Origin: Planctomycetota bacterium
GTDB lineage: Bacteria > Planctomycetota > MHYJ01 > WSZJ01
Assembly (NCBI GenBank): GCA_038060895.1
Contig: JBBTCT010000009.1
Span: 435,877 to 499,876 of the forward strand
Direction of reading: 5' to 3'
DNA: 64,000 nucleotides
Part shown: positions 1-64,000 of the stretch, one piece after another
How positions within the stretch are numbered: the stretch's first letter is position 1
How the letters are laid out: each line of letters begins with the position of its first letter
Made by a program: the position numbers and the translations under genes
Notes under the pieces: generated by a model
Database searches by the model: none
What the model was told of the DNA's origin: nothing
What the model saw: only the letters and a program-made list of their open reading frames with translations

Positions 1-285
<285 letters not shown>

Positions 286-807
286 ATGAAGCGGTTACCG
301 ATTCTGGCTCTCGTCGTCGCCGCCGGCTGTGCGGGAACCGCGAAAGAGGTAGAGGAGAGCCGGAGCCTGATGACGAGCGACGGGCACGCCTCCTTCGTCC
401 TGCCCGCCGGTTGGCAGGGCGCCGGCAAGGGCGAGGCGACCCAGGAGTGGCAGCTGCTGCGCGGCGAAGCGGTCGTCGCGACCCTTGAAGTGATTTTCAT
501 CGCGGACTACGCGGACTTTTTCCGTCGCCCGGACGACCTGGCCTACATGGTGGGGAAGGACGACCCGACCCGTGAATACGAGGTCGTCGCGGCGGGGAAG
601 ACTGGGACGCAGGGCGGGCCGGCGGTGACGGTGCGGTACAGGATGGGGCATGGAGCGACAAGCGTCACCGGGACGAATCTCTTCGTCCTCACGCCCGAGG
701 GGGCGGTTCAGTTCAAACTCGTTTACTGGATGGGCGAGCCGGCGCAGGACGTGGAGTCCGAGGGAGAGGGCATTCTCTCCAGCGTGCGGGTGCTGGAAAT
801 CCAGTAG
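286..807 (+). CDS. Hypothetical lipoprotein
   Basis: Signal peptide with lipobox (VAAG-C); starts immediately after the guaB stop. Confidence 0.7.
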   Translation: MKRLPILALVVAAGCAGTAKEVEESRSLMTSDGHASFVLPAGWQGAGKGEATQEWQLLRGEAVVATLEVIFIADYADFFRRPDDLAYMVGKDDPTREYEVVAAGKTGTQGGPAVTVRYRMGHGATSVTGTNLFVLTPEGAVQFKLVYWMGEPAQDVESEGEGILSSVRVLEIQ

Positions 808-860
808 GGCGGCCGCAGCGGCTTCCCCGTTGCCGTGCGCGCCCTTCAACCGTTAGCCTC

Positions 861-1478
861 GTGCGCGTGCCCTTCTCCCCCAGGCTGGTCCGCGCGACCT
901 ACGACCGCCGTGCTCCGATCTACGACGCCGTCGTGCAGGCGCTGGCGCTCGGGAGGGACCGGTCGTACCGGCGCCGCGCGCTTGCGGCGCTTGCCGCGCG
1001 GCCGGGGGACCGTGTGCTGGACGCCGGCTGCGGAACGGGGAGGAATTTCCCGTTGCTGGCGGTGGCCGGCGTCACTGCGTTCGAGGGGTGCGACCTCTCC
1101 GCACGGTCACTCGCGAAAGCCGCGCTCCGCGGCGCCCGCGTCGCGCAGGCCGATGCCGAGCAGCTTCCGTACCGGGACGCATCGTTCGACCGCGTCCTCT
1201 CGACGTACGTCCTGACCTCGGTCGCGAACTGGCGGCGCGCGCTCGAGGAACTGGTTCGCGTCCTCAAGCCCGGCGGCCGCCTCGTCGTCTCCGACGACCG
1301 TCTGCCTCCCGGCTGGTTCCTCGGCCCGTGCCCGATGCTGGGGATGCTCCGGCGCGAAGGCTGGGTGGACATGCACCGGGACGTCAAGGCCGAGATGGAG
1401 AAGCGTCTTCGCGGCGTCGAACTGCGCTTTCTTCACCTGCGGATGATTTACGTGATTTCCGGGGAGAAGGCGGCATGA
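861..1478 (+). CDS. Class I SAM-dependent methyltransferase (UbiE-like)
   Basis: VLDAGCGTG motif I; DAEQLPYRDASFD; ELVRVLKPGGRL. Confidence 0.9.
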   Translation: MRVPFSPRLVRATYDRRAPIYDAVVQALALGRDRSYRRRALAALAARPGDRVLDAGCGTGRNFPLLAVAGVTAFEGCDLSARSLAKAALRGARVAQADAEQLPYRDASFDRVLSTYVLTSVANWRRALEELVRVLKPGGRLVVSDDRLPPGWFLGPCPMLGMLRREGWVDMHRDVKAEMEKRLRGVELRFLHLRMIYVISGEKAA

Positions 1479-2146
1479 AGCGCTTCATGCCGCTCATGGC
1501 CGTCCTGGTTTCCGCCTGTGCGGTTCCTTCCAGGGAGCCCGATTATGACGCGGTGCGTCAAATGGTGCCGAAGGGAAAGCGTGCCGACGAGATCCGGGAA
1601 CGCTTTCACGTCGGCCTTTACGGATCCTGGCAGGACGGTGAGCTTTCCGTCCTCGCGGGCGCGCTCGAGATGTTCCCCAACAAGGATCTTTCCGACCTCG
1701 AGTTCTACAGGATGCCCCGGGGTCCGGAGCGGGGCGGTCGATACGACCTCGGGCGCGTCACCGTACGCGAGCCGACGCTCGACGTCGTCCTCCACGAGCT
1801 GGGGCACGCGGTCCATTCCCGCTGCCCGTCGCGGGGCCGGCTGGACGCCGACCTGCAGGCGGTGCTTCCGTTCGGGTCCTGGCACTCCGCGGCGTGCTGG
1901 GCCGACGGCAGGTGCGACTCGCGAAACGGGTTCGTGTCGCCCTACGCGGCCATGAACATCGAAGAGTGCGTCGCGGAGTCCGTGGCGGCGGCGAAATTGT
2001 GGTCGCGACGCGGGCGCGGGGCGCTGGCGGAGACGGACTGGAGCGACGAACGCTTCGGGAGGGTCTTCGAGATCCTGGACCGGTACGGGCTGACCGATGC
2101 CGAAGACCGGGCTGAAATCAGGAAGTCCGCCAGGCTGATGCGCTAG
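1475..2146 (+). CDS. Putative lipoprotein zinc metallopeptidase (HExxH)
   Basis: ATG at 1475 overlaps the upstream stop (ATGA); lipobox LVSA-C; VLHELGHAVH plus downstream FVSPYAAMNIEECVAE. Confidence 0.7.
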   Translation: MKRFMPLMAVLVSACAVPSREPDYDAVRQMVPKGKRADEIRERFHVGLYGSWQDGELSVLAGALEMFPNKDLSDLEFYRMPRGPERGGRYDLGRVTVREPTLDVVLHELGHAVHSRCPSRGRLDADLQAVLPFGSWHSAACWADGRCDSRNGFVSPYAAMNIEECVAESVAAAKLWSRRGRGALAETDWSDERFGRVFEILDRYGLTDAEDRAEIRKSARLMR

Positions 2147-2475
2147 CCCACGGCCGAGAAGGGCAGCTCCGCCAGGCGCGTCGCTTCCATCGCCATCTCC
2201 TTCACTTCTTCCCAGAGCTCCCGGTCCTCGGGCTTGCCGAGCGCCAGGGCGCGGACCGCGACGCAGAGGGGACGGAGCCAGAGAATCGCCGAGCTGGCCC
2301 TTGCGGGGTTGGCGTCGCCCGCGGCGTCCTGGAGGCGCACGGTGAATTCGCGGACCGCGCTGGCTAGATCATGGCGGCGCTTGTCGAGCCGATCGCTGAG
2401 GCGGAACAGAAGCGGGACGAGCTGGTCCCGGGCGAACGTGCGAGTCGTGACGTCCGGCATGGGAGCCGCTTTCAC
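2143..2475 (-). CDS. Hypothetical helical protein
   Basis: 110-aa ORF with natural composition, converging on the peptidase gene; GGAT upstream of the start on the minus strand. Confidence 0.5.
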   Translation of the reverse strand: MKAAPMPDVTTRTFARDQLVPLLFRLSDRLDKRRHDLASAVREFTVRLQDAAGDANPARASSAILWLRPLCVAVRALALGKPEDRELWEEVKEMAMEATRLAELPFSAVG

Positions 2476-2541
2476 TGGAGTCCATCCACTTCTTCGGCTC
2501 GCGCACGCAGACGACTTAAGTTGCGAGTTCCGGGTCCAACA

Positions 2542-2571
2542 ATAGAAAAGCCCCCCGCGAACGGGGGGCTT
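2542..2571 (-). terminator. Rho-independent terminator of the dodecin gene
   Basis: AAGCCCCCCG-CGAA-CGGGGGGCTT stem followed by a U-rich tract on the minus strand. Confidence 0.8.
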
Positions 2572-2587
2572 CCCGGGATGGCGATCC

Positions 2588-2788
2588 CTATTCGAGAACG
2601 AAGGTGACGTTCAGGTGAACGCGATACTCCTTGATCTTGTTCTTCTCAACCTTGATGTTCTGCCGGATCACTTCGATGCCGGTGATCCCGCGAAGCGTCT
2701 TCGCGGCGCGGTCGACGCCGGCATTGATCGCGTCTGCGAAACTCTTGTCTGAGGACGCCACCAGCTCGGTCACGCGGGCAATGGCCAT
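2588..2788 (-). CDS. Dodecin family flavin-binding protein
   Basis: 66 aa; ELVASSDKSFADAI...RAAKTLRGI...IKEYRVHLNVTFVLE; AGGAG RBS. Confidence 0.9.
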   Translation of the reverse strand: MAIARVTELVASSDKSFADAINAGVDRAAKTLRGITGIEVIRQNIKVEKNKIKEYRVHLNVTFVLE

Positions 2789-2924
2789 GTCTCGGTCTCC
2801 TTGACGGGGGGCGGAGAAGAAGTAGAACGGCAGAGCCTAATGGGGCGTTCGGGGTCGTCAAGGAATGCCGCCCTTCGGCCGCGCGGGATGGCCGTGTCGA
2901 CCGATTTCACAGGGAGAACCAGGG

Positions 2925-3839
2925 ATGAGAGTTGCCGTGACTGGCGCAACAGGGTTCGTGGGGAAGCACCTGTGCGCGATGCTGCAGGAACGAAAGCACG
3001 AGGTCGTCGCGTTGACGAGGGACGCTGCGAAGGCGCCGCGAGGGACACAGGCGAAGCAGTGGGATGGCAGGGACGCTGAAGCGCTGAAGGCCGCGACCGC
3101 GGGATGCGACGCGATCGTGAACCTGGCCGGCGAAAACATCTTCGCGAAGAAGTGGGACGCTGATTTCCGGAAGACGATCCGCGCGAGCCGTATCGACTGC
3201 ACGAAGGCCTGCGTGGAGGCCTGCAAAGCCGGCCCGAAGATCCTCGTGAACGCAAGCGCGACCGGTTACTACGGCCCTCGCGGCCCCGAAGTGTGCGACG
3301 AGGAATCGATGGCGGACATGTGGAATTTCCTCAGCAGCGTCTGCCTGGAGTGGGAAGCGGAGGCGAAGAAGGCCGAAGCCGGTGGCGTGCGGGTCGTCCT
3401 GCTGCGCATCGGCGTCGTCCTCGGCCGTGACGGCGGAGCGATCCAGAAAATGCTCCCGCCGTTCCGTGCCGGCTTCGGCGGGCCGATCGGCAAGGGCGAC
3501 CAGTTCCTCTCGTGGATCCACATCGACGACGTCTGCGGGATGGCTATTCGCGCGATCGAAGAGGCGGGCTGGAAGGGGCCGTTCAATGGCACGGCGCCGC
3601 ACCCCGTGACGAACAAGGAATTCTCCAAGGTCCTGGCCAGGCTCCTCCGGCGGCCATCGCTCTTCGTGACACCTCCGTTCGTCATGAAGCTGATGCTGGG
3701 GGACGTCGCGGAACTGGTGACGACGGGGCAGAATGTCGTTCCGAAAAAGGCCCTTGCGGGCGGGTACGAGTACCGGTATCCGGCGCTCGAGGGGGCTCTT
3801 CGAAACCTGCTCGACATCCCGGAGGCGAAGAGCGCCTGA
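2925..3839 (+). CDS. TIGR01777 family NAD-dependent epimerase/oxidoreductase (YfcH-like)
   Basis: MRVAVTGATGFVG; VNLAGENI; LRIGVVLG; SWIHIDD; GQNVVPKK. Confidence 0.92.
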   Translation: MRVAVTGATGFVGKHLCAMLQERKHEVVALTRDAAKAPRGTQAKQWDGRDAEALKAATAGCDAIVNLAGENIFAKKWDADFRKTIRASRIDCTKACVEACKAGPKILVNASATGYYGPRGPEVCDEESMADMWNFLSSVCLEWEAEAKKAEAGGVRVVLLRIGVVLGRDGGAIQKMLPPFRAGFGGPIGKGDQFLSWIHIDDVCGMAIRAIEEAGWKGPFNGTAPHPVTNKEFSKVLARLLRRPSLFVTPPFVMKLMLGDVAELVTTGQNVVPKKALAGGYEYRYPALEGALRNLLDIPEAKSA

Positions 3840-3889
3840 CGCAGCCGGTGATGGCCTGACCGATCCATTGGGACTATGCTTCGCGCGCC

Positions 3890-6238
3890 ATGTTACGCCG
3901 CCTTGCTCCCGGGGAGCACGAGTACGACCTGTGCATCATTGGCGCGGGTCCGGCAGGACTCACTGTTGCGGCCGAGCTTGCCTACAGCGGGCTGCGCGTG
4001 TGCGTGCTGGAGAGCGGCGAGGAAAAGCGTGGTCCCTTTGCCGATGCGCTGAAGGAGGTTCTCAATGAAGGGCTGGCCATCAAGCCGGAGTCGCGCGTGC
4101 GAGCGCTCGGAGGCGCTTCCCTGACGTGGAACGGCCGCTCGGCACGGCTCGACCCCATTGACTTCGAGTCGCGACCGTGGAGTCCGGGGTGGCCCTTCGG
4201 GCGGGAGGTCCTCGAGCCCCTGGAAGTGCGGGCCGGGGCGTACCGTTTTCCCGCCGTGGACGAATTCCTGCGCTCGGAGGGACCGGAGGGGGAGCCGCGG
4301 GGCTGGCGCCACCTGCAGGAGAAAGTGTTCGTGATGACGCTTCCCACGTACCGCTACGGCTCCCTGAAGTACCTGTTTGACCGTGCGGGGTTCGACCTGG
4401 CCATGGGGGCGACGGTCGTGCGCCTGGAGGTCGAGTCGGGCCGGGTGGTCAGCGCGGTGTGCCGGTCGGAGGGGGGCGCGGAGTCGCGAGTCAGGGCGAG
4501 GGCGTTCGTCCTGGCGGCGGGGGGCATCGAGAACCCGCGCTTGCTGTTGAATTCGAACCTCGGGAACGAGCACGACCAGGTGGGCCGGTACTTCATGAAT
4601 CACACCAAGTGCCACAGCGGGTACTGGTGCCTGTCCCGGCGTCTTCCCCTGCGAAGCCTGTACACGCCGCAGACGGAAGGACCGCGCATGAACTACCTGG
4701 GGCTGCGCCTGACGGAGGAATTCCAGCGCGCGCATGGGCTCCTGAACTCGTACGTGGGATTTGAGCCCAGGCTCGGGTTCGTGCAAAGGGTCGCGTGTGC
4801 ACTGGGGCGGCGAATCCTGCCTCCCTCGACGGATCTGCTGCGATCGATGTCGAGGCCGCGAACGGTGCGACTGAGCTGGCATATCGACATGGAGCCGCAA
4901 GCGGAGAATCGCGTCGTGCTCGGCGAGAAGCGCGACGCATTCGGCATGCCCATGGCTTCCGTGCGCCACCGTTTGTCCTCGCGTGACATGGACACGATCC
5001 GGGCGCTGTGGAAAGAACTTGGGGACGATGTCGGGCGCAACGGACTCGGGCATCTGAGCGGCAGCCCGGAAGAGGTCATCGCCGACCTCACGATCGACGC
5101 GAGCCATCACCTGGGCGCGACGCGGATGGGACGCGACCCGGTGACCTCCGTCGTGAATACGGACTGCCGGTTGCACACCGTGGAGAACCTGTTTGTCGCC
5201 GGCAGTTCGGTGTTTCCGACCGCAGGATGCGCCAACCCGACCATGACGATCGTCGCCCTCGCACTTCGGCTGGCGGACCACCTCGGTGAGTTGCTGGGAG
5301 CCAGGCGGGCGGAAACTGCCGCGCCGGGTGGGCGGAAGCGGATTGTCATCATCGGCGCCGGGCGGCGCGTTTCGGAAGACGTCGTGCCTGCGCTGGAGTC
5401 GCTGGGTGACGCATTCGAGATCACGGGACTGTACGCCCGCTCGCCCGGCGCCGTTTTCGGGAGACGCCGCCGCTACGACGTACGGCCGCTTCAGGAATCC
5501 ACGGCAAATCTCAAAGAAGCCGACTTCGTTTACCTGGCGGTGCCGCGCGGTGCGGTCGTGAAGGCGCTGAAGAACCTGGCGCCGACTCCCCGGGCGGAGC
5601 TGGTGATCGACACTCCGACGCCCCTCTCACGGGACTTCCTGCAGGCGCTTCGCAGGTTTCGGAAGGTCCACGTCGCCGAGGACAGCGCCTGCCTTCCGTG
5701 GCTGGACGCCGTCCGCGCCTGGTACGGGAAGAAGAGCCAGGCGGGGCCGCGCGAGATCGACTGCGACCGTTCGGTTTTTCGCTACCACGGCATTGCGCTC
5801 CTCAAGGTTCTCGCCGGAACTCCGGGCGCGCCCGCGCGGGTCCGGTCCGGCAGGCGGAGGGGCCGCGTTCTGCGCCTTCGTGTGGGCGACGCGCGCGCCC
5901 GAATCGTCCAGGACCGCGACTACGCGAAAGGGAAGCTCACTCTGGACGGAAGTGAGATCCGGCTGCTGTGCGCGGGCGAGTCCTGCACGGGTTTCGAAAT
6001 CGAGGGGACGCAGTCATCGCTGACCCCGGACGAATCCATCCTTATGGGCGGCGTCCTTCCGGGCGACACCGTCGTCACCCGCATGCTCCACCTCAAGCGC
6101 GTCGGCCTGGCACGCATGCTCGCCATGGCCGCCCGGGGCGAGGATCCCTGGCCCCTCGCCGAAGGAATCAATGATGCACGCGTGGACCACATGCTCCAGC
6201 GCTTCCGCATTTTCCTGCGCCTGGGAACATCCCGCTGA
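3890..6238 (+). CDS. GMC-family FAD oxidoreductase fused to a C-terminal Rossmann (Gfo/Idh/MocA-like) domain
   Basis: IIGAGPAG; LAAGGIENPRLLL; SHHLGATRMG; GSSVFPTAGCANPTMTI; second domain begins RIVIIGAG. Confidence 0.85.
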   Translation: MLRRLAPGEHEYDLCIIGAGPAGLTVAAELAYSGLRVCVLESGEEKRGPFADALKEVLNEGLAIKPESRVRALGGASLTWNGRSARLDPIDFESRPWSPGWPFGREVLEPLEVRAGAYRFPAVDEFLRSEGPEGEPRGWRHLQEKVFVMTLPTYRYGSLKYLFDRAGFDLAMGATVVRLEVESGRVVSAVCRSEGGAESRVRARAFVLAAGGIENPRLLLNSNLGNEHDQVGRYFMNHTKCHSGYWCLSRRLPLRSLYTPQTEGPRMNYLGLRLTEEFQRAHGLLNSYVGFEPRLGFVQRVACALGRRILPPSTDLLRSMSRPRTVRLSWHIDMEPQAENRVVLGEKRDAFGMPMASVRHRLSSRDMDTIRALWKELGDDVGRNGLGHLSGSPEEVIADLTIDASHHLGATRMGRDPVTSVVNTDCRLHTVENLFVAGSSVFPTAGCANPTMTIVALALRLADHLGELLGARRAETAAPGGRKRIVIIGAGRRVSEDVVPALESLGDAFEITGLYARSPGAVFGRRRRYDVRPLQESTANLKEADFVYLAVPRGAVVKALKNLAPTPRAELVIDTPTPLSRDFLQALRRFRKVHVAEDSACLPWLDAVRAWYGKKSQAGPREIDCDRSVFRYHGIALLKVLAGTPGAPARVRSGRRRGRVLRLRVGDARARIVQDRDYAKGKLTLDGSEIRLLCAGESCTGFEIEGTQSSLTPDESILMGGVLPGDTVVTRMLHLKRVGLARMLAMAARGEDPWPLAEGINDARVDHMLQRFRIFLRLGTSR

Positions 6239-6296
6239 TCTGGCGGCCCCGCTGGTTTTTTGCGCGAGCCCGGGGGTTCGACTTAGGATAGCCAGA

Positions 6297-6980
6297 ATGG
6301 CGAAGCGAGGGCTGCTGCATCGGCTGGGCTGTCTCTTGAGGAACCAGACTCTCCTGCGCATCCTGATGGACGAGGGCCTGGCGCTCGAGACGGTCAAGGG
6401 CCGCACCATCGACATTGGCGGCGGACGGCACCAGACCTACCTGGGATACCTGCGGTTGGAGGAGGACGCGAAGATCGAGGCGGTGGACGCCTCGATTTCC
6501 AGCATCGATTTCGAGAAGGACCGCCTTCCCTATGACGATGCCTCCATCGATTCCGAACTCTGCTGCAACGTCCTCGAACACATCTACAACCACCGTCACC
6601 TCCTGCGAGAAATGCACCGGATCCTCAAGCCGGGCGGAGCCCTGGTCGGTTTCGTTCCCTTCCTCTACGTCTATCACCCGGATCCCCAGGATTACTTCCG
6701 GTACACCAGCACCGCGCTCGTGCGGCTCCTCGAGGACACGGGATTCAAGGAAGCGACGGCCCGCGGCATCGGCGGCGGACCTTTTCTCCTGAACTTCAAT
6801 ACGCTCGCGCCATCGCTTCCGCGGTTTCTCCGCGCCCTGGCCTTTCCCTGGTACGCACTGCTCGACTGGGTCTTCCTCCTCCTGCGGCCGCGCGCCCGGA
6901 TCCGGTATCCGCTCGGGTACATCTTTTCTGCGCGTGCCGGCGCCGCGCCAAACGGTCCCCAGGTTCCCGAGGGGCGATGA
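6297..6980 (+). CDS. Class I SAM-dependent methyltransferase (Methyltransf_11-like)
   Basis: IDIGGG; NVLEHI; EMHRILKPGG; VPFLYVYHPDPQDYFRYT; start inferred at ATG 6297. Confidence 0.85.
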   Translation: MAKRGLLHRLGCLLRNQTLLRILMDEGLALETVKGRTIDIGGGRHQTYLGYLRLEEDAKIEAVDASISSIDFEKDRLPYDDASIDSELCCNVLEHIYNHRHLLREMHRILKPGGALVGFVPFLYVYHPDPQDYFRYTSTALVRLLEDTGFKEATARGIGGGPFLLNFNTLAPSLPRFLRALAFPWYALLDWVFLLLRPRARIRYPLGYIFSARAGAAPNGPQVPEGR

Positions 6981-9900
6981 GCGACGTCGTCGCCGGCGAT
7001 GATTCCCGCCAGGATCCGCCCCGCGACCCTTCTCCCGAAGCGCACGCAGAGACGCTCAGGCCGCCTGCCGCGCCGGGCGATGCTCATACGGGGACCTCAG
7101 CTTCCGATTCCGCCCTCCTGCGCGCGATCGCGCCTCCGCTTTCGCCGGAGGCCGCGGCCGCGCCTCCCTCGTCCCGATTCGGCAAGTTCGTCCGTGTCCG
7201 CAAGCTCGGTCAGGGCGGCATGGGCGAAGTCTGGCAGGCGTGGGATATCCCGCTCGGGCGCTGGGTCGCCCTCAAATTCCTCACGGGAGGCGACGAGACC
7301 GAAATCGCCCGCTTCACGCAGGAAGCTCACGTGGCCGGCAAGCTCTCGCACCCGAACATCACCGCGGTTTACGAGGTCGGGGAAGCGCAGGGGCGGCACT
7401 TCATCTCGATGCAGTACATCGATGGAGCCACGGCGGCGAAGCTGCCGCGGGGTGACCGGCGGCTGATCGCGAGGCTGATCCGCGACGCGGCGCGCGGAGT
7501 CGAGGAAGCGCACCGGGCTGGCGTCGTGCACCGGGACCTGAAGCCGGAAAATCTCCTGGTGCGGGGGCGGAGGGCGGGCGGCAGCGGCGTGGACGAGCCG
7601 CACGTCTTCGTGACGGACTTCGGCCTCGCGCGGCGGACCGAGGGCGTCAGCGGGCTCTCGATGAGCGGCGCCATCATCGGGACTCCGTCGTACATGGCGC
7701 CGGAGCAGTCGCGCGGGGAACGCGTCGGCCCGGTCGCCGACGTCTACTCGCTGGGCGCGACGCTGTACGCGCTCCTGACGGGTGAGGCACCCTTCAGCGG
7801 CGCTTCCATTTTCGAGCTGATCAAGGCCCTTCAGGAGCAGGAAGCCCCTTCCATGCGCGCGAAGTTCCCCGCGATCGAGCGCGACCTCGACACGATCGTT
7901 CTCAAGTGCCTGGAGAAGGACCCGGCGCGCCGTTACGCCTCGGCCGCCGACCTCGCCGACGACCTCGAGCGCTTCCTCCAGGGCGAGCCGATCGCCGCGC
8001 GTCCCGCGAGCCTCGTTTATCGCGTGCGCAGGAACGTCTGGAAGCGGCGCGCGATCCTGACGGTCGCGCTCCTGGGCCTCTGCGGCGTCGCGGCGACGCT
8101 GGCCGCGGTGGTGCCTCCGCTGATCCGCGAGAGCCGGGCGCGGGCGGCGAAGGATCGCGAGGTCAAACTGTGGGCGGCGCTGGCAGGGACGCTGAGCGAG
8201 GCGGAGCTGTTGCGGCGGGCGGGAGCGGCGGAGCAGGCGAAGGCGAAGCTGGAAGAAGGGATCTCGACCTGCCGCGCATTCCTGGCGAGGGAGGAACTTC
8301 CGATCGCGCATTATTTTCTCGGGCGGATTGAGGCGACGCTGGGTCGAAACGGGGAAGCGCGTGTCGAGTTCGACCGCGCGCTCGCGCTGGACCCGGCGCT
8401 GGGCGAAGCGCGCCTCGCGCGCGGCGTCCTCCAGGCGCGCGAACTGCTCGGGGAGACTTCGCGTGCCCGCCGCGCCGAGCTCGTCGCGCATGGGCGTCAC
8501 TCGAAGTTCGACATGGACGCCATGGTCCGCGGCCGGCCCGACCTGGTGGCCCTGGTCGGTCGCGCCGAGGCGGACCTGTCGGCGCCCGTGGGCCAGAGTT
8601 CCTATTTCCGGGAATCGGATCGCGAACTCGGGTTGGCGCTCCTCGCGTTCGCGCGACGGCACGAAAAGGATGCCCGCGACCTTCTCGACCGCTGCCTCCA
8701 GCGCGATCCCGCCAACATCGAGGCCGGCGTCGCGCTCTTCCAGATGCTCGAACAGGCAAGCGAGTGGGACGAAGCGATCCGCGTGGCGCTCTCGGTATCC
8801 CAGCAGGACCGGACGCAGACGACGGCGCTCGCGACCGTCATCTACTCATGCCACTGGCTTGTCTACTACAACCCCGACGTTCCCGCGAACGATGCTCGGC
8901 GCAAGCGCCAGATCGAAGCCGCGGAGGAGCTGAAGCGGCGCGGGCCGCTCGATCTCACGGGCCGCGGTGTGATCGGATTCGCGCTCTCCGACGCCGGGGA
9001 CTACCGCGGCGCGCTGGCCGAATTCGAAGCGATCGTGGCGGCCCGGCCGGAGGACCCTGACGCCCTGACGCAGCGTGGAACCGTCCGCCTCCACCTCGGT
9101 GAGCCGGCCGCCGCCATTGAGGACTTCGACCGTTCGATCACGCTTCAACCCGACAACTGCATGAGCTGGTACAACCGCGGATCTGCGAAGCGGCTGCAGG
9201 GGAAGCCGCGCGAGGCAATCGCCGACTTCACGCAGTGCCTGGTCCTGATTCCCGGCTGGGACATTGCGCTGACTTCGCGAGGTCTCTGCCATGCGGCGCT
9301 CGGCGACATCGACGCAGCGATCGCGGACTACACCGCGGCGATCGAGTCGGGGCCGGAACGCGCCACGCCGCTCACGAACCGTGCGGCCGAGCTCTTTCAG
9401 CGTGGCCATGAGAAGGAAGCGCTGGCCGACCTCGACCGGGCCATTGAGCTTCGTCCCGGCTACTACAACGCCTGGTGGGGGCGCGGCGAAATGAAGTGGA
9501 AGAGGCAGGATCTCGAGGGCGCGGAAGCGGACCTTACGAAGGCGCTCGAGATCCGGCCCGACGCCGTTGAGCCGCATCTGTTCCGCGGTTTCTCCCGTAT
9601 TGAACTCGGCAAGGCCGACGCCGCTCTGGAAGACCTGGAGTTCGTCCTCGCAAAGAACTTCCGGCCTGGGCCCGCCTGGTTCGGCGTCGGAAACGCGAAA
9701 ATCCAGAAGAAGGACCGGACCGGCGCGATGGAGGCCTTCCGCAAGGCCACCGAGTTCGATCCCGCCAACAACGACGCCTGGAGAAACCTGGGCCAGGCCC
9801 TCATGGAATTGCTCCGCTTCTCCGACGCCCTCGAAGCATTTTCCGAAGTCATCCGGCGCGAGCCCGCCGCGTTTGAGTCATTCGCGAGTCGCGCGTTCTG

Positions 9901-10042
9901 CCGGCAGTCCGTGAAAGACTGGAAGGGCGCCGAGGAGGACTACCTGAAGGCTCTCGAACTGTCGCCGAAGGACTGGGAGGGCCGCGCGAACGTCGAGCTG
10001 CGACTGAAGTACGTGCGTGGAAAGCTCAAACTTAAGAAGTAA
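6977..10042 (+). CDS. Membrane Ser/Thr protein kinase with C-terminal TPR array
   Basis: LGQGGMGEV, VALK, HRDLKPEN, DFGLA, GTPSYMAPE; TM segment; many TPRs. Confidence 0.93.
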   Translation: MSDVVAGDDSRQDPPRDPSPEAHAETLRPPAAPGDAHTGTSASDSALLRAIAPPLSPEAAAAPPSSRFGKFVRVRKLGQGGMGEVWQAWDIPLGRWVALKFLTGGDETEIARFTQEAHVAGKLSHPNITAVYEVGEAQGRHFISMQYIDGATAAKLPRGDRRLIARLIRDAARGVEEAHRAGVVHRDLKPENLLVRGRRAGGSGVDEPHVFVTDFGLARRTEGVSGLSMSGAIIGTPSYMAPEQSRGERVGPVADVYSLGATLYALLTGEAPFSGASIFELIKALQEQEAPSMRAKFPAIERDLDTIVLKCLEKDPARRYASAADLADDLERFLQGEPIAARPASLVYRVRRNVWKRRAILTVALLGLCGVAATLAAVVPPLIRESRARAAKDREVKLWAALAGTLSEAELLRRAGAAEQAKAKLEEGISTCRAFLAREELPIAHYFLGRIEATLGRNGEARVEFDRALALDPALGEARLARGVLQARELLGETSRARRAELVAHGRHSKFDMDAMVRGRPDLVALVGRAEADLSAPVGQSSYFRESDRELGLALLAFARRHEKDARDLLDRCLQRDPANIEAGVALFQMLEQASEWDEAIRVALSVSQQDRTQTTALATVIYSCHWLVYYNPDVPANDARRKRQIEAAEELKRRGPLDLTGRGVIGFALSDAGDYRGALAEFEAIVAARPEDPDALTQRGTVRLHLGEPAAAIEDFDRSITLQPDNCMSWYNRGSAKRLQGKPREAIADFTQCLVLIPGWDIALTSRGLCHAALGDIDAAIADYTAAIESGPERATPLTNRAAELFQRGHEKEALADLDRAIELRPGYYNAWWGRGEMKWKRQDLEGAEADLTKALEIRPDAVEPHLFRGFSRIELGKADAALEDLEFVLAKNFRPGPAWFGVGNAKIQKKDRTGAMEAFRKATEFDPANNDAWRNLGQALMELLRFSDALEAFSEVIRREPAAFESFASRAFCRQSVKDWKGAEEDYLKALELSPKDWEGRANVELRLKYVRGKLKLKK

Positions 10043-10097
10043 CGCCCCCGCCGCGCGCAACGTAGACTTCCTGCAGGTCATTTGATTAGATCGCCCC

Positions 10098-11636
10098 ATG
10101 AGCGAACTCATTGCCGTCCTCGACTTCGGCGCCCAGTACGTTCAGCTCATCGCGCGCCGCGTCCGGGAGCTCAACGTCTACTGCGAGATCTTTCCGTTCT
10201 ACACGAGCGTGGAAGCGCTGCTCGCGAAAAAGCCCAAGGGGATCATCCTCAGCGGCGGCCCGATGAGCGTTTACGCCGAGGGCGCGCCGAAGGTGGACGC
10301 GAAACTTTTCAAGGCCGGGATTCCCGTCCTCGGGATCTGCTACGGGATGCAGCTCGGCTGCGACCTGCTTGGCGGAGCCGTCAAAGGCGCCCCAGCGCGC
10401 GAGTATGGAGCGACCAAACTCCAGGTCACCGCGCCGGAAAAGCTGTTCGACGGCCTCCCGGCCGAACTCGACGTCTGGAACTCACACGGCGACTCCGTGC
10501 AGAGCCTCTCCTCCGACTTCATTCCGCTCGCCAAGACCCAGAACTCACCGTTCGCGGCCGTGAAACACAAGTCGCTTCCGTTCTACGGCGTCCAGTTCCA
10601 CCCGGAAGTCGCGCACACGCCGCTCGGGACCGAGATCCTCTCGAACTTCCTCTACAAAGTCTGCGGCTGCGAAGGGAAGTGGCGCGTCGCGGACTTCATC
10701 GAGGAACAGACGGCGCTTCTCCGCCGCGACATCGGCGACAAGGGGGTCGTCTGCGGCCTTTCCGGCGGAGTGGACTCCAGCGTCGTCGCGCTTCTCCTGC
10801 ACCGCGCCATCGGCAAACAGCTAACCTGTATTTTCGTCGATAACGGCCTCCTCCGGAAAGGCGAGTACGAGCAGGTCGTCCAGGCCTTTCGCGACCATTT
10901 CAAAATCAACCTGCGCGGGGTCGACGCGAAGAAGCGCTTCCTCGACGGCCTGAAAGGCGTGACCGACCCTGAGGAAAAGCGCAAGCGGATCGGGCACATG
11001 TTCATCGACGTCTTCCAGGACGAAGCGAAGACGCTGAAGGGGATCGAGTTCCTGGCGCAGGGGACGCTTTACCCGGACGTGATCGAGAGCGTGAGCTCGT
11101 TCGGCGGGCCGACGGCGAAGATCAAGAGCCACCACAATGTGGGCGGGTTGCCCGAGAAACTCGGCTTCAAGCTGATCGAGCCGCTGCGCGCGATGTTCAA
11201 GGACGAGGTGCGGAAGCTCGGCGCGGCGCTCGGGCTTCCCGACGCGATCCTGTGGCGGCAGCCGTTCCCCGGTCCCGGCCTGGCGGTGAGGTGCCTGGGT
11301 GAGATCACAGAAGAGCGGCTGCGCACTCTCCGAGACGCCGACGCAATCGTCACGAGCGAAATCGAAGCTGCGGACCTCGCGCGCGGGCTCTGGCAGTACT
11401 TCGCTGCCCTCCTTCCGGTCCGCAGCGTCGGCGTCATGGGCGACGAGCGCACCTACCAGGAGTGCATCGCGATCCGCTGCGTCACTTCCAGCGACGGCAT
11501 GACCGCCGACTGGGCGCGCCTTCCGCACGAGGTTCTCGCCCGCATTTCGAACCGCATCGTGAACGAAGTGAAGGGCGTGAACCGCGCGGTCTACGACGTG
11601 TCTAGCAAGCCGCCCGGGACCATTGAATGGGAGTAG
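10098..11636 (+). CDS. guaA: GMP synthase (glutamine-hydrolysing)
   Basis: [48 protein letters not shown]. Confidence 0.98.
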
Positions 11637-11653
11637 GCGAGGCGGGCCGAGAC

Positions 11654-12169
11654 GTGACGTTCCGACCGCCCGACTTCCTGCGTACCGTCATCCTTGGAAA
11701 TGGAGGCTCCGGCAAGAGCTGGCTGTCGGAGCAACTGGCGGGATTGGTGGGCGCCGCAGTCACGGACCTGGACCTGATTCACTGGGTGCCGGGCGGGTAC
11801 GACACGCGGCGCGACCCGGCGACCGCGGTCGCCATGGTGCGCGATCTCGCGGCCGGCGACCGGTGGATCATCGAAGGCGTCTACGGCTGGCTGGCGCAGG
11901 AGGCGATCCCGCGGGCATCGGCTCTCATCTTCCTGGACATCCCCGACGACCAATGCGTCGCCAACGTCAAGTCCCGGGGCCTGCGGCGCGGCGGCGACGA
12001 GACCGCGCTGGCCGATCTGGTCCAGTGGGTCTCCGAGTACAGGGTTCGCCGCAATGCGAATTCTTTCTCCGCGCACGAGCAATTGTTCGAGACGTTTGCG
12101 CGATTGAAGTGCAGGTTGAAGTCGCGGGAGGACATGGGGGCGCTCCTGCGCCGCCTCGCTTGCGGATGA
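11654..12169 (+). CDS. Adenylate kinase-like / DNA topology modulation (FlaR-like) P-loop protein
   Basis: ILGNGGSGKS Walker A; DLDLIHWVPG; WIIEGVYG; start uncertain (11627 or 11654). Confidence 0.8.
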   Translation: MTFRPPDFLRTVILGNGGSGKSWLSEQLAGLVGAAVTDLDLIHWVPGGYDTRRDPATAVAMVRDLAAGDRWIIEGVYGWLAQEAIPRASALIFLDIPDDQCVANVKSRGLRRGGDETALADLVQWVSEYRVRRNANSFSAHEQLFETFARLKCRLKSREDMGALLRRLACG

Positions 12170-12293
12170 ATTGTCTGTCCTCGAAGCGCAAAAGCGGCAG
12201 CGATGAGCGGCCAACCGGATCTTTCACGCTGGGCGGATCTTCATTTCAGCCGATGGAGCGTCAGGGTCGTGTTCTGATTGCCGCGGGAAACTC

Positions 12294-13724
12294 ATGAGCG
12301 GCACCTTCACAGAGACGGCATACACCTTCCGGCACGCCCTTCTCCGCGACGCGGCCTATCAACTCCAGCTTCCCGGTGAACGCGCGCGGCTGCATGGGAT
12401 TGTGTTCGCGGTCCTGGAAGCGATGTGTGGCGGGCGGCCGGATCTGCCGCCGGTTTGCATGGACGAATCCCAGTTCGCGCCGCACCCTTCGGACCGGTTC
12501 GCCGAAGAAATGGCGGAGCACGCGCGCCGGGCAGAGGGAGAGGCTGGGCCCTATCCGGAAGCTGGCCGGCGCTACCTGCTGCGCGGCGCGATCGCCGCTT
12601 CGCGCCAATTCCAGACCGAGGCGGCGGAACGACTCTGGCGCCGCTTCGCCGACGCCTCTTCCGGAGTCGAGCGCGCGGAGGGGCTGCGCCGCGCGGCGCA
12701 CGTCCTCTACCAGGCGGGTCGCCTGGGCGCCGCAGAGCCGCTGCTTCATCGCGCTCTCGCCGGATTCCGGGAAGCCGGGGAACGGCGCCTGGAAGGAGCG
12801 ACGTTGATGGCGCTGTCCGACCTGTACCGGACGACGGGGCGGCCTGCGGATGCCGCGCCGGCCGCGGATCGGGCTCTTGCCATTTTCCGCGACATCGGCG
12901 ACCGGAGATCGGAAGCACAGACGCTGTCGAACACGGCTCTGCTTTATCGCGACACGGGCAAGGTGCCGGAAGCGGAGCGAAACCTGCTGGACGCCCTGGA
13001 ATTGCTGCGGGCGAACGGCGATCGGCGGCAGGAGGGCGTGGCGCTGGGACAGCTTGCCAGCGTCCTCCAGGAAACCGGCCGCCCGCAGGACGCCGAACGG
13101 CTTCTGGGTCAGGCCCTGGAGATTCACCGCGCCGTGGGGAATCGCCGATTCGAGGGCATCGCTCTTGGGAACCTGGCGAACCTGTACATGGAGACGGGGC
13201 GCGCTCTGCTCGCCGTGGCCACCTACCGGCAGGCGCTCGCCCTGCACACGGAAACCGGCGATCGCCGTTTCGAGGGCATCGCCCTCGGTAACCTTGCCGG
13301 GCTCCACCACGGTGAGGGGCGCGTCGCAGAGGCGGAGCGCGCCTACGGGGACGCCCTGGCCATCCTGCGGGACGTCGGGGACCGGGCGTCGATAGGCATC
13401 AACCTGGGGAACCTCGCGCGGCTTTACCACGAGACCGACCGAGCAATGCAGGCCGAATCCACCTTCGAGAGCGCTCTGGAGATCCATCGCCAGGTCGGAA
13501 ACCGGCGATTCGAGGCCGCCCACCTCTGCGACAGCGCCGTCCTCCTGCTGGACACCGGCCGGGCGTCCGAGGGGGAAGCGCGATGGAAGGCGGGAGCCGC
13601 GATCTTGCGCACGCTGGGCGACTCCGCGCAGATCGCGTTCAAGACGGCCGACATGCGCCGCGCCTGCGCCGCCGCGGGCGTGCTGCCGTTCGAGGAAGAA
13701 GTTACTCGTGCCGCCCCTCCGTAA
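12294..13724 (+). CDS. TPR protein with 40-aa repeats and an N-terminal FRHALLRDAAY segment
   Basis: Repeats G(D/N)RRxEGIALGNLA at 40-aa spacing. Confidence 0.85.
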   Translation: MSGTFTETAYTFRHALLRDAAYQLQLPGERARLHGIVFAVLEAMCGGRPDLPPVCMDESQFAPHPSDRFAEEMAEHARRAEGEAGPYPEAGRRYLLRGAIAASRQFQTEAAERLWRRFADASSGVERAEGLRRAAHVLYQAGRLGAAEPLLHRALAGFREAGERRLEGATLMALSDLYRTTGRPADAAPAADRALAIFRDIGDRRSEAQTLSNTALLYRDTGKVPEAERNLLDALELLRANGDRRQEGVALGQLASVLQETGRPQDAERLLGQALEIHRAVGNRRFEGIALGNLANLYMETGRALLAVATYRQALALHTETGDRRFEGIALGNLAGLHHGEGRVAEAERAYGDALAILRDVGDRASIGINLGNLARLYHETDRAMQAESTFESALEIHRQVGNRRFEAAHLCDSAVLLLDTGRASEGEARWKAGAAILRTLGDSAQIAFKTADMRRACAAAGVLPFEEEVTRAAPP

Positions 13725-13727
13725 GCG

Positions 13728-14732
13728 TCACCGGCCCTGCCTCCACGTCTGCAGCAGGTGCGCGTAATTCGAGCGCTCCACGGCCTTCGGATCCGGACAC
13801 CGCAGAAGACTCATCGAGCCCTTCATCTGCGCCACGCCCTTATAGTCGTGCTCCTCCAGCCATTCGCGGAATCCCGTGACAATTTCCCCGAGCCGCTGCG
13901 GGCCGTGCTTGAGAAGCGCGGAGACGACCTGGACCGCGCTCGCGCCGCACATCACCGATTTCACGGCATCGACCGGGTCGTGCACGCCTCCCGTTACGGC
14001 AATCGGGATTTTCACCGCGGGGTAGAGAATCGCGAGCCAGCGGAGGCGAAGCGGCAGCTCCGTGGAATCCGAGAGACGGAGCGTCGGCGCAACTTCGAGC
14101 GCTTCGACGTCGATGTCCGGCTGATAGAACCGGTTGAAGATGACGAGGCCGTCGGCGCCGGCGGCTTCGAGCTGGCGCGCGAAGTTGACGAGGGACGTAT
14201 AGAAGGGAGAGAGTTTGACGGCGAAGGGAATTTTAACGACGCGGCGGAGCGACTCGACCATTTGGACGACGCGGTCCTCGATCGACTCGGAGGTTTCGGT
14301 GCCGTCGGCCGCGAGGTCGTAGACGTTGAGCTCGAGGGCGTTGGCACCGGCGTCCTGGAGGGCGCGGCCGAAGTCGAGCCAGCTGCCGCGCGAGGCACCG
14401 TTCAGTGAGGCGATCAGCGGAATGTCGATGGCTTTACGCAGCCGGCGGACGTGATCGACATAGCCCTCGGGACCGAAGGGGAAGAGGTCGCGGCGGGGGA
14501 AATAGGAGCGGGCTTCGACGTAGGTATCGGAGTGGGCGTCCATGTTGCGCTCGCTCTCTTCGTACTCGCGGATGATCTGTTCCTCGAAGAGCGAGTGCAT
14601 GACGATGGCGGGCGCTCCCGCGGCCTGGAGCGCGGCGACCGCCTCGAGGTCGTCCACGAGCGGCGACGCGCCGGGCATGATCGGGTGGGCCAGTTTCAGG
14701 CCGAGCCAGGTCGTGGACAGGTCGGGGGTCAT
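13728..14732 (-). CDS. Dihydroorotate dehydrogenase-like protein (PFOR-associated)
   Basis: DLSTTWLGLKLAHP; VMHSLFEEQI; VKLSPFY; FNRFYQPDID; overlaps the nifJ stop. Confidence 0.9.
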   Translation of the reverse strand: MTPDLSTTWLGLKLAHPIMPGASPLVDDLEAVAALQAAGAPAIVMHSLFEEQIIREYEESERNMDAHSDTYVEARSYFPRRDLFPFGPEGYVDHVRRLRKAIDIPLIASLNGASRGSWLDFGRALQDAGANALELNVYDLAADGTETSESIEDRVVQMVESLRRVVKIPFAVKLSPFYTSLVNFARQLEAAGADGLVIFNRFYQPDIDVEALEVAPTLRLSDSTELPLRLRWLAILYPAVKIPIAVTGGVHDPVDAVKSVMCGASAVQVVSALLKHGPQRLGEIVTGFREWLEEHDYKGVAQMKGSMSLLRCPDPKAVERSNYAHLLQTWRQGR

Positions 14733-17700
14733 TGCTGTTTCTCCTCCGCGGGCGGCTTGGGCAGCTTGACGCCGGCGAGTTGCCGGTATAGCTCGTAGCG
14801 GTCGGCGGCTGCGCGTTCGGCAGCCTTGATGAGGCGGCGATACCGGGCGGGGTCGAGTTTCTCGGACATGCGGAACCTGGCCTCGTTGCGGAGGTACTCG
14901 TCCGGGCGCACTTTCGGGGGCGGAGAGTCGAGCTTGAGCGGGGGCTCCCCGGCGGCGGTGCGGCGAGGGTCGTACCGGTAAAGCGGCCAGATGCCGGAAT
15001 CGACCGCGAGCTTCTGCTGCTTCGCGCCGTGAGCCATGTCGTAGCCGTGAGCGATGCAGTGGCTGTAGGCGATGATGAGCGCAGGACCCGGGTAGGCCTC
15101 CGCTTCGAGGAACGCCTGCACCGTCTGCCGGTCGCTCGCGCCGAACGCGATGCGGGCGACGTAGATGTTGCCGTAGGACATCGCCATGAGGCCGAGATCT
15201 TTCTTCGGTGTTTCCTTGCCCGCCGTTGCGAATTTCGCCGAGGCTGCCAGCGGCGTCGCCTTCGACTGCTGTCCGCCGGTGTTGGAGTAGACCTCCGTGT
15301 CCAGTACGAGCAGCTTCACGTCCCGACCGGTGGAAAAGACGTGGTCCACGCCGCCGAAACCGATGTCGTACGCCCACCCGTCGCCGCCCACGATCCAGAC
15401 CGACTTGCGCACCAGCGCGTCGGCGATGTCGAGAAGTCGAAGCGCCGCCGGGTCGCCGGCGCCGGAGAGTTTTGCCCGAAGGGCCTCAACGCGCCGGCGC
15501 TGGGCCGCGATCGCGGCTTCGGACGACTCCGAAGCGCCGCCGGCGAGCTCGCCGGCCAGCGTCTCTCCGATGCGTCCCGCGAGCGGCGCCATCAGGTCGA
15601 GAGCGAGCCTCTTGCGCGCGTCGGCCGCGAGCCGGAAGCCGAGGCCGAATTCGGCGTTGTCCTCGAAGAGGGAGTTCATCCAGGCGGGTCCGCGGCCGTC
15701 GCGATTCGTCGTGTAGGGCGTCGTCGGGAGATTGCCGCCGTAAATGGAACTGCACCCGGTCGCGTTGGCGATGAGGAGGCGGTCGCCGAAAAGCTGCGTG
15801 AGCAGCTTGATGTAGGGCGTCTCGCCGCATCCGGCGCAGGCGCCGCTGAACTCAAAGAGCGGCTCGAGGAATTGGGTCCCCTTCGGGTCAGGACGGACCT
15901 CCTCGCGCGGCGCTTCCGGCAGCTTCAGGAAGAAATCCCAGTTTGCGCGCTCGGCGTCACGGATCGGGGCCTGCGGCGCCATGTCGATCGACTTGTGACG
16001 GGGGTTTTCCTTGTCGCGCGCCGGGCAGACTTCGACGCAGAGCACGCACCCCGTGCAGTCCTCCGGCGCAACCTGCAGCACGTACTCACGCCCCGCGTAC
16101 TCGGTCTGCTTGTAAGGAACCGACTTCATCGTCACCGGCGCCCCTTTCAGCGCAGCGGGCTCGACGACCTTTGCCCGGATGGCCGCGTGCGGGCAGACGA
16201 AGACGCATTTGTTGCACTGGAGGCAGATCGCCGGGTCCCAGACGGGGATCTCCTGCGCGACGTTGCGTTTCTCCCATCGCGCCGTCCCGGTCGGCCACGT
16301 CCCGTCCGGCGGAAACGCGCTGACCGGCAACTGGTCGCCGCGCCCCTGCATCAGCGCCGCCGTGACGCGCTTCACGAAGTCCGGCGCCGCGGGCGACACC
16401 GCAGCCGGCCGGGGAACCCCCGCGGCGGCCCGCCCCTTCGTCGAAATCTCGAACAGGTTGGCCAGCGTCCGGTCCACCGCCTCGAAGTTCTTCGCGACGA
16501 CCGCTTCACCCTTTTTCCCGTACGTTTCGCGGATCGACTCCTTGATCGCCGCGATCGCTTCGTCCCGCGGCAGGACGCCGCTGATGGCGAAGAAGCACGT
16601 CTGCATGATCGTGTTGACGCGCGAGCCCATGCCCGTCTCGTTCGCGACTTTCCACGCGTCGATGATCCAGAAGCGGAGATTCTTCGCGAGGACCTGCTGC
16701 TGGACTTCGAGCGGAAGGCTTTCCCACGCTTCATCCGCCCCCCAGGGCGCGTTCAGCAGAAACGTTGCGCCCGGCGCGGCGCTCTCGAGCACGTCGAGTT
16801 TCTCGAGAAGAAACGCCTGGTGGCACGCCACGAATCCCGCCGAACGGATCAGGTACGACGAGCGGATATCGCGCGGCCCGAAGCGCAGGTGCGAGATGGT
16901 GACCGCCCCGGATTTCTTCGAGTCGTAGACGAAGTACCCCTGCGCACACAGAGACGTCTTCTCCCCGATGATCGCGATCGAGTTCTTGTTCGCCCCTACA
17001 GTGCCGTCCGAGCCCAGCCCGTAGAAGACCGCGCGGTTGACCTCCGGCGGTTCGATATCGAACTCGCGGTCGAACGGAAGAGACAGCCGCGTTACGTCGT
17101 CGGCGATGCCGATCGTGAACTGGCGACGCGGACGCGTCGCGGCGAGTTCTTCGAACACGGCTTTCACCATGGCAGGCGTGAATTCCTTCCCCGACAGCCC
17201 GTACCTCCCGCCGATGACGCGCGGTTCCCGCGCGATGAGACCTTCGTCCTTCGCCTGCCTCAGCGCCGACTCGACGTCCATGCGCAACGGCTCGCCGGGC
17301 GCGCCCGGCTCCTTCGTCCGGTCGAGAACCGCGAGCGATTTCACCGAGGCGGGAAGCGCCTTCGCGAAATCCGCGACAGAGAACGGGCGATACAGGCGCA
17401 CTTTCAGGACGCCGGTTTTCCCTCCGCGCGCGTTCATCCAGTCCACCGTCTCGTGCGCGACTTCGGCGCCCGAGCCCATCAGCACGATCACGCGTTCCGC
17501 GTCGGGCGCGCCGGCATAATCAAACAGGGAGTAACGGCGTCCCGTCCGCAACGCGAGCGATTCCATCTCCGATTTCACGATGCCCGCGCACCTGTCGTAG
17601 TAGAGGTTGCACGCTTCCCGGGCCTGGAAAAACGCGTCCGGGTTCTGCGCCGTCCCCCGCAACGTCGGCGCATCCGGCGTCAGCGCACGATCGCGATGGC

Positions 17701-18307
17701 TCTTCACCAGGTCGTCCGGCACCAGCGCGCGCAAGTCGTCGTCCTCGAGCGCCTCGATCTTGCGGATCTCGTGCGAAGTCCGGAAGCCATCAAAAAAGTG
17801 CAGAAACGGGATGCGCGACCGGAGCGTCGCCGCGTGCGCTACGAGCGCCAGGTCCTGCGCTTCCTGCGGCGATCCCGACGCCAGCATCGCGAACCCGGTC
17901 TGCCGGCACGCCATCACGTCGGAGTGGTCGCCGAAGATCGAGAGCGCGTGCGTCGCCACGGTCCGCGCGGCGACGTGCATGCAGAAGGGCGCCAGCTCGC
18001 CGGCGAGCTTGTACATCGTCGGGATCATGAGGAGGAGTCCCTGCGAGGCCGTGAACGTCGTGGCCAGCGCCCCGGCCTGCACCGCGCCGTGCGCCGCGGC
18101 AACCGCGCCCCCCTCCGATTGCATTTCGATCACGTCCGGAAGCGCGCCCCAGATATTTCGCCGCCCCATCGTGGACCATTCGTCGGCGAGCTCGCCCATC
18201 GTCGAGGACGGAGTGATGGGGTAAATGGCGATGACCTCGCTGAGGCGGTGAGCGACGGAGGCGACGGCCTCGTTGCCATCGACCGTGATCGTGCGGTGCT
18301 GGACCAT
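14729..18307 (-). CDS. nifJ: Pyruvate:ferredoxin (flavodoxin) oxidoreductase
   Basis: AIYPITPSS, EMQSEGGA, two 4Fe-4S motifs (CLQCNKCVFVCP, CTGCVLCVEVCP), GGDGWAYDIG. Confidence 0.98.
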   Translation of the reverse strand: MVQHRTITVDGNEAVASVAHRLSEVIAIYPITPSSTMGELADEWSTMGRRNIWGALPDVIEMQSEGGAVAAAHGAVQAGALATTFTASQGLLLMIPTMYKLAGELAPFCMHVAARTVATHALSIFGDHSDVMACRQTGFAMLASGSPQEAQDLALVAHAATLRSRIPFLHFFDGFRTSHEIRKIEALEDDDLRALVPDDLVKSHRDRALTPDAPTLRGTAQNPDAFFQAREACNLYYDRCAGIVKSEMESLALRTGRRYSLFDYAGAPDAERVIVLMGSGAEVAHETVDWMNARGGKTGVLKVRLYRPFSVADFAKALPASVKSLAVLDRTKEPGAPGEPLRMDVESALRQAKDEGLIAREPRVIGGRYGLSGKEFTPAMVKAVFEELAATRPRRQFTIGIADDVTRLSLPFDREFDIEPPEVNRAVFYGLGSDGTVGANKNSIAIIGEKTSLCAQGYFVYDSKKSGAVTISHLRFGPRDIRSSYLIRSAGFVACHQAFLLEKLDVLESAAPGATFLLNAPWGADEAWESLPLEVQQQVLAKNLRFWIIDAWKVANETGMGSRVNTIMQTCFFAISGVLPRDEAIAAIKESIRETYGKKGEAVVAKNFEAVDRTLANLFEISTKGRAAAGVPRPAAVSPAAPDFVKRVTAALMQGRGDQLPVSAFPPDGTWPTGTARWEKRNVAQEIPVWDPAICLQCNKCVFVCPHAAIRAKVVEPAALKGAPVTMKSVPYKQTEYAGREYVLQVAPEDCTGCVLCVEVCPARDKENPRHKSIDMAPQAPIRDAERANWDFFLKLPEAPREEVRPDPKGTQFLEPLFEFSGACAGCGETPYIKLLTQLFGDRLLIANATGCSSIYGGNLPTTPYTTNRDGRGPAWMNSLFEDNAEFGLGFRLAADARKRLALDLMAPLAGRIGETLAGELAGGASESSEAAIAAQRRRVEALRAKLSGAGDPAALRLLDIADALVRKSVWIVGGDGWAYDIGFGGVDHVFSTGRDVKLLVLDTEVYSNTGGQQSKATPLAASAKFATAGKETPKKDLGLMAMSYGNIYVARIAFGASDRQTVQAFLEAEAYPGPALIIAYSHCIAHGYDMAHGAKQQKLAVDSGIWPLYRYDPRRTAAGEPPLKLDSPPPKVRPDEYLRNEARFRMSEKLDPARYRRLIKAAERAAADRYELYRQLAGVKLPKPPAEEKQQ

Positions 18308-18416
18308 GGTGCTCCGATGCGCAGGCGCTGAAAAACACGCGGCGACTGCGCGGGATTACGCGGAATAAGCCCGTTCTGGGGCCGTTCGCGCAACAGGGAG
18401 CAAGGGGAGTGCCGCT

Positions 18417-19088
18417 TCAGTTCCGGGCGGTCGTCACCGGCTCGGCGGGTCGGATGTTGATTCCCCCGTCCGCCTCGATCGTCAATCGATAGGTGCGCCC
18501 GGCTTCCAGGCGCGTATAGACCGCCTCGCCCTGCGCCACGCGCACGCCCTTCGACCGCGCGAGATCGCCATCGTTCGTGTACTTCCAGAAATCCCGCCAA
18601 AGTTCTTCTTCGAAATTCCCGGCGCCGACGCGAAGCGCTTCGGGCACGCCGTCCACGGAAGCGGCGTCCAGAGGGAAACCGTCGTCGGGGGCCTGGTACT
18701 CGCCGAAGACGCGCCTGAAGAGGTGGAGGGAGCGGCCGCGGAGGGCGTCCGCGTCGCCGACGTAACGATCTTCGAATTTCAGGACCAGGGCGTCGAAGTA
18801 GGCCACGTCTCCCGAGATGGTGTAGGAGCGCGGCTGTTGGGCGTTACCGAGTCGATCGTAGGTGAGGAATCGGAAAGTCGTGCGCCGGTCTCGGCCGCGG
18901 GCGCCTTCCTGGGCGGTGACCACGACATCGGCGATCCGGAATTCCGTGCCGAGGCGCGCGATCATGTCGCGCATGCGCCGGTTATCGCGCTCGAGATCGC
19001 CCGCGCGTCGCTCACGGAGGAAGAGGCTCCAGCCGAGGACGGCGGCAAGGACCGAGAGGACGAATGTGGCGAGGAGGAGTTTCCGCAT
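18417..19088 (-). CDS. Membrane-anchored hypothetical protein
   Basis: N-terminal TM helix (MRKLLLATFVLSVLAAVLGW), coiled coil, globular domain; start inferred at ATG 19088. Confidence 0.75.
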   Translation of the reverse strand: MRKLLLATFVLSVLAAVLGWSLFLRERRAGDLERDNRRMRDMIARLGTEFRIADVVVTAQEGARGRDRRTTFRFLTYDRLGNAQQPRSYTISGDVAYFDALVLKFEDRYVGDADALRGRSLHLFRRVFGEYQAPDDGFPLDAASVDGVPEALRVGAGNFEEELWRDFWKYTNDGDLARSKGVRVAQGEAVYTRLEAGRTYRLTIEADGGINIRPAEPVTTARN

Positions 19089-19133
19089 GAGGTTGTTATC
19101 GGCTTGAAAGCGGAGACGGCTTGATGCGGAACT

Positions 19134-19169
19134 GGTTACTTCGGAGTAACCACCGGAAGATCCGGTAAC
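19134..19169. promoter_or_regulatory. Candidate enhancer (UAS): GGTTAC-N6-GTAACC palindrome plus a second GTAAC half-site 19 bp later
   Basis: GGTTACttcggaGTAACC at 19134-19151; GTAAC at 19165; motif recurs at 19393, 20968, 20991 and 25010. Confidence 0.6.
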
Positions 19170-19213
19170 AGAAAACGCACGGCGCCGGGGCCGGTTTCCC
19201 TCTGCGCGGCCCG

Positions 19214-19229
19214 CGGCACGGATCTTGCG
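19214..19229 (+). promoter_or_regulatory. Sigma-54 (-24/-12) promoter
   Basis: CGGCACGGATCTTGCG matches YGGCAC-N5-TTGC. Confidence 0.75.
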
Positions 19230-19239
19230 ACGTCTGGCC

Positions 19240-19390
19240 ACCAGGACAGAATCTCCCCGCGGGGCATTGACGCGCTGCGTCAATGCTCCGCGGCCACCTT
19301 TCCGCGCCGCCGAAGTTTTTATTTCGTGCGAGGCGCGCTCCCAGGAACCGCACCCGCTACCGGTGTCTTTTCGAAATAAAAACATCGGTC
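19240..19390 (+). ncRNA. Candidate structured ncRNA or leader RNA
   Basis: Lies downstream of the sigma-54 promoter; 17-bp hairpin at 19257-19293; 17-bp inverted repeat at 19310-19326/19372-19388; no credible ORF. Confidence 0.35.
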
Positions 19391-19392
19391 GT

Positions 19393-19427
19393 GTTACCCG
19401 CGCGCAACGAAACAGGACCCGAGTAAC
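19393..19427. promoter_or_regulatory. Candidate UAS: GTTAC-N6-GCAAC plus GTAAC 19 bp later
   Basis: GTTACccgcgcGCAAC at 19393-19408; GTAAC at 19423. Confidence 0.5.
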
Positions 19428-19470
19428 GCGCAATTCGCCTGAAACCGCAGCCTGCAATCGTTTGACGGTC

Positions 19471-19486
19471 TGGTCCGCGAATTGCA
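19471..19486 (+). promoter_or_regulatory. Sigma-54 (-24/-12) promoter for pilin cassette 0
   Basis: TGGTCCGCGAATTGCA (GG-N10-GC, with TTGCA). Confidence 0.65.
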
Positions 19487-19569
19487 AGAACTCAGAGCGG
19501 CCCGAAATTGACGCAGTGCGTCAAAACCCGGGGGCGCCCTGAAGGGCCCCGAGCCACTCGGAGGTCCGG

Positions 19570-20100
19570 ATGATTCCCGTCATTCCGCTTCGCCGTCCTT
19601 CGACGAAGCTCTCCACGCATCCGGGCCGGGGCGCACGCCACCGCGGCTTCACGTTGATCGAACTCGCGGTCGTCATCGCAATTCTCGTCTTCCTCATTTC
19701 CGGCCTCGGCGCCGTCTGCGCCGGCATGAGGGGCTCTTCCAGGGTCGAGTCAACCCGCTCCCTGATTCGTGCGCTCGACTCCGCCTGCGACTCCTACCGC
19801 AGCAAGCTCGGCTCCTACCCTGGTTTCCCTCGCGCCACCTCAGACACGACCGTTCTCCACCGGGCACTCTGTGTTCCCCTTCCCGCATCCGGCACCAACC
19901 GCCTCATCGGGCCGTTCATCGAGCTGCCGTCCAGCCGTCTCTCCTGCGCCCCGCAGATCCACGACGACTGGGGATGGCCCATCCGCTACTCGCTGCCGGG
20001 CGCGCTTCACGGCCGCGGCGCCGACAACTCGCGCCGCTTCGACCTCGACGCCACCAGCACGGAAGGCGGCGTCATCGGGAACTGGCCGGAAGCGCGCTGA
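19570..20100 (+). CDS. Prepilin/pseudopilin (GspG-like; paralog of 23032 and 25736)
   Basis: G|FTLIELAVVIAIL; DDWGWPIRYSLPG...SRRFDL...IGNWP. Confidence 0.8.
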   Translation: MIPVIPLRRPSTKLSTHPGRGARHRGFTLIELAVVIAILVFLISGLGAVCAGMRGSSRVESTRSLIRALDSACDSYRSKLGSYPGFPRATSDTTVLHRALCVPLPASGTNRLIGPFIELPSSRLSCAPQIHDDWGWPIRYSLPGALHGRGADNSRRFDLDATSTEGGVIGNWPEAR

Positions 20101-20124
20101 CGCCGCTTCTACTCGGAGAGAATC

Positions 20125-20913
20125 ATGAAGTCGAACCGACGTGGTTTTACGTTGATCGAACTGCTTGTCAGCGTCGCGCTCGCGTCGCTTCTTGTCACCG
20201 TCCTGGCCGTGCTCTTCTTCCGCACGACGTCGACGGTGGTCGCGGGTGAAGCGCGGATGGCGGTGTCTGAGGACGGGCGGCACGCCCTGGACCAGGTGGC
20301 GAGCGACCTCGAGAACATGCACCCGTCAACGAGCGCCGCTCAGCGCTTTCATGCGAGCGACGGTCCCGGCGACGCGACTCTTCCTGACGGGTCTGAAGCG
20401 AAGGACGCGCTGGCGATGGTGACGTCCACGATGGTGCCGGACGGTGCGGGCGGCCGGGTCCTGGCTACGGTGTTGTCGGAATACTTTCTGGCGGCGGAGA
20501 CGGACCCCGAGTTGTCGATCGCTGGTGGAACGGCGAATGCGATCCGGTCCGGCCGGCCGCTGAAGGCGCTGAAGAGGCGGACCTGGCGAATCACGAAGGA
20601 TGCGGCGCTCGGGGTCGTGAAGGGCGCGCTGCCGCTGAATCTGTCGGCGGCGACCGCGGCGGGGCTGGAGTTGATCGAAGAAAACACGCTGCACCAGTTC
20701 GTGATGTCGATGAACGTGGAGCTGTTTGAGAATCCGGCGTGGCGTGAGCTTCATGCCACGGGAAGTGCGCTGATCGCAGCGCTTCCGATCGGCGACGTCG
20801 CAGGCGAACCGGTGCTTCCACGGAAAGTTCGGATCTCTCTCCGGGTCATAGAAGGGTCCGGCGAGAACTGTGAGCGGCTTTTCCAGCGTGAATGTTGGGT
20901 TCCGGCGGAATAG
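20125..20913 (+). CDS. Prepilin (GspJ/PilW-like; paralog of 27679)
   Basis: G|FTLIELLVSVAL; C-terminus EPVLPRKVRISLRVIEG...ERLFQRECWVP. Confidence 0.85.
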   Translation: MKSNRRGFTLIELLVSVALASLLVTVLAVLFFRTTSTVVAGEARMAVSEDGRHALDQVASDLENMHPSTSAAQRFHASDGPGDATLPDGSEAKDALAMVTSTMVPDGAGGRVLATVLSEYFLAAETDPELSIAGGTANAIRSGRPLKALKRRTWRITKDAALGVVKGALPLNLSAATAAGLELIEENTLHQFVMSMNVELFENPAWRELHATGSALIAALPIGDVAGEPVLPRKVRISLRVIEGSGENCERLFQRECWVPAE

Positions 20914-20967
20914 GGGAGTGACCCAAATGGCTATTCACGCTGGACTTGAGACGCCGGTCCCGGTAAA

Positions 20968-21006
20968 GTTACCGCACGGTAACGTCAAGCATTACGGAGC
21001 GGTAAC
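20968..21006. promoter_or_regulatory. Two GTTAC-N6-GTAAC-type sites directly upstream of the regulator start
   Basis: GTTACcgcacgGTAAC at 20968-20983; ATTACggagcgGTAAC at 20991-21006; ATG at 21011. Confidence 0.6.
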
Positions 21007-21010
21007 GCCC

Positions 21011-22375
21011 ATGAGAGTGCTTCTCGCTGAAGACGAAAAGTCCATCGCCCTCACCCTCGGCGACGAACTCGAGGCTGCCGGTCACGAGGTTCTTCACAAG
21101 GCCGATGGCCTCGCCGCACTCGACTCGGCGCTCAACGGCGAGTTCGACGTCGTCATCTCGGACATCCGGATGCCTCACCTCGACGGTGAGCAGCTTCTCG
21201 CCCGGGTGAAAGAAGTGAAGCCCGACCTGCCCGTCGTCCTAATGACCGGCTTCGGGACGATGGAGTCCGTCATCAAGGCGATGCGCCTCGGCGCGTACGA
21301 CTACCTGCAGAAGCCGTTCGACACGCGCGAAGCCGTTCTGATTCTCGAACGGCTCCATCGCGAAATGGAGCTCAAGCGCCGCTGCGCCCAGCTCCAGGAA
21401 CAGCTCGAAGAAAAGTACCGCTTCGAAAACATCATCGGCACCTCGCCGAAGATGCAGTCGGTTTACCAGCTCATCAAGGCCGCCGCAGGAAATGATTTCC
21501 CCGTGCTCATCACCGGCGAAACCGGGACGGGAAAGGAACTCGTCGCACAGGCGATCCACCTGAATTCCAACCGCCGCAAGGGCGAGCTCGTGAAAGTGTC
21601 CTGCCAGAACTTCCCGGAGACGCTTCTCGAGGCGGAGCTTTTCGGCCACGAGAAGGGTGCGTTCACGGACGCGAAGGACCAGAAGATCGGACGCTTCGAG
21701 CGTGCTCACCGCGGCACCATTTTCATCGACGACATCGACGACATGCCATCGGGCGCGCAGGCAAAGATCCTGAACGTTCTCGCCGAACGCAAACTCGAGC
21801 GCCTCGGGGGAACGAAGACGATCCAGGTTGATATCCGCGTGATCACGGCGACGAAAGTCGACCTGCAGAAGCTCGTCCGCGACGGAAAGTTCCGCGACGA
21901 CCTCTTCTACCGCCTCAACGTCGTCCCGATCGACCTTCCTCCGCTGCGCGAGCGCGAAGGCGATCTCCCGTTCCTCATGAAAGAGTTCATCAAGAAATAC
22001 GCCGGCGGAAAGCACTTCACGATCTCCCCCTCCACGATGGCGGAGCTGGAGCACTACACGTGGCCGGGAAACGTCCGCGAGCTGGAAGCGGCGGTTCAGC
22101 GGGCGATTGCGCTTTCGGGTGACACGGGCGAGTTGCGTCGCGAGCACCTTGTGAGGATCACGGCAAACACGCCGAAAGAAGCGATGGTGAGGAGCGACCG
22201 GCGGCCGCTGAGGGACGTGCTGGTGGAAGCGGAGAAGGGGCACATCCTGAATGTGCTGAAGATCTGCAACAACAAGAAGGGTGAAGCGGCGGAGTTGCTG
22301 GGCATCAGCCGCAAGAATCTCTGGGAGAAGCTGAAGTCGTACGGGGTGGACGCGGGTGAGGATGCGGAGCGGTAG
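21011..22375 (+). CDS. Sigma-54-dependent response regulator (NtrC/PilR-like: REC-AAA-HTH)
   Basis: MRVLLAEDE; SDIRMP; GETGTGKE; GAFTDA; FRDDLFYRLNV; WPGNVREL; HTH LGISRKNLWEKLK. Confidence 0.95.
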   Translation: MRVLLAEDEKSIALTLGDELEAAGHEVLHKADGLAALDSALNGEFDVVISDIRMPHLDGEQLLARVKEVKPDLPVVLMTGFGTMESVIKAMRLGAYDYLQKPFDTREAVLILERLHREMELKRRCAQLQEQLEEKYRFENIIGTSPKMQSVYQLIKAAAGNDFPVLITGETGTGKELVAQAIHLNSNRRKGELVKVSCQNFPETLLEAELFGHEKGAFTDAKDQKIGRFERAHRGTIFIDDIDDMPSGAQAKILNVLAERKLERLGGTKTIQVDIRVITATKVDLQKLVRDGKFRDDLFYRLNVVPIDLPPLREREGDLPFLMKEFIKKYAGGKHFTISPSTMAELEHYTWPGNVRELEAAVQRAIALSGDTGELRREHLVRITANTPKEAMVRSDRRPLRDVLVEAEKGHILNVLKICNNKKGEAAELLGISRKNLWEKLKSYGVDAGEDAER

Positions 22376-22509
22376 GGAGGTGTCCGCGGGCGTTGAAACC
22401 GGTTCGCGCGCGGCAAAGTAGTCTCCGTATATGAAGGATCTTAACGATAAGTAAGCGTATGCGCCCTAAATAGTGACTGCCCGGGACTGAAACCCTGAAG
22501 GAGAAACCC

Positions 22510-23022
22510 ATGAGACGCGACGCTGGCCTGACGACGTTCGATCTCGTCATCATGATTTTCATTCTCGCCGTGGTCGCCTGGTTCGTCATCACCACCGGGA
22601 GCCCCGATCGCTGCCGTTCGAAACACAGCGTCGGACAGGCGACGATCCAGGACTTCAGCGTCGCCCTGAAGGCCTACGAGACCGATTTCGGCGCATATCC
22701 GCCGGACGAGCCCGGGAATTACATCACCACCGGCCGCAAGGGTTCGCTGATTGACCTCTTGTCCCGGCTGGGGCCGAAGCGGATCCCGTATTACGAATTC
22801 CGGAAGGACCAGATCGACTCGAAGGGACGGTGGGTCACGCTGTTCGGCAGTCCTTACAAGTACCGCTTGAACGCCGGTCGGCAGCCGCCTGCGACGCCGA
22901 GCCCTGAAACGATGATCAACTTCCACTCATTCGACATGTGGGCTTCGGGGTGCGGCGACGCCCCGGCCTGCGACCTGGAGACGTCCGAGCCCGCCACCAA
23001 AGCCACGATGAAAAACTGGTAG
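22510..23022 (+). CDS. Pilin-like protein, cassette A gene 1 (degenerate prepilin N-terminus)
   Basis: Colinear 170-aa paralog of 25214; N-terminus G|LTTFD instead of G|FTxxE. Confidence 0.8.
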   Translation: MRRDAGLTTFDLVIMIFILAVVAWFVITTGSPDRCRSKHSVGQATIQDFSVALKAYETDFGAYPPDEPGNYITTGRKGSLIDLLSRLGPKRIPYYEFRKDQIDSKGRWVTLFGSPYKYRLNAGRQPPATPSPETMINFHSFDMWASGCGDAPACDLETSEPATKATMKNW

Positions 23023-23031
23023 GAGAGAATC

Positions 23032-23646
23032 ATGCGCAAACACGGAAGCGGTTTCACGCTCATCGAACTTCTCGTCGTGATCGCCATCCTCGGCTTCCTC
23101 GCCGCGACGCTCGTCGTCGCCGCGGTGGGCCTGAAGCAGCGCGCGAAGATTGAGAAAACAGCCGCGCTGATAAAGCGCCTCGACACGGCGTGCGAGGCGT
23201 ACTTCACGAAGTTCCAGGACTATCCCAGCGATTTCGCCAGGCTCACCGCCGCGGACAAGCAGGCCAGCGTCACCTGGCCGACCATCGTCCCGAACGACAA
23301 GCTTCTCTTCGACTACCTGGGGCGGCCGCTCCAGGCCGCGACGAACTACAGCGCGGGAGGCGGAAAAATCGAGATGCTTTCGCCCTTTCTCGAGTTCACC
23401 ACTTCGGAAGTCTCCGGGCCCTGGACGGGCGCGAAGAGCGTGCAGATTCTCGATTCGTGGGGGAACCCGATCTGGTACGAGCTGCCCGGTTTTGCGCACG
23501 GCAGCGGCTTCCTCGACACTTCGCGCGGCCAGACCTCTTCCACGAACTCGCGCTTCGACCTGACCTCTGCCGGCGCGAACGGCACGGCGGACTCTCTGAC
23601 GGACAAGACCGACCCCAAGGACGACATCACGAACTGGAATCCCTAA
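23032..23646 (+). CDS. Prepilin, cassette A gene 2 (GspG-like)
   Basis: G|FTLIELLVVIAILG; LDSWGNPIWY; FDLTSAG; DDITNW. Confidence 0.9.
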   Translation: MRKHGSGFTLIELLVVIAILGFLAATLVVAAVGLKQRAKIEKTAALIKRLDTACEAYFTKFQDYPSDFARLTAADKQASVTWPTIVPNDKLLFDYLGRPLQAATNYSAGGGKIEMLSPFLEFTTSEVSGPWTGAKSVQILDSWGNPIWYELPGFAHGSGFLDTSRGQTSSTNSRFDLTSAGANGTADSLTDKTDPKDDITNWNP

Positions 23647-23659
23647 CGGAGGCTGACTC

Positions 23660-24283
23660 ATGCGACGCAACCAGGCCGGCTTCTCGATGATCGAAATGCT
23701 CGTGGTCATCACGATCATCCTCGTCCTCGTCACCGGCTCTATCTCGATCCTCGGGGTGTTCATGCGGGGGCAGGGACTCAAGCAGGGCGGGCGGATCGTC
23801 GGGACGCAGTTCATGAACGCGCGACAGAAGGCGTGTTCCGAAAAGTGCGTCTACTTCCTGCAGTTCGACACCGCGAAGCACGTCATGCGGCTATTCCGCG
23901 ACGCGGACCCGGACGGCCCCGCGGGACCGAAGACGTACGACCGGACGCTGCTCACCACCGGAGCCGACGCCGATGTGCAGGACGGGGACGAGCATCCGCT
24001 TCCCAACCACGTCGAGTTCGCGTGCAGCCAGCCCTGGGCGTCGGGGATTGCGGCGAAGTCGCTGACGAGCAGCACGCCGTTCGACGTCGCGGGTTCGACC
24101 TTCGCCATCGCGTTTTATCCGGACGGGAGCTGCCTGCTGCCGGTCTCCGAGATCGGATGGGATCCCGACGGGCTGAAGACGGCGGACCTGATGCTGATTC
24201 AGGAAGGCCAGTCCGGCCGCGTGTTCGTGGACATCAATCCGGCGTCGGGCAAGGTCAGGAAGCAGGCGTTTCGCACGGAGTAG
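23660..24283 (+). CDS. Prepilin, cassette A gene 3 (GspH/FimT-like)
   Basis: G|FSMIEMLVVITI; ARQKA; IAFYPDGS; INPASGKV. Confidence 0.9.
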   Translation: MRRNQAGFSMIEMLVVITIILVLVTGSISILGVFMRGQGLKQGGRIVGTQFMNARQKACSEKCVYFLQFDTAKHVMRLFRDADPDGPAGPKTYDRTLLTTGADADVQDGDEHPLPNHVEFACSQPWASGIAAKSLTSSTPFDVAGSTFAIAFYPDGSCLLPVSEIGWDPDGLKTADLMLIQEGQSGRVFVDINPASGKVRKQAFRTE

Positions 24284-24333
24284 ATCGACCGGCGTTTTCG
24301 CTGCACGGGAAGCATGCTGAAACAGGAGAGAAC

Positions 24334-24966
24334 ATGAAGCGCACTCACGGAAAGAACTCGGGATTCACGCTCATTGAAATACTGATCGCGCTGGTCATTC
24401 TCATGGTTGGAATCTGCGGAGTCCTCAGTCTTTTCCCGGTCGCGATCAAGAACGTGAGCGATTCGGTGGAAGACTCGACGGCGTCGAATCTGGCCCAGTC
24501 CCTGCATTCAGCGATGACGGAAGCGATGCGTCGGCCGGTGACGGGGGTCGTGACGGTGACGCACGACGGTTTGCCGGCGGGGACGCTGAGTTTCCCGCTT
24601 CCGGTTTCAGTCCTGGTTCCCGCGACCTATCCGGTGGCGGGGAGCGGGACGGATACGTGGCTGGAGACGTACCAGCTGGGGACGGACGTGCCGGTGGCTG
24701 CGCAAGTGGCGGACATTCGGTCGAGCGGGCTGGGCGGCGGGGATCCGACGGAGCCGACGACCCAGTATTCGTTCCAGTTTGAAGTGGTGAGGCCTGCGGA
24801 GTCCGTGATCGTGGTGGACACGGCGGGGACGATGACGAATCTGCCGCTCTACCAGTTCCGGTTCATGATCTACCGCGGGTATCGGCCGGCGGCCGTGGGG
24901 GTGGGGCAGGTGCACCCGGCGCTGGTGAAGGAGTTCACGACGCTGATTTCGGGGTCAGGAATTTAA
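24334..24966 (+). CDS. Prepilin, cassette A gene 4 (GspI/PilV-like)
   Basis: G|FTLIEILIALVILMVGICGVLSLFPVA; AGGAG RBS. Confidence 0.88.
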   Translation: MKRTHGKNSGFTLIEILIALVILMVGICGVLSLFPVAIKNVSDSVEDSTASNLAQSLHSAMTEAMRRPVTGVVTVTHDGLPAGTLSFPLPVSVLVPATYPVAGSGTDTWLETYQLGTDVPVAAQVADIRSSGLGGGDPTEPTTQYSFQFEVVRPAESVIVVDTAGTMTNLPLYQFRFMIYRGYRPAAVGVGQVHPALVKEFTTLISGSGI

Positions 24967-25009
24967 GCAAGCGGGTCAGGGGAGAGACGGTTCCGCGTTT
25001 CGAGAAGAG

Positions 25010-25044
25010 GGCACCGCCAGGTAACGCAGTAACGCCGAAGTAAC
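25010..25044. promoter_or_regulatory. Candidate tandem UAS
   Basis: GGCACcgccagGTAAC-gca-GTAACgccgaaGTAAC; right half-sites 19 bp apart. Confidence 0.5.
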
Positions 25045-25131
25045 CCCACCGTTGGTGAAGGTGCTTCAGATTTACCTGTAAAAAGAGCCAAAGTACGTGA
25101 TTCAGGGCATATGAAGAGGAAAGTCGGCTTA

Positions 25132-25147
25132 GGGCCTTGGATTTGCG
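25132..25147 (+). promoter_or_regulatory. Sigma-54 (-24/-12) promoter for pilin cassette B
   Basis: GGGCCTTGGATTTGCG (GG-N10-GC, with TTGC). Confidence 0.55.
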
Positions 25148-25213
25148 TTTCGGTATTGGCGGGCCGAAATACACCCGCTTCCACCCGGTTTTAACGAAAT
25201 TCAGGAGATCGCC

Positions 25214-25726
25214 ATGCGCCAGAGCCGTGGCTTCACGATCGTCGAACTGCTCGTCGTTGTCACCATCATCGGCATTCTGGCGGCGCTTCTTCTGCCCGCC
25301 CTGAGCGCCGCGCGCTGCCGCAGCAAGCACAGCGCGAGCCAGGCAACGGTCCAGGATTTCTCCGTCGCGCTGAAAGCGTACGAGACGGACTTCGGCCGGT
25401 ATCCCCCGGAAGAAGCCGGCAACTACGTCACTCAGCTGGCGGCCGCTTCGCTCATCAACATCATGTCCTCGAACGGACCCAAGAACATTCCTTACTACCA
25501 GTTCCGCGCGGACCAGATCAACCCCGGCAAGCAGTGGATCACTTCGCTCAGCACTCCCTACAAGTACCGGGAGAACGCGAGCAAGGTGAAGCCTGCGACG
25601 CCGAGCCCGCTGACGATGATGAATTTCTTCAGCTTCGACATGTGGGCCTGCGGGTGCGGCGATCAGCCGGCTTGCAGCCAGACGACGTCTGATCCCGCTG
25701 ACAAAGCCAACATCAAGAACTGGTAG
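25214..25726 (+). CDS. Prepilin, cassette B gene 1 (GspG/major pilin-like)
   Basis: G|FTIVELLVVVTIIGILAALLLPALSAAR; ALKAYETDFGRYPP. Confidence 0.92.
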   Translation: MRQSRGFTIVELLVVVTIIGILAALLLPALSAARCRSKHSASQATVQDFSVALKAYETDFGRYPPEEAGNYVTQLAAASLINIMSSNGPKNIPYYQFRADQINPGKQWITSLSTPYKYRENASKVKPATPSPLTMMNFFSFDMWACGCGDQPACSQTTSDPADKANIKNW

Positions 25727-25735
25727 GAGAAGCGC

Positions 25736-26356
25736 ATGCGCAGAACGAATTCAGGCTTTTCGCTGATCGAGCTCCTCGTGGTGATCGCGATTCTGGGCTT
25801 CCTGGCGGCGACGTTGACGATTGCCGCGGCGGGGCTGAAGCAGCGGTCGAACATCGAGAAGACGGCGGCCCTTGTGCGTCGCATCGACGCGGGAGTCGAG
25901 GCTTACTTCACGAAGTTCCACGACTACCCGTCGGACTACGCGAAGCTCACCGCTGCCGACAAGAAGGCCGCAAAGGTCTGGCCGACGATCAAGAGCGACA
26001 AGTACCTGTACGACTACCTGGGCAAGCCGCTGACCGTGACCGAAGGATTCGTCGCCACGGGTTCGAAGATCAAGAACCTGGAGCCGTTCTGCGAGATGAA
26101 TGCGTCCGAGATCCTCGGGCCGGACAGCGGCCCTCATACCGTCCAGGTGCTCGACGCCTGGCGTGGGCCGATCTGGTACGAGCTTCCCGGATACGCTCAC
26201 GGCACGAATTTCCCTGACCGGTCCAAGGGGGAAGTGTCTTCGACCGACTCCAAGTTCGACCTGACTTCGGCCGGACCTGACAAGGTGTGCGATTCGTTCC
26301 TGGACAAGCTTCTCCCGGATGACGACGTGACGAACTGGACCTACGACCGCAAATAG
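25736..26356 (+). CDS. Prepilin, cassette B gene 2 (GspG-like)
   Basis: G|FSLIELLVVIAILG; LDAWRGPIWY; FDLTSAGPD; DDVTNW. Confidence 0.9.
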   Translation: MRRTNSGFSLIELLVVIAILGFLAATLTIAAAGLKQRSNIEKTAALVRRIDAGVEAYFTKFHDYPSDYAKLTAADKKAAKVWPTIKSDKYLYDYLGKPLTVTEGFVATGSKIKNLEPFCEMNASEILGPDSGPHTVQVLDAWRGPIWYELPGYAHGTNFPDRSKGEVSSTDSKFDLTSAGPDKVCDSFLDKLLPDDDVTNWTYDRK

Positions 26357-26366
26357 GGGCCAAATC

Positions 26367-26987
26367 ATGCGCAAGTCGAACGGTGGCTTCTCGATGGTTG
26401 AAATGCTGGTCGTCGTGACCATCATTCTCGTGATGGTGACCGGCTCGATTTCGATCCTCGGGGTGTTCATGCGGGGCCAGGGCATCAAGCAGGCCGGTCG
26501 TGTGATCAGCGGGCAGTTCATGAACGCCCGGCAGAAGGCGAGTTCCGAAAAGTGCGTCTACTTTCTCGTGTTCGACTCGTCCAAGCAGGTGCTGCGGCTT
26601 TACAGGGACAACGACCCGGATGGACCGACCGGTCCCAAGACCTACGATCGCACGCTTGTCCTGACGGGCGTGGACAAGGATGTCCAGGAAGGTGACGAGC
26701 ACCCTCTTCCCAAGAACGTTGAAATCGGCTGCAACCAGGCCTGGGCGTCCATCTCGGCCAAGTGCATGACGAGCACGGCGCCGTTCAACGTGCCGGGGTC
26801 GTCCTTCTGGATCAGCTTTTACCCGGATGGCACATGCGTCATGCCGGCCGCCGAGAAAACGTATGACCCCGACGTGGCTCTGACCGCGGACCTGATCCTG
26901 GTTCAGAACGGTCAGACGAGCAAGCTGTACGTCGACATCAACCCGGCCTCGGGAAAAATCCGCAAGCAGGCGTTCCGTACGCAATAG
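26367..26987 (+). CDS. Prepilin, cassette B gene 3 (GspH/FimT-like)
   Basis: G|FSMVEMLVVVTI; ISFYPDGT; INPASGKI. Confidence 0.9.
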   Translation: MRKSNGGFSMVEMLVVVTIILVMVTGSISILGVFMRGQGIKQAGRVISGQFMNARQKASSEKCVYFLVFDSSKQVLRLYRDNDPDGPTGPKTYDRTLVLTGVDKDVQEGDEHPLPKNVEIGCNQAWASISAKCMTSTAPFNVPGSSFWISFYPDGTCVMPAAEKTYDPDVALTADLILVQNGQTSKLYVDINPASGKIRKQAFRTQ

Positions 26988-26996
26988 GAGACGATC

Positions 26997-27638
26997 ATGA
27001 AGCGCGTTCGCAGGCCTGATGCCGGGTTCACGCTGATCGAGATCCTCATTTCCCTCGTAATCTTGATGGTGGGGATCTGCGGCATCCTGAGCCTCTTCCC
27101 GGTTGCGATCAAGAACGTGAGCGATTCGGTGGAAGACTCCGCCGCGTCCAACCTCGCGCAGTCGCTGTATTCCTCGATGACGGAGGCGATGAGGCGGCCC
27201 GTGACGGGCGTGGTCTACCTGACGCACGACGGACTTCCCGCCGGCCTCTTCAATTTTCCTCTTCCCGTGACCGTGGGCGCGCCGGTGCTCTACCCGGCCC
27301 CCGGAGCCGGAACGGATCCGACGCTTGCGGTTTACCAGCTCGGGACGGATACCCGGACGTTGGGCCAGGTGACGGACATCCGGACGCCTCCGCCGGCATG
27401 GTCTCTTGGCGGCGATCCTTCGGAACCGACCCGGCAGTACTCGTTCCAGTTCGAAGTCAGCAAGCCGCCGGAATCCGTCATCGTCGTGGATACGGCGGGG
27501 ACGACGACCAACCTGCCTTTGTTCCAGTTCCGCTTCATCATCTACCGCAGCTACTTCACCACTGTCGTGCCGGTGGGTCAGACGCACCCCGCGCAGGTCA
27601 AGGAGTTCACGACGTTCATCGCGGGAACGGGTATCTAG
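26997..27638 (+). CDS. Prepilin, cassette B gene 4 (GspI/PilV-like)
   Basis: G|FTLIEILISLVILMVGICGILSLFPVA. Confidence 0.9.
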   Translation: MKRVRRPDAGFTLIEILISLVILMVGICGILSLFPVAIKNVSDSVEDSAASNLAQSLYSSMTEAMRRPVTGVVYLTHDGLPAGLFNFPLPVTVGAPVLYPAPGAGTDPTLAVYQLGTDTRTLGQVTDIRTPPPAWSLGGDPSEPTRQYSFQFEVSKPPESVIVVDTAGTTTNLPLFQFRFIIYRSYFTTVVPVGQTHPAQVKEFTTFIAGTGI

Positions 27639-27678
27639 GCTTCGACTCGCTTCGCCAGCCCAGGCTTCGGAGACGATC

Positions 27679-28590
27679 ATGAAACGAAATTCAGGCTTTA
27701 CGCTGATGGAGTTGCTGGTGGCGGTTGGCTTGATGGTGATCCTGATGACCGCCATCGTGCTGATCTTCCACCGCTCGACGGACGTCATGAAGATCCAGGG
27801 CGCGCGCATCGATATTTATGAGAATGCGCGGGCGGCCCAGGACATCTTCTGCAACGACATGCAGAACGCCATTCCTTCCTCGGGCGGCCAGCAGCGCATG
27901 TGGATCGCGAACTACGCCCGCCCTGCGTCTGCGCCAGTGCCGATCGGCAACAACACGGATGGCGCCGCGGATTACGTCGGTGTCGTCACGGTGACCACCT
28001 GTCCCGCGGGCTCCGGAGCGACCGCGACACGCGAGTTGAAGACCGTCTACGCCGAGTACTTCCTCACGAACGACGACGACGCCGAGACATCTTTCACAGG
28101 GAAGGGATACACGAAGGCCCAGCGCAGCCAGCGCAGGATTTTCGTCCTCAAGCGCCGCCTGTGGGCTCTTCCGACCCTGATCACGACGCTTCAGATTCAG
28201 CAGATTTCCGCGATTCCGATCCTGTCCACGCCGCTGACTTCGCCCACGGGTCCCCTGACGGTGACGAACAACATGACGCCTCCGGGCCCGTCGCCCGCGA
28301 CGATGACGCTGATCGAGGACGCCGACCTGTGCCACTGGATCGTGTCGTTCAACATCGAGTGTTACCACTACATCGCCGCTTCAGCCCCGGGCCCGCTCAA
28401 CCCGAAGTACTACGAGCTGAACGAGTCCGGCAATCCGTACGTTGCTGCGGTGATGCCGCTGGGCGACCTGCCGGGATCCGAGCCTGTCATTCCCCGGAAA
28501 CTGCGGATGTCGCTGCGAGTCATCGAAGGCGCCGCCGAGAGGCAGGAACGGCTTCTCCAGCGCGAAGTCTGGCTCCCGCTGGGCGGCTAG
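27679..28590 (+). CDS. Prepilin, cassette B gene 5 (GspJ/PilW-like)
   Basis: G|FTLMELLVAVGL; C-terminus EPVIPRKLRMSLRVIEG...ERLLQREVWLP. Confidence 0.9.
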   Translation: MKRNSGFTLMELLVAVGLMVILMTAIVLIFHRSTDVMKIQGARIDIYENARAAQDIFCNDMQNAIPSSGGQQRMWIANYARPASAPVPIGNNTDGAADYVGVVTVTTCPAGSGATATRELKTVYAEYFLTNDDDAETSFTGKGYTKAQRSQRRIFVLKRRLWALPTLITTLQIQQISAIPILSTPLTSPTGPLTVTNNMTPPGPSPATMTLIEDADLCHWIVSFNIECYHYIAASAPGPLNPKYYELNESGNPYVAAVMPLGDLPGSEPVIPRKLRMSLRVIEGAAERQERLLQREVWLPLGG

Positions 28591-28608
28591 CACAAAAGCG
28601 TCATAACG

Positions 28609-28640
28609 ACCCCGGGGGCGGTTCCCCGGGGTTTTTTTTT
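28609..28640 (+). terminator. Rho-independent terminator after the pilin locus
   Basis: ACCCCGGGGG-CGGT-TCCCCGGGGT followed by a T run. Confidence 0.9.
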
Positions 28641-28720
28641 CGGCCCTGCCGCGCTTCCCATGGCGGACGAAGAAGCGTAAAATGTCCGCTTCCACGCACG
28701 CTGACTCCCGGAGAAGCGCC

Positions 28721-31588
28721 ATGTCCGAAGCCCAGACCGGCCCTGCCCTTGACCCCGAGAAGATGGTGGGCCAGGAGATCGGGGGCTGCAAGATTGTCGC
28801 GAAGATCGCGACGGGCGGCATGGGCACGGTCTACAAGGCGCACCAGGTTTCGATGAGCCGCCAGGTGGCGATCAAGTGCCTTGCGGAGGATTTTGCGAAG
28901 GACCAGCAGTACGTGACGCGGTTTGTGAGGGAAGCGCGGGCGGCGGGCGAGCTGAATCACACGAACCTTATTCACGTGCATGACGTGGGCATTTACCACG
29001 GCGTGTATTACTACATCATGGAGTTTGTGGACGGGCAGAGCCTGGACCGGGTGCTTCGGATCAAGGAGCGGCTGGGGCCGGAGACGGTGGTGGAGATCCT
29101 TCTGCAGTCCGCGAAGGCGCTTTCGTATGCGCACGGGCACGACATCATTCACCGGGACATCAAGCCCGACAACCTGATGATCACGAAGGAAGGCACGGTC
29201 AAGATTGCCGATCTGGGGATTGCGAAGAAGGTTGACCGGACGAGGGAATCGACGGATGCGGGGCTGGTGCTGGGCACGCCGAACTACATGGCGCCCGAGC
29301 AGGCGACGGATGCGGCGCTGACGGACAGGCGGAGCGACGTGTATGCGCTGGGCTCAACGGTTTACCACATGCTTTCGGGCAGGCCTCCCTACACGGGAAA
29401 GAACGCGCTTGAGATTCTGACGAGCGTGGTGAAGCGAAAGCCCGAGCCGATCGAGAAATTGCGACCGGACCTGCCGAAGCATCTGCTTCAGATCATTAAC
29501 AAGATGATGGCGCGGGATCCGGAGCGGCGGTACCAGTCGATGGACGAGCTGGTCAAGGACGTCGAGATGTACAAGTCCGGCAAGTACAAGTCGGAGAAGC
29601 CCTCGACCCGGGGTGCGACCTGGGAAGACGAGGACGACGATGCCCCGAAGACCAAAGTTGCGATCGAGATGGCCTCGACGCAGGAAGAGGAGGCTCGGCA
29701 GTCCGCGGCGGGGCAGCCGCCGGGTGTGCAGGCCACGGGGCCTTCTTCGGTCGACAACATCAAGCTGTCGGGCACGCGCGTAGCGCCGAACCCGGCGCTG
29801 GGGACGGTGGACCTGATCGGCGCGAAGGCGATCGGCGCCATCAACGCGAAGAAGAAGAGCAAGATGATCCCGATCATCACGCTGGTCGGGGGGCTTGCGA
29901 TTGCGGCGATCGGGTGGAAGATCGTGAAAAACCTGACGGCTCCCCCGAAGAAGGAGCCGCCGAAGCCGAGCATCAACACGGACATCAAGGACAGCGGCAT
30001 TCCGCGCGCTGCGGGAGAAGCAGAGGCCAAGGAGCTGTTCGCGGAGGCCGAAAAGCAGGAGCGGCGTCCCGGGTTGCCGCGATTGGACGTCATCAAGGCC
30101 TACCAGCAGGTGGTGGATCAATACCCCGATACCGTCGCGGGTCACAATGCGGGCAAGGCTGTTGATCGTCTGGAGGGCGAATGGCAGGAGGCGGTGGGGG
30201 TGCCCCTGGTCAAGGGGCGGAAGCTGATGTCCGAGATGGGACCGGTGGCAGATTTCACGCCCGTGCGGGACGCGCTCTCCAGGGCGAGGTCCGAGGCCCA
30301 GGGGCGGGCAGAACTGGTCGAGCGGGTCAAGGCGGCGGAGAAAGAATGTGAAGACGGCGCGCGCGACCGGCAGCAGAAGATCCTTCAGGACGCGCGCGAG
30401 AAGGCCCGGCAGGGGCGGTGGGAAGACGCCATTGAGGAAGGGAAGAAGGTTTTCGTTCTGAGGTACGAGAAATTCGACGACGAAGCGGTGAGGGAAATCG
30501 GCATCTGGCGCGGCAAGTGGCGCGAAGTCCACGACGAGGCGCTCAAGGGCCTCGATGCGACGATTGAGCGGGCGAAGGAGAAATTCCGCGGCAGCGAGGA
30601 CCCGAAGGTCGAGATGGAGCCAGGGCGCGCTGCGGAGATGATTGCCAACGCTGCCAAGGACCCGAAGAACCTGGCCATCAAGAAGGTGGCCGACCACCTT
30701 GCCGCGATCTTTGCCGACGCTTCGGCCGTGACGGATGCGGCATGGGCGCAGGTCGATGCGATGAAGGGGCAGCGGTACAAGTTCAGCAAAGAAGCGTACC
30801 CGAACAACCAGCCCGTCGAAATCGTCGCCGCGGAACGGCCCATCGTGCGGGTGAAGTTCGGAGCGCAGGTCATCAAGACGAAGGCGCTGACCCACGAAGA
30901 CATGTGGACGCTCGCGAGAATGTCGCTGGATGCGAACGATGCCGGGAAGACGAAACTCGCCGCCTACCTGTTCGCGCGCGGGAACACGGCGGAGGCGATC
31001 AAGCTTGCGGCGGGAACCGGAGGGCAGGCCGCGGCCGACCTGCGTGCGCGGCTGGAGGATCTACAGATCCGCCTGAAGGAGCTGAAAACCAGGCCGCTGG
31101 ACCTCATTCGCCACAGCGGCGGGAACTGGAACGAGCAGACGCAGAAGGGCGGCTGGACGCCGCGCGAGGGAGGGGCGGAAATTGACGGCTCGGGCGACCA
31201 GGGCGAGAGGATCCTCTCGAAATCGCTGGAGTCCAACTACATCTTCGAGGTCGAGGCGCGGAAAGAACTCGGCCCCAACGGCTTCGTCGTCTACTTCAAG
31301 GCGCTCGGAGTGTCCTACCAGTGGCACGTCGGGGACGGCGGCAACAAGTTCTCCGTGGTCCGCGGTCTTCCCTCGACTCAGTCAGCCGACGTCTTGAGCC
31401 CGGGCGACCCTCTCCTGGTCCGCGTCGTCGTCCTCGACGACAAGGCCATCGGCTACGTGAACGGCGAGCGCCGATGGGAGATCACACGCTCGACTCCCGG
31501 CAACGCCACCGGCGCGCCTGGCACAGGCCTTGGTGTGTTCCACACCCTCGTCCGCTTCAGGAAGATCCTCATCTGGGACATCAAGTAG
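28721..31588 (+). CDS. Membrane Ser/Thr protein kinase with helical extracytoplasmic region and C-terminal beta-sandwich
   Basis: GGMGTVYKA, VAIK, HRDIKPDN, DLGIA, GTPNYMAPE; TM segment IPIITLVGGLAIAAIGW; start 28721 has a GGAG RBS, while ATG 28682 lies in a TAAAAT -10-like box. Confidence 0.92.
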   Translation: MSEAQTGPALDPEKMVGQEIGGCKIVAKIATGGMGTVYKAHQVSMSRQVAIKCLAEDFAKDQQYVTRFVREARAAGELNHTNLIHVHDVGIYHGVYYYIMEFVDGQSLDRVLRIKERLGPETVVEILLQSAKALSYAHGHDIIHRDIKPDNLMITKEGTVKIADLGIAKKVDRTRESTDAGLVLGTPNYMAPEQATDAALTDRRSDVYALGSTVYHMLSGRPPYTGKNALEILTSVVKRKPEPIEKLRPDLPKHLLQIINKMMARDPERRYQSMDELVKDVEMYKSGKYKSEKPSTRGATWEDEDDDAPKTKVAIEMASTQEEEARQSAAGQPPGVQATGPSSVDNIKLSGTRVAPNPALGTVDLIGAKAIGAINAKKKSKMIPIITLVGGLAIAAIGWKIVKNLTAPPKKEPPKPSINTDIKDSGIPRAAGEAEAKELFAEAEKQERRPGLPRLDVIKAYQQVVDQYPDTVAGHNAGKAVDRLEGEWQEAVGVPLVKGRKLMSEMGPVADFTPVRDALSRARSEAQGRAELVERVKAAEKECEDGARDRQQKILQDAREKARQGRWEDAIEEGKKVFVLRYEKFDDEAVREIGIWRGKWREVHDEALKGLDATIERAKEKFRGSEDPKVEMEPGRAAEMIANAAKDPKNLAIKKVADHLAAIFADASAVTDAAWAQVDAMKGQRYKFSKEAYPNNQPVEIVAAERPIVRVKFGAQVIKTKALTHEDMWTLARMSLDANDAGKTKLAAYLFARGNTAEAIKLAAGTGGQAAADLRARLEDLQIRLKELKTRPLDLIRHSGGNWNEQTQKGGWTPREGGAEIDGSGDQGERILSKSLESNYIFEVEARKELGPNGFVVYFKALGVSYQWHVGDGGNKFSVVRGLPSTQSADVLSPGDPLLVRVVVLDDKAIGYVNGERRWEITRSTPGNATGAPGTGLGVFHTLVRFRKILIWDIK

Positions 31589-31598
31589 GGGAGGCGCC

Positions 31599-32345
31599 GT
31601 GAGCGGCCGGGGCGCGGTCTTCATCAGCGACCTGCACCTGAGCGAACGGCACCCGGGGAGAAGCGCGCTCTTTTTTCGCTTCCTCGAGGAGCGCGCGGCG
31701 GGCATCGGCACGCTCTGGATTCTCGGAGATTTCTTCGATTTCTGGATCGGCCCGGCGCACGTGCGCCTCGGCGAGCACCGCGAAACGCTTCTCAAACTCA
31801 GGGCCCTCGCCGATGCGGGGACCGAAGTGAAATTTATCTGGGGGAACCGGGACTTCCAGGTCGGGGAGGAGTTGTCGAAGTTTGCGGGGGTTGAGGTCCT
31901 TGGGGAGTCGTGCGAGCGAACCTTCGGAGCGCACCGGACGCTCCTGATCCATGGTGACTCCTTCTGCTCGCGCGACCGGGGCCACCAGGTGTTCCGGGCT
32001 ATCTCGCGCAACCGCGTCGTCAAGGCGCTCTACAAAGCGCTTCCCAGCGCCGTCAGCCTTGGTCTTGCAAAGCGGGTGCGTGCGCGGAGCGAGGCGGGAG
32101 TAGCGCGCAAGACCGCGCGGACCATGAGTTTTGCGGAAGAGGCGATCCGCGAAGCCTTTGGCCGGGGTGTGGACACGATCGTCTGTGGGCACTGCCACGA
32201 GGCGCGCGAAGAGGACTTCGAGCTGGGGGGCAGAAGAGGGCGCCTTTACACGCTGGGTGCGTGGGAGGAGGAGGCTCGGTACCTGGAGTTCTCGGAAGGG
32301 GAGTTCCGGCCCAGGGTGTTTCCGGAACCGGTGAAGGGCGCGTGA
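31599..32345 (+). CDS. lpxH: UDP-2,3-diacylglucosamine hydrolase (metallophosphoesterase)
   Basis: FISDLHL; ILGDFFDFW; GNRDF; LIHGD; CGHCH; LGAW. Confidence 0.85.
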   Translation: MSGRGAVFISDLHLSERHPGRSALFFRFLEERAAGIGTLWILGDFFDFWIGPAHVRLGEHRETLLKLRALADAGTEVKFIWGNRDFQVGEELSKFAGVEVLGESCERTFGAHRTLLIHGDSFCSRDRGHQVFRAISRNRVVKALYKALPSAVSLGLAKRVRARSEAGVARKTARTMSFAEEAIREAFGRGVDTIVCGHCHEAREEDFELGGRRGRLYTLGAWEEEARYLEFSEGEFRPRVFPEPVKGA

Positions 32346-32409
32346 CGCGGGGACCGGGGCGGCATCCAACGGTCAGGCGTGAGGGGACTGGGAACTCTGC
32401 GGAGGGAAG

Positions 32410-33462
32410 ATGAGCATCGACATGGTCCAGGTCTTTCGCGCGGCGGTGGGCGGGCGTGCCAGCGACGTCGTGATCACGGCCGGGTCGCCGCCGATTTTCC
32501 GGGTGAACGGCGAGGTTGTGTTCGGTCAGACGTCGCCGCTGGACGCGGAGCAGACCAGGAAACTCATCTACGATATTCTGCGGCCCGAGCAGATCGCGCG
32601 CTTTGAAAGGGAGAAGGAACTCGACTTCTCCCTGACGGTCGAGGACGTGCACCGCTTCCGCGGGAACGTCTTCCAGCAGCGCGGATACGTCGGCGCGGCG
32701 TTCCGCCTGATTCCCGACAGGATCCCGGTCCTGAAGGAACTGGGGCTGCCGAAAGTCATCGAGGAGTTCGGCCTGTCGCCGATGGGGCTTTTTCTCATTT
32801 CAGGGCCGACGGGGCACGGAAAGAGCACGACGCTCGCCGCGATCATCAACCTGATCAACGAGCAGAAAAAGACGCACATCGTGACGATCGAGGATCCGAT
32901 CGAATTCATTCACCGGAACAAGAAGAGCGTCATCGAGCAGCGCGAGGTCGGAGACGACACGCACTCGTTCGCCGCGGCGCTCAAGCACGTCCTGCGCCAG
33001 GCGCCGGACGTGATCCTGGTCGGAGAAATGCGTGATCCCGAGAGCATCTCGGCGGCGATCACGGCCGCCGAAACCGGGCACCTCGTGCTGGCGACCCTCC
33101 ATACGAACGACGCGGTGCAGGCCATCGACCGGCTGATCGACGTTTTCCCGAGCCACCAGCAGTCGCAGATCCGCGCCCAACTCTCCATGTCTCTCCTGGC
33201 CGTCGTCGCACAGCGGCTCATCCGGACGACGGACGGCAAGGGCCGCGTCGTTGCGTGCGAAGTCCTCAAGAACAACGCCGCGATCGCGAACCTCGTGCGC
33301 GACGGCAAAACGCACCAGATCTACACCGTTATGGAAACCCACGCGCGCGAGGGAATGGTGACCCTCGACGCTTCGCTCAAGGAGCTCTACCTGACCGGGC
33401 AGATTTCGTTCGAGGAAGCGCGCCGGCGGATGCGAAATCCCGCCATTCTCGAGAAAGCGTAA
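32410..33462 (+). CDS. pilT: Type IV pilus retraction ATPase (PilT/PilU family)
   Basis: GPTGHGKSTTLA; TIEDPIEF; QREVG; LRQAPDVILVGEMRD; AETGHLVLATLHT; AIANLVRDGK. Confidence 0.9.
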   Translation: MSIDMVQVFRAAVGGRASDVVITAGSPPIFRVNGEVVFGQTSPLDAEQTRKLIYDILRPEQIARFEREKELDFSLTVEDVHRFRGNVFQQRGYVGAAFRLIPDRIPVLKELGLPKVIEEFGLSPMGLFLISGPTGHGKSTTLAAIINLINEQKKTHIVTIEDPIEFIHRNKKSVIEQREVGDDTHSFAAALKHVLRQAPDVILVGEMRDPESISAAITAAETGHLVLATLHTNDAVQAIDRLIDVFPSHQQSQIRAQLSMSLLAVVAQRLIRTTDGKGRVVACEVLKNNAAIANLVRDGKTHQIYTVMETHAREGMVTLDASLKELYLTGQISFEEARRRMRNPAILEKA

Positions 33463-33465
33463 AGC

Positions 33466-34137
33466 ATGGCCGGAACGATCTTCCTTGTTTTTGCCGGAGT
33501 TCTCCTCTACGGCGGCGGAATTGCGACTTCATGGATCACGCTTCGCACTGAATTCCTGCGTGACGACGGCCGCTTCCACTCCGCCGCCATCACCTACGGG
33601 GTACTGGCCGGGGCGCTTTTTAACTACGCCATGGGTCCCGGCTGGGAAGCGGTGATCGCGGTGCTTCCCGCCGGTTTTCTCTATGGCATCCCCGTCGGTT
33701 ATTTCTTTGCCGTGTGGGTCATGCGCATGAAGACGATGGCGGTCGGGGACCACAAGTTGAAGGTCGAGCCGACGTTCGACCAGGCTGAAGCGGCGGAGCG
33801 GCGCGGCGACATGGAGGCGGCGCTGAGGCTTTACCGGGCGGCGGCGCAGGGCCAGCCCGGGCATGCAGAAACGCGGCGGCGGCTGGGGGAGGCGTACCTC
33901 AAGTCGGGGGACGCGGACCAGGCGATTGCCGAGATGCGCGCGGCGCTGGGATTGGTTGAGGATCCCGAGAAGAAGATGGCGCTCGCGTTCCGGGTGACGG
34001 ACCTGATGATGGAGAAGAAGAACGACACATTCAATGCAGGCCTGATTCTGCAGGAACTGGAACGGGACTATCAAGGCACCCGGGTGGCGGAGCTGGCGAA
34101 GGCGAGGCGCGCAAGGCTTGGCGGCGGACTTGTCTAG
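33466..34137 (+). CDS. Membrane protein with C-terminal TPR
   Basis: Three hydrophobic helices followed by TPR-like repeats. Confidence 0.75.
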   Translation: MAGTIFLVFAGVLLYGGGIATSWITLRTEFLRDDGRFHSAAITYGVLAGALFNYAMGPGWEAVIAVLPAGFLYGIPVGYFFAVWVMRMKTMAVGDHKLKVEPTFDQAEAAERRGDMEAALRLYRAAAQGQPGHAETRRRLGEAYLKSGDADQAIAEMRAALGLVEDPEKKMALAFRVTDLMMEKKNDTFNAGLILQELERDYQGTRVAELAKARRARLGGGLV

Positions 34138-35213
34138 CGTTGCACCTGCCGCGCCGCCACGGCGCGCAGTTTGTCGAGCACCGCTCGGATCGCCATCGCT
34201 GCCTGGGGCTCCTTTTCTTCGGACGCCCAGCGGGCGAACGCGCCAAGGTCCCCTGCGGCCAGGCGCTCTTCGAGGTCAGGCACGGACTTACGCTCCTCGT
34301 CGAATACCCCCATCCACCAGTAGCGGTACGACGACGGCCACCCCGTGCGCTTCATGAGGGCCACCATCAGCGGCACTCGCTTCCCGCGCGGGGCGGCGTT
34401 GACGGTTCCCCAGATCCGGTCGCGTTCGGCCGGTAGCAGGTCGTAAAGCGTGGGGAACGCGCCTCCTGCGGCGGCGGCATTCGCCGGGTTCGTGGCCCAG
34501 GCGAGCGCGAACGGTTTCCATGCCGGGTCGCTGTCGAGGACGTTGGAAATGACGAGGGCTGTCGCGACGTCCTCCGGGATCAGGGAGTCCTTCAGGGCGC
34601 GCATCAGCTCCTTCGTGCCGTCTTTCCGGTCGGCGAGGACGATGATTTCCGCCGACCGGGCGACGAGCGCGCGGCGTGGATCGCGCGCGCGATCGAATGC
34701 GGCGTCAAAGGACGGGCGCTCGCCCGCGGTGGCGAGCGCGGAAGCGGCCAGAACGGCGATGGTCCAGACCGGCTCGTTTTCCAGGTGGCGGCGGATCAGC
34801 GGAATCGAGTCGGGGCGGGGCTTGATTTCATCCGCCCCGGTCCACGCGTTCCGCTCGTCGAGCGTCGGCGCCCCGTTGATCACCAGCGCCAGGAGAACGC
34901 CCAGGCGGCCTTCCGGTGGAAGTGTCGCGAGCGCTTCTTCGACGACGGGGAGTCCGTCCGGGACCGGCGCGGCGGCTTGCGCGATGAGGAGCCGGAGTTG
35001 CGGATTGGCGGCGTAATCGGCGCTGGCCTGGCGAGGAGAGTCGGCGTAAACCGCCGTGAGTTCGCGCAGTATCGGCGCGACCGCGTGCGGCGCCGCCTTC
35101 TCGATGCGGCCCAGGATGGCCGCGGACTCGCGCCCGGGCGCCGTCGCGACCCACCAGAGGACCGTCCAGGCGGCGACGTAACCGGCGACAAGCGCAAGGA
35201 CGCGACCGTTCAT
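34134..35213 (-). CDS. Hypothetical membrane-anchored helical protein
   Basis: N-terminal TM; overlaps the purN stop; start inferred at ATG 35213. Confidence 0.65.
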   Translation of the reverse strand: MNGRVLALVAGYVAAWTVLWWVATAPGRESAAILGRIEKAAPHAVAPILRELTAVYADSPRQASADYAANPQLRLLIAQAAAPVPDGLPVVEEALATLPPEGRLGVLLALVINGAPTLDERNAWTGADEIKPRPDSIPLIRRHLENEPVWTIAVLAASALATAGERPSFDAAFDRARDPRRALVARSAEIIVLADRKDGTKELMRALKDSLIPEDVATALVISNVLDSDPAWKPFALAWATNPANAAAAGGAFPTLYDLLPAERDRIWGTVNAAPRGKRVPLMVALMKRTGWPSSYRYWWMGVFDEERKSVPDLEERLAAGDLGAFARWASEEKEPQAAMAIRAVLDKLRAVAARQVQR

Positions 35214-35803
35214 GGGCGCGCCGCCCGCGCCAGCTTCGCCAGCGCTTCCGGGTAGGCCTCGCATTCCGATTCGAAGACGCGCTTTCCGAGCGACTCCGGC
35301 GAGTCCCCGGCCAGCACGGGCACGCGCTTCTGAAGAATGGCCGCGCCATGGTCGTAGACGTCATCCACCCAGTGCACGGTGCACCCGCTTTCCTTCTCGC
35401 CCGCCGCGAGCACCGCCTTGTGGACCCGCTCGCCGTACATTCCCTTGCCGCCGAACCTGGGGAGCAGGGCCGGGTGAATGTTCACGACGCGGCCGCGCCA
35501 GTCGGGAGGAATGGAGAGGAAGTGGAGGAAACCGGCGAGGACGATGAGGTCGGGGCGGAAAGGTGAGAGGGCGGAGTGGATTGCGGCGCCGAAGGAGGCG
35601 TCATCCGGAAAGCCGGCTCGGAAGAGCTCGACGAGCGGAAAGCCGTTGCGAAGAGCGACGTCCCGACCGGCGACGCCAGTCTTCGAACTGAGCACCACGG
35701 CGACGTGGGCCGGCAGGGTACCCGCGGCGATGCGGGCAGCGAGATTCTCCAGCGTGCGGCCGGCGCCGCTGACGAGCACCGCGAGCCGCAGCGGCGCGCT
35801 CAT
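35210..35803 (-). CDS. purN: Phosphoribosylglycinamide formyltransferase
   Basis: LAVLVSGAGRTL; LAGFL; NIHPALLPRFGGKGMYG; SGCTVHWVD..YDHG. Confidence 0.95.
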   Translation of the reverse strand: MSAPLRLAVLVSGAGRTLENLAARIAAGTLPAHVAVVLSSKTGVAGRDVALRNGFPLVELFRAGFPDDASFGAAIHSALSPFRPDLIVLAGFLHFLSIPPDWRGRVVNIHPALLPRFGGKGMYGERVHKAVLAAGEKESGCTVHWVDDVYDHGAAILQKRVPVLAGDSPESLGKRVFESECEAYPEALAKLARAARP

Positions 35804-38553
35804 GACCCCATCTCGGCCAGGACGGCGACGCAGCGGGCGCAGCATCCGGGGTGGGCCGTGGAGCGGCCGATGTCGGGGCGGAGGTTCCAGCAGCGTTCGC
35901 ACTTCGGATGTGCTGACTTGGCGACTTTCAGCGAGACCTGGGGCGCGTCGGAACCTCTCACCGTGTCGGGCATCTGTCCGCGGTGCAGCCGGACTTCGCT
36001 CACCAGCAGAATCCCGGCGAGCTCCGTGGCCCGCTTCGACAGCGTTTCATGGAAGGCCGCGTCCTCGGTCACGAGATCGACCACGGCTTCCGTCGATTTG
36101 CCGATTGTCTTCGCGGCCCGCAACTTTTCAATTTCCCGGCCGAGGTCGCGGCTGACGCGGAAGAGCCGGTCCCAGTCGGATTCGAGTTCGGGCGTGAAGC
36201 CGGAGGCCGGCGGCACGGGCCAGCGTGCCAGGTGGACGGAGTCTTCCTTTTTCCCGGGCAGGTACCCCCAGAATTCCTCGGCCGTGTGGCACAGGACGGG
36301 CGCGGTCAGCCGGGCCAGGGTCGAAGCGATCTCGAAGACGACGGTTTGCGCGGCGCGGCGCCCGCTCGATGCCGGGGCAAACGTGTAGAGTCGGTCCTTG
36401 ACGGCGTCCAGGTAGAACGCCGACAGGTCCGTCACAATGAAGGCGTTGATCTCGTGGGTGGCGTGCGCGAAATCGAAGTCGTTCATCAGCTGCTCGACCC
36501 GCAGGACGAGCGCGCCGAGGCGATGAAGCGCCCAGCGGTCGATTTCCCAGAGCGACGTCTCCCGGTGCGCGGGGTCGAAATCCGCCAGCGAGCCGAGCAG
36601 GTAGCGGAACGTGTTCCGCCACTTCTTGTAGACCTCGGAGATTTCGTCGAAGCGTTTCTTCGAGTACGGGATGTCGTCCGTGAAATCCACGGAAGCGATC
36701 CAGAGACGGATCACGTCGGCGCCGAACTGTTTTACGAACTGTTCGACGTCCATCGCGCCCTTCGATTTCGAGACCTTGTCGCCCCCGTCGTCCACGACGA
36801 AGCCGTGGGTCACGCAGGTTTTGAAAGGGCTCTGGCCGTTGGTCAGGACGGACGGGATGAGCGAGGACTGGAACCAGCCGCGGTGCTGGTCCGTTCCTTC
36901 GAGGTAGCAGTCGGCGGGGAAGTGCAGTTCCGGGTGGGCCATGACGACGGAACGGTGGCTCGAGCCCGACTCGAACCACACGTCGAAGATGTCGTTTCCT
37001 TTCCTGTACGTGCGTCCTCCGCAGGAACAAGCCGGCGGGTCGGGAAGGAGTTCGGCGGCGCTCAACCGGTACCAGATGCCGGCGCCCTCCTTCGCGTACA
37101 GGTCGCGGATGCGACGGAGCGGCTTGGCGTCCGTCACGGCCTTGCCGCACTTTTCGCAGAAGAACGCCGGGATCGGAACTCCCCAGAGGCGCTGACGCGA
37201 GACGCACCAGTCAGGGCGTGACTGGATCATCGAGGTGATGCGAGTCTCGCCCCAGCCAGGGACCCAGCGGGTGCGGCGGACCTGTTCGAGCGCCTGCCCG
37301 CGCGAATCGTCGATTTCGATGAACCACTGCTCGGTCGCGCGGAAAATGATCGGGCGGTGGCAGCGCCAGCAGTGCGGGTAGGAGTGCGAGACCTTGTCTT
37401 CTACGAGCAAGTGGCCCGTGCTTTTCAGCTGCGCGACGACTTCAGGATCCACCGCCGGCACTTTCTTGCCCGCGAACATCCCTGCCCGCTCGTCGTACAC
37501 GCCGTTGGGCCCGACAGGGTTCAGGATCTCGAGGTTGTAGCGGCGCCCCGTCGCGTAGTCCTCGTGCCCGTGCCCGGGCGCCGTGTGGACGCACCCGGTT
37601 CCGTCGGTCAGCGTCACGTACTCGGCGAGGACGACCGGAGAGCGGCGCTTCATGAACGGATGCTCGTACTCCATCCCCTCGAGTTCCGATCCTTTCGCTT
37701 TCCCGAGTACCGTGACCGGCCCGGCTTTGGCGAGCGCTTTCTGCGCGAGCGCTTCCGCCACGACGAGCTTGCGTCCCGCGCACTCGACGAGCACGTAGTC
37801 GGCCTGCGGATGAACGGCGATCGCGAGGTTGGCGGGGAGGGTCCAGGGCGTCGTGGTCCAGATGACGATGGCGGCCTTCTGCTGGGAGAACGCGTGCTTT
37901 CCGGGGACCAGGTCGAACGCGACGGTGATCGCGGGGGACGAAATGTCGGCGTACTCGACCTCGGCCTCGGCGAGGGCGGTCTCGTCCCGGACGCACCAGT
38001 GGATCGGGCGCAGCTTGCGGTTGATCTTGCCGCGTTCCATGAGGTCGAGGAAGCAGTCGAGGATGCCAGCCTCGTACTGCGGCGACATCGTCAGGTACGG
38101 GCGCTCCCAGTCGCCCAGCACCCCGAGCGACTTGAACTGGCGCCGCTGCACATCGATGAATTTCTGCGCGTACGCTTCGCATTTCGCGCGCACGGCGGTC
38201 GGGTCCATGGTCCGGAACGCCGGCCCGAGCTCTTCCGCGACCTTGTTCTCGATCGGCAGGCCATGGCAGTCCCACCCCGGCACGTACGGCGCATCGGCCC
38301 CCAGCATCGAGTGAAACTTCACCACGATGTCCTTCAGGATTTTGTTCAGCCCCGTCCCGATGTGCACGTTGCCGTTCGCGTACGGCGGCCCGTCATGGAG
38401 CACGTACTTGCGCGCTCCCTTCCGCGCCGCACGGATCTTCCCGTACAGCCCGGAGTCGTCCCACTTCTTCTGCAGCTCCGGCTCCCGCTTCGGAAGCTCA
38501 GCGCGCATCGGGAAGTCGGTCCTGGGAAGGAGGACGGTGGATTTGTATTCCAT
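35800..38553 (-). CDS. ileS: Isoleucine--tRNA ligase (type 1, C-terminal Zn finger)
   Basis: LHDGPPYANG; PGWDCHGLPIE; WTTTPWTLPAN; GTGCVHTAPGHG; EGTDQHRGWFQSS; KCERCW...CARC. Confidence 0.97.
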   Translation of the reverse strand: MEYKSTVLLPRTDFPMRAELPKREPELQKKWDDSGLYGKIRAARKGARKYVLHDGPPYANGNVHIGTGLNKILKDIVVKFHSMLGADAPYVPGWDCHGLPIENKVAEELGPAFRTMDPTAVRAKCEAYAQKFIDVQRRQFKSLGVLGDWERPYLTMSPQYEAGILDCFLDLMERGKINRKLRPIHWCVRDETALAEAEVEYADISSPAITVAFDLVPGKHAFSQQKAAIVIWTTTPWTLPANLAIAVHPQADYVLVECAGRKLVVAEALAQKALAKAGPVTVLGKAKGSELEGMEYEHPFMKRRSPVVLAEYVTLTDGTGCVHTAPGHGHEDYATGRRYNLEILNPVGPNGVYDERAGMFAGKKVPAVDPEVVAQLKSTGHLLVEDKVSHSYPHCWRCHRPIIFRATEQWFIEIDDSRGQALEQVRRTRWVPGWGETRITSMIQSRPDWCVSRQRLWGVPIPAFFCEKCGKAVTDAKPLRRIRDLYAKEGAGIWYRLSAAELLPDPPACSCGGRTYRKGNDIFDVWFESGSSHRSVVMAHPELHFPADCYLEGTDQHRGWFQSSLIPSVLTNGQSPFKTCVTHGFVVDDGGDKVSKSKGAMDVEQFVKQFGADVIRLWIASVDFTDDIPYSKKRFDEISEVYKKWRNTFRYLLGSLADFDPAHRETSLWEIDRWALHRLGALVLRVEQLMNDFDFAHATHEINAFIVTDLSAFYLDAVKDRLYTFAPASSGRRAAQTVVFEIASTLARLTAPVLCHTAEEFWGYLPGKKEDSVHLARWPVPPASGFTPELESDWDRLFRVSRDLGREIEKLRAAKTIGKSTEAVVDLVTEDAAFHETLSKRATELAGILLVSEVRLHRGQMPDTVRGSDAPQVSLKVAKSAHPKCERCWNLRPDIGRSTAHPGCCARCVAVLAEMGS

Positions 38554-38706
38554 GGGGAAGAGGAGTTATACACCTCGTTTTGGTCGATCGAAAGGAAGTT
38601 CCTCGCCTCGCGATGCGCCGGGCGCTCCGGGCCCCGTTCTTGCGCGCCGCGCGCCGTGGAAGTAAAGTCAGGAGGCTGTCGCAACCTCTTCCAAGGAAAC
38701 GATTTC

Positions 38707-40098
38707 ATGCTCCGGACCCTGGCCGCTGTTTCCGCTCTGCTGGTGGCGTTCTCCGCCTCCGGCTGCGGAAAATCCGAACCCCCAAAGCCACCACCCTCAC
38801 GCAGCGGGAATCGGCCGGTCGGGAGCGGTCCGGCGGGGAATCCCGAAGTGAAGCCCGATCCCGGCAAGAAGCCGCCGATCGACATCGACTCGGGTAGTTC
38901 GGGCTGGATCCCCGTCGCCGTTCCGGAGGACCAGAGGAACCTCGATTACACCGGTGTTTTCCATGTGATGAAGCAGAAGGGGGTCGTCTACGTCGAGAAC
39001 CTCGAGCGATTCGTCATGAAGCGCGGGGATGACGGCGGCGGCACGGGATCGAGCATGACCGCGGCGAATCTCATCGACGTAAAGACCGAGTGGGAAATCG
39101 TCGGCGGCGGGATCATGGAGAAGATGAAGACGGCGCCGGACAAGACGGACCTCTTTGTCCGGGTGAAGGGCAAGCGAACGATGATGAAGAAGTACGGCCC
39201 ACCTGCCGGCACGGTGGGAGAGAAGCAGGAGTGGACGGTGGCCGTGGATTCGATCGTCTGGGAAAAGAGCGAGACGGCGTTTTTCCACGAAACAACGATG
39301 CTCGAAGAAGAGCTCTGGGACGACTATCTCCAGGCGATCGAAGGCGAAATCAAGACCTCGCTGGCAGTCTGGAAGAAACACCAGGAGACGGCGGAGGATC
39401 TTGGCTGGGGCTTGTCGGATCGCGAGCGCGACAGAACGAAGAAGCCTTTTCACGCTCTCGTGACGGCGCTCGAGCGACTTTCAGAAAGCCAGACGGAAAT
39501 CGATCGAAAAGCCGGAAACCTGGCGGAGTCCGTCGCGTGGCTCCGGGCCATCCTCGAGTGGTCGCACTTCCCGGCGGTCCCGGTGAACGGCGACGTCGAC
39601 ACGGACGAGCGGCAGAAACGCGCGATGGCTTCCCTGGTCGGAAAGCTGCGCCTCTTCGAGAACATGTTCAGGGACAGGCTGAAGACCGGATCGCTGGCGC
39701 TCAAGGCGGAAGAGGCCGTCCAGATGCTGGCCGCAACGGACGGGACGCTGACCCAGAAGTTCAGCGTCTACGCGGCCGAGTCCGGGAGATTCGAACTTTC
39801 CGCGGCGGCTTCCCTGGCGATCCTGGAATCGAAGGAAAAAAACGAATGGAAGCAGACGACGCTCTCGCTTCTGAAGACGGCCGTGACGAGCAATGCGGGT
39901 TTCTTCGCGAACTGGCCTGGCGAAGCGCTCACGGCGTTTCCCGGGCGATTCAGGGACGCCGTGCTTCCGATCACGAAAGGCCAGCTGATCCCGACCCGGA
40001 ATGCGGTGTCGATCCTTGAGGCGCTGAAGAAAGCGCATCCCGCCCTGACGGCACACCCGTCTGTTGACGAGGCAATCGCGGAGCTGAAGAAGAAGTAA
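38707..40098 (+). CDS. Hypothetical lipoprotein with Pro-rich linker
   Basis: Lipobox ASG-C; PPKPPP linker; stop overlaps the hisG start. Confidence 0.8.
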   Translation: MLRTLAAVSALLVAFSASGCGKSEPPKPPPSRSGNRPVGSGPAGNPEVKPDPGKKPPIDIDSGSSGWIPVAVPEDQRNLDYTGVFHVMKQKGVVYVENLERFVMKRGDDGGGTGSSMTAANLIDVKTEWEIVGGGIMEKMKTAPDKTDLFVRVKGKRTMMKKYGPPAGTVGEKQEWTVAVDSIVWEKSETAFFHETTMLEEELWDDYLQAIEGEIKTSLAVWKKHQETAEDLGWGLSDRERDRTKKPFHALVTALERLSESQTEIDRKAGNLAESVAWLRAILEWSHFPAVPVNGDVDTDERQKRAMASLVGKLRLFENMFRDRLKTGSLALKAEEAVQMLAATDGTLTQKFSVYAAESGRFELSAAASLAILESKEKNEWKQTTLSLLKTAVTSNAGFFANWPGEALTAFPGRFRDAVLPITKGQLIPTRNAVSILEALKKAHPALTAHPSVDEAIAELKKK

Positions 40099-40961
40099 TG
40101 GCGCCGCTCAAAATCGCCATACCCAACAAGGGGCGGCTGTCGGATTCGTGCCTCCAGTTGCTGCGCGCCATCGGCTTTCCGGTCGCGGGCGTTGGACGCA
40201 CCCTGGTCTCCGTCCTGGCCGGCGGTGATATCGAAGTTCTTTTTTCGCGCGCCGACGATATTCCCGAGTTCATCGACCTCGGCGCGGCCGACATCGGGCT
40301 GACCGGCAGTGACCTGGTCGACGAGGCTGCGGCCGACGTCGAAGTTCTCCTGCCCCTGGATTTCGGGCTGTGCAAGCTCGTCGTAGCGGTTCCCGAGCAC
40401 TCGCTGATGAAGAAAGTGGAGGACATCCCCGAGGCTGCGGTCGTGGCGACCGCGTTTCCGAACGTGACCCGCCGTTACTTCGAGGCTCAAGGGAAGAAGC
40501 TCACGGTGGTCGCCGTCTCGGGGGCGACCGAAATCACGCCCTACATCGGCGTCGCCGACCTCATCACGGACCTCGCCGAAACCGGATCGACGCTTCGCAA
40601 AAACCACCTCACGCCGATCGCAACGATCTGCGAAGTGCGCGCGGTGCTGATCGGCAACAGGCGGAAGTGCGCGGAGAAAGAAAAGGAAGTTCACGAGATC
40701 GTGGCCGCCATGGCGAGCGTGATGGCGGCGAAGGAGAAGCGTTACCTGATGGCGAATGTTCCGAAGCAGGCGCTCGACGAAGTGCGCCGGCTGCTCCCCG
40801 GGATTTCGGGGCCCACGGTGATGAACCTGGCCGGCGCGGACGGGATGGTGGCGATTCATTCGGTAGTGACGGAGAAATCGATCAACGGATTGATGCCGCC
40901 GCTGAAGAAACTCGGCGCGACCGGAATCCTCATCCTCCCGATTGAACGCATGGTGATGTAG
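40098..40961 (+). CDS. hisG: ATP phosphoribosyltransferase, long form
   Basis: LKIAIPNKGRL; RADDIPEF; GATEITP; ETGSTL; C-terminal regulatory domain. Confidence 0.96.
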   Translation: MAPLKIAIPNKGRLSDSCLQLLRAIGFPVAGVGRTLVSVLAGGDIEVLFSRADDIPEFIDLGAADIGLTGSDLVDEAAADVEVLLPLDFGLCKLVVAVPEHSLMKKVEDIPEAAVVATAFPNVTRRYFEAQGKKLTVVAVSGATEITPYIGVADLITDLAETGSTLRKNHLTPIATICEVRAVLIGNRRKCAEKEKEVHEIVAAMASVMAAKEKRYLMANVPKQALDEVRRLLPGISGPTVMNLAGADGMVAIHSVVTEKSINGLMPPLKKLGATGILILPIERMVM

Positions 40962-40987
40962 GCCCCCCTCAGGAACGGAGACTTTTC

Positions 40988-42283
40988 ATGCTGCGCATCG
41001 TCGAGATCGGATCGCTTCGCCCTGAAGAACGCCGCGCCCTGGCCAGTCGCGCCTCGCGCGGCCTCAAGGAGGTGATGGCGGATACGCAGCAGATCGTGGA
41101 AGAGGTGCGCCAACGCGGGGACGCCGCGCTTTCGGCGTTCACGAAGAAGTTCGACAAGGCAGAACTTGAGACGTTCCGCGTCGATCCGGCAGAAATCGCC
41201 TCTTCGGAAAGCGAAGTCGACCCCTCGGTCGCGAAAGCGCTCAAGGAGGCGGCCGAGCACATCCGGCGCTGGCAGGAGCTGATGCTGCCGAAATCGATGG
41301 AGGCGAGCGTCGTCCCGGGACGGCCGACGTGGCGCACGGGGGTGAACGCGGTGCCGATGGAGAGCGCCGGAGCGTATGTGCCCGGCGGAAGGGCGGCATA
41401 CCCGTCGAGCGTGCTGATGTGCTGCATCCCCGCAAAGGTCGCAAAAGTGAAGCGCGTGATCCTGTGCACGCCGCCTTCGGAGGACGGAACGGTGCCGGCG
41501 GTCGTGCGGTTCGCCGCAAAAATCGCGGAGGTGGACGAGGTCTACGCGGTCGGCGGCGCACAGGCGATCGCGGCCATGGCGTACGGAACGAAGCAGATTG
41601 CGAAGGTCGAGAAGATCGTCGGGCCGGGTAATGCGTACGTGACGGCCGCGAAGAAGATCGTGTCGGAGGACGTGGCGATCGATTTTCTCGCCGGACCCAG
41701 CGAGGTCATGGTGGTCTGCGACGGCCGTAGCGGGGCGGATCTCGCCGCAGCGGAGCTGATCGCGCAGGCGGAACACGACCCGCAGGCGGTCTGCGTCGTC
41801 GTCACGACCGACCCCGACTGGGGCCGCCAGGTGAACGAGGAACTCGTGAGCCAGCTTGCGGACCTGCCGCGCAAGGCCATCGCCGAAGAGGCCCTTCGCA
41901 AGAACGGAAAGATCTTCACGGCCGCGAGCGGCGCCGAAGCGGTCGGCTTCATCAACGAGTTCGCGGCAGAACACGTCATGCTCCTCGGCCAGGACCCGCG
42001 GCCGCTTCTCGAAAAGATCACCTGCGCCGGCGCCGTATTCGTCGGCGATTACGCGAGCGTGGTCCACGGCGATTACTGCGCCGGCACCAATCATGTCATC
42101 CCGAGCGGGGGCGAGGCCCGGCGATTCAATTCGCTGAGTTCCGGCTCGTTCGTGCGGATGATTCCCTACGTGACCATGACGGACCGGGGGGCGAAGCAAC
42201 TCGGTGACATCGCCGCGACCATCGCCCGTGCCGAGGGGTTCGAGGGTCACGCGAGGGCGGCCGAGCGGCGCATGCGCCTTTGA
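40988..42283 (+). CDS. hisD: Histidinol dehydrogenase
   Basis: GAYVPGGRAAYPSSVLM; GGAQAIAAMAYG; GPGNAYV; AGPSE; QAEHD; GTNHVIPS. Confidence 0.97.
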   Translation: MLRIVEIGSLRPEERRALASRASRGLKEVMADTQQIVEEVRQRGDAALSAFTKKFDKAELETFRVDPAEIASSESEVDPSVAKALKEAAEHIRRWQELMLPKSMEASVVPGRPTWRTGVNAVPMESAGAYVPGGRAAYPSSVLMCCIPAKVAKVKRVILCTPPSEDGTVPAVVRFAAKIAEVDEVYAVGGAQAIAAMAYGTKQIAKVEKIVGPGNAYVTAAKKIVSEDVAIDFLAGPSEVMVVCDGRSGADLAAAELIAQAEHDPQAVCVVVTTDPDWGRQVNEELVSQLADLPRKAIAEEALRKNGKIFTAASGAEAVGFINEFAAEHVMLLGQDPRPLLEKITCAGAVFVGDYASVVHGDYCAGTNHVIPSGGEARRFNSLSSGSFVRMIPYVTMTDRGAKQLGDIAATIARAEGFEGHARAAERRMRL

Positions 42284-43323
42284 CGCCGCTTCTTCGCACG
42301 CCGCTTCGCAGCGTCAAGGTCCCGGGGTACGAGATGGACGCGCCGGGACTGCTGCCGATGCACGCGAACACGAACCTGCTGGGGCAGAACCCGGCGGTGC
42401 TGAAGGAAGCGCGGGCCGCGGCGCGGCTGGGGGCGAACCAGTATCCGACGGAGAATTCAGAGCTGCTCTGCGAGGCGCTCGCGAAGTGGCACGGGTTGCC
42501 CCGGTCGTGGTTCCTGGCGGGGAACGGGTGCGACGAGATCATCGACATCGTTGCGAAGACGTTTCTCGACCCGGGGGAGGTGATGGCCTGGCCGGTGCCC
42601 GCCTTCGTGATGTACCGGTTCTACGCCGCGGTCAACCTGGCGCGGGCCGTCGAGATCCCTCTTCAGGACGACGGCCGCCGGTGGAACCTGGACGTCGAAG
42701 GGCTGCTGGCGACGCGGGCCAAGGTCATCATGGTGGCGTCGCCGAACAACCCGACGGGGAATGCCTTCCCGGCGGAGCAGCTTCGCGAACTGGCCCGGCG
42801 TGCGCCGGGGATCGTGGCGGTGGACGAGGCTTACGCGGATTTCTGCGGACAGGACCTGATCCCGGAGACGAGGCGGTCGCCGAATCTCATCGTCCTGAGG
42901 ACTTTTTCGAAGGCCCACGGCCTTGCCGGGTTGCGCATCGGTTACGCGGTCGGCCAGCCGGAAATCATCGACGCGCTCCGTCGCGCCAAGCCGCCCTTCA
43001 ACGTGTCCTCATTCTCCGAGCGTGTCGCGGCGCGGGCGCTGGCCGAGCGGGCGTTCTGGAAGAGAAGCGTCGCCTTGCTGCCGCGGGAACGCGCGAAGAC
43101 GATGGCCGCCGTCAGGAAACTCGGCTGCCGGGCGTGGGAGAGCGACGCAAATTTTTTTCTCATGAAACCGCCGCGGCCGGTTGCCGCGGAGCTGAAGGCC
43201 CGCGGGATCCTGGTGAGGGATGTCTCGGGACATCATGCGTCCCTGGCCGGGTGCGTGCGGGTGACCACGGGCAATTCCCGGACGAATTCCAGGTTCCTCA
43301 AGGCGCTGGGGGGGATCCTGTGA
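42280..43323 (+). CDS. hisC: Histidinol-phosphate aminotransferase
   Basis: GNGCDEII; SPNNPTG; VDEAYADF; LRTFSKAHGLAGLRIGY. Confidence 0.95.
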   Translation: MTPLLRTPLRSVKVPGYEMDAPGLLPMHANTNLLGQNPAVLKEARAAARLGANQYPTENSELLCEALAKWHGLPRSWFLAGNGCDEIIDIVAKTFLDPGEVMAWPVPAFVMYRFYAAVNLARAVEIPLQDDGRRWNLDVEGLLATRAKVIMVASPNNPTGNAFPAEQLRELARRAPGIVAVDEAYADFCGQDLIPETRRSPNLIVLRTFSKAHGLAGLRIGYAVGQPEIIDALRRAKPPFNVSSFSERVAARALAERAFWKRSVALLPRERAKTMAAVRKLGCRAWESDANFFLMKPPRPVAAELKARGILVRDVSGHHASLAGCVRVTTGNSRTNSRFLKALGGIL

Positions 43324-43350
43324 GCCTGGCTCCCGGCGGCGGCGCGTCCC

Positions 43351-43947
43351 GTGCTTGAAATCACGCTCTTCGATTACGGCGTCGGCAATCTCCACTCCCT
43401 GGCCAAGGCGCTTGAACGGGCCGGCGGCCGGACTCGCATCACATCGGATCCCCGGCACCTGGAATCGGCCCGTGCGCTGGTCCTTCCCGGCGTCGGCTCG
43501 GCGCACCGCGTGATGTCGCAGCTGGCGCCTGCCGTTGACGCGCTGCGTCACAAGCTCGAGTCCGGGATTCCGGCCCTCGGCGTCTGCGTCGGCATGCAGG
43601 TGCTGTTCGAGTCGAGCGAGGAAGGCAACGCAACGTGCGTCGGGTTCTTCCCGGGGGCCGTGAAGAAACTGCGGGCCCCGACACTTCCGCACATCGGCTG
43701 GTGCCCCGTCACCCACCCCGGAGGCCCGCTCTTCTCCGCCATCCCCCCGGGCGAACACTTTTACTTCGTCCACTCCTACGCCGCCGGCCCCGCCGGCGCG
43801 ATCGCCACCGCCGACTACGGAGGCCCTTTCGCCGCCGCCATCCGCCGCGGCAACGTGTTCGGCGTCCAGTTTCACCCCGAGAAATCCAGCGCCGCCGGAC
43901 AGCTTCTCCTCCGCAACTTCGTCACCTTTGCCGGGTCTCTCGCATGA
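43351..43947 (+). CDS. hisH: Imidazole glycerol phosphate synthase, glutaminase subunit
   Basis: DYGVGNLHS; LPGVG; GVCVGMQ; PHIGW; YFVHSY; QFHPEKS. Confidence 0.96.
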   Translation: MLEITLFDYGVGNLHSLAKALERAGGRTRITSDPRHLESARALVLPGVGSAHRVMSQLAPAVDALRHKLESGIPALGVCVGMQVLFESSEEGNATCVGFFPGAVKKLRAPTLPHIGWCPVTHPGGPLFSAIPPGEHFYFVHSYAAGPAGAIATADYGGPFAAAIRRGNVFGVQFHPEKSSAAGQLLLRNFVTFAGSLA

Positions 43948-44675
43948 ACCGCTTCACCCTCATCCCCGCCGTCGACATCCGCGCGGGCAAGGCCGTCCGG
44001 ATGGTGGGAGGGCAGGCGTCCACGGAAGTGGTCGTCGGCGAGAATCCCGTCGCGCTGGCGCTGGACTGGGAAAAGCGCGGGGCGAAGCTCATTCACGTCG
44101 TGGATCTGGACGCCGCCTTCGGGACGGGTTCGAACCGCGACCTGGTGCGGAAACTCGTGAAGGCGGTGGGAGTCCCCGTGCAGTTCGGCGGCGGCGTGCG
44201 GACGGACGAGGCGATCGGAGACGCCGTGAAGCTCGGGGCCGCGCGGATCGTCTGCGGCACGCGCGCCGTCACCGATCCCGAGTGGCTCCTCGCCGCCGCG
44301 ATGCGCCGCCCCGGCCGTCTCGTCCTCGCGGCGGACGCCCGCGGCCTGGACCTTCTGGTCAAGGGCTGGACGGCTCCCGCCGGAGTCGACGTGCTCCAGC
44401 TCCTGGCGCAACTGAAGCGGGCGCCTCTCGCCGCGGTGCTGTATACCAATGTGAGCGTCGAAGGGCGCACGGCGGGCGTCGACTGGAAGCCGGTGAAGAA
44501 AGTCGTGGCCGCCTGCACCCACCCCGTCATTCTCTCGGGCGGCGTGACATCGGTCGACGACGTCAAGAGGGCGCGCGACGCCGGACTGTCCGGCGTCGTC
44601 GTCGGATCCGCGCTCTATTTCGGAAAACTGAATTTTGAAGAGGCCCTGCGTGCGGTCCAGGAAGCTCCGGCGTAA
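43944..44675 (+). CDS. hisA: ProFAR isomerase
   Basis: LIPAVDIRAGKAVRM; IHVVDLDAA; GGGVR; SGGVTS; VGSALY. Confidence 0.94.
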   Translation: MNRFTLIPAVDIRAGKAVRMVGGQASTEVVVGENPVALALDWEKRGAKLIHVVDLDAAFGTGSNRDLVRKLVKAVGVPVQFGGGVRTDEAIGDAVKLGAARIVCGTRAVTDPEWLLAAAMRRPGRLVLAADARGLDLLVKGWTAPAGVDVLQLLAQLKRAPLAAVLYTNVSVEGRTAGVDWKPVKKVVAACTHPVILSGGVTSVDDVKRARDAGLSGVVVGSALYFGKLNFEEALRAVQEAPA

Positions 44676-45195
44676 GACGAGGGAGACGACGATCGATCTC
44701 GTGCTGGACGTCGACGGCGAAGGGAAGTACTCCGTCGAGATCGCCCGGCAATTCACGAAACACATGGTGGAAACGCTCGCGCGGTATGCGGGGTGGAACC
44801 TCAAGCTGCGAGCGACCGGCGACAACACCCATCACATCGAAGAAGACGTCGCGATCGTCCTCGGAAAGGCCTTTCGCGACGCCCTTGGAGACGCACCGGT
44901 CGAGCGAATCGCGCACGCCGTCGTGCCGATGGACGACGCCCTCGTCATGACCGCCGTAGACATCGTCGATCGTCCCTTCTGCGACGCGCCTCTCCCGGAT
45001 CCCGACTACGTCCACTTCTTCCGGTCGTTCGCCATGGACGCCCGCATCAACCTCCACGTAGACATCCTTCGCGGCCGGGACGACCACCACATCGTTGAAG
45101 CGGCGTTCAAGTCCCTCGGGATGGCGTTAAAGCAGGCGGCGAGGCGGACAGGCGCGATGAAGAGCACGAAGGCGAAGGTCGAATGGACGGAATGA
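44650..45195 (+). CDS. hisB: Imidazoleglycerol-phosphate dehydratase
   Basis: RKTRET; HHIEEDVAI; VPMDDAL; [14 protein letters not shown]; STK; start GTG 44650 inferred. Confidence 0.93.
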
Positions 45196-45956
45196 CCGGG
45201 CCCACGCTGCGGATCATCCCGTGCCTCGACGTTAAAGGCGGGCGCGTCGTGAAGGGCGTCCGCTTCGAGGATCTCGCCGACATGGGCGACCCTTCAACGC
45301 TGGCGGCCCGCTATGAAGCGCAGGGCGCGGACGAAGTCGTGTTTCTCGACATTGCGGCGACGGAAGAGGGGCGCGGGACGATGCTCGACGTGGTGCGGCG
45401 CACGGCGGAGAGCCTCTTCATCCCGCTGACGGTCGGCGGCGGCGTGCGATCGTTCGAGGACGTGAAGACGCTTCTCAGGAGTGGCGCCGACAAAGTCTCC
45501 ATGAATTCCGCGGCGGTGGCGCGGCCGGAGGTGCTGACCGAATGCGCCGACGCGTTCGGATCGCAGTGTGTCGTCTGCGCGATCGACGCGAAGAAGGACG
45601 GTGCGACCTGGAGGGTCTGGGTCGGCGGCGGAAGGAAGGCGGCAGGGCTGGAGGTCGTGGAATGGGCCAGGGAAGCCGTCCGGCGGGGCGCCGGTGAAAT
45701 CCTGCTGACCTCGATCGACCGGGACGGGACGAACGACGGATACGATCTGGATCTGACGCGTGCCGTGGCCGAGGCGGTCAGCGTTCCCGTCATTGCGAGC
45801 GGCGGGGCAGGCAACGCAGGCCATATGATGCGCGTTCTGACGGAAGGCAAGGCCTCGGCGGCTCTGGCAGCCGGGATGTTCCACAGGGGGGAAACCACGG
45901 TGGGGAAGGTCAAGGCGGAATTGAAGTCGGCAGGGATCAGCGTGCGCCTTTCATGA
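45192..45956 (+). CDS. hisF: Imidazole glycerol phosphate synthase, cyclase subunit
   Basis: [17 protein letters not shown]; FIPLTVGGG; [15 protein letters not shown]; IASGGAG. Confidence 0.97.
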
Positions 45957-46567
45957 AGCAACCCGGTCCACTCACCGCCGTCATCGCGCAGGACGCGGGC
46001 ACGAACAGCGTCCTCATGCTGGGCTACGCCAATGCCGAAGCGCTCCGGCTCACCCGGAAGACGGGCCTGCTCCATTTCTGGAGCCGTTCACGGAATCGCA
46101 TCTGGAAAAAGGGTGAATCGTCGGGCAACACCCTCCGGGTCGTTTCGCTTCACCGCGACTGCGATCGCGACGCAATCCTCGCGCGGGTCGTTCCCGCCGG
46201 CCCGACCTGCCACACCGGATCCTATTCGTGCTTCTCGAAGAAGCCGTTCCCTCATCGCACCGTCCTCCACGATCTCATCGAAGTCTTCTCCAACCGCAAA
46301 CGGAATCCTTCCCCAGATTCCTATGTCTGCAAACTCCTGGCCGACCGGGAGAAGTCGCTGAAAAAAGTCGGGGAAGAAGCGGTAGAGTTCATTCTCGCGG
46401 CGAAAGGCGGGAAGAAGGGACGCGCGGTCAGCGAGGCAGCCGACGTCGTATTCCACCTGCTCGTTGCGATGTTCGGGCACGGCATCGCCCTGGCCGACGT
46501 CGAGGCCGAGCTGGAGCGGCGCCGCGGGGTCGGAGGGATCGAGGAAAAGCGCAGGAGGAAGGGATGA
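45953..46567 (+). CDS. hisIE: Bifunctional PR-AMP cyclohydrolase / PR-ATP pyrophosphatase
   Basis: [13 protein letters not shown]; DCDRD; CHTGSYSCF; KKVGEEAVE; EAADVVFH. Confidence 0.96.
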
Positions 46568-47823
46568 CTGTCCGGCATTTCCTGTCGGCCGCCGCTCTTT
46601 GCCTGGCTCTGGCCGCCTGCGAAAAGAAAACGTCGGTCGCAAGCCATCCGGGCCCCGGGGCCGCTCCTCCCGGCGCCATCGCCGACGCACGCGCCCTTCT
46701 CGCCTCCGGCGAAGCCGCCCTCCGGCAAGGCGACGCCGAGACCGCCGTCCGCGCCTTCCGCGCCGCCGCCGAAGCCGACCCGCGCTCCGTAGCCGCGTGG
46801 GCCCGCTGGCACGAGGCTCTTCGCGGTTTGAAGAGGGGCGACGAGGCGCGCCGGGAGTTCGAGAAGCGCCTGGCCGCCGCGCCGGACGATCCCGTCTGGC
46901 TGACCCTCGCCGCGCTCGCCGACCGGAACGGCCGCGAAGACCGGCTTCGTTCCGCCATCAGGAACGCCCCTGATTTCGCCTGGGCCCACTGCGCGCTCTG
47001 CGAAACACTCATCGACCTGAAGCGCTACGACGAGGCCCTCCGCGCCGCCGATCGCGCCATACTCCTCGACCCGAAGAACGGCGTTTTTCGTCTCCAGAAA
47101 GCCGTTGCCCTCATGTGGCTCGGACAGTCGCAGGACGCACTAGCCGAGGCAGACCGCGCGGCGGAATCGCTTCCCGGGGACGAGCGCGTCCCGATCGTTC
47201 GCGCCCAGATCCTCATGGGCGACGATCGCGTTGACGAAGCGATTGCCGAGATGGAGAAAGCGGCGAAGCTCGCCCCGCTGGCGCAGGCTCCGAAGGACGT
47301 CCTGCGCGACTGGCGCCTCTCGGCCGCCCGCCGTTCGCTCAAGGAGTTCGATGAGGCTTTCCGCGAGGGCCGCTTTGGAAATGCCGCCGACGCTTCACAG
47401 CGCGCCGCCGGCATCCTCGAACTCGTCGTGCGTGAGTCGCCCGCCGACGAAGTGGCTGCTCGCCTCCTTCCGGATGCGGAGACCGCTTCCGCGGGTGCGC
47501 TGCTCCAACGCGCCAGCGCCTCGCTCCGCGAAGGAAAGGACGACGAGGCTCAGTCGTTCTGCGAGCGGGCCACGCCATGGCTGGAACGGGCTGGAGGCCG
47601 GAAGCTCGACCAGGGCTCGCGCGAGTATCTGACTGAGGGATGGATTCGGCTGGGCGCGCTTCAGTTGAGCCTCGGGGATCGACTCAAGGAAAAGGGAAGC
47701 GCAAAGGCGAAGGACCGCTTCAAGGCAGCTCTCACCGCCTTCGAATCGTGCATCGCGGCCGATCCGGGCAACAAGACTGCGGCCGCCATGGCGGCGGAGG
47801 CCAGGAAGGCGCTCGGTCCCTGA
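46564..47823 (+). CDS. TPR lipoprotein
   Basis: Lipobox LAA-C; TPR-like helices; overlaps the hisIE stop. Confidence 0.8.
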   Translation: MTVRHFLSAAALCLALAACEKKTSVASHPGPGAAPPGAIADARALLASGEAALRQGDAETAVRAFRAAAEADPRSVAAWARWHEALRGLKRGDEARREFEKRLAAAPDDPVWLTLAALADRNGREDRLRSAIRNAPDFAWAHCALCETLIDLKRYDEALRAADRAILLDPKNGVFRLQKAVALMWLGQSQDALAEADRAAESLPGDERVPIVRAQILMGDDRVDEAIAEMEKAAKLAPLAQAPKDVLRDWRLSAARRSLKEFDEAFREGRFGNAADASQRAAGILELVVRESPADEVAARLLPDAETASAGALLQRASASLREGKDDEAQSFCERATPWLERAGGRKLDQGSREYLTEGWIRLGALQLSLGDRLKEKGSAKAKDRFKAALTAFESCIAADPGNKTAAAMAAEARKALGP

Positions 47824-48401
47824 TGTTCGAATCGTTCACCGGCGAACTGTCCCGCAAGACGCCCGGCACGGCCGTGGTCGAGTGCGGCGGCGTCGGCTAC
47901 GCCCTTCGCATCTCCCTCGCCACCTACGATGCGCTTCCGGCCGCGGGCGCGCGGGTGCGGATCTGGGCGCATCTCGAGTCGGGAGGCGACGCCGGGATCC
48001 GCCTTTTCGGGTTCGCGACGGAGACCGAGCGCGAGATTTTCCGGCTCCTCCTCAACGTGAACGGCGTCGGCCCCGCGACTGCGCTCTCGATCGTCAGCGG
48101 AGCGCCCCTCGAAGATCTGCGGCGCGCCGTCGCGGACGGCGACGTGGCAACGCTCAAGCGCATCAAGGGCATTGGCCCCAAGACGGCGCAGCGGCTCGTC
48201 CTCGACCTGCAGGAGACCTTCAAGACTCTCGGCCCCGCCTCCGGTCCGCGCCGCGCCGCCGCAGCCGACGCGCTCCTCGCCCTGGTGGCGCTCGGCTACC
48301 CGAGGCCTGCCGCGGAGAGAGCCGTGCGCGAAGCCGAATCGGGAATGAAGAAGGACGTGGCGGCGGAGGAGATCGTCCGGGAAGCACTGAAGAAGATGTA
48401 G
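47823..48401 (+). CDS. ruvA: Holliday junction branch migration protein
   Basis: VECGGVGY; LFGF; VNGVGPATAL; IKGIGPKTAQRLVLDL; ALVALGY. Confidence 0.96.
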   Translation: MFESFTGELSRKTPGTAVVECGGVGYALRISLATYDALPAAGARVRIWAHLESGGDAGIRLFGFATETEREIFRLLLNVNGVGPATALSIVSGAPLEDLRRAVADGDVATLKRIKGIGPKTAQRLVLDLQETFKTLGPASGPRRAAAADALLALVALGYPRPAAERAVREAESGMKKDVAAEEIVREALKKM

Positions 48402-48471
48402 GGGGGGTGGCCCTTCATTCCTTCTTCCCGTATCATGCCCGCATCCTGCGGGGGCATTCGAGGCCAGGCTG

Positions 48472-49395
48472 ATGAATCGGACGATCGGGTTGCGGCTGCT
48501 GGGCGTTGTGATTCCGCTTCTGCTGGCGGGGTGCACCAGCGCGGATCACGAAAAGGCGCTCTGGTTCAAGGACCAGGGCGATTTCTACTACCAGAACGGC
48601 AAATGGGACCAGGCGCACGCCGAATACGGCGCCGCCATCGGCAAGGACGAGGACTTCATCGAGGCCTACATCGCGCTGGCGTACACGTGCCGGATGCAGG
48701 GAAAAGTCGAGTACATCAAGAGCCCGAACGAGTACGGGCGGCGCGTGGCGGAGAAGCGGTACCAGGAGGCGCACTGGTGGACGGAACTATGCCTCGAGAA
48801 GGAAGAAGGCAACCCGGAGGCGTTCCATCTGCAGGGACTTCTCTGGTACGACGCCTGCAAGTTCGAGCAGGCCATCGACTCCTTCGACAAGGTGCTCGAT
48901 CACGACCCTCACCACAAGCATGCCAACAAGTACAAGTCGATGTGCCTCTTCATGCAGGGCGTAAAACTACGCGGCGAAGGGGCGGCGGCGAAGGAGAAGG
49001 CCGCCAAGCTGCGGGTTGAAGGTGAAGAGAACGAGGCTAATCTGGAAATGTCGAAGCAGGTGGACCTTTACCGCGACGCGGTGGAGAAGTACGAAGTTGC
49101 GGCGAAGACGATGGAGGCGTATCTCACGAACTGGGACAAGCTGGAAGTCGACAAGCCGCCGCAGGAGGCGGACTTGCGGAACTGGATCCGTGTCCTGCGC
49201 GAGATGGCCAAGTCCGACGGGACGGAGACGGAGGAAGCGCGGATCTACATGAACAAGATAAAGAACGTGGCTCCGGCGCTGACCGAAAAGGGTGCGGCTG
49301 AAGGCGCGGAGGGCGGGCAGCCCGTGATCCGGGAGAGCGACCTCGTGCCGTCCATGATGGGCAAGGATTCCGGGGCGGCGAACCAGCCGAAGTAG
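48472..49395 (+). CDS. TPR lipoprotein
   Basis: Lipobox LLAG-C; TPR motifs. Confidence 0.8.
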   Translation: MNRTIGLRLLGVVIPLLLAGCTSADHEKALWFKDQGDFYYQNGKWDQAHAEYGAAIGKDEDFIEAYIALAYTCRMQGKVEYIKSPNEYGRRVAEKRYQEAHWWTELCLEKEEGNPEAFHLQGLLWYDACKFEQAIDSFDKVLDHDPHHKHANKYKSMCLFMQGVKLRGEGAAAKEKAAKLRVEGEENEANLEMSKQVDLYRDAVEKYEVAAKTMEAYLTNWDKLEVDKPPQEADLRNWIRVLREMAKSDGTETEEARIYMNKIKNVAPALTEKGAAEGAEGGQPVIRESDLVPSMMGKDSGAANQPK

Positions 49396-49401
49396 GGACG
49401 C

Positions 49402-49836
49402 ATGTCACGAAAGGTCGTCATCGTTGCCGCCGGGCTGCTGCTGGCGGGCGGCGCGGCCGTGCTCGTGGAGCGATTGATCGTCACCGACAGGGAGGCGATC
49501 CTCCTGGCCGCCGAGGCGTCCGCCCACGCGGTCTCCAGGGGCGACGTCGCGGAGGCCCTGAAGGTCCTGCACCGGGACGCCCTGACGGAAGCGGGGAATC
49601 CGGAGCAGACCCGCCGCGCCCTGGAGGAACTGCTCCGGCAGATGCCGCTCGACAAGGTCAATTTCCTGGTGCGCGACCTGACCGTGGAAAACGGAGTCGG
49701 CAAGATGTCGATCGACCTGATGATTCTCCCCAGGGACCCGAAGCAGGCCGGGAGCAGCATCTTCCGGCAGGCGATGGTCCTGAGCTGGGAGAAGGACGGG
49801 AACGAGTGGAAGGTGAAGACAGCGAGGCCGCGGTAG
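49402..49836 (+). CDS. Hypothetical membrane-anchored protein (possible NTF2-like fold)
   Basis: N-terminal TM; VTDREAI; ends WEKDGNEWKV. Confidence 0.7.
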   Translation: MSRKVVIVAAGLLLAGGAAVLVERLIVTDREAILLAAEASAHAVSRGDVAEALKVLHRDALTEAGNPEQTRRALEELLRQMPLDKVNFLVRDLTVENGVGKMSIDLMILPRDPKQAGSSIFRQAMVLSWEKDGNEWKVKTARPR

Positions 49837-49838
49837 TA

Positions 49839-52800
49839 CTAACGCCCCAGGCTCCATTTTTTCACCCGCGCGCGACAGTCGATCATCTCGCGGTCCACCC
49901 GGCTCGTTCCATTCTCGGGGGTCCGGCACCATTCGTGCGACGCATGCCGCGAACGAAGCCGCTCGTACATTTTCAGGGCCACGAAGAAGTCCTTCATTCC
50001 GTAACAGCTCTCCGCGAGGATCCTCTGCGGTTCGCCGGACTTGACGTAAGGGTCCTGCCTCCAATCCTCGATCTCGGTAAGCCAGCGGGCGACGGCGCGC
50101 TGTTCGACCAGCATATGAAGCTTCTGCTCGTAATGCTTGAGGAGCTCGCCGATCTTCGCGGGGTCGGGCCTCGCAAATATCGAGATTCTCAGCTCATCCA
50201 CGCGCGCGAGATTGTCGACGAGCCCCTTCCACATCTCGTCCGCCTGCTTGACCCACCGGCTGTGCGAATCGTCCGGCTTGATGTTCCGCGCCTTGAAGGC
50301 GTGTGCGCGGTACTCGCCCTCGTTCCCCTGCATGCAGGCGTTGAGCGCGAGGAAAAGCTCGGCACGCCACTCCTCCTCGGCATCGTCGACCTTCCCCGCG
50401 AGCACCTGCTTCAGCAAATCGTCGGATTGCGCGTACATCTGCATCCCCGAATAGACCTCGCCGATCCCCTGCGTTTCCTTCGCCTTGTTCATCGACTTCA
50501 CGATGCGATCCATCGAGTCGTTGGCCGCCAGTTTCTCGGCCTTTTCGAGAGCGAACAGCTCGGCGGCCCTGGCGTTGATCGGGATGCGCGAGCGCTCCTC
50601 ACGGTCCGAGCGATCAGCCAGGGCCTTTGCAACGCCTGAAAGCGCACGGTCCGTGTGCCCGGCGACCGCGCACGCCAGCCGTGCACTTCTCCAGCAGGCG
50701 GCGCGCATGCACATCAGCGCCAACCCCATCGCCTCGCGCCCCGACACGGGCCAGCCGTTCAGCGACAGCTTGAAGGCCTCGGCCGCCGTGATCTTCGCCC
50801 ACGGAACTTCCTGCCCGCTGTCGAGCATGAGACCGGTCTCGGAGGATGAAACGATGGTCGAGCCGCGGAACGCCCGCGACCGCAGACCCGAGTCGTCCTT
50901 GTCGTTGCCGTTGGCGTGGCTCTTCAGCGCCTTCCGCACGATCTCCTGCATGTCGGCGTCGTCCGCCGCCGCCGTCAGCCTCGCCTGCGCATCCCCCGCC
51001 TTGACCTTCGCCGCGGCCTCCCGACATGCCATCGCCGCTTCCGCAAACTTCCAGCTCACTTCCAGCTCCGCAACGACCCCCAGCGCCTCCGCCTCGATCT
51101 CCGCATCCGACTTGACGGTGTCCGGCGGCTTCACGACCGTCGAGAGATCCGTGATCTGCCGCTCCGTTTCCGCGAGGCGCATCTCGATGTCGTCAATCCC
51201 GTACCGGCCTTTCAGCTCGGCAACGAGCTTCTTCGCACCGTCCCAGTCTTTCGCCTGCACCAGGTCGTTCAGCTTCGCGGATGCCACCGTGTCAAAGTGC
51301 TCGCGCGCGGCGGTGGCGACCCGTCCCGCCTGGTCACGGGCCAGCTGGTCGTAGCCCGTGTCGCGAAACCTCTTGATGAAGAGGTCCAGCTCGAGGCGCG
51401 AGTCCTTGAAGCGAGCGGCCTTGAGAAACCCGTCGGCGATGGCCCGCGTCTTCTCCCACTCGCCCCGGGACTCGTCCGTCGAGGCGAGGGTTGCACGCAC
51501 CCGCCTGGCGGCGAGGCCCGCGTCTACCGCGGCCTCGGTGCTCGGGTAGTCCCTGGCGACTTCGTCATACCGTTCCGCGGCCGGCATGAGATCCGCAGCG
51601 TTCAACGTCCCCTTGAACCTCTCCTCGCACTCGCCCTCGTAATTCTGCGCCGCCTGGAAGGCCTCCTGCGCGGCAATCTCCCTGACTTGTGCCCGATACT
51701 TGTCGATCTCCAGCCGCGCTGAGGCCGCCGCGGGCGTCTGGGGATACTTTTCGACGAGGTTCTCGAATCGCACCGCAGCCAGGTTCGCCCACTCCTTCGT
51801 CAGAATCGGCGGCCGCGTGAGGCTGATCCACTTCGCGATCTTGACCTGCTCCTCGTTGGCGAGGTCTTGCTCCGTCGGGACCTGGCCGACCGGGCCTTCG
51901 CCTCCGGGTCCCGGGTTGACTCCGGAACTGTTGTTGCCGCCCGGGTCCTTCTTGCTGAAGTGCTGGTAGCCGAAGAACGCCACGGCCGTGGCCAGGAGTA
52001 CCGTGGCGGCCGCAAGCCAGGCCACGGTCGCGGCCGGGCGCGAGGCGGCCGGCGGTGTGATGGTCGTCGGGCCGGACGAACTCATCGCCTTCATGGCCGC
52101 GGAGGAGCCGTACGCCGGCCCTCCTCCGTCCCGCCGGGTGGTGTTCCCCGAGCCCGCAAGCCCGTGCCCCTCAATCTCCGGGAGAATGGCCTCGATTCGT
52201 CCCTTCACTTCCTCGGCGCTCTGCGGCCGGTCGGCAGGATTCCGCTCGAGGAGCTGCATCACCAGGTCGTTCACCGCCGGAGGCAGCCCCTTCACCGCCT
52301 CGACCAGCGGCATCGGCTTCTCCTTCACCTTCTTGACGAGAATTTCCTTGAGAGTCTGGCCGACGAAGGGAGGCTTGCCGGCAAGCATGCGGTACATCGT
52401 CGCGCCGAGCGCGTAGAGGTCCGTGCGGTGGTCGAGTTTGCCGCGGGTTACTTGTTCCGGCGCGCAGAAGTGGGGCGTCCCCATGACGCCGACTTCGTCG
52501 TCGACCTCGGCCTGCCCGACATGAAAAGCGAGACCGAGGTCCCCGATCTTGACCACGCCCGTCTCGCCGATCATCAGGTTTTCCGGCTTGATGTCGCGGT
52601 GCACGATCCCCTTGCGCTCCGCGTAGCCAAGCCCGGCCGCCGCGTCCAGCGCGATCCGAAGCGCCCGCGCCGGGGGAAGCCGGCCCTCGCGGATCAGAAG
52701 CTCGTGCACGCTTCCGTTGGGCATGATCTCCATGGAGAAGAAGTGCAGGCCGCCTTCCACGCCGACGTCGTGGATCTGGACGATGTTGGGGTGATTGAGG

Positions 52801-53303
52801 GCGGCCGCGGCGCGCGCTTCCGCGATGAAAAGATTCTTGAACACGTCCTCCTGGATGAGGTCGGGGGAGAGGACCTTGAGGGCGATTTCGCGGTTCAGGG
52901 CGATCTGGTTCGCCTTGTACACGGTTCCCATGCCTCCGCGGCCCAGGCGCTCCATGATGCGGTAGCCGCCCACGCGCGTGCCGATGAGCCCGCCCTTGTC
53001 CTTGCCTTCCTTCTCGTCGAGGAAGGAGATGAGAATCTCGCCGGTCTGGAGGCGGTCGCCGATCTGAAGAACGGACTCGCCGGGAAGCTTGCGCCCGTTG
53101 AGGTAGGTCCCGTTGCGGCTCCCGAGGTCGCGAACGGACCAGTTGCCGCTCTTCGAGACAATTTCGCAGTGCTTGCGGGAGACGTTGGTGTCGTTCAGGA
53201 CGAACGAACAAGCCGGTTCGCGCCCGATGTGAAAGGGGCCACTGCCGGACAGCGCCAGCGATTGGCCCTTGTTCGGGCCTTTTTCTACGAGAAGTTTGGG
53301 CAC
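49839..53303 (-). CDS. FHA-domain membrane Ser/Thr protein kinase
   Basis: FHA (IGRE...SRKH...DLGSRNGTYLNG); GRGGMGTVYKA; HRDIKPEN; DLGLA; TM; helical C-terminus. Start GTG 53303 aligns with the paralog's MPRLVVEKG. Confidence 0.92.
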   Translation of the reverse strand: MPKLLVEKGPNKGQSLALSGSGPFHIGREPACSFVLNDTNVSRKHCEIVSKSGNWSVRDLGSRNGTYLNGRKLPGESVLQIGDRLQTGEILISFLDEKEGKDKGGLIGTRVGGYRIMERLGRGGMGTVYKANQIALNREIALKVLSPDLIQEDVFKNLFIAEARAAAALNHPNIVQIHDVGVEGGLHFFSMEIMPNGSVHELLIREGRLPPARALRIALDAAAGLGYAERKGIVHRDIKPENLMIGETGVVKIGDLGLAFHVGQAEVDDEVGVMGTPHFCAPEQVTRGKLDHRTDLYALGATMYRMLAGKPPFVGQTLKEILVKKVKEKPMPLVEAVKGLPPAVNDLVMQLLERNPADRPQSAEEVKGRIEAILPEIEGHGLAGSGNTTRRDGGGPAYGSSAAMKAMSSSGPTTITPPAASRPAATVAWLAAATVLLATAVAFFGYQHFSKKDPGGNNSSGVNPGPGGEGPVGQVPTEQDLANEEQVKIAKWISLTRPPILTKEWANLAAVRFENLVEKYPQTPAAASARLEIDKYRAQVREIAAQEAFQAAQNYEGECEERFKGTLNAADLMPAAERYDEVARDYPSTEAAVDAGLAARRVRATLASTDESRGEWEKTRAIADGFLKAARFKDSRLELDLFIKRFRDTGYDQLARDQAGRVATAAREHFDTVASAKLNDLVQAKDWDGAKKLVAELKGRYGIDDIEMRLAETERQITDLSTVVKPPDTVKSDAEIEAEALGVVAELEVSWKFAEAAMACREAAAKVKAGDAQARLTAAADDADMQEIVRKALKSHANGNDKDDSGLRSRAFRGSTIVSSSETGLMLDSGQEVPWAKITAAEAFKLSLNGWPVSGREAMGLALMCMRAACWRSARLACAVAGHTDRALSGVAKALADRSDREERSRIPINARAAELFALEKAEKLAANDSMDRIVKSMNKAKETQGIGEVYSGMQMYAQSDDLLKQVLAGKVDDAEEEWRAELFLALNACMQGNEGEYRAHAFKARNIKPDDSHSRWVKQADEMWKGLVDNLARVDELRISIFARPDPAKIGELLKHYEQKLHMLVEQRAVARWLTEIEDWRQDPYVKSGEPQRILAESCYGMKDFFVALKMYERLRSRHASHEWCRTPENGTSRVDREMIDCRARVKKWSLGR

Positions 53304-53370
53304 GAAGGGAGCCGGAAAGTGAGGAACGCGCATTTTACAGGAGGACGGCGGGGAGGAGGGAAAGGATTAA

Positions 53371-53393
53371 TATTCAATAAGTCATATTGAATA
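53371..53393. promoter_or_regulatory. AT-rich perfect palindrome upstream of the FHA kinase
   Basis: TATTCAATA-agtca-TATTGAATA. Confidence 0.45.
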
Positions 53394-53442
53394 AGAAATA
53401 TGAAGTGAGGCGAAGCGTCGGGTCCTCGACCGACCCGATTTC

Positions 53443-54285
53443 CTACTTTTTCTCCGCGTCATTTTCCGTCATCTTTCTCAAGACCCCCCGGATCAGCGCT
53501 TTCATTCCCGGCTCTGCCCCCTGCGCCGTGGCGATGATCTGCGCGATATCCACGGGCTCCAGCACATCCGGGAAACACTGGTCGGTGATCACCGACAATC
53601 CCAGCACGCGGAAGCCGCAGTGCACGGCGACGATGACTTCCGGCACCGTGGACATCCCGACGCAATCCGCCCCGATCTGCCGCAGGAACCTGTACTCCGC
53701 GCGCGTCTCGAGGCACGGCCCCGTCAACCCCACGTAGACCCCGCGCCTCGCGCGGATGCCGAAGTGCACGGCCGCGTGCTCCGCCATCTCCAGGAGCGCC
53801 GGGTCGTACGGCCGGCACATGTCCGGAAATCGCGGCCCGAGCCGGTCGTCGTTGGTCCCCACCAGCGGATTCACGCCCATCAGGTTGATGTGGTCGTCCA
53901 GGATCACGATGTCGCCCTTGTGCATCATCGGGTTCATGCCGCCCGCGGCGTTCGACACGATCAGGATTTCCGCCCCCAGCGCCCGCATGACCCGCACGGG
54001 AAGCGTGATCTGGTCCATCGTATAGCCTTCATAGAAATGAAAGCGCCCCTCCATCGCGACCACGGGGACACCATCCAACTGGCCGAACACCAGCTCGCCC
54101 TTGTGTGACTGGGCTGTCGTCTGGACGAACCCGGGGATGTCGCTGTAGGGAATTGCAATCCGTTTCGTGATTTCCTCGGCGAGGCTCCCGAGCCCCGTCC
54201 CGAGGATGATCGCAGCCTTCGGCGTTGTCTTGATCCGCGACCTCAGCCAGTTGACCGGCTCCATCACCTGTTCGTGCGTGTGCAT
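53443..54285 (-). CDS. Purine nucleoside phosphorylase (trimeric PNP type)
   Basis: IILGTGLG; GRFHFYEGY; SNAAGG; GPCLETRAE; VGMSTVPEV; GGAGG RBS. Confidence 0.95.
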   Translation of the reverse strand: MHTHEQVMEPVNWLRSRIKTTPKAAIILGTGLGSLAEEITKRIAIPYSDIPGFVQTTAQSHKGELVFGQLDGVPVVAMEGRFHFYEGYTMDQITLPVRVMRALGAEILIVSNAAGGMNPMMHKGDIVILDDHINLMGVNPLVGTNDDRLGPRFPDMCRPYDPALLEMAEHAAVHFGIRARRGVYVGLTGPCLETRAEYRFLRQIGADCVGMSTVPEVIVAVHCGFRVLGLSVITDQCFPDVLEPVDIAQIIATAQGAEPGMKALIRGVLRKMTENDAEKK

Positions 54286-54311
54286 CGGTTCCTCCTCAAG
54301 GATGTCCTGCC

Positions 54312-54632
54312 TCAGTTCCCGGTCCCCAGCTTCCGCGCGACCGCGGCTGCACCCAGCGGCGCCCAAACCGTCTTGTCCTGGGCCGTTTCCCCCGTGAGCA
54401 GGCGCAGATCCGAGGGGGCCACTCCGAGGGCTTTGGCCAACGCCACCAGCACGGCCCGGTTCGCCTTCCCCTTTTCCGGCGCCGCGCTCACGCTCACCTT
54501 AAGCGCGCCGGCGTGTGGCCTGCCCACGGCATTCTTACCGGCTCGCGCGCTGACCCGGAGCCGGATGACCGTCCCACCGCCCGCTTCCCTGAGTTCCAGC
54601 GCGCCGGCACTCCCGGGCTCGCGCGCCGTCAT
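54312..54632 (-). CDS. DUF167/YggU family protein
   Basis: LKVSVSAAPEKGKANRAV..LAKALGV; GETAQDK. Confidence 0.88.
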   Translation of the reverse strand: MTAREPGSAGALELREAGGGTVIRLRVSARAGKNAVGRPHAGALKVSVSAAPEKGKANRAVLVALAKALGVAPSDLRLLTGETAQDKTVWAPLGAAAVARKLGTGN

Positions 54633-57544
54633 TTCTTCAGCTTGTCCTTGCACTCGTCCTGCATCGCGTCGACCGTCGACCGGCGCTCCCCGTAGTACTT
54701 CGTCGAATTCAGGCGCGTCGCCAGCTCGTTCAGGTCGTCCAGCGCCCTCTGCCATTTCTCCCGTCGCATCTCCTCACGCGCCTGCTCGAGACGGTCCTGC
54801 GCCTCCTGCTCCACAGCAGCTCCCTTTGCCCACGCAAGCCGGTTCCGCATCGCTGCCAGTTCCGGGTTGCGCGCGCCCGCCGCAAGCTTCTCCGCGGAAG
54901 CGATGTCCGTCTCCGCTTCCCTCAGCAGTCCCAGAGCGAGATCCGTCGCCACCAGCCCCCGCGCGTCTTCCCAGTCGTGGTCCCACGTCCTCATCACCTG
55001 CCGGTACTCGACGTTTCTCACTTTCTTCCAGCCGATCGAAATCGTCGCGCCGCTCTCGCTCTCCTTGAACGACAAGTTCTCCGCCGACCCCTTCGTCAGC
55101 TCCCCGTGCATGTGGATTTCCTCGAACGCCACGTCCGACTTCGGCTTCAACTTCCCGTCCGCACTTCGTGTCAGAAACGTGACGTACAGCGCCGCCGCCG
55201 CCTTGTAGTCGGAGAGAAGCGAAGTGGCTTCGTCGCGGAGGTCCTGGTCCTGGAGTTTGGGAAGAGCCGACTCGATCGACGCGGCGGCGGCCGCGAAGCC
55301 AAACCGGTTTCTGTGGGCATCGATGGCCCGAACCCGGCCTTCGCGAAGCGCGGCGACCTGCCCTTCCCGGATTTTCTTCGCTTCGGCGCCCTTGTAATCC
55401 TCCTCCGCCCGGTCGATCCCGTCCGAAACTTCGTCCCAGCGCTTCTTGAGGTCGGTGTACCCCCAGGCGCGGCCTGCCTCGACGAATCTCCGGGCGGCGT
55501 CAAAGTCGTTGTCCCGCTTCTTCTGTTCCGCCTGGCCGCTGAGATTTGCGAATTCCCTCTCGGCGTCCCGGCGAAGCCTCTCGCGGAGGGACTTGATGGG
55601 CCCGGCGTAGTCCTTGAATTCCGCCGACTTCTCTGCGGCGGCAATCCGGCCCTCCGCTTCACCGAACGCCTTGCGATCAAGGATTTCGCCGATGGCTTTC
55701 GCTTCCGCCTGCCATCCCAGGTGCCGGCTTCTGAAGGAAGTCAGCTCGGCATCGATTGCCGCGGACCGTTTGCGGGCTTCCTCGACGCGCTTGTCATCCG
55801 GGAATTTCCCGGCGAAATCGCCGAACGCCGCCATCGCATCCTCGGCCTGCCGTACGACATCCTCGAACTTCGACTTCTCCTGCCCGAATGACTTTTTCGA
55901 CGCGTTGAACGCGATTTCCTTCCGCTCCGCGACGCCGAACACGGCATCGCCCGCCAGAGTCGTGAGGAGTTTCTGGTAGAAATCCACCTGGCTCTTCGCG
56001 CGTTCCTCGGCCGCCGTGCCCGGGTATTCCTTCACGATCTGCGCGTAGCTCTCGATGACGCGCTGGATCGACTCGGGGTTGCTCATGTCCGCATTCTTTT
56101 CGACCATTTCGGCGTTGCCGAGCGCCTTGTTGGCGAGTTTGACGTTTTCAGCCTGAATGCCGTTGCCGTCCACCGGGCCCGGCCCCGGGCCCACCGGTCC
56201 GGGATCCGCATTGTTGTTCTTGATCAGCGTCGCCGCGACTACGGCGACCGTAATGATCAGCATCGCCGCCGCGCCTGTCAGAACGACGACCGGCGTTGCA
56301 GACCGGCGCGCCTCGCTCCCCATCGCCGTCGCCGTTGCGGAGCTGCTCGCGCCGGCAGGGTCCACATGAAGCGACAAAGGTCCCGTCATCGAGCCCGCGA
56401 TTTCGCGCCGCGCCCGGTCGAGATCCGCGACCAGTTCTTTCGCCGTCGTGTGTCTCTCCGCCGGGTCCCGCTTCATCATCCGGTCCACGATCGCCGTCAG
56501 CACCTTCGGAAGCCCGGGATCCACGATGTCCAGCGGCGGCGGCTCTTCTCGCAGTTTGTTGACCACGATTTCCTTCGCGGAGCTTCCTTGGTACGGAGTG
56601 ACTCCCGCAAGAATCCTGTAAAACGTCGTCCCCAGCGCATAAATGTCCGCGCGGATGTCGATCGGCTTGTTCAGCGCCTGCTCCGGCGCGATGTAGTGCG
56701 GCGTCCCGAAAACTCCCTCCGGCGACTCCGGACGCGCACCGTCCGCCTTCAGCTGCTTCGCCAGCCCCAGGTCCCCGATCTTGATCCTCCCGTCCTCCGA
56801 GATCATCAGGTTGTCCGGCTTGATGTCCCGGTGGACGATCGATTTCTTCTCGGCGTATTCGAGCCCTCGAGCCGCGTCCAGAATCACAGCCAGCGCTCGC
56901 TCCGGCGGGAGCTTCTTCTCGCGGGACAGCAAGTCCTGCACAGACCCTCCCGGCAGGTACTCCATCGCAATGAACGGCACAGGCGGAACCAGGTCGTTTG
57001 CAACGTCGATTTCGTAAATCGTCACCACGTTCGGGTGATTGAACTGCGCCGCTGCCCTCGCTTCGTCCAGGAACTTCTTGATAAACGTCGGGTCGCTCGC
57101 AAGTTCCTGCTGGAGCATCTTCAGGGCCACGTTCCTGTTCAGACGGATCTGCTCCGCCTTGTACACCGTCCCCATCCCGCCTCGCCCGATCCTTTCAATC
57201 ACCTTGTACCGCCCGCCCCCGATGATCCGGCCGATCAGGTCCTCTTTCGGCTTCACGTCCTCCATGAACGAAAACACCGTCTCGCCCACCTGTACCCGGT
57301 CCCCGGCGACAATCTTCGATTCCTTCACCCGGCTCCCGTTCAGGAGCGTCCCGTTCTTGGAGTTCAGATCCACAAGCACGAAAGACCCCGTCCGCGCTTC
57401 CACCTTGAAGTGATTCCGGCTCGCCATCGTGTCGTTGATCGTGATCCCGGCGCTCGTGTCGCGGCCGACCACGACGGCGCCCTGGAGGCCGACCTGGATG
57501 GACTTTCCCTTGTCCACGCCCTTTTCGACGACCAGCCTCGGCAT
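54629..57544 (-). CDS. FHA-domain membrane Ser/Thr protein kinase
   Basis: FHA (VGRD...SRNH...DLNSKNGTLLNG); GRGGMGTVYKA; HRDIKPDN; DLGLA; GTPHYIAPE; TM. Confidence 0.93.
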   Translation of the reverse strand: MPRLVVEKGVDKGKSIQVGLQGAVVVGRDTSAGITINDTMASRNHFKVEARTGSFVLVDLNSKNGTLLNGSRVKESKIVAGDRVQVGETVFSFMEDVKPKEDLIGRIIGGGRYKVIERIGRGGMGTVYKAEQIRLNRNVALKMLQQELASDPTFIKKFLDEARAAAQFNHPNVVTIYEIDVANDLVPPVPFIAMEYLPGGSVQDLLSREKKLPPERALAVILDAARGLEYAEKKSIVHRDIKPDNLMISEDGRIKIGDLGLAKQLKADGARPESPEGVFGTPHYIAPEQALNKPIDIRADIYALGTTFYRILAGVTPYQGSSAKEIVVNKLREEPPPLDIVDPGLPKVLTAIVDRMMKRDPAERHTTAKELVADLDRARREIAGSMTGPLSLHVDPAGASSSATATAMGSEARRSATPVVVLTGAAAMLIITVAVVAATLIKNNNADPGPVGPGPGPVDGNGIQAENVKLANKALGNAEMVEKNADMSNPESIQRVIESYAQIVKEYPGTAAEERAKSQVDFYQKLLTTLAGDAVFGVAERKEIAFNASKKSFGQEKSKFEDVVRQAEDAMAAFGDFAGKFPDDKRVEEARKRSAAIDAELTSFRSRHLGWQAEAKAIGEILDRKAFGEAEGRIAAAEKSAEFKDYAGPIKSLRERLRRDAEREFANLSGQAEQKKRDNDFDAARRFVEAGRAWGYTDLKKRWDEVSDGIDRAEEDYKGAEAKKIREGQVAALREGRVRAIDAHRNRFGFAAAAASIESALPKLQDQDLRDEATSLLSDYKAAAALYVTFLTRSADGKLKPKSDVAFEEIHMHGELTKGSAENLSFKESESGATISIGWKKVRNVEYRQVMRTWDHDWEDARGLVATDLALGLLREAETDIASAEKLAAGARNPELAAMRNRLAWAKGAAVEQEAQDRLEQAREEMRREKWQRALDDLNELATRLNSTKYYGERRSTVDAMQDECKDKLKK

Positions 57545-57665
57545 GCGCCGGAACTCCCGTTTCGAAGCGGGGAAGGGTCTCGCACGGCCCTCAAACTTCA
57601 GCGAGCGAAGAACTTGCGGCCGCCCCGCAGTGATCCGCCGGAGCGTCCAAACCGGTCCCGGGCCG

Positions 57666-57694
57666 ATCTTAGCTTGGACGGCGGGACTGGTCAA
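57666..57694 (-). promoter_or_regulatory. Sigma-70-type promoter for the FHA kinase
   Basis: Minus strand TTGACC-17 bp-TAAGAT. Confidence 0.55.
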
Positions 57695-57704
57695 ATCCGC
57701 GGCG

Positions 57705-58559
57705 TCAGGGTAGACCCTCGAAGAGCGCTCGCCCGACCCGGACGTGGGTCGCTCCCTCTTCGACCGCGACTTCGAAGTCGCCGGACATGCCCATCGAGAG
57801 GCTTCGCAGCGTGGGAAATCCGTTCGACGACCCCTTATCGCGCAGCTCGCGCAATCGCCCGAAGTGCGGGCGTGCGTCCTCCGGACTGGCGGAGTACGGA
57901 GCCATCGTCATGAGGCCAACCCAACGGATCCGTTTCAGTGAGCGCGCTTCTGACAGGAAGTCCTCCAGTTCGTCGGCGTGGAGCCCCGACTTCTGCATTT
58001 CGCCGGAGTTGATTTCGATAAAGGCATCGATGTAGCCATTTCTGAGGCGTTCGATGCGCTCGATATCGGATCGAATCCGCTCGACGAGATTGGTCTCGAA
58101 GGGGCGCCCGGCGATCCGGTCGAGCAAGTCGGCGATCAGCCGCTCCCACGAGCTTCCGAACAACTCGTCGCGTACCTTGACGAGCATTTGCTCCTCCGGG
58201 GGCAATCCGTGAAGGGCCTCTTCATCGATAACCCGTGCAAGCCGGATGGAATCCACGGAATGAATGATCCGGAACAGTCGCAGCGCCTTCCGGACCTTGT
58301 TGGTCTGGAGGTGACCGGCGAGGTGCCACCGCAGCCCCCCCGGTGCTCCGGCCGCCTTTTCGATCCCTTCCAGCGCCCTGTTTTCCCCGACGTCCAGAAT
58401 CCCGGCAGCCGCCAGGAGCGGGAAAATCTGCCTGCCCCGCGACTTGGTGATGGCCACGAGGGTGACGTCGGCGGGATCACGGCCGGCCCGCTTCGCCGCC
58501 AGCGCGATCCGCTCCCGCACCCGGGCGACGTTCGCCGCCACCCTCTCCGCCGGCTCCAC
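57705..58559 (-). CDS. yggS: PLP homeostasis protein YggS/PLPBP with a 55-aa insertion
   Basis: LVAITKS; VGENR; WHLAGHLQTNKV; IHSVDS; GLMTMAP; LSMGMSGDFEVAVEEGATHVRVG. Confidence 0.93.
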   Translation of the reverse strand: MEPAERVAANVARVRERIALAAKRAGRDPADVTLVAITKSRGRQIFPLLAAAGILDVGENRALEGIEKAAGAPGGLRWHLAGHLQTNKVRKALRLFRIIHSVDSIRLARVIDEEALHGLPPEEQMLVKVRDELFGSSWERLIADLLDRIAGRPFETNLVERIRSDIERIERLRNGYIDAFIEINSGEMQKSGLHADELEDFLSEARSLKRIRWVGLMTMAPYSASPEDARPHFGRLRELRDKGSSNGFPTLRSLSMGMSGDFEVAVEEGATHVRVGRALFEGLP

Positions 58560-58652
58560 GCTCGCCTCCCGCTCAAGAACACCCTCACTTCAACCGAATC
58601 TTTATAGCATCTGACTTCCGGCCAAACCCGCTTCGGACCCCAGAAACTTCTT

Positions 58653-58682
58653 TTGACTCCCCGGGGGGGCCATCTGTAGACT
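58653..58682 (+). promoter_or_regulatory. Sigma-70-type promoter
   Basis: TTGACT-18 bp-TAGACT upstream of the AAGGAG RBS of 58730. Confidence 0.45.
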
Positions 58683-58729
58683 CCCGCCCAACTTCGTCGG
58701 CCGCATTGTCTTAAGGAGAGACGCCCGCG

Positions 58730-58987
58730 ATGTCGAGCGCCGCGCAGAAATGGGTCGACGCCCTCCCTCCCGAGGAACTGATGCTTGTTAAGCTCAGAGA
58801 AGAGTTGTATTCGAGTTCCTGGGAACGGATGCTCGCCGACCTGAAAGACCGCCTGAAAGGGCGGCCGTACATCTTCAAGCTGGTGAACCGGATCCAGGAC
58901 GACATCGCACGCATCGAAAAGCTCCAGGATTACGAGAAGAAGAACAACGTCAATCTCGCGGAGTTCCTCAAAGGAGACAAGGCATGA
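58730..58987 (+). CDS. Small helical hypothetical protein, homologous to the YggS insertion
   Basis: 85 aa; strong AAGGAG RBS; overlaps the next gene (ATGA). Confidence 0.85.
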   Translation: MSSAAQKWVDALPPEELMLVKLREELYSSSWERMLADLKDRLKGRPYIFKLVNRIQDDIARIEKLQDYEKKNNVNLAEFLKGDKA

Positions 58988-60315
58988 AGCGGGTGCTCAC
59001 CCTTGCCGTGCTCGGGCTGGTCGCGGGGGGATGTGGAGGCGATGCGCCGAAGAACGCGCCTCCGGCGAACTCCGACGCGCGACGCGCGGAGTTGCACCGC
59101 TCCATCGTGGAGAACACGCCGTTCAAGAAGGTGATCGCGGAGTGCGTGCTTGACGGCGTCGAGGTTTCGCACGTTTCCCTGCGCGACGATTCGCTCTTCG
59201 TGGAGGGGTTCGAAACGACCGACGACCACGGGCGCCTCGGCCTCCCCGTGCTGTACCGGGTCAATGCCCGGAATGGCGAGGTCGGAGGGGTGACGTGGCT
59301 CCCGAAGGTGCTCGATTTCCGCCCCTCGACCGTGCCGTTCGTCGTGAAGCAGCTCAACCAGCTCGAGGCGGAGCGCCAGAAGCTCATCGCCGCCCGCCAG
59401 GTGGAAATGACCCGCAAGGACAAGGACGCGGTGAAAGTCGCCGCGATGTCCGACAAGATCCGCAACGTGACGGACCAGATCGAAACGGCGAAACTGCAGG
59501 ACCGGGTCTACGGCGTCAGTGCCAACGACAAGCTCCACGTGGTGGAGCGGCCCTCGATGGAGGAATTCGAGCGGCCCACTCTCCGGTTTACTCCGTCCAC
59601 CGGCGTCGCCGCCTCTCCCTCCGTGGTTTTCATGGGAGCTCTTGACCGCAACAGGCTGATCGGCCTCGACCCAAAGACCTGGGCCGAGATCATGTTTTTC
59701 AAGGCGGAAGACGAAATCAAGACGACTCCGATTTACGCAGAGCCCGGGAACATCTACTTTGCGAGCGAGGACGGGCACGTTTACGGCTACACCTCCGACG
59801 GCCGCAAGCTCATCGACTACCGCACGGAACGCGCCATCGTCTGCGACCTCTGCCTCGATATCGAGAACAACGCTGCGGGCAAAGAAACGTGGGGCGCGCT
59901 TTTCGCCGCTTCCACCGACTGCGCCCTCTACTGCTTCAATCGCACGTCGGGCGAACTGATGTGGAAGTACGAGACGGGAAGCGAGCTCAGGACCGCGCCG
60001 CAAGTGTCCGGCGACGTGGTGTACTGCTACTCTCGCGGCAAGGGAATGCACGCGATCGACAAGAAGACCGGCAAGCTTCTCTACATCAAGACGGACGCGT
60101 GGTTCTGCCTGGCCCGCGGCAAGGACCGTGTTTTCCTGGCCGCTCCCGGTGCCGACGCGGTGATCGCCGTCGAAGAGAAAACCGGTAAAGAACTGGCGCG
60201 CGCTTCGGTTTCCCAGTTTGCCCACGTAGTCAGCGACCCGCGGACCCGGACGGTTTACCTGGTGACGAAGGACGGATTCATCTTCGCGGCGAAGGAAAGC
60301 GAGATCGACTACTAG
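58984..60315 (+). CDS. PQQ-like beta-propeller lipoprotein (BamB-like repeats)
   Basis: Lipobox AGG-C; IYFASEDGHVYGY, LYCFNRTSGELMWKY, HAIDKKTGKLL repeats. Confidence 0.85.
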   Translation: MKRVLTLAVLGLVAGGCGGDAPKNAPPANSDARRAELHRSIVENTPFKKVIAECVLDGVEVSHVSLRDDSLFVEGFETTDDHGRLGLPVLYRVNARNGEVGGVTWLPKVLDFRPSTVPFVVKQLNQLEAERQKLIAARQVEMTRKDKDAVKVAAMSDKIRNVTDQIETAKLQDRVYGVSANDKLHVVERPSMEEFERPTLRFTPSTGVAASPSVVFMGALDRNRLIGLDPKTWAEIMFFKAEDEIKTTPIYAEPGNIYFASEDGHVYGYTSDGRKLIDYRTERAIVCDLCLDIENNAAGKETWGALFAASTDCALYCFNRTSGELMWKYETGSELRTAPQVSGDVVYCYSRGKGMHAIDKKTGKLLYIKTDAWFCLARGKDRVFLAAPGADAVIAVEEKTGKELARASVSQFAHVVSDPRTRTVYLVTKDGFIFAAKESEIDY

Positions 60316-60332
60316 ACCGGAACTTCGAATTC

Positions 60333-60363
60333 AAAACCTCCGCTTCGGCGGAGGTTTTTTTTT
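60333..60363 (+). terminator. Rho-independent terminator
   Basis: AAAACCTCCGC-TTCG-GCGGAGGTTTT plus a T run. Confidence 0.92.
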
Positions 60364-60426
60364 GCTATTCGGCCACCGGTTCAGGACCCCGCGTTTCATG
60401 CCGGCCGCCGGCACCGGCCGCGCGAA

Positions 60427-60455
60427 TTGACCCCCTCTTCGGCGTCGGCTACAGT
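60427..60455 (+). promoter_or_regulatory. Sigma-70-type promoter for the lgt-like operon
   Basis: TTGACC-17 bp-TACAGT. Confidence 0.5.
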
Positions 60456-60552
60456 CGTTTCCCCGCCCTCGTCTCCGGCCGCAACCCGGATTCGGCACCC
60501 ACCCGTTCGAATGATCCCGAAGTCCTGACAAAAGAGGTCCCCGAGCGCAGCC

Positions 60553-61479
60553 GTGCATCCCTTCATCCACACCTTCCTCGGTGAAATCCCTTCGTACACC
60601 GCGTTCGTCGCGCTCGGGTTCTGCGCCGCGGCTCTTCTGACCTGGTGGCGCCATCGCTCGCGAGGATTCGAGTTCGACGCGGTATTCACGATGTCGCTCG
60701 CCGCCTGCATCGCGGGACTGGTCGGCGCCCGCGCGTGGTACGTGGCGACGCACGCCACTCTCTACTCCGGCTGGTTTCGAAGCTTCCCCCTCGGCGGCAT
60801 GGATTTGACGGCGGGCCTCTGGGCCGGGCTCGCAGCCGTCGTCATCCTCCTCCTTTACGCCCGCCCCCTCCTCCGTCCTCTGGGCCCCGGCCCGGGCGCA
60901 ATCGTCCTCTTCTCCGTCAGCCTGGCTACCGCACTCTTCGCCTCGCGTATCGCCGCGCTTCACGGAAGAGTCGATGCGGATCCCTTCGACCCGCGTGGCG
61001 GAGGCCTCGCCTTCTTCGGCGGTCTTGCCCTGGCCATCCCCGGCTGCGCCCTTGTCGCCCGCTCCCGCGGAATCCCCTTCGCCGTTGCCGCCGACGCCAC
61101 CGCGCCGGGCCTCCTGGCGGCCTGCTCCCTAGGGCGCGTCGGGTGCTTCCTCAACGGCTGCTGCGGCGGCATCGCCTGCAAGGGGCCGCTCGTACCCGGC
61201 GACCGCGTGCCCACGCAGCTCATGGAAGCCATCCTGACGGCCGGTGCGGCCGCCATCCTCGTTGCAGTTGCGCCTCCGCCACGCACCGGCCGGACCGCAG
61301 CCTTCGCCCTCCTTGCCTACAGCGCCATCCGCTTCGTCCTCGAGTTCTTCCGCGAGGAACCCCGGTTTTTCGCGGGCCTCACCGCCTCCCAGGTCGCCGC
61401 CATCCTTGCCTTTGCCGCCGCCGGCGCATGGCTCGCGTTTCGCCGTCCCACTCCCGAGCCGGCCCCCGTCACCGCATGA
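60553..61479 (+). CDS. lgt: Prolipoprotein diacylglyceryl transferase-like protein
   Basis: GLVGARAWYV; GGLAFFGG; GRVGCFLNGCC; PTQLME; YSAIRFVLEFFR. Confidence 0.8.
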   Translation: MHPFIHTFLGEIPSYTAFVALGFCAAALLTWWRHRSRGFEFDAVFTMSLAACIAGLVGARAWYVATHATLYSGWFRSFPLGGMDLTAGLWAGLAAVVILLLYARPLLRPLGPGPGAIVLFSVSLATALFASRIAALHGRVDADPFDPRGGGLAFFGGLALAIPGCALVARSRGIPFAVAADATAPGLLAACSLGRVGCFLNGCCGGIACKGPLVPGDRVPTQLMEAILTAGAAAILVAVAPPPRTGRTAAFALLAYSAIRFVLEFFREEPRFFAGLTASQVAAILAFAAAGAWLAFRRPTPEPAPVTA

Positions 61480-62861
61480 GCGCTTCCCCCACCATCCTTC
61501 TCGTCGAGGACGAGGACGGGCTGCGCGAAGCGCTGTCGATCGTGCTGCGCCGGGCGGGGTACGAGGTTGTCGAAGCGGGCTCTGCGGCGGAGGGGTTGCG
61601 CGCGCTGGAGCGAAGCGCCGTCGACGTGGTGGTCACGGACCTCGCCATGGAGCAACCGCTCTCCGGCATGGGCGTCCTGCGTCACACGCGCCAGTTCGTT
61701 CCAGGCACGGAGGTGCTCGTGATGACCGCCTTCGGCACCATCGAGAACGCCGTCGAATGCATGCGGCTTGGCGCGTTTCACTACATTACCAAGCCCATCA
61801 ACTCCGAGGAACTCGAGCTCCTCGTTGCGCGGGCTGTCGAGCACCAGCGTCTCGTCGCGGAGAACCGGAATCTCCGCCAGCGCGTCCAGGAAGCCTACCG
61901 GTTCGAAAATATCATCGGCACGTCTCCGGCGATGATTCGCCTCTTCGAACAGGTCAGCCGCGTTGCCGCCCTCGACACAACCGTTCTGCTCCATGGTGAG
62001 ACCGGCACGGGCAAGGAGCTCATCGCCCACGCCGTACACAACAAATCCCCGCGCGCCCAGCGCGCGTTCATCGCCATCAATTGCGGCGCCCTCCCGGAGA
62101 CTCTTCTCGAGAGCGAACTTTTCGGGCACGTGAAAGGCGCGTTCACCGGGGCGGCAACGATGAAGAAGGGCCTCTTCGAGGAGGCCGATGGCGGGACATT
62201 CTTCCTCGATGAGATTTCCGCCGCGCCCATGTCCATCCAGGTGAAGCTTCTGCGTGTCATCGAGGAGAAAGAAACTCGACGCATCGGCGACACGCGCTCT
62301 TCGAACATCGATGTCCGACTCATCGCCGCCACGAACCGGGATCTCCAGGCCGACGTGGCGGCCGGCCTTTTCCGCGAGGACCTGTACTACCGCCTGAATG
62401 TGGTCTCGCTTCGACTGCCACCGCTTCGCGAGCGCCGCGAGGACATCGCTCTTCTAGCCCAGCATTTCGTCCAGAAATACGCGAGTCGCTTCCATCGCCC
62501 GACGCACTCGATCGACCCCGCTGCGATGCGGCGGCTGGTTGCGCACGGGTGGGCGGGAAACGTGCGCGAGCTGGAGAATGTGATCGAGCGTGCGGTGGCC
62601 TTGGGGGCGACGGACCTGGTGCGAGTGGATGATCTGCCGCCGGAATTCGGGGCGAAGCCGGGTGGCGGTGAGAGGGAAGAAGGGCAGTTGAAGACACTGG
62701 AGGACGCGGAGAGGGAGTACATACTTGAAGCGGTGAATCGATGTGCCGGAAATCTGGCGCACGCGGCGAAAGGGCTTGGAATTGGCAGGACGACGCTGTG
62801 GAGGAAGCTGAAGCGGTACGGGATGCAGGTGGAGCCGGAGGATGGGGGAGCCGGCGGGTAA
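61476..62861 (+). CDS. Sigma-54-dependent response regulator (NtrC/AtoC family)
   Basis: ILLVEDE; TDLAM; GETGTGKE; GAFTGA; FFLDEI; FREDLYYRLNV; HTH LGIGRTTLWRKLK. Confidence 0.95.
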   Translation: MSASPTILLVEDEDGLREALSIVLRRAGYEVVEAGSAAEGLRALERSAVDVVVTDLAMEQPLSGMGVLRHTRQFVPGTEVLVMTAFGTIENAVECMRLGAFHYITKPINSEELELLVARAVEHQRLVAENRNLRQRVQEAYRFENIIGTSPAMIRLFEQVSRVAALDTTVLLHGETGTGKELIAHAVHNKSPRAQRAFIAINCGALPETLLESELFGHVKGAFTGAATMKKGLFEEADGGTFFLDEISAAPMSIQVKLLRVIEEKETRRIGDTRSSNIDVRLIAATNRDLQADVAAGLFREDLYYRLNVVSLRLPPLRERREDIALLAQHFVQKYASRFHRPTHSIDPAAMRRLVAHGWAGNVRELENVIERAVALGATDLVRVDDLPPEFGAKPGGGEREEGQLKTLEDAEREYILEAVNRCAGNLAHAAKGLGIGRTTLWRKLKRYGMQVEPEDGGAGG

Positions 62862-63055
62862 CTCGCAACGTTGATGATTGTTACGAGAACTATTTAGATT
62901 AGAATATTTCTGATTATTATGCTGGCCGGAGGAGCCATCGGATGTGGCCCGCAATTTTCGGCGAATTTGTCGGGCGTCCATCGCCGCGCCATAAGTGCTT
63001 TCCAGCCAGTGCTTTGTGCTGAAGCAACACGACGCCAAGGTCGCCTCTTTTTACC

Positions 63056-63083
63056 TTGACTCCCTGTCGCAGATCACTATAAT
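63056..63083 (+). promoter_or_regulatory. rRNA operon promoter
   Basis: TTGACT-16 bp-TATAAT with a GC-rich discriminator; boxA-like GATCTTTGACAA at 63115-63126. Confidence 0.85.
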
Positions 63084-63257
63084 TCGCCGCGCACGTCGAC
63101 GTCCGTGTCGGCGCGATCTTTGACAAAGTGGGGAGTCGAACGAAAGAGAGTGCAGAACCCTGTCTCTCCGTCTTCGGACGGAGCGACCGACCATAAAAGT
63201 GAACGCCGGGGCTTCGGCCCTGGCAGATCCTAACCGGATCCAAGTTCTCCAAATTCT

Positions 63258-64000
63258 TGATTGAAGAATTTGATCCTGGTTCAGAGCGAACGTTGGCGGC
63301 GTGCCTAATACATGCAAGTCGAACGAGAAGCAGGGGGCAACTCCTGCAGTAAAGTGGCGAAAGGGTGCGTAACACATAGACAACCTGCCCTCGAGACCGG
63401 AATAACCCACCGAAAGGTGGACTAATACCGGAAGCGGTCAGTGGGTGGCATCATCCGCTGATCAAAGGATGGCCTCTATTTATAAGCTATCGCTCGAGGA
63501 GGGGTCTATGCCCTATCAGCTAGTTGGCGGGGTAATGGCCCACCAAGGCGATGACGGGTAGCCGGCCTGAGAGGGTGTCCGGCCACACTGGGACTGAGAC
63601 ACTGCCCAGACTCCTACGGGAGGCAGCAGTAGGGAATATTGCGCAATGCCCGAAAGGGTGACGCAGCGACGCCGCGTGAGGGATGAAGGCCTTCGGGTTG
63701 TAAACCTCTGTCACCCGGGAAGAACATGCTGGGGGTGAATAATCCCTGGCGTTGACGTTACCGGGAAAGGAAGCACCGGCTAACTCTGTGCCAGCAGCTG
63801 CGGTAATACAGAGGGTGCTAACGTTGCTCGGATTCACTGGGCGTAAAGGGCACGTAGGTGGTCCGGTAACTCAGTCGTGGAATCCCGCCGCTCACCGGTG
63901 GAATTGCGACTGAAAATGCCAGACTTGAGCGCAGGAGGGGTGAGGGGAACTCTAGGTGGAGCGGTGAAATGCGTAGATATCTAGAGGAACGCCGGAGGCG
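63258..64000 (+). rRNA. rrs: 16S ribosomal RNA, 5' part (runs off window end)
   Basis: AGAATTTGATCCTGGTTCAG; ACTCCTACGGGAGGCAGCAG; GTGCCAGCAGCTGCGGTAATAC; GGTGAAATGCGTAGATATC. Confidence 0.99.

Follow-up and report, generated by a model that had tools for sequence, protein, structure and literature searches.

Type IV pilin genes are under PilS-PilR/RpoN control in Pseudomonas, Myxococcus and Geobacter. A further example, in the available part of the source, is RpoN2-PilRX of Xanthomonas oryzae (PMC7170775). As far as the accessible text of the respective reports goes, Myxococcus and Synechocystis are already known to possess several sets of minor pilins. The type IVa pilus of Myxococcus xanthus is described there with multiple minor-pilin/PilY1 gene clusters and HsfBA-dependent differential expression of PilY1 paralogs (PMC9109919; PMC7541494, PMC8833165). 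For Synechocystis PCC 6803, the excerpted text describes two conserved sets for priming two specialised filaments that share a machine, with a large PilX-type subunit proposed as cap (PMC13759059). Related gene sets are the GspG-H-I-J-K pseudopilins of type II secretion systems (T2SS; PDB 3ci0, 2ret, 3cfi, 5bw0, 5vtm) and the Verru_Chthon cassette (NCBIfam TIGR02596, 02598, 02599, 02600).

Here, a planctomycete DNA stretch of 64,000 nucleotides (the window) was analysed; the host is uncultured and stems from groundwater. Eleven prepilin-type genes, all on the forward strand (19570-28590), form three paralogous groups (cassettes 0, A and B) around the gene of an NtrC/PilR-type sigma-54 activator. 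This layout had been proposed in the initial annotation and was confirmed by Pfam matches, sequence identities and the open reading frames (ORFs) of all eleven genes, including the starts of A_t4 at 24334 and B_t5 at 27679.

19570..20100, forward strand: 0_t2, diverged GspG-like prepilin, 176 aa, long 25-aa leader (PF07963, 28.5 bits)
20125..20913, forward strand: 0_t5, GspJ-like prepilin, 262 aa (PF07963)
21011..22375, forward strand: NtrC/PilR-type response regulator, sigma-54 activator with receiver, AAA+ and HTH_8 domains (PF00072; PF00158, E 1e-66; PF02954)
22510..23022, forward strand: A_t1, pilin-like, 170 aa, degenerate N-terminal motif G|LTTFD (58% identity to B_t1)
23032..23646, forward strand: A_t2, GspG-like prepilin, 204 aa (PF07963; PF08334, 26.2 bits, cut-off 21)
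23660..24283, forward strand: A_t3, GspH/Verru_Chthon-D-like prepilin, 207 aa (PF07963; TIGR02596, 27 bits, below cut-off)
24334..24966, forward strand: A_t4, GspI-like prepilin, 210 aa (72% identity to B_t4; fold assigned from the B_t4 model)
25214..25726, forward strand: B_t1, candidate major pilin, 170 aa (PF07963; profile matches major T4a pilins)
25736..26356, forward strand: B_t2, GspG-like prepilin, 206 aa (family searches)
26367..26987, forward strand: B_t3, GspH/Verru_Chthon-D-like prepilin, 206 aa (family searches)
26997..27638, forward strand: B_t4, GspI-like prepilin, 213 aa (AF2 model, pLDDT 75)
27679..28590, forward strand: B_t5, GspJ-like prepilin, 303 aa (AF2 model, pLDDT 65)
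28608..28643, forward strand: intrinsic-terminator-like hairpin with T run, 11-pair stem with 8 GC pairs
32410..33462, forward strand: PilT-type retraction ATPase (PF00437), synteny kept in the genus and in G015, a genome of another family

On balance, the locus appears to encode a core set, B, and an accessory paralogous set, 0/A, for a type IV filament under a PilR-like sigma-54 activator. It would be a new example of a known habit, in which subunit sets are held in reserve for a single pilus machine. Compared with what the consulted text reports for M. xanthus, the likeness lies in paralogous minor-subunit sets, one pilus machine, transcriptional control and different proposed tips. However, the planctomycete duplicated unit also holds major-pilin-like and GspG-like genes, its sets stand in tandem around the regulator instead of being dispersed, and no PilY1 gene was seen in the window. 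The presence of two subunit sets is a feature in common with Synechocystis, and NCBIfam HpsB/HpsC gave weak sub-threshold matches to t5; in contrast to the sets in the excerpted Synechocystis text, the planctomycete sets arose by recent duplication within the lineage and share 58-72% identity, and one of them is eroding.

Cassette A lies about 2.7 kb before B (22510 versus 25214), as had been noted. Global protein identity between A and B was 58% for t1, 62% for t2, 69% for t3 and 72% for t4. 0_t2 was more distant (43% to A_t2, 40% to B_t2), as was 0_t5 (42% to B_t5). Paralogs found each other by tblastn with E-values of 1e-47 to 1e-100, and the 5.4-Mb assembly contained no full-length copies outside the locus. 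Long blocks identical between copies, reported earlier, were all found (DFSVALKAYETDFG, VTGSISILGVFMRGQG, SLFPVAIKNVSDSVEDS and ESVIVVDTAGT), and they alternate with variable segments: in 20-residue windows along the t4 paralogs, identity ran 95-85-90 ... 40 ... 90%. Since the blocks contain many synonymous differences, they were kept by purifying selection and not by gene conversion, for which a check had been suggested. Pfam N_methyl (PF07963) scored above cut-off in 10 of the 11 genes, the exception being A_t1. The latter reads G|LTTFD at the prepilin peptidase site, for which G|FTxxE had been given in the initial annotation, had no match in the Pfam search, is least conserved relative to B_t1 in the N-terminal 40 alignment columns and is an atypical prepilin.

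The GspG-G-H-I-J-like gene order suggested earlier agrees with the fold comparisons. For the B_t4 model, GspI, XcpV and EpsI were the sole chains with Z ≥ 5 among 48,161 (Z 6.6-6.7; rmsd 3.0-3.1 Å over 82-84 aligned residues), and for the B_t5 model Foldseek ranks 1-12 were exclusively EpsJ/XcpW (GspJ-type) entries (E 4e-3 to 7e-2). The models thus suggest that t4 resembles GspI and t5 resembles GspJ by fold; the match of B_t3 to solved chains was limited to the N-terminal helix. Family-level scores for G, H, I, J and PilV stayed below curated cut-offs, with PF08334 in A_t2 as sole exception. The Verru_Chthon D, B and C models were best or near-best sub-threshold matches to t3, t4 and t5. Every Verru_Chthon score, including that of the A model discussed below, fell far short of its cut-off (e.g., 27 versus 70, 31-34 versus 256.5 and 23.9 versus 332 bits). 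The profile of t1 aligned with PilE of N. meningitidis, a major T4a pilin, over positions 7-151, nearly its full length; t1 resembles major type IVa pilins and may act as the major pilin.

These matches bear on the question of which machine the subunits would serve. A T2SS-like pseudopilus, in which the G-G-H-I-J sets and a K-like protein export signal-peptide proteins with the same promoter type, would account for the best matches being T2SS pseudopilins (sub-cut-off TIGR01710 for t1/t2, GspI for t4, GspJ for t5). A candidate GspK-like protein of 1220 aa, whose N-terminus resembles GspK and the Verru_Chthon A protein, is encoded unlinked on a different contig, and GTAAC plus sigma-54 modules similar to those of the locus precede its gene and several secreted-protein genes. 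Nevertheless, this explanation is considered highly improbable. Since H/I/J/K folds are common to T4aP minor pilins as well, fold matches do not separate T2SS from type IV pili. The genome possesses a separate canonical GspD-E-F cluster on contig C12, which has full-scoring pseudopilins of its own, namely two GspG copies and GspJ. PilT, located 3.8 kb downstream of B_t5 (about 4 kb in the initial annotation), is kept in synteny both across the genus and in a second family. Elsewhere, on contig C36 and, within ~7-12 kb, on C10, PilM homologs have secretin matches as neighbours. Compared with the T2SS pseudopilins, t4 and t5 contain insertions and are roughly double the size of GspI and GspJ, the sets score below curated models and no K gene adjoins them. 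In agreement with the earlier description, whole-genome family searches placed PilT as the sole T2SSE match within the window, and neither T2SSF nor a secretin. From sequence, a retractile type IVa-like pilus is the most probable form of the filament.

The intergenic regions contain the following regulatory elements, compared across seven genus genomes.

19135..19169, forward strand: enhancer-like cluster 1, GTTAC-N6-GTAAC and GGTAAC, columns invariant in 7 genomes
19214..19229, forward strand: sigma-54-type promoter P1 (CGGCACGGATCTTGCG), GGCACG..TTGC invariant in 7/7
19267..19283, no strand: 17-bp palindrome TTGACGCnnnGCGTCAA, copy 1, arms invariant in 7/7
19393..19427, forward strand: enhancer-like cluster 2, GTTACC ... 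GTAAC, included in the genus alignment
19471..19486, forward strand: sigma-54-type promoter P2 (TGGTCCGCGAATTGCA), GG..TTGCA invariant in 7/7
19508..19524, no strand: 17-bp palindrome, copy 2, CCGAAAT just before it, included in the genus alignment
20968..21006, forward strand: enhancer-like cluster 4 (GTAAAGTTACC, GGTAAC, GGTAAC), invariant in 7/7
25020..25044, forward strand: enhancer-like cluster 3, GGTAAC, GTAAC, GTAAC, TAAC repeats invariant in 7/7
25132..25147, forward strand: sigma-54-type promoter P3 (GGGCCTTGGATTTGCG), GGCC..G.A.TTGCG invariant in 7/7

The activator, 79-96% identical across 6 genus genomes, most likely starts at 21011 and not at 20870 or 20927, as cluster 4 adjoins this start codon and is invariant in 7/7 genomes while its flanks vary, and G006 has no upstream ATG. 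As in PilS-PilR/RpoN systems, in the part of the literature available, a response-regulator-type sigma-54 activator adjoins the pilin genes and -24/-12 promoters directly precede the first one. Here, however, it stands between pilin cassettes, its AAA+ loop reads GAFTDA instead of GAFTGA, no adjoining sensor kinase gene was seen, and the GTAAC enhancer motif is putative. Of the 35 GTAAC/GTTAC motifs in the window, 11 lie inside the intergenic regions of the locus, which add up to ~1 kb, and 4 of the 5 clusters with at least 3 motifs genome-wide lie in the pilin locus. GG-N8-TTGC sites with at least 3 upstream motifs numbered 6 genome-wide versus 1-3 for three control pentamers, and those with at least 2 numbered 13 versus 10-50, the controls being 1.5 to 5.6 times commoner than GTAAC/GTTAC; thus, the motif is only modestly enriched. 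The genome encodes rpoN and 21 strong sigma-54 activator matches, so that the local activator, although the presumptive binder, need not bind GTAAC.

Conserved sigma-54-type promoters with GTAAC enhancer-like sites were found in two regions only, upstream of 0 and of B. The idea of three separately promoted cassettes was therefore abandoned: the genus comparison gave no conserved -24/-12 element before A. Since a terminator is likewise missing there, A is probably read with the activator. Cassette B would be the core operon, driven by P3 with its GTAAC enhancer sites and ending at the hairpin after B_t5, the sole strong terminator in the locus. A second transcription unit may run from P1/P2 through 0_t2, 0_t5 and the activator to A_t1-A_t4, the latter being reached by read-through or by an unrecognised promoter. 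Because the same GTAAC/GTTAC sites occur at both promoter regions, co-induction by one activator is suggested rather than an either/or choice; the local activator probably induces both sets at once and would also activate its own gene.

The initial annotation had instead inferred true alternatives, i.e., 0/A and B units expressed under separate conditions, which would let one machine build filaments that differ in surface or tip. Two separate promoter regions would fit this, as would the 17-bp palindrome, which follows P1 and P2 and is absent after P3, so that a second factor could target one unit. The alternation of conserved blocks and variable segments is also compatible with it, and there are precedents, in the accessible text, in the differentially regulated paralogous tip sets of M. 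xanthus (PMC9109919) and the pair of priming sets that use a common machine in Synechocystis (PMC13759059). Set against these, both regions share promoter class and GTAAC motif, the units are not separated by a terminator, and an alternative major subunit is unlikely since the major-pilin-like A_t1 is degenerate or shortened in 4 of 5 genomes. Such alternation is thus rated as unlikely, and the preferred reading remains a core and an accessory set under one regulator; the palindromes may add extra control of the accessory unit.

RNA evidence consisted of low-depth contigs identical to the window, whose source libraries may contain DNA. At least 12 listed contigs covered B_t1-B_t5, and others covered the 0_t5/activator junction, the activator and the A_t1/A_t2 junction; one (19295-19495) lay downstream of P1. 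Contigs of two studies started at 25164 and 25166, 18-20 nt past the -12 GC of P3. One contig (25013-25321) crossed P3 from upstream, which also argues against separately switched units.

The locus was found in 6 of 7 other genus genomes; counts out of 7 include the window's own genome. The activator and B_t1-B_t5 occurred in 7/7, followed in 6/7 by a Ser/Thr kinase gene, an LpxH-like gene and PilT (the G005 contig ends inside B_t5). Together with these neighbours, B is the invariant core. In G015, the order was activator-t1-t2-t3-t3-t4-t4-t5, with LpxH and PilT nearby. Cassette A was present in 5/7, and cassette 0 varied from a complete t1-t5 in G006 to t2 alone in G007; it is what remains of an older duplicate that comprised five genes. 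The trees agree: 0_t2 (7/7 genomes, SH-aLRT 100) and 0_t5 (6 genomes, support 99) form separate old clades, and A clusters with B, apart from 0, for t2, t3 and t4, the t1 tree lacking resolution on this point. For t3 and t4, A is nested within a 5-genome B clade (support 88-96), unlike for t2, where it falls outside the 7-genome B clade (support 99), so that the trees disagree on when A was duplicated. By sequence, A is a B-type duplicate. Hence, the notion that 0 plus A make up a second complete set holds in so far as a non-B t4 + t5 pair is kept in 6/7 genomes, but its origin is composite.

dN/dS was 0.04-0.20 for B (0.09-0.18 for B_t1), 0.12-0.49 for A and 0.14-0.38 for 0, rough values since interspecies dS of 0.5-1.5 is near saturation. 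A exceeded its B counterpart in 12/12 comparisons, by 2 to 6 times. Selection on A and 0 is relaxed yet still purifying, which contradicts the neutral decay considered earlier, and both cassettes lose parts piecemeal. Independent deletions removed A_t3 from G001 and G005. A_t1 is shortened by in-frame internal deletions in two genomes (G002, G005) and has a degenerate motif in two others (G000, G003). Together with the shrinkage of cassette 0 from five genes to two or one and the sigma-54 elements not kept before A, such losses and the raised dN/dS are what would be expected if A and 0 were redundant duplicates without distinct role, the remainder being transient or serving dosage. This is nonetheless judged improbable: every remaining copy in all genomes examined was an intact ORF, dN/dS lay well below 1 at dS of ~0.6-1.5, the shortened A_t1 retained the membrane helix and Cys-containing C-terminus, and RNA-library contigs spanned the 0_t5/activator and A_t1/A_t2 junctions. 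The persistent t4 + t5 pair also speaks for a retained function. The 0/A unit would therefore be a functional accessory set, dispensable in parts, whose second I-J nucleating pair could prime filaments that differ in tip or surface while using the same machine. For those A and 0 genes that a crude gene caller listed, GC3 was 0.82-0.89.

Eleven open reading frames with prepilin-type N-termini were found on the plus strand at positions 19570–28590. They make up three cassettes drawn from five pilin types (t1–t5): cassette 0 (0_t2 and 0_t5), cassette A (A_t1 to A_t4) and cassette B (B_t1 to B_t5), with an activator gene between 0 and A. Proteins were classed as class III prepilins by the site G|F(T/S)xxE with a hydrophobic helix and by PF07963/TIGR02532; the PF07963 methylation motif scored above its cut-off in 10 of the 11. 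A_t1 (22510–23022) had no Pfam match, and its site reads G|LTTFD. The genome encodes one prepilin peptidase (PF01478), on contig C37. The paralogous cassettes described in the initial annotation were borne out by pairwise global identities of 40–72%, and the shared blocks it quoted were all found in the sequences. No further full-length copies of the pilin genes were found elsewhere in the assembly (47 contigs, 86.5% complete).

Starts of two pilin genes and global protein identity between paralogs
24334, plus strand: start of A_t4
27679, plus strand: start of B_t5
A_t1 and B_t1: 58%
A_t2 and B_t2: 62%
A_t3 and B_t3: 69%
A_t4 and B_t4: 72%
0_t2 and A_t2: 43%; 0_t2 and B_t2: 40%
0_t5 and B_t5: 42%

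The long blocks identical between A and B could have arisen by gene conversion. However, residues identical between the two cassettes share their codons in 51–61% of cases, the same codon is used at 2–13 positions per long block, and A and B have diverged to a dS of 0.9–1.3. The longest exact nucleotide runs were unremarkable for t1, t2 and t3 (reached in 184, 262 and 65 of 1000 permutations, respectively). Thus, gene conversion was rejected as the source of the blocks. t4 is the sole type with an unusual exact run (35 nt, reached by 2 of 1000 permutations). In t2–t4, the N-terminal 60 columns are 75–82% identical and the remainder 55–67%, with conserved and variable windows alternating; in t1, conservation is lowest at the N-terminus.

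Selection was estimated by the Nei-Gojobori method between the window's own genome (G000) and the genus genomes G002, G003, G001 and G005. At dS values of 0.5–1.5, the resulting dN/dS ratios are rough: 0.04–0.20 for B, 0.12–0.49 for A (highest for A_t1) and 0.14–0.38 for 0. In all 12 comparisons, the A gene had a higher ratio than the B gene of the same type. Among the genes listed by a crude gene caller, GC3 was 0.78–0.82 for 0_t2 and 0_t5 and 0.84–0.89 for A_t1 to A_t3, like that of neighbouring genes. Thus, neutral decay of A and 0, which the initial annotation had set against its own reading, is unsupported. Relaxed constraint on both cassettes and piecemeal loss are supported.

The distribution of the locus was followed by searching for B_t4 in 41 genomes including G000. 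At E ≤ 1e-5, 36 of the 41 gave a match, many of them N-terminal only. Within the genus, six of the seven other genomes matched, and G004 (82% complete) did not. Layouts were compared for the six matching genomes, G000 and G015, a genome from another family.

Gene order of the locus in the genomes compared
G000 and G003: 0_t2, 0_t5, activator, A_t1–4, B_t1–5
G002: as G000, except that A_t1 is a 92-aa ORF with an in-frame internal deletion (sequence piece L013:5820-6100)
G005: A_t1 is a 73-aa mini-ORF (L014:5915-6135); no A_t3; contig stops within B_t5
G001: no A_t3
G006: full 0-type t1–t5 cassette 5' of the activator; no A; then B_t1–5
G007: 0_t2 alone, activator, B_t1–5
G015: activator, t1, t2, t3, t3, t4, t4, t5; LpxH-like and PilT genes nearby

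The activator and B_t1–5 are present in all seven genus genomes examined. The A_t3 deletion junctions differ, the A_t4 leader being t3-like in G005 and t4-like in G001, and G001 groups in trees with G003, which retains A_t3. Therefore, A_t3 was lost independently in G001 and G005. The shortened A_t1 ORFs of G002 and G005 retain the membrane helix and a Cys-containing C-terminal segment (WASGCGDAPAC...KNW). The interval between the activator and A_t1 has gained a tandem repeat, (GGCTGGCGGA)n, in G001 (L016:4563-4700).

Trees were obtained by quick LG+G4 searches with SH-aLRT as the sole support measure. For t2, t3 and t4, the A copies join the B copies and stand apart from the 0 copies; the t1 tree is ambiguous. 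0_t2 (seven genomes) and 0_t5 (six genomes) each have a clade of their own on long branches (support 99–100), and 0_t3 and 0_t4 of G006 branch outside A plus B. The earlier proposal that 0 and A together form a second complete set thus holds for gene content; in origin, the set is composite, since A groups with B and the 0 clades are separate and old. The trees disagree on the timing of the A duplication: for t3 and t4, A is nested among the B copies of the five genomes that carry A (SH-aLRT 88–96), whereas the seven B_t2 form a clade without A_t2 in the t2 tree (support 99).

Control of pilin genes by sigma-54 and PilR is classical. The activator of the locus belongs to the NtrC/PilR class, with a receiver (PF00072, E 1.5e-23), a sigma-54 AAA+ domain (PF00158, E 1.2e-66) and a Fis-type HTH (PF02954, E 7e-10); its loop, GAFTDA, has one change from the GAFTGA consensus. 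No cognate sensor kinase was found beside it among the scanned neighbours. rpoN is on contig C10, and the genome holds 21 strong matches to sigma-54 activators. Sigma-54 sites were sought by a weighted -24/-12 scan followed by seven-genome alignments, the pattern being GG-N10-GC with TTGC. Three predicted promoters with this pattern, P1 and P2 before cassette 0 and P3 before B, are conserved in seven of seven genomes. Each is preceded at about 45–110 nt by enhancer-like GTAAC/GTTAC motifs in invariant alignment columns.

Candidate regulatory features of the locus
19214: P1, predicted sigma-54 promoter, CGGCACGGATCTTGCG
19267–19283: 17-bp palindrome TTGACGCnnnGCGTCAA just after P1, invariant copy
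19471: P2, predicted sigma-54 promoter, TGGTCCGCGAATTGCA
19508–19524: same palindrome just after P2, invariant copy
20968–21006: fourth GTAAC/GTTAC cluster, directly before the ATG at 21011, invariant in seven genomes
25132: P3, predicted sigma-54 promoter, GGGCCTTGGATTTGCG

The invariant cluster before 21011 and the absence from G006 of the upstream ATG make 21011 the most likely start codon of the activator. Of the 35 GTAAC/GTTAC motifs in the window, 11 fall in the promoter and cluster regions of the locus, which span about 1000 nt, and four of the five clusters of at least 3 motifs within 45 nt genome-wide are in the pilin locus. GG-N8-TTGC sites with at least 3 upstream motifs number six genome-wide versus 1–3 for commoner control pentamers; with at least 2 motifs, they number 13 versus 10–50. 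Enrichment of GTAAC genome-wide over the control pentamers is therefore modest. Further sigma-54-type sites with 2–3 upstream GTAAC/GTTAC motifs are at G000:C1:522994, C9:112498, C9:230872, C22:180732 and C24:14258, and most of them precede genes whose products have a signal peptide or are membrane proteins. These sites are a lead to a wider regulon, and some of them may be chance occurrences, judging by the control motifs.

No conserved sigma-54 site was found before A. The region upstream of A_t1 can be aligned to a portion of the B promoter region, with which it shares a CATATGAAG segment, and lacks a -24/-12 element where P3 has its own. The most economical transcript model comprises two units. 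The first would run from P1/P2 through 0_t2, 0_t5, the activator and A_t1–4, and the second from P3 through B_t1–5. The sole strong terminator of the locus is 3' of B_t5. An AT-rich element (TATATGAAGGATCTTAACGATAAGTAAGC..., 22420–22470) between the activator and A_t1 is kept in the five A-bearing genomes; it is partly alignable to the B promoter region, again without -24/-12, and could represent a different type of promoter. The leaders after P2 (19495–19508) and P3 (25150–25185) have GGCCCGAAAT/GGGCCGAAAT in common, a likeness that points to joint duplication of promoter region and cassette. Sigma-70-type promoters were rejected (3 sites versus 1.2 expected, none intergenic ahead of a cassette), as were Rfam elements in 18300–29000 (three chance-level matches, E 0.13–0.93, far under the gathering scores).

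RNA was surveyed as contigs of four metatranscriptome runs, three (X6, X9 and X11) from one aquifer sample and one (X14) from ice; the ice run contains a relative at about 95% identity.

Contigs identical to the window
19295–19495: 3' of P1, across P2
20625–20950: 0_t5/activator junction
21847–22177: inside the activator
22845–23046: A_t1/A_t2 junction
25013–25321: across P3
B_t1–B_t5: at least 12 pieces
Kinase gene downstream of B_t5: window-identical contigs

Contigs from two studies start at 25164 and 25166, i.e., 18–20 nt past the -12 GC of P3, a weak hint of P3 activity. For 23410–24942 (A_t3 and A_t4), depth was zero and no piece was listed in the three aquifer runs, at a low depth at which contigs cannot prove absence. 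Low depth and possible DNA carry-over mean that the cassettes cannot be ranked by RNA contigs.

The cassettes had been interpreted as alternative, separately promoted subunit sets by which one machine builds different filaments. This is possible, but the promoter type and enhancer motif common to both promoter regions do not speak in its favour.

The palindrome TTGACGCnnnGCGTCAA is present in 52 copies in G000 (5.4-Mb assembly), with unconserved flanks. The crude gene caller puts 41 copies inside predicted coding sequence, where they occupy two reading frames, and the other 11 between genes. Each of the eight genus genomes has 10–52 copies; outside the genus, the palindrome is absent from 29 of 33 genomes and has 1–3 copies in the other four. 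The reversed control pattern gave 0–1 copies. The palindrome looks like a genus-specific site, either for a DNA-binding factor that acts across the genome or of the kind that serves as an uptake signal.

The order of the pilin types had been likened to GspG-G-H-I-J. Below threshold, curated sequence models related t1 and t2 to GspG, t3 to GspH and Verru_Chthon D, t4 to PilV and GspI, and t5 to Verru_Chthon C and HpsC. TIGR01710 (GspG) scored 20–52 bits against a cut-off of 88.85, with the match confined to residues 1–79, and so did not identify a GspG; PF08334 was passed by A_t2 only (26.2 against 21; B_t1 17.7, B_t2 18.4). GspG genes with full scores are present elsewhere in the genome. The t1 profile matched major type IVa pilins, namely Geobacter PilA-N (5e-13), Thermus PilA4 (1.7e-10) and N. 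meningitidis PilE (2e-7, profile positions 7–151), as well as M. xanthus PilA and GspG, which makes t1 a candidate major pilin. The t2 profile gave similar matches over its N-terminal 65–75 residues. For t3, TIGR02596 scored 26–27 bits against 70 (residues 8–173) and TIGR01708 19–21 against 80, so that neither curated family (Verru_Chthon D, GspH/FimU) was assigned, and against PDB sequences its profile matched by the N-terminal helix and nothing else.

Folds were compared for t4 and t5. The AF2 model of B_t4 (mean pLDDT 75) reached Z ≥ 5 against three of 48,161 chains, i.e., GspI (3ci0_I), XcpV (5bw0_B) and EpsI (2ret_A), with Z of 6.6–6.7, an rmsd of 3.0–3.1 Å and 82–84 of 83–89 residues aligned. 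Foldseek of this model against the PDB gave no match at E ≤ 0.001. By sequence, t4 scored 42–44 bits against 52.2 for PilV (TIGR02523) and stayed under the cut-off of TIGR01707. The B_t5 model has a mean pLDDT of 65 and four disordered stretches. Its Foldseek ranks 1–12 are all EpsJ/XcpW (GspJ-type) entries, at weak E-values of 4e-3 to 7e-2 and, for this model, a TM relative to the target of 0.51–0.69; PF11612 (GspJ) was unmatched in the Pfam scan of t5. Taken with the t1 profile and the sub-threshold matches, these folds make the G-G-H-I-J reading reasonable, and the predicted folds support it best for I (t4) and J (t5). At E ≤ 1e-5, B_t5 has only 23 clusters or relatives among 5.8 billion sequences; those that are named bear generic titles ('type II secretion system protein' or 'prepilin-type ... 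domain-containing protein') and come from Planctomycetes, Planctomycetia or Brocadiae MAGs. The closest named record to B_t4 (L020), from a Planctomycetota MAG, is 92% identical. A predicted complex of A_t4 with 0_t5 scored 0.28 against a mark of 0.32 in a run without controls and counts neither for nor against the pair.

By family searches of the whole genome, the window lacks an assembly ATPase, a platform protein and a secretin, and the scanned window ORFs included no GspK/PilX gene, in agreement with the initial annotation; PilT, which it put 4 kb downstream, is 3.8 kb beyond the locus. The genome has six full-length GspE/PilB-type ATPase matches plus several PilT-like ones, three platform proteins, six secretin matches and three PilM. 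The components that would mark a type IVa pilus, in contrast to a T2SS, are a major pilin, PilB/PilC/PilT, PilMNOPQ, minor pilins and PilY1. Of these, PilB-PilC and PilB-PilT pairs, homologs of PilM, and secretins lie outside the locus; PilT itself is syntenic. A canonical GspD-E-F cluster on contig C12 is accompanied by full-scoring pseudopilin genes, GspG in two copies and GspJ. Since this T2SS-type cluster has its own pseudopilins, the locus would more likely serve another machine, e.g., PilB-PilC (C24, at a contig end) or PilB-PilT (C11).

No K/X-type gene is next to I and J in the locus. A 1220-aa protein on C11 (L059:4068-7730; G000:C11:54067-57729) resembles GspK (E 1.7e-4) and Verru_Chthon_A (8.6e-6) weakly at its N-terminus, far under the cut-offs. 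Its gene adjoins a 246-aa secretin-like gene and two more genes, and three genes of this group have GTAAC clusters and sigma-54-type sites upstream. This K-like family (about 1200 aa; relatives L061–L067) was found in eight of eight genus genomes; near-full-length matches number up to 6 in one genome (G004, where three are in tandem), and its first ~90 residues are nearly invariant (RGFVLLVALGVLGVLGLLAATFATLSRVER). GTAAC clusters and a -24/-12-like site precede six of seven starts examined, the exception being L063. A search of the relatives' pilin loci gave no K-like protein. The family is a candidate for exchangeable tip proteins.

A broader reading, which we consider improbable, is that the PilR-like activator runs a modular fibre system through GTAAC. 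A fixed core pilin operon would be accompanied by an evolving accessory set inside the activator's own operon, and multi-copy GspK-like proteins of about 1200 aa on other contigs, for which a genome can have up to 6 near-full-length matches, would supply the tips. One pilus machine could thereby be re-equipped with different tips and surfaces, and TTGACGCnnnGCGTCAA, bound by a second genome-wide factor or uptake-signal-like, would couple the choice to global state.

Known systems offer partial parallels. Paralogous minor-pilin sets serving one type IVa machine under differential regulation are established for M. xanthus (PMC9109919) and two priming sets with a common machine for Synechocystis (PMC13759059); for sigma-54/PilR control over pilin genes, RpoN2-PilRX of Xanthomonas oryzae is an example (PMC7170775). 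In the variant seen here, whole cassettes including a major-pilin-like gene are tandem-duplicated around the regulator, one set is frozen while the other is in flux, and the K-like partner is encoded at a distance from the locus. Hardly any work exists on type IV filaments in Planctomycetota, and no literature on such pilin loci in this phylum was found. The locus gives a compact comparative view of spare pilin sets born by cassette duplication and then pruned gene-wise with the I-J-type pair retained, and its conserved sigma-54 promoters, three in number, can be put to the test together with the candidate enhancer motif and operator. If the accessory set alters tip or surface, the principle of one machine with several priming sets (Myxococcus, cyanobacteria) would reach a third phylum.

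Between B_t5 and PilT, a Ser/Thr kinase (968 aa) and an LpxH-like phosphoesterase are encoded (28682–31588). Both, followed by PilT, are next to the locus in the six genus genomes with a long enough contig, and a regulatory tie of the pair to the pilus is possible. In G015, a 1111-aa ORF occupies their position. Large Ser/Thr kinases number four in the window.
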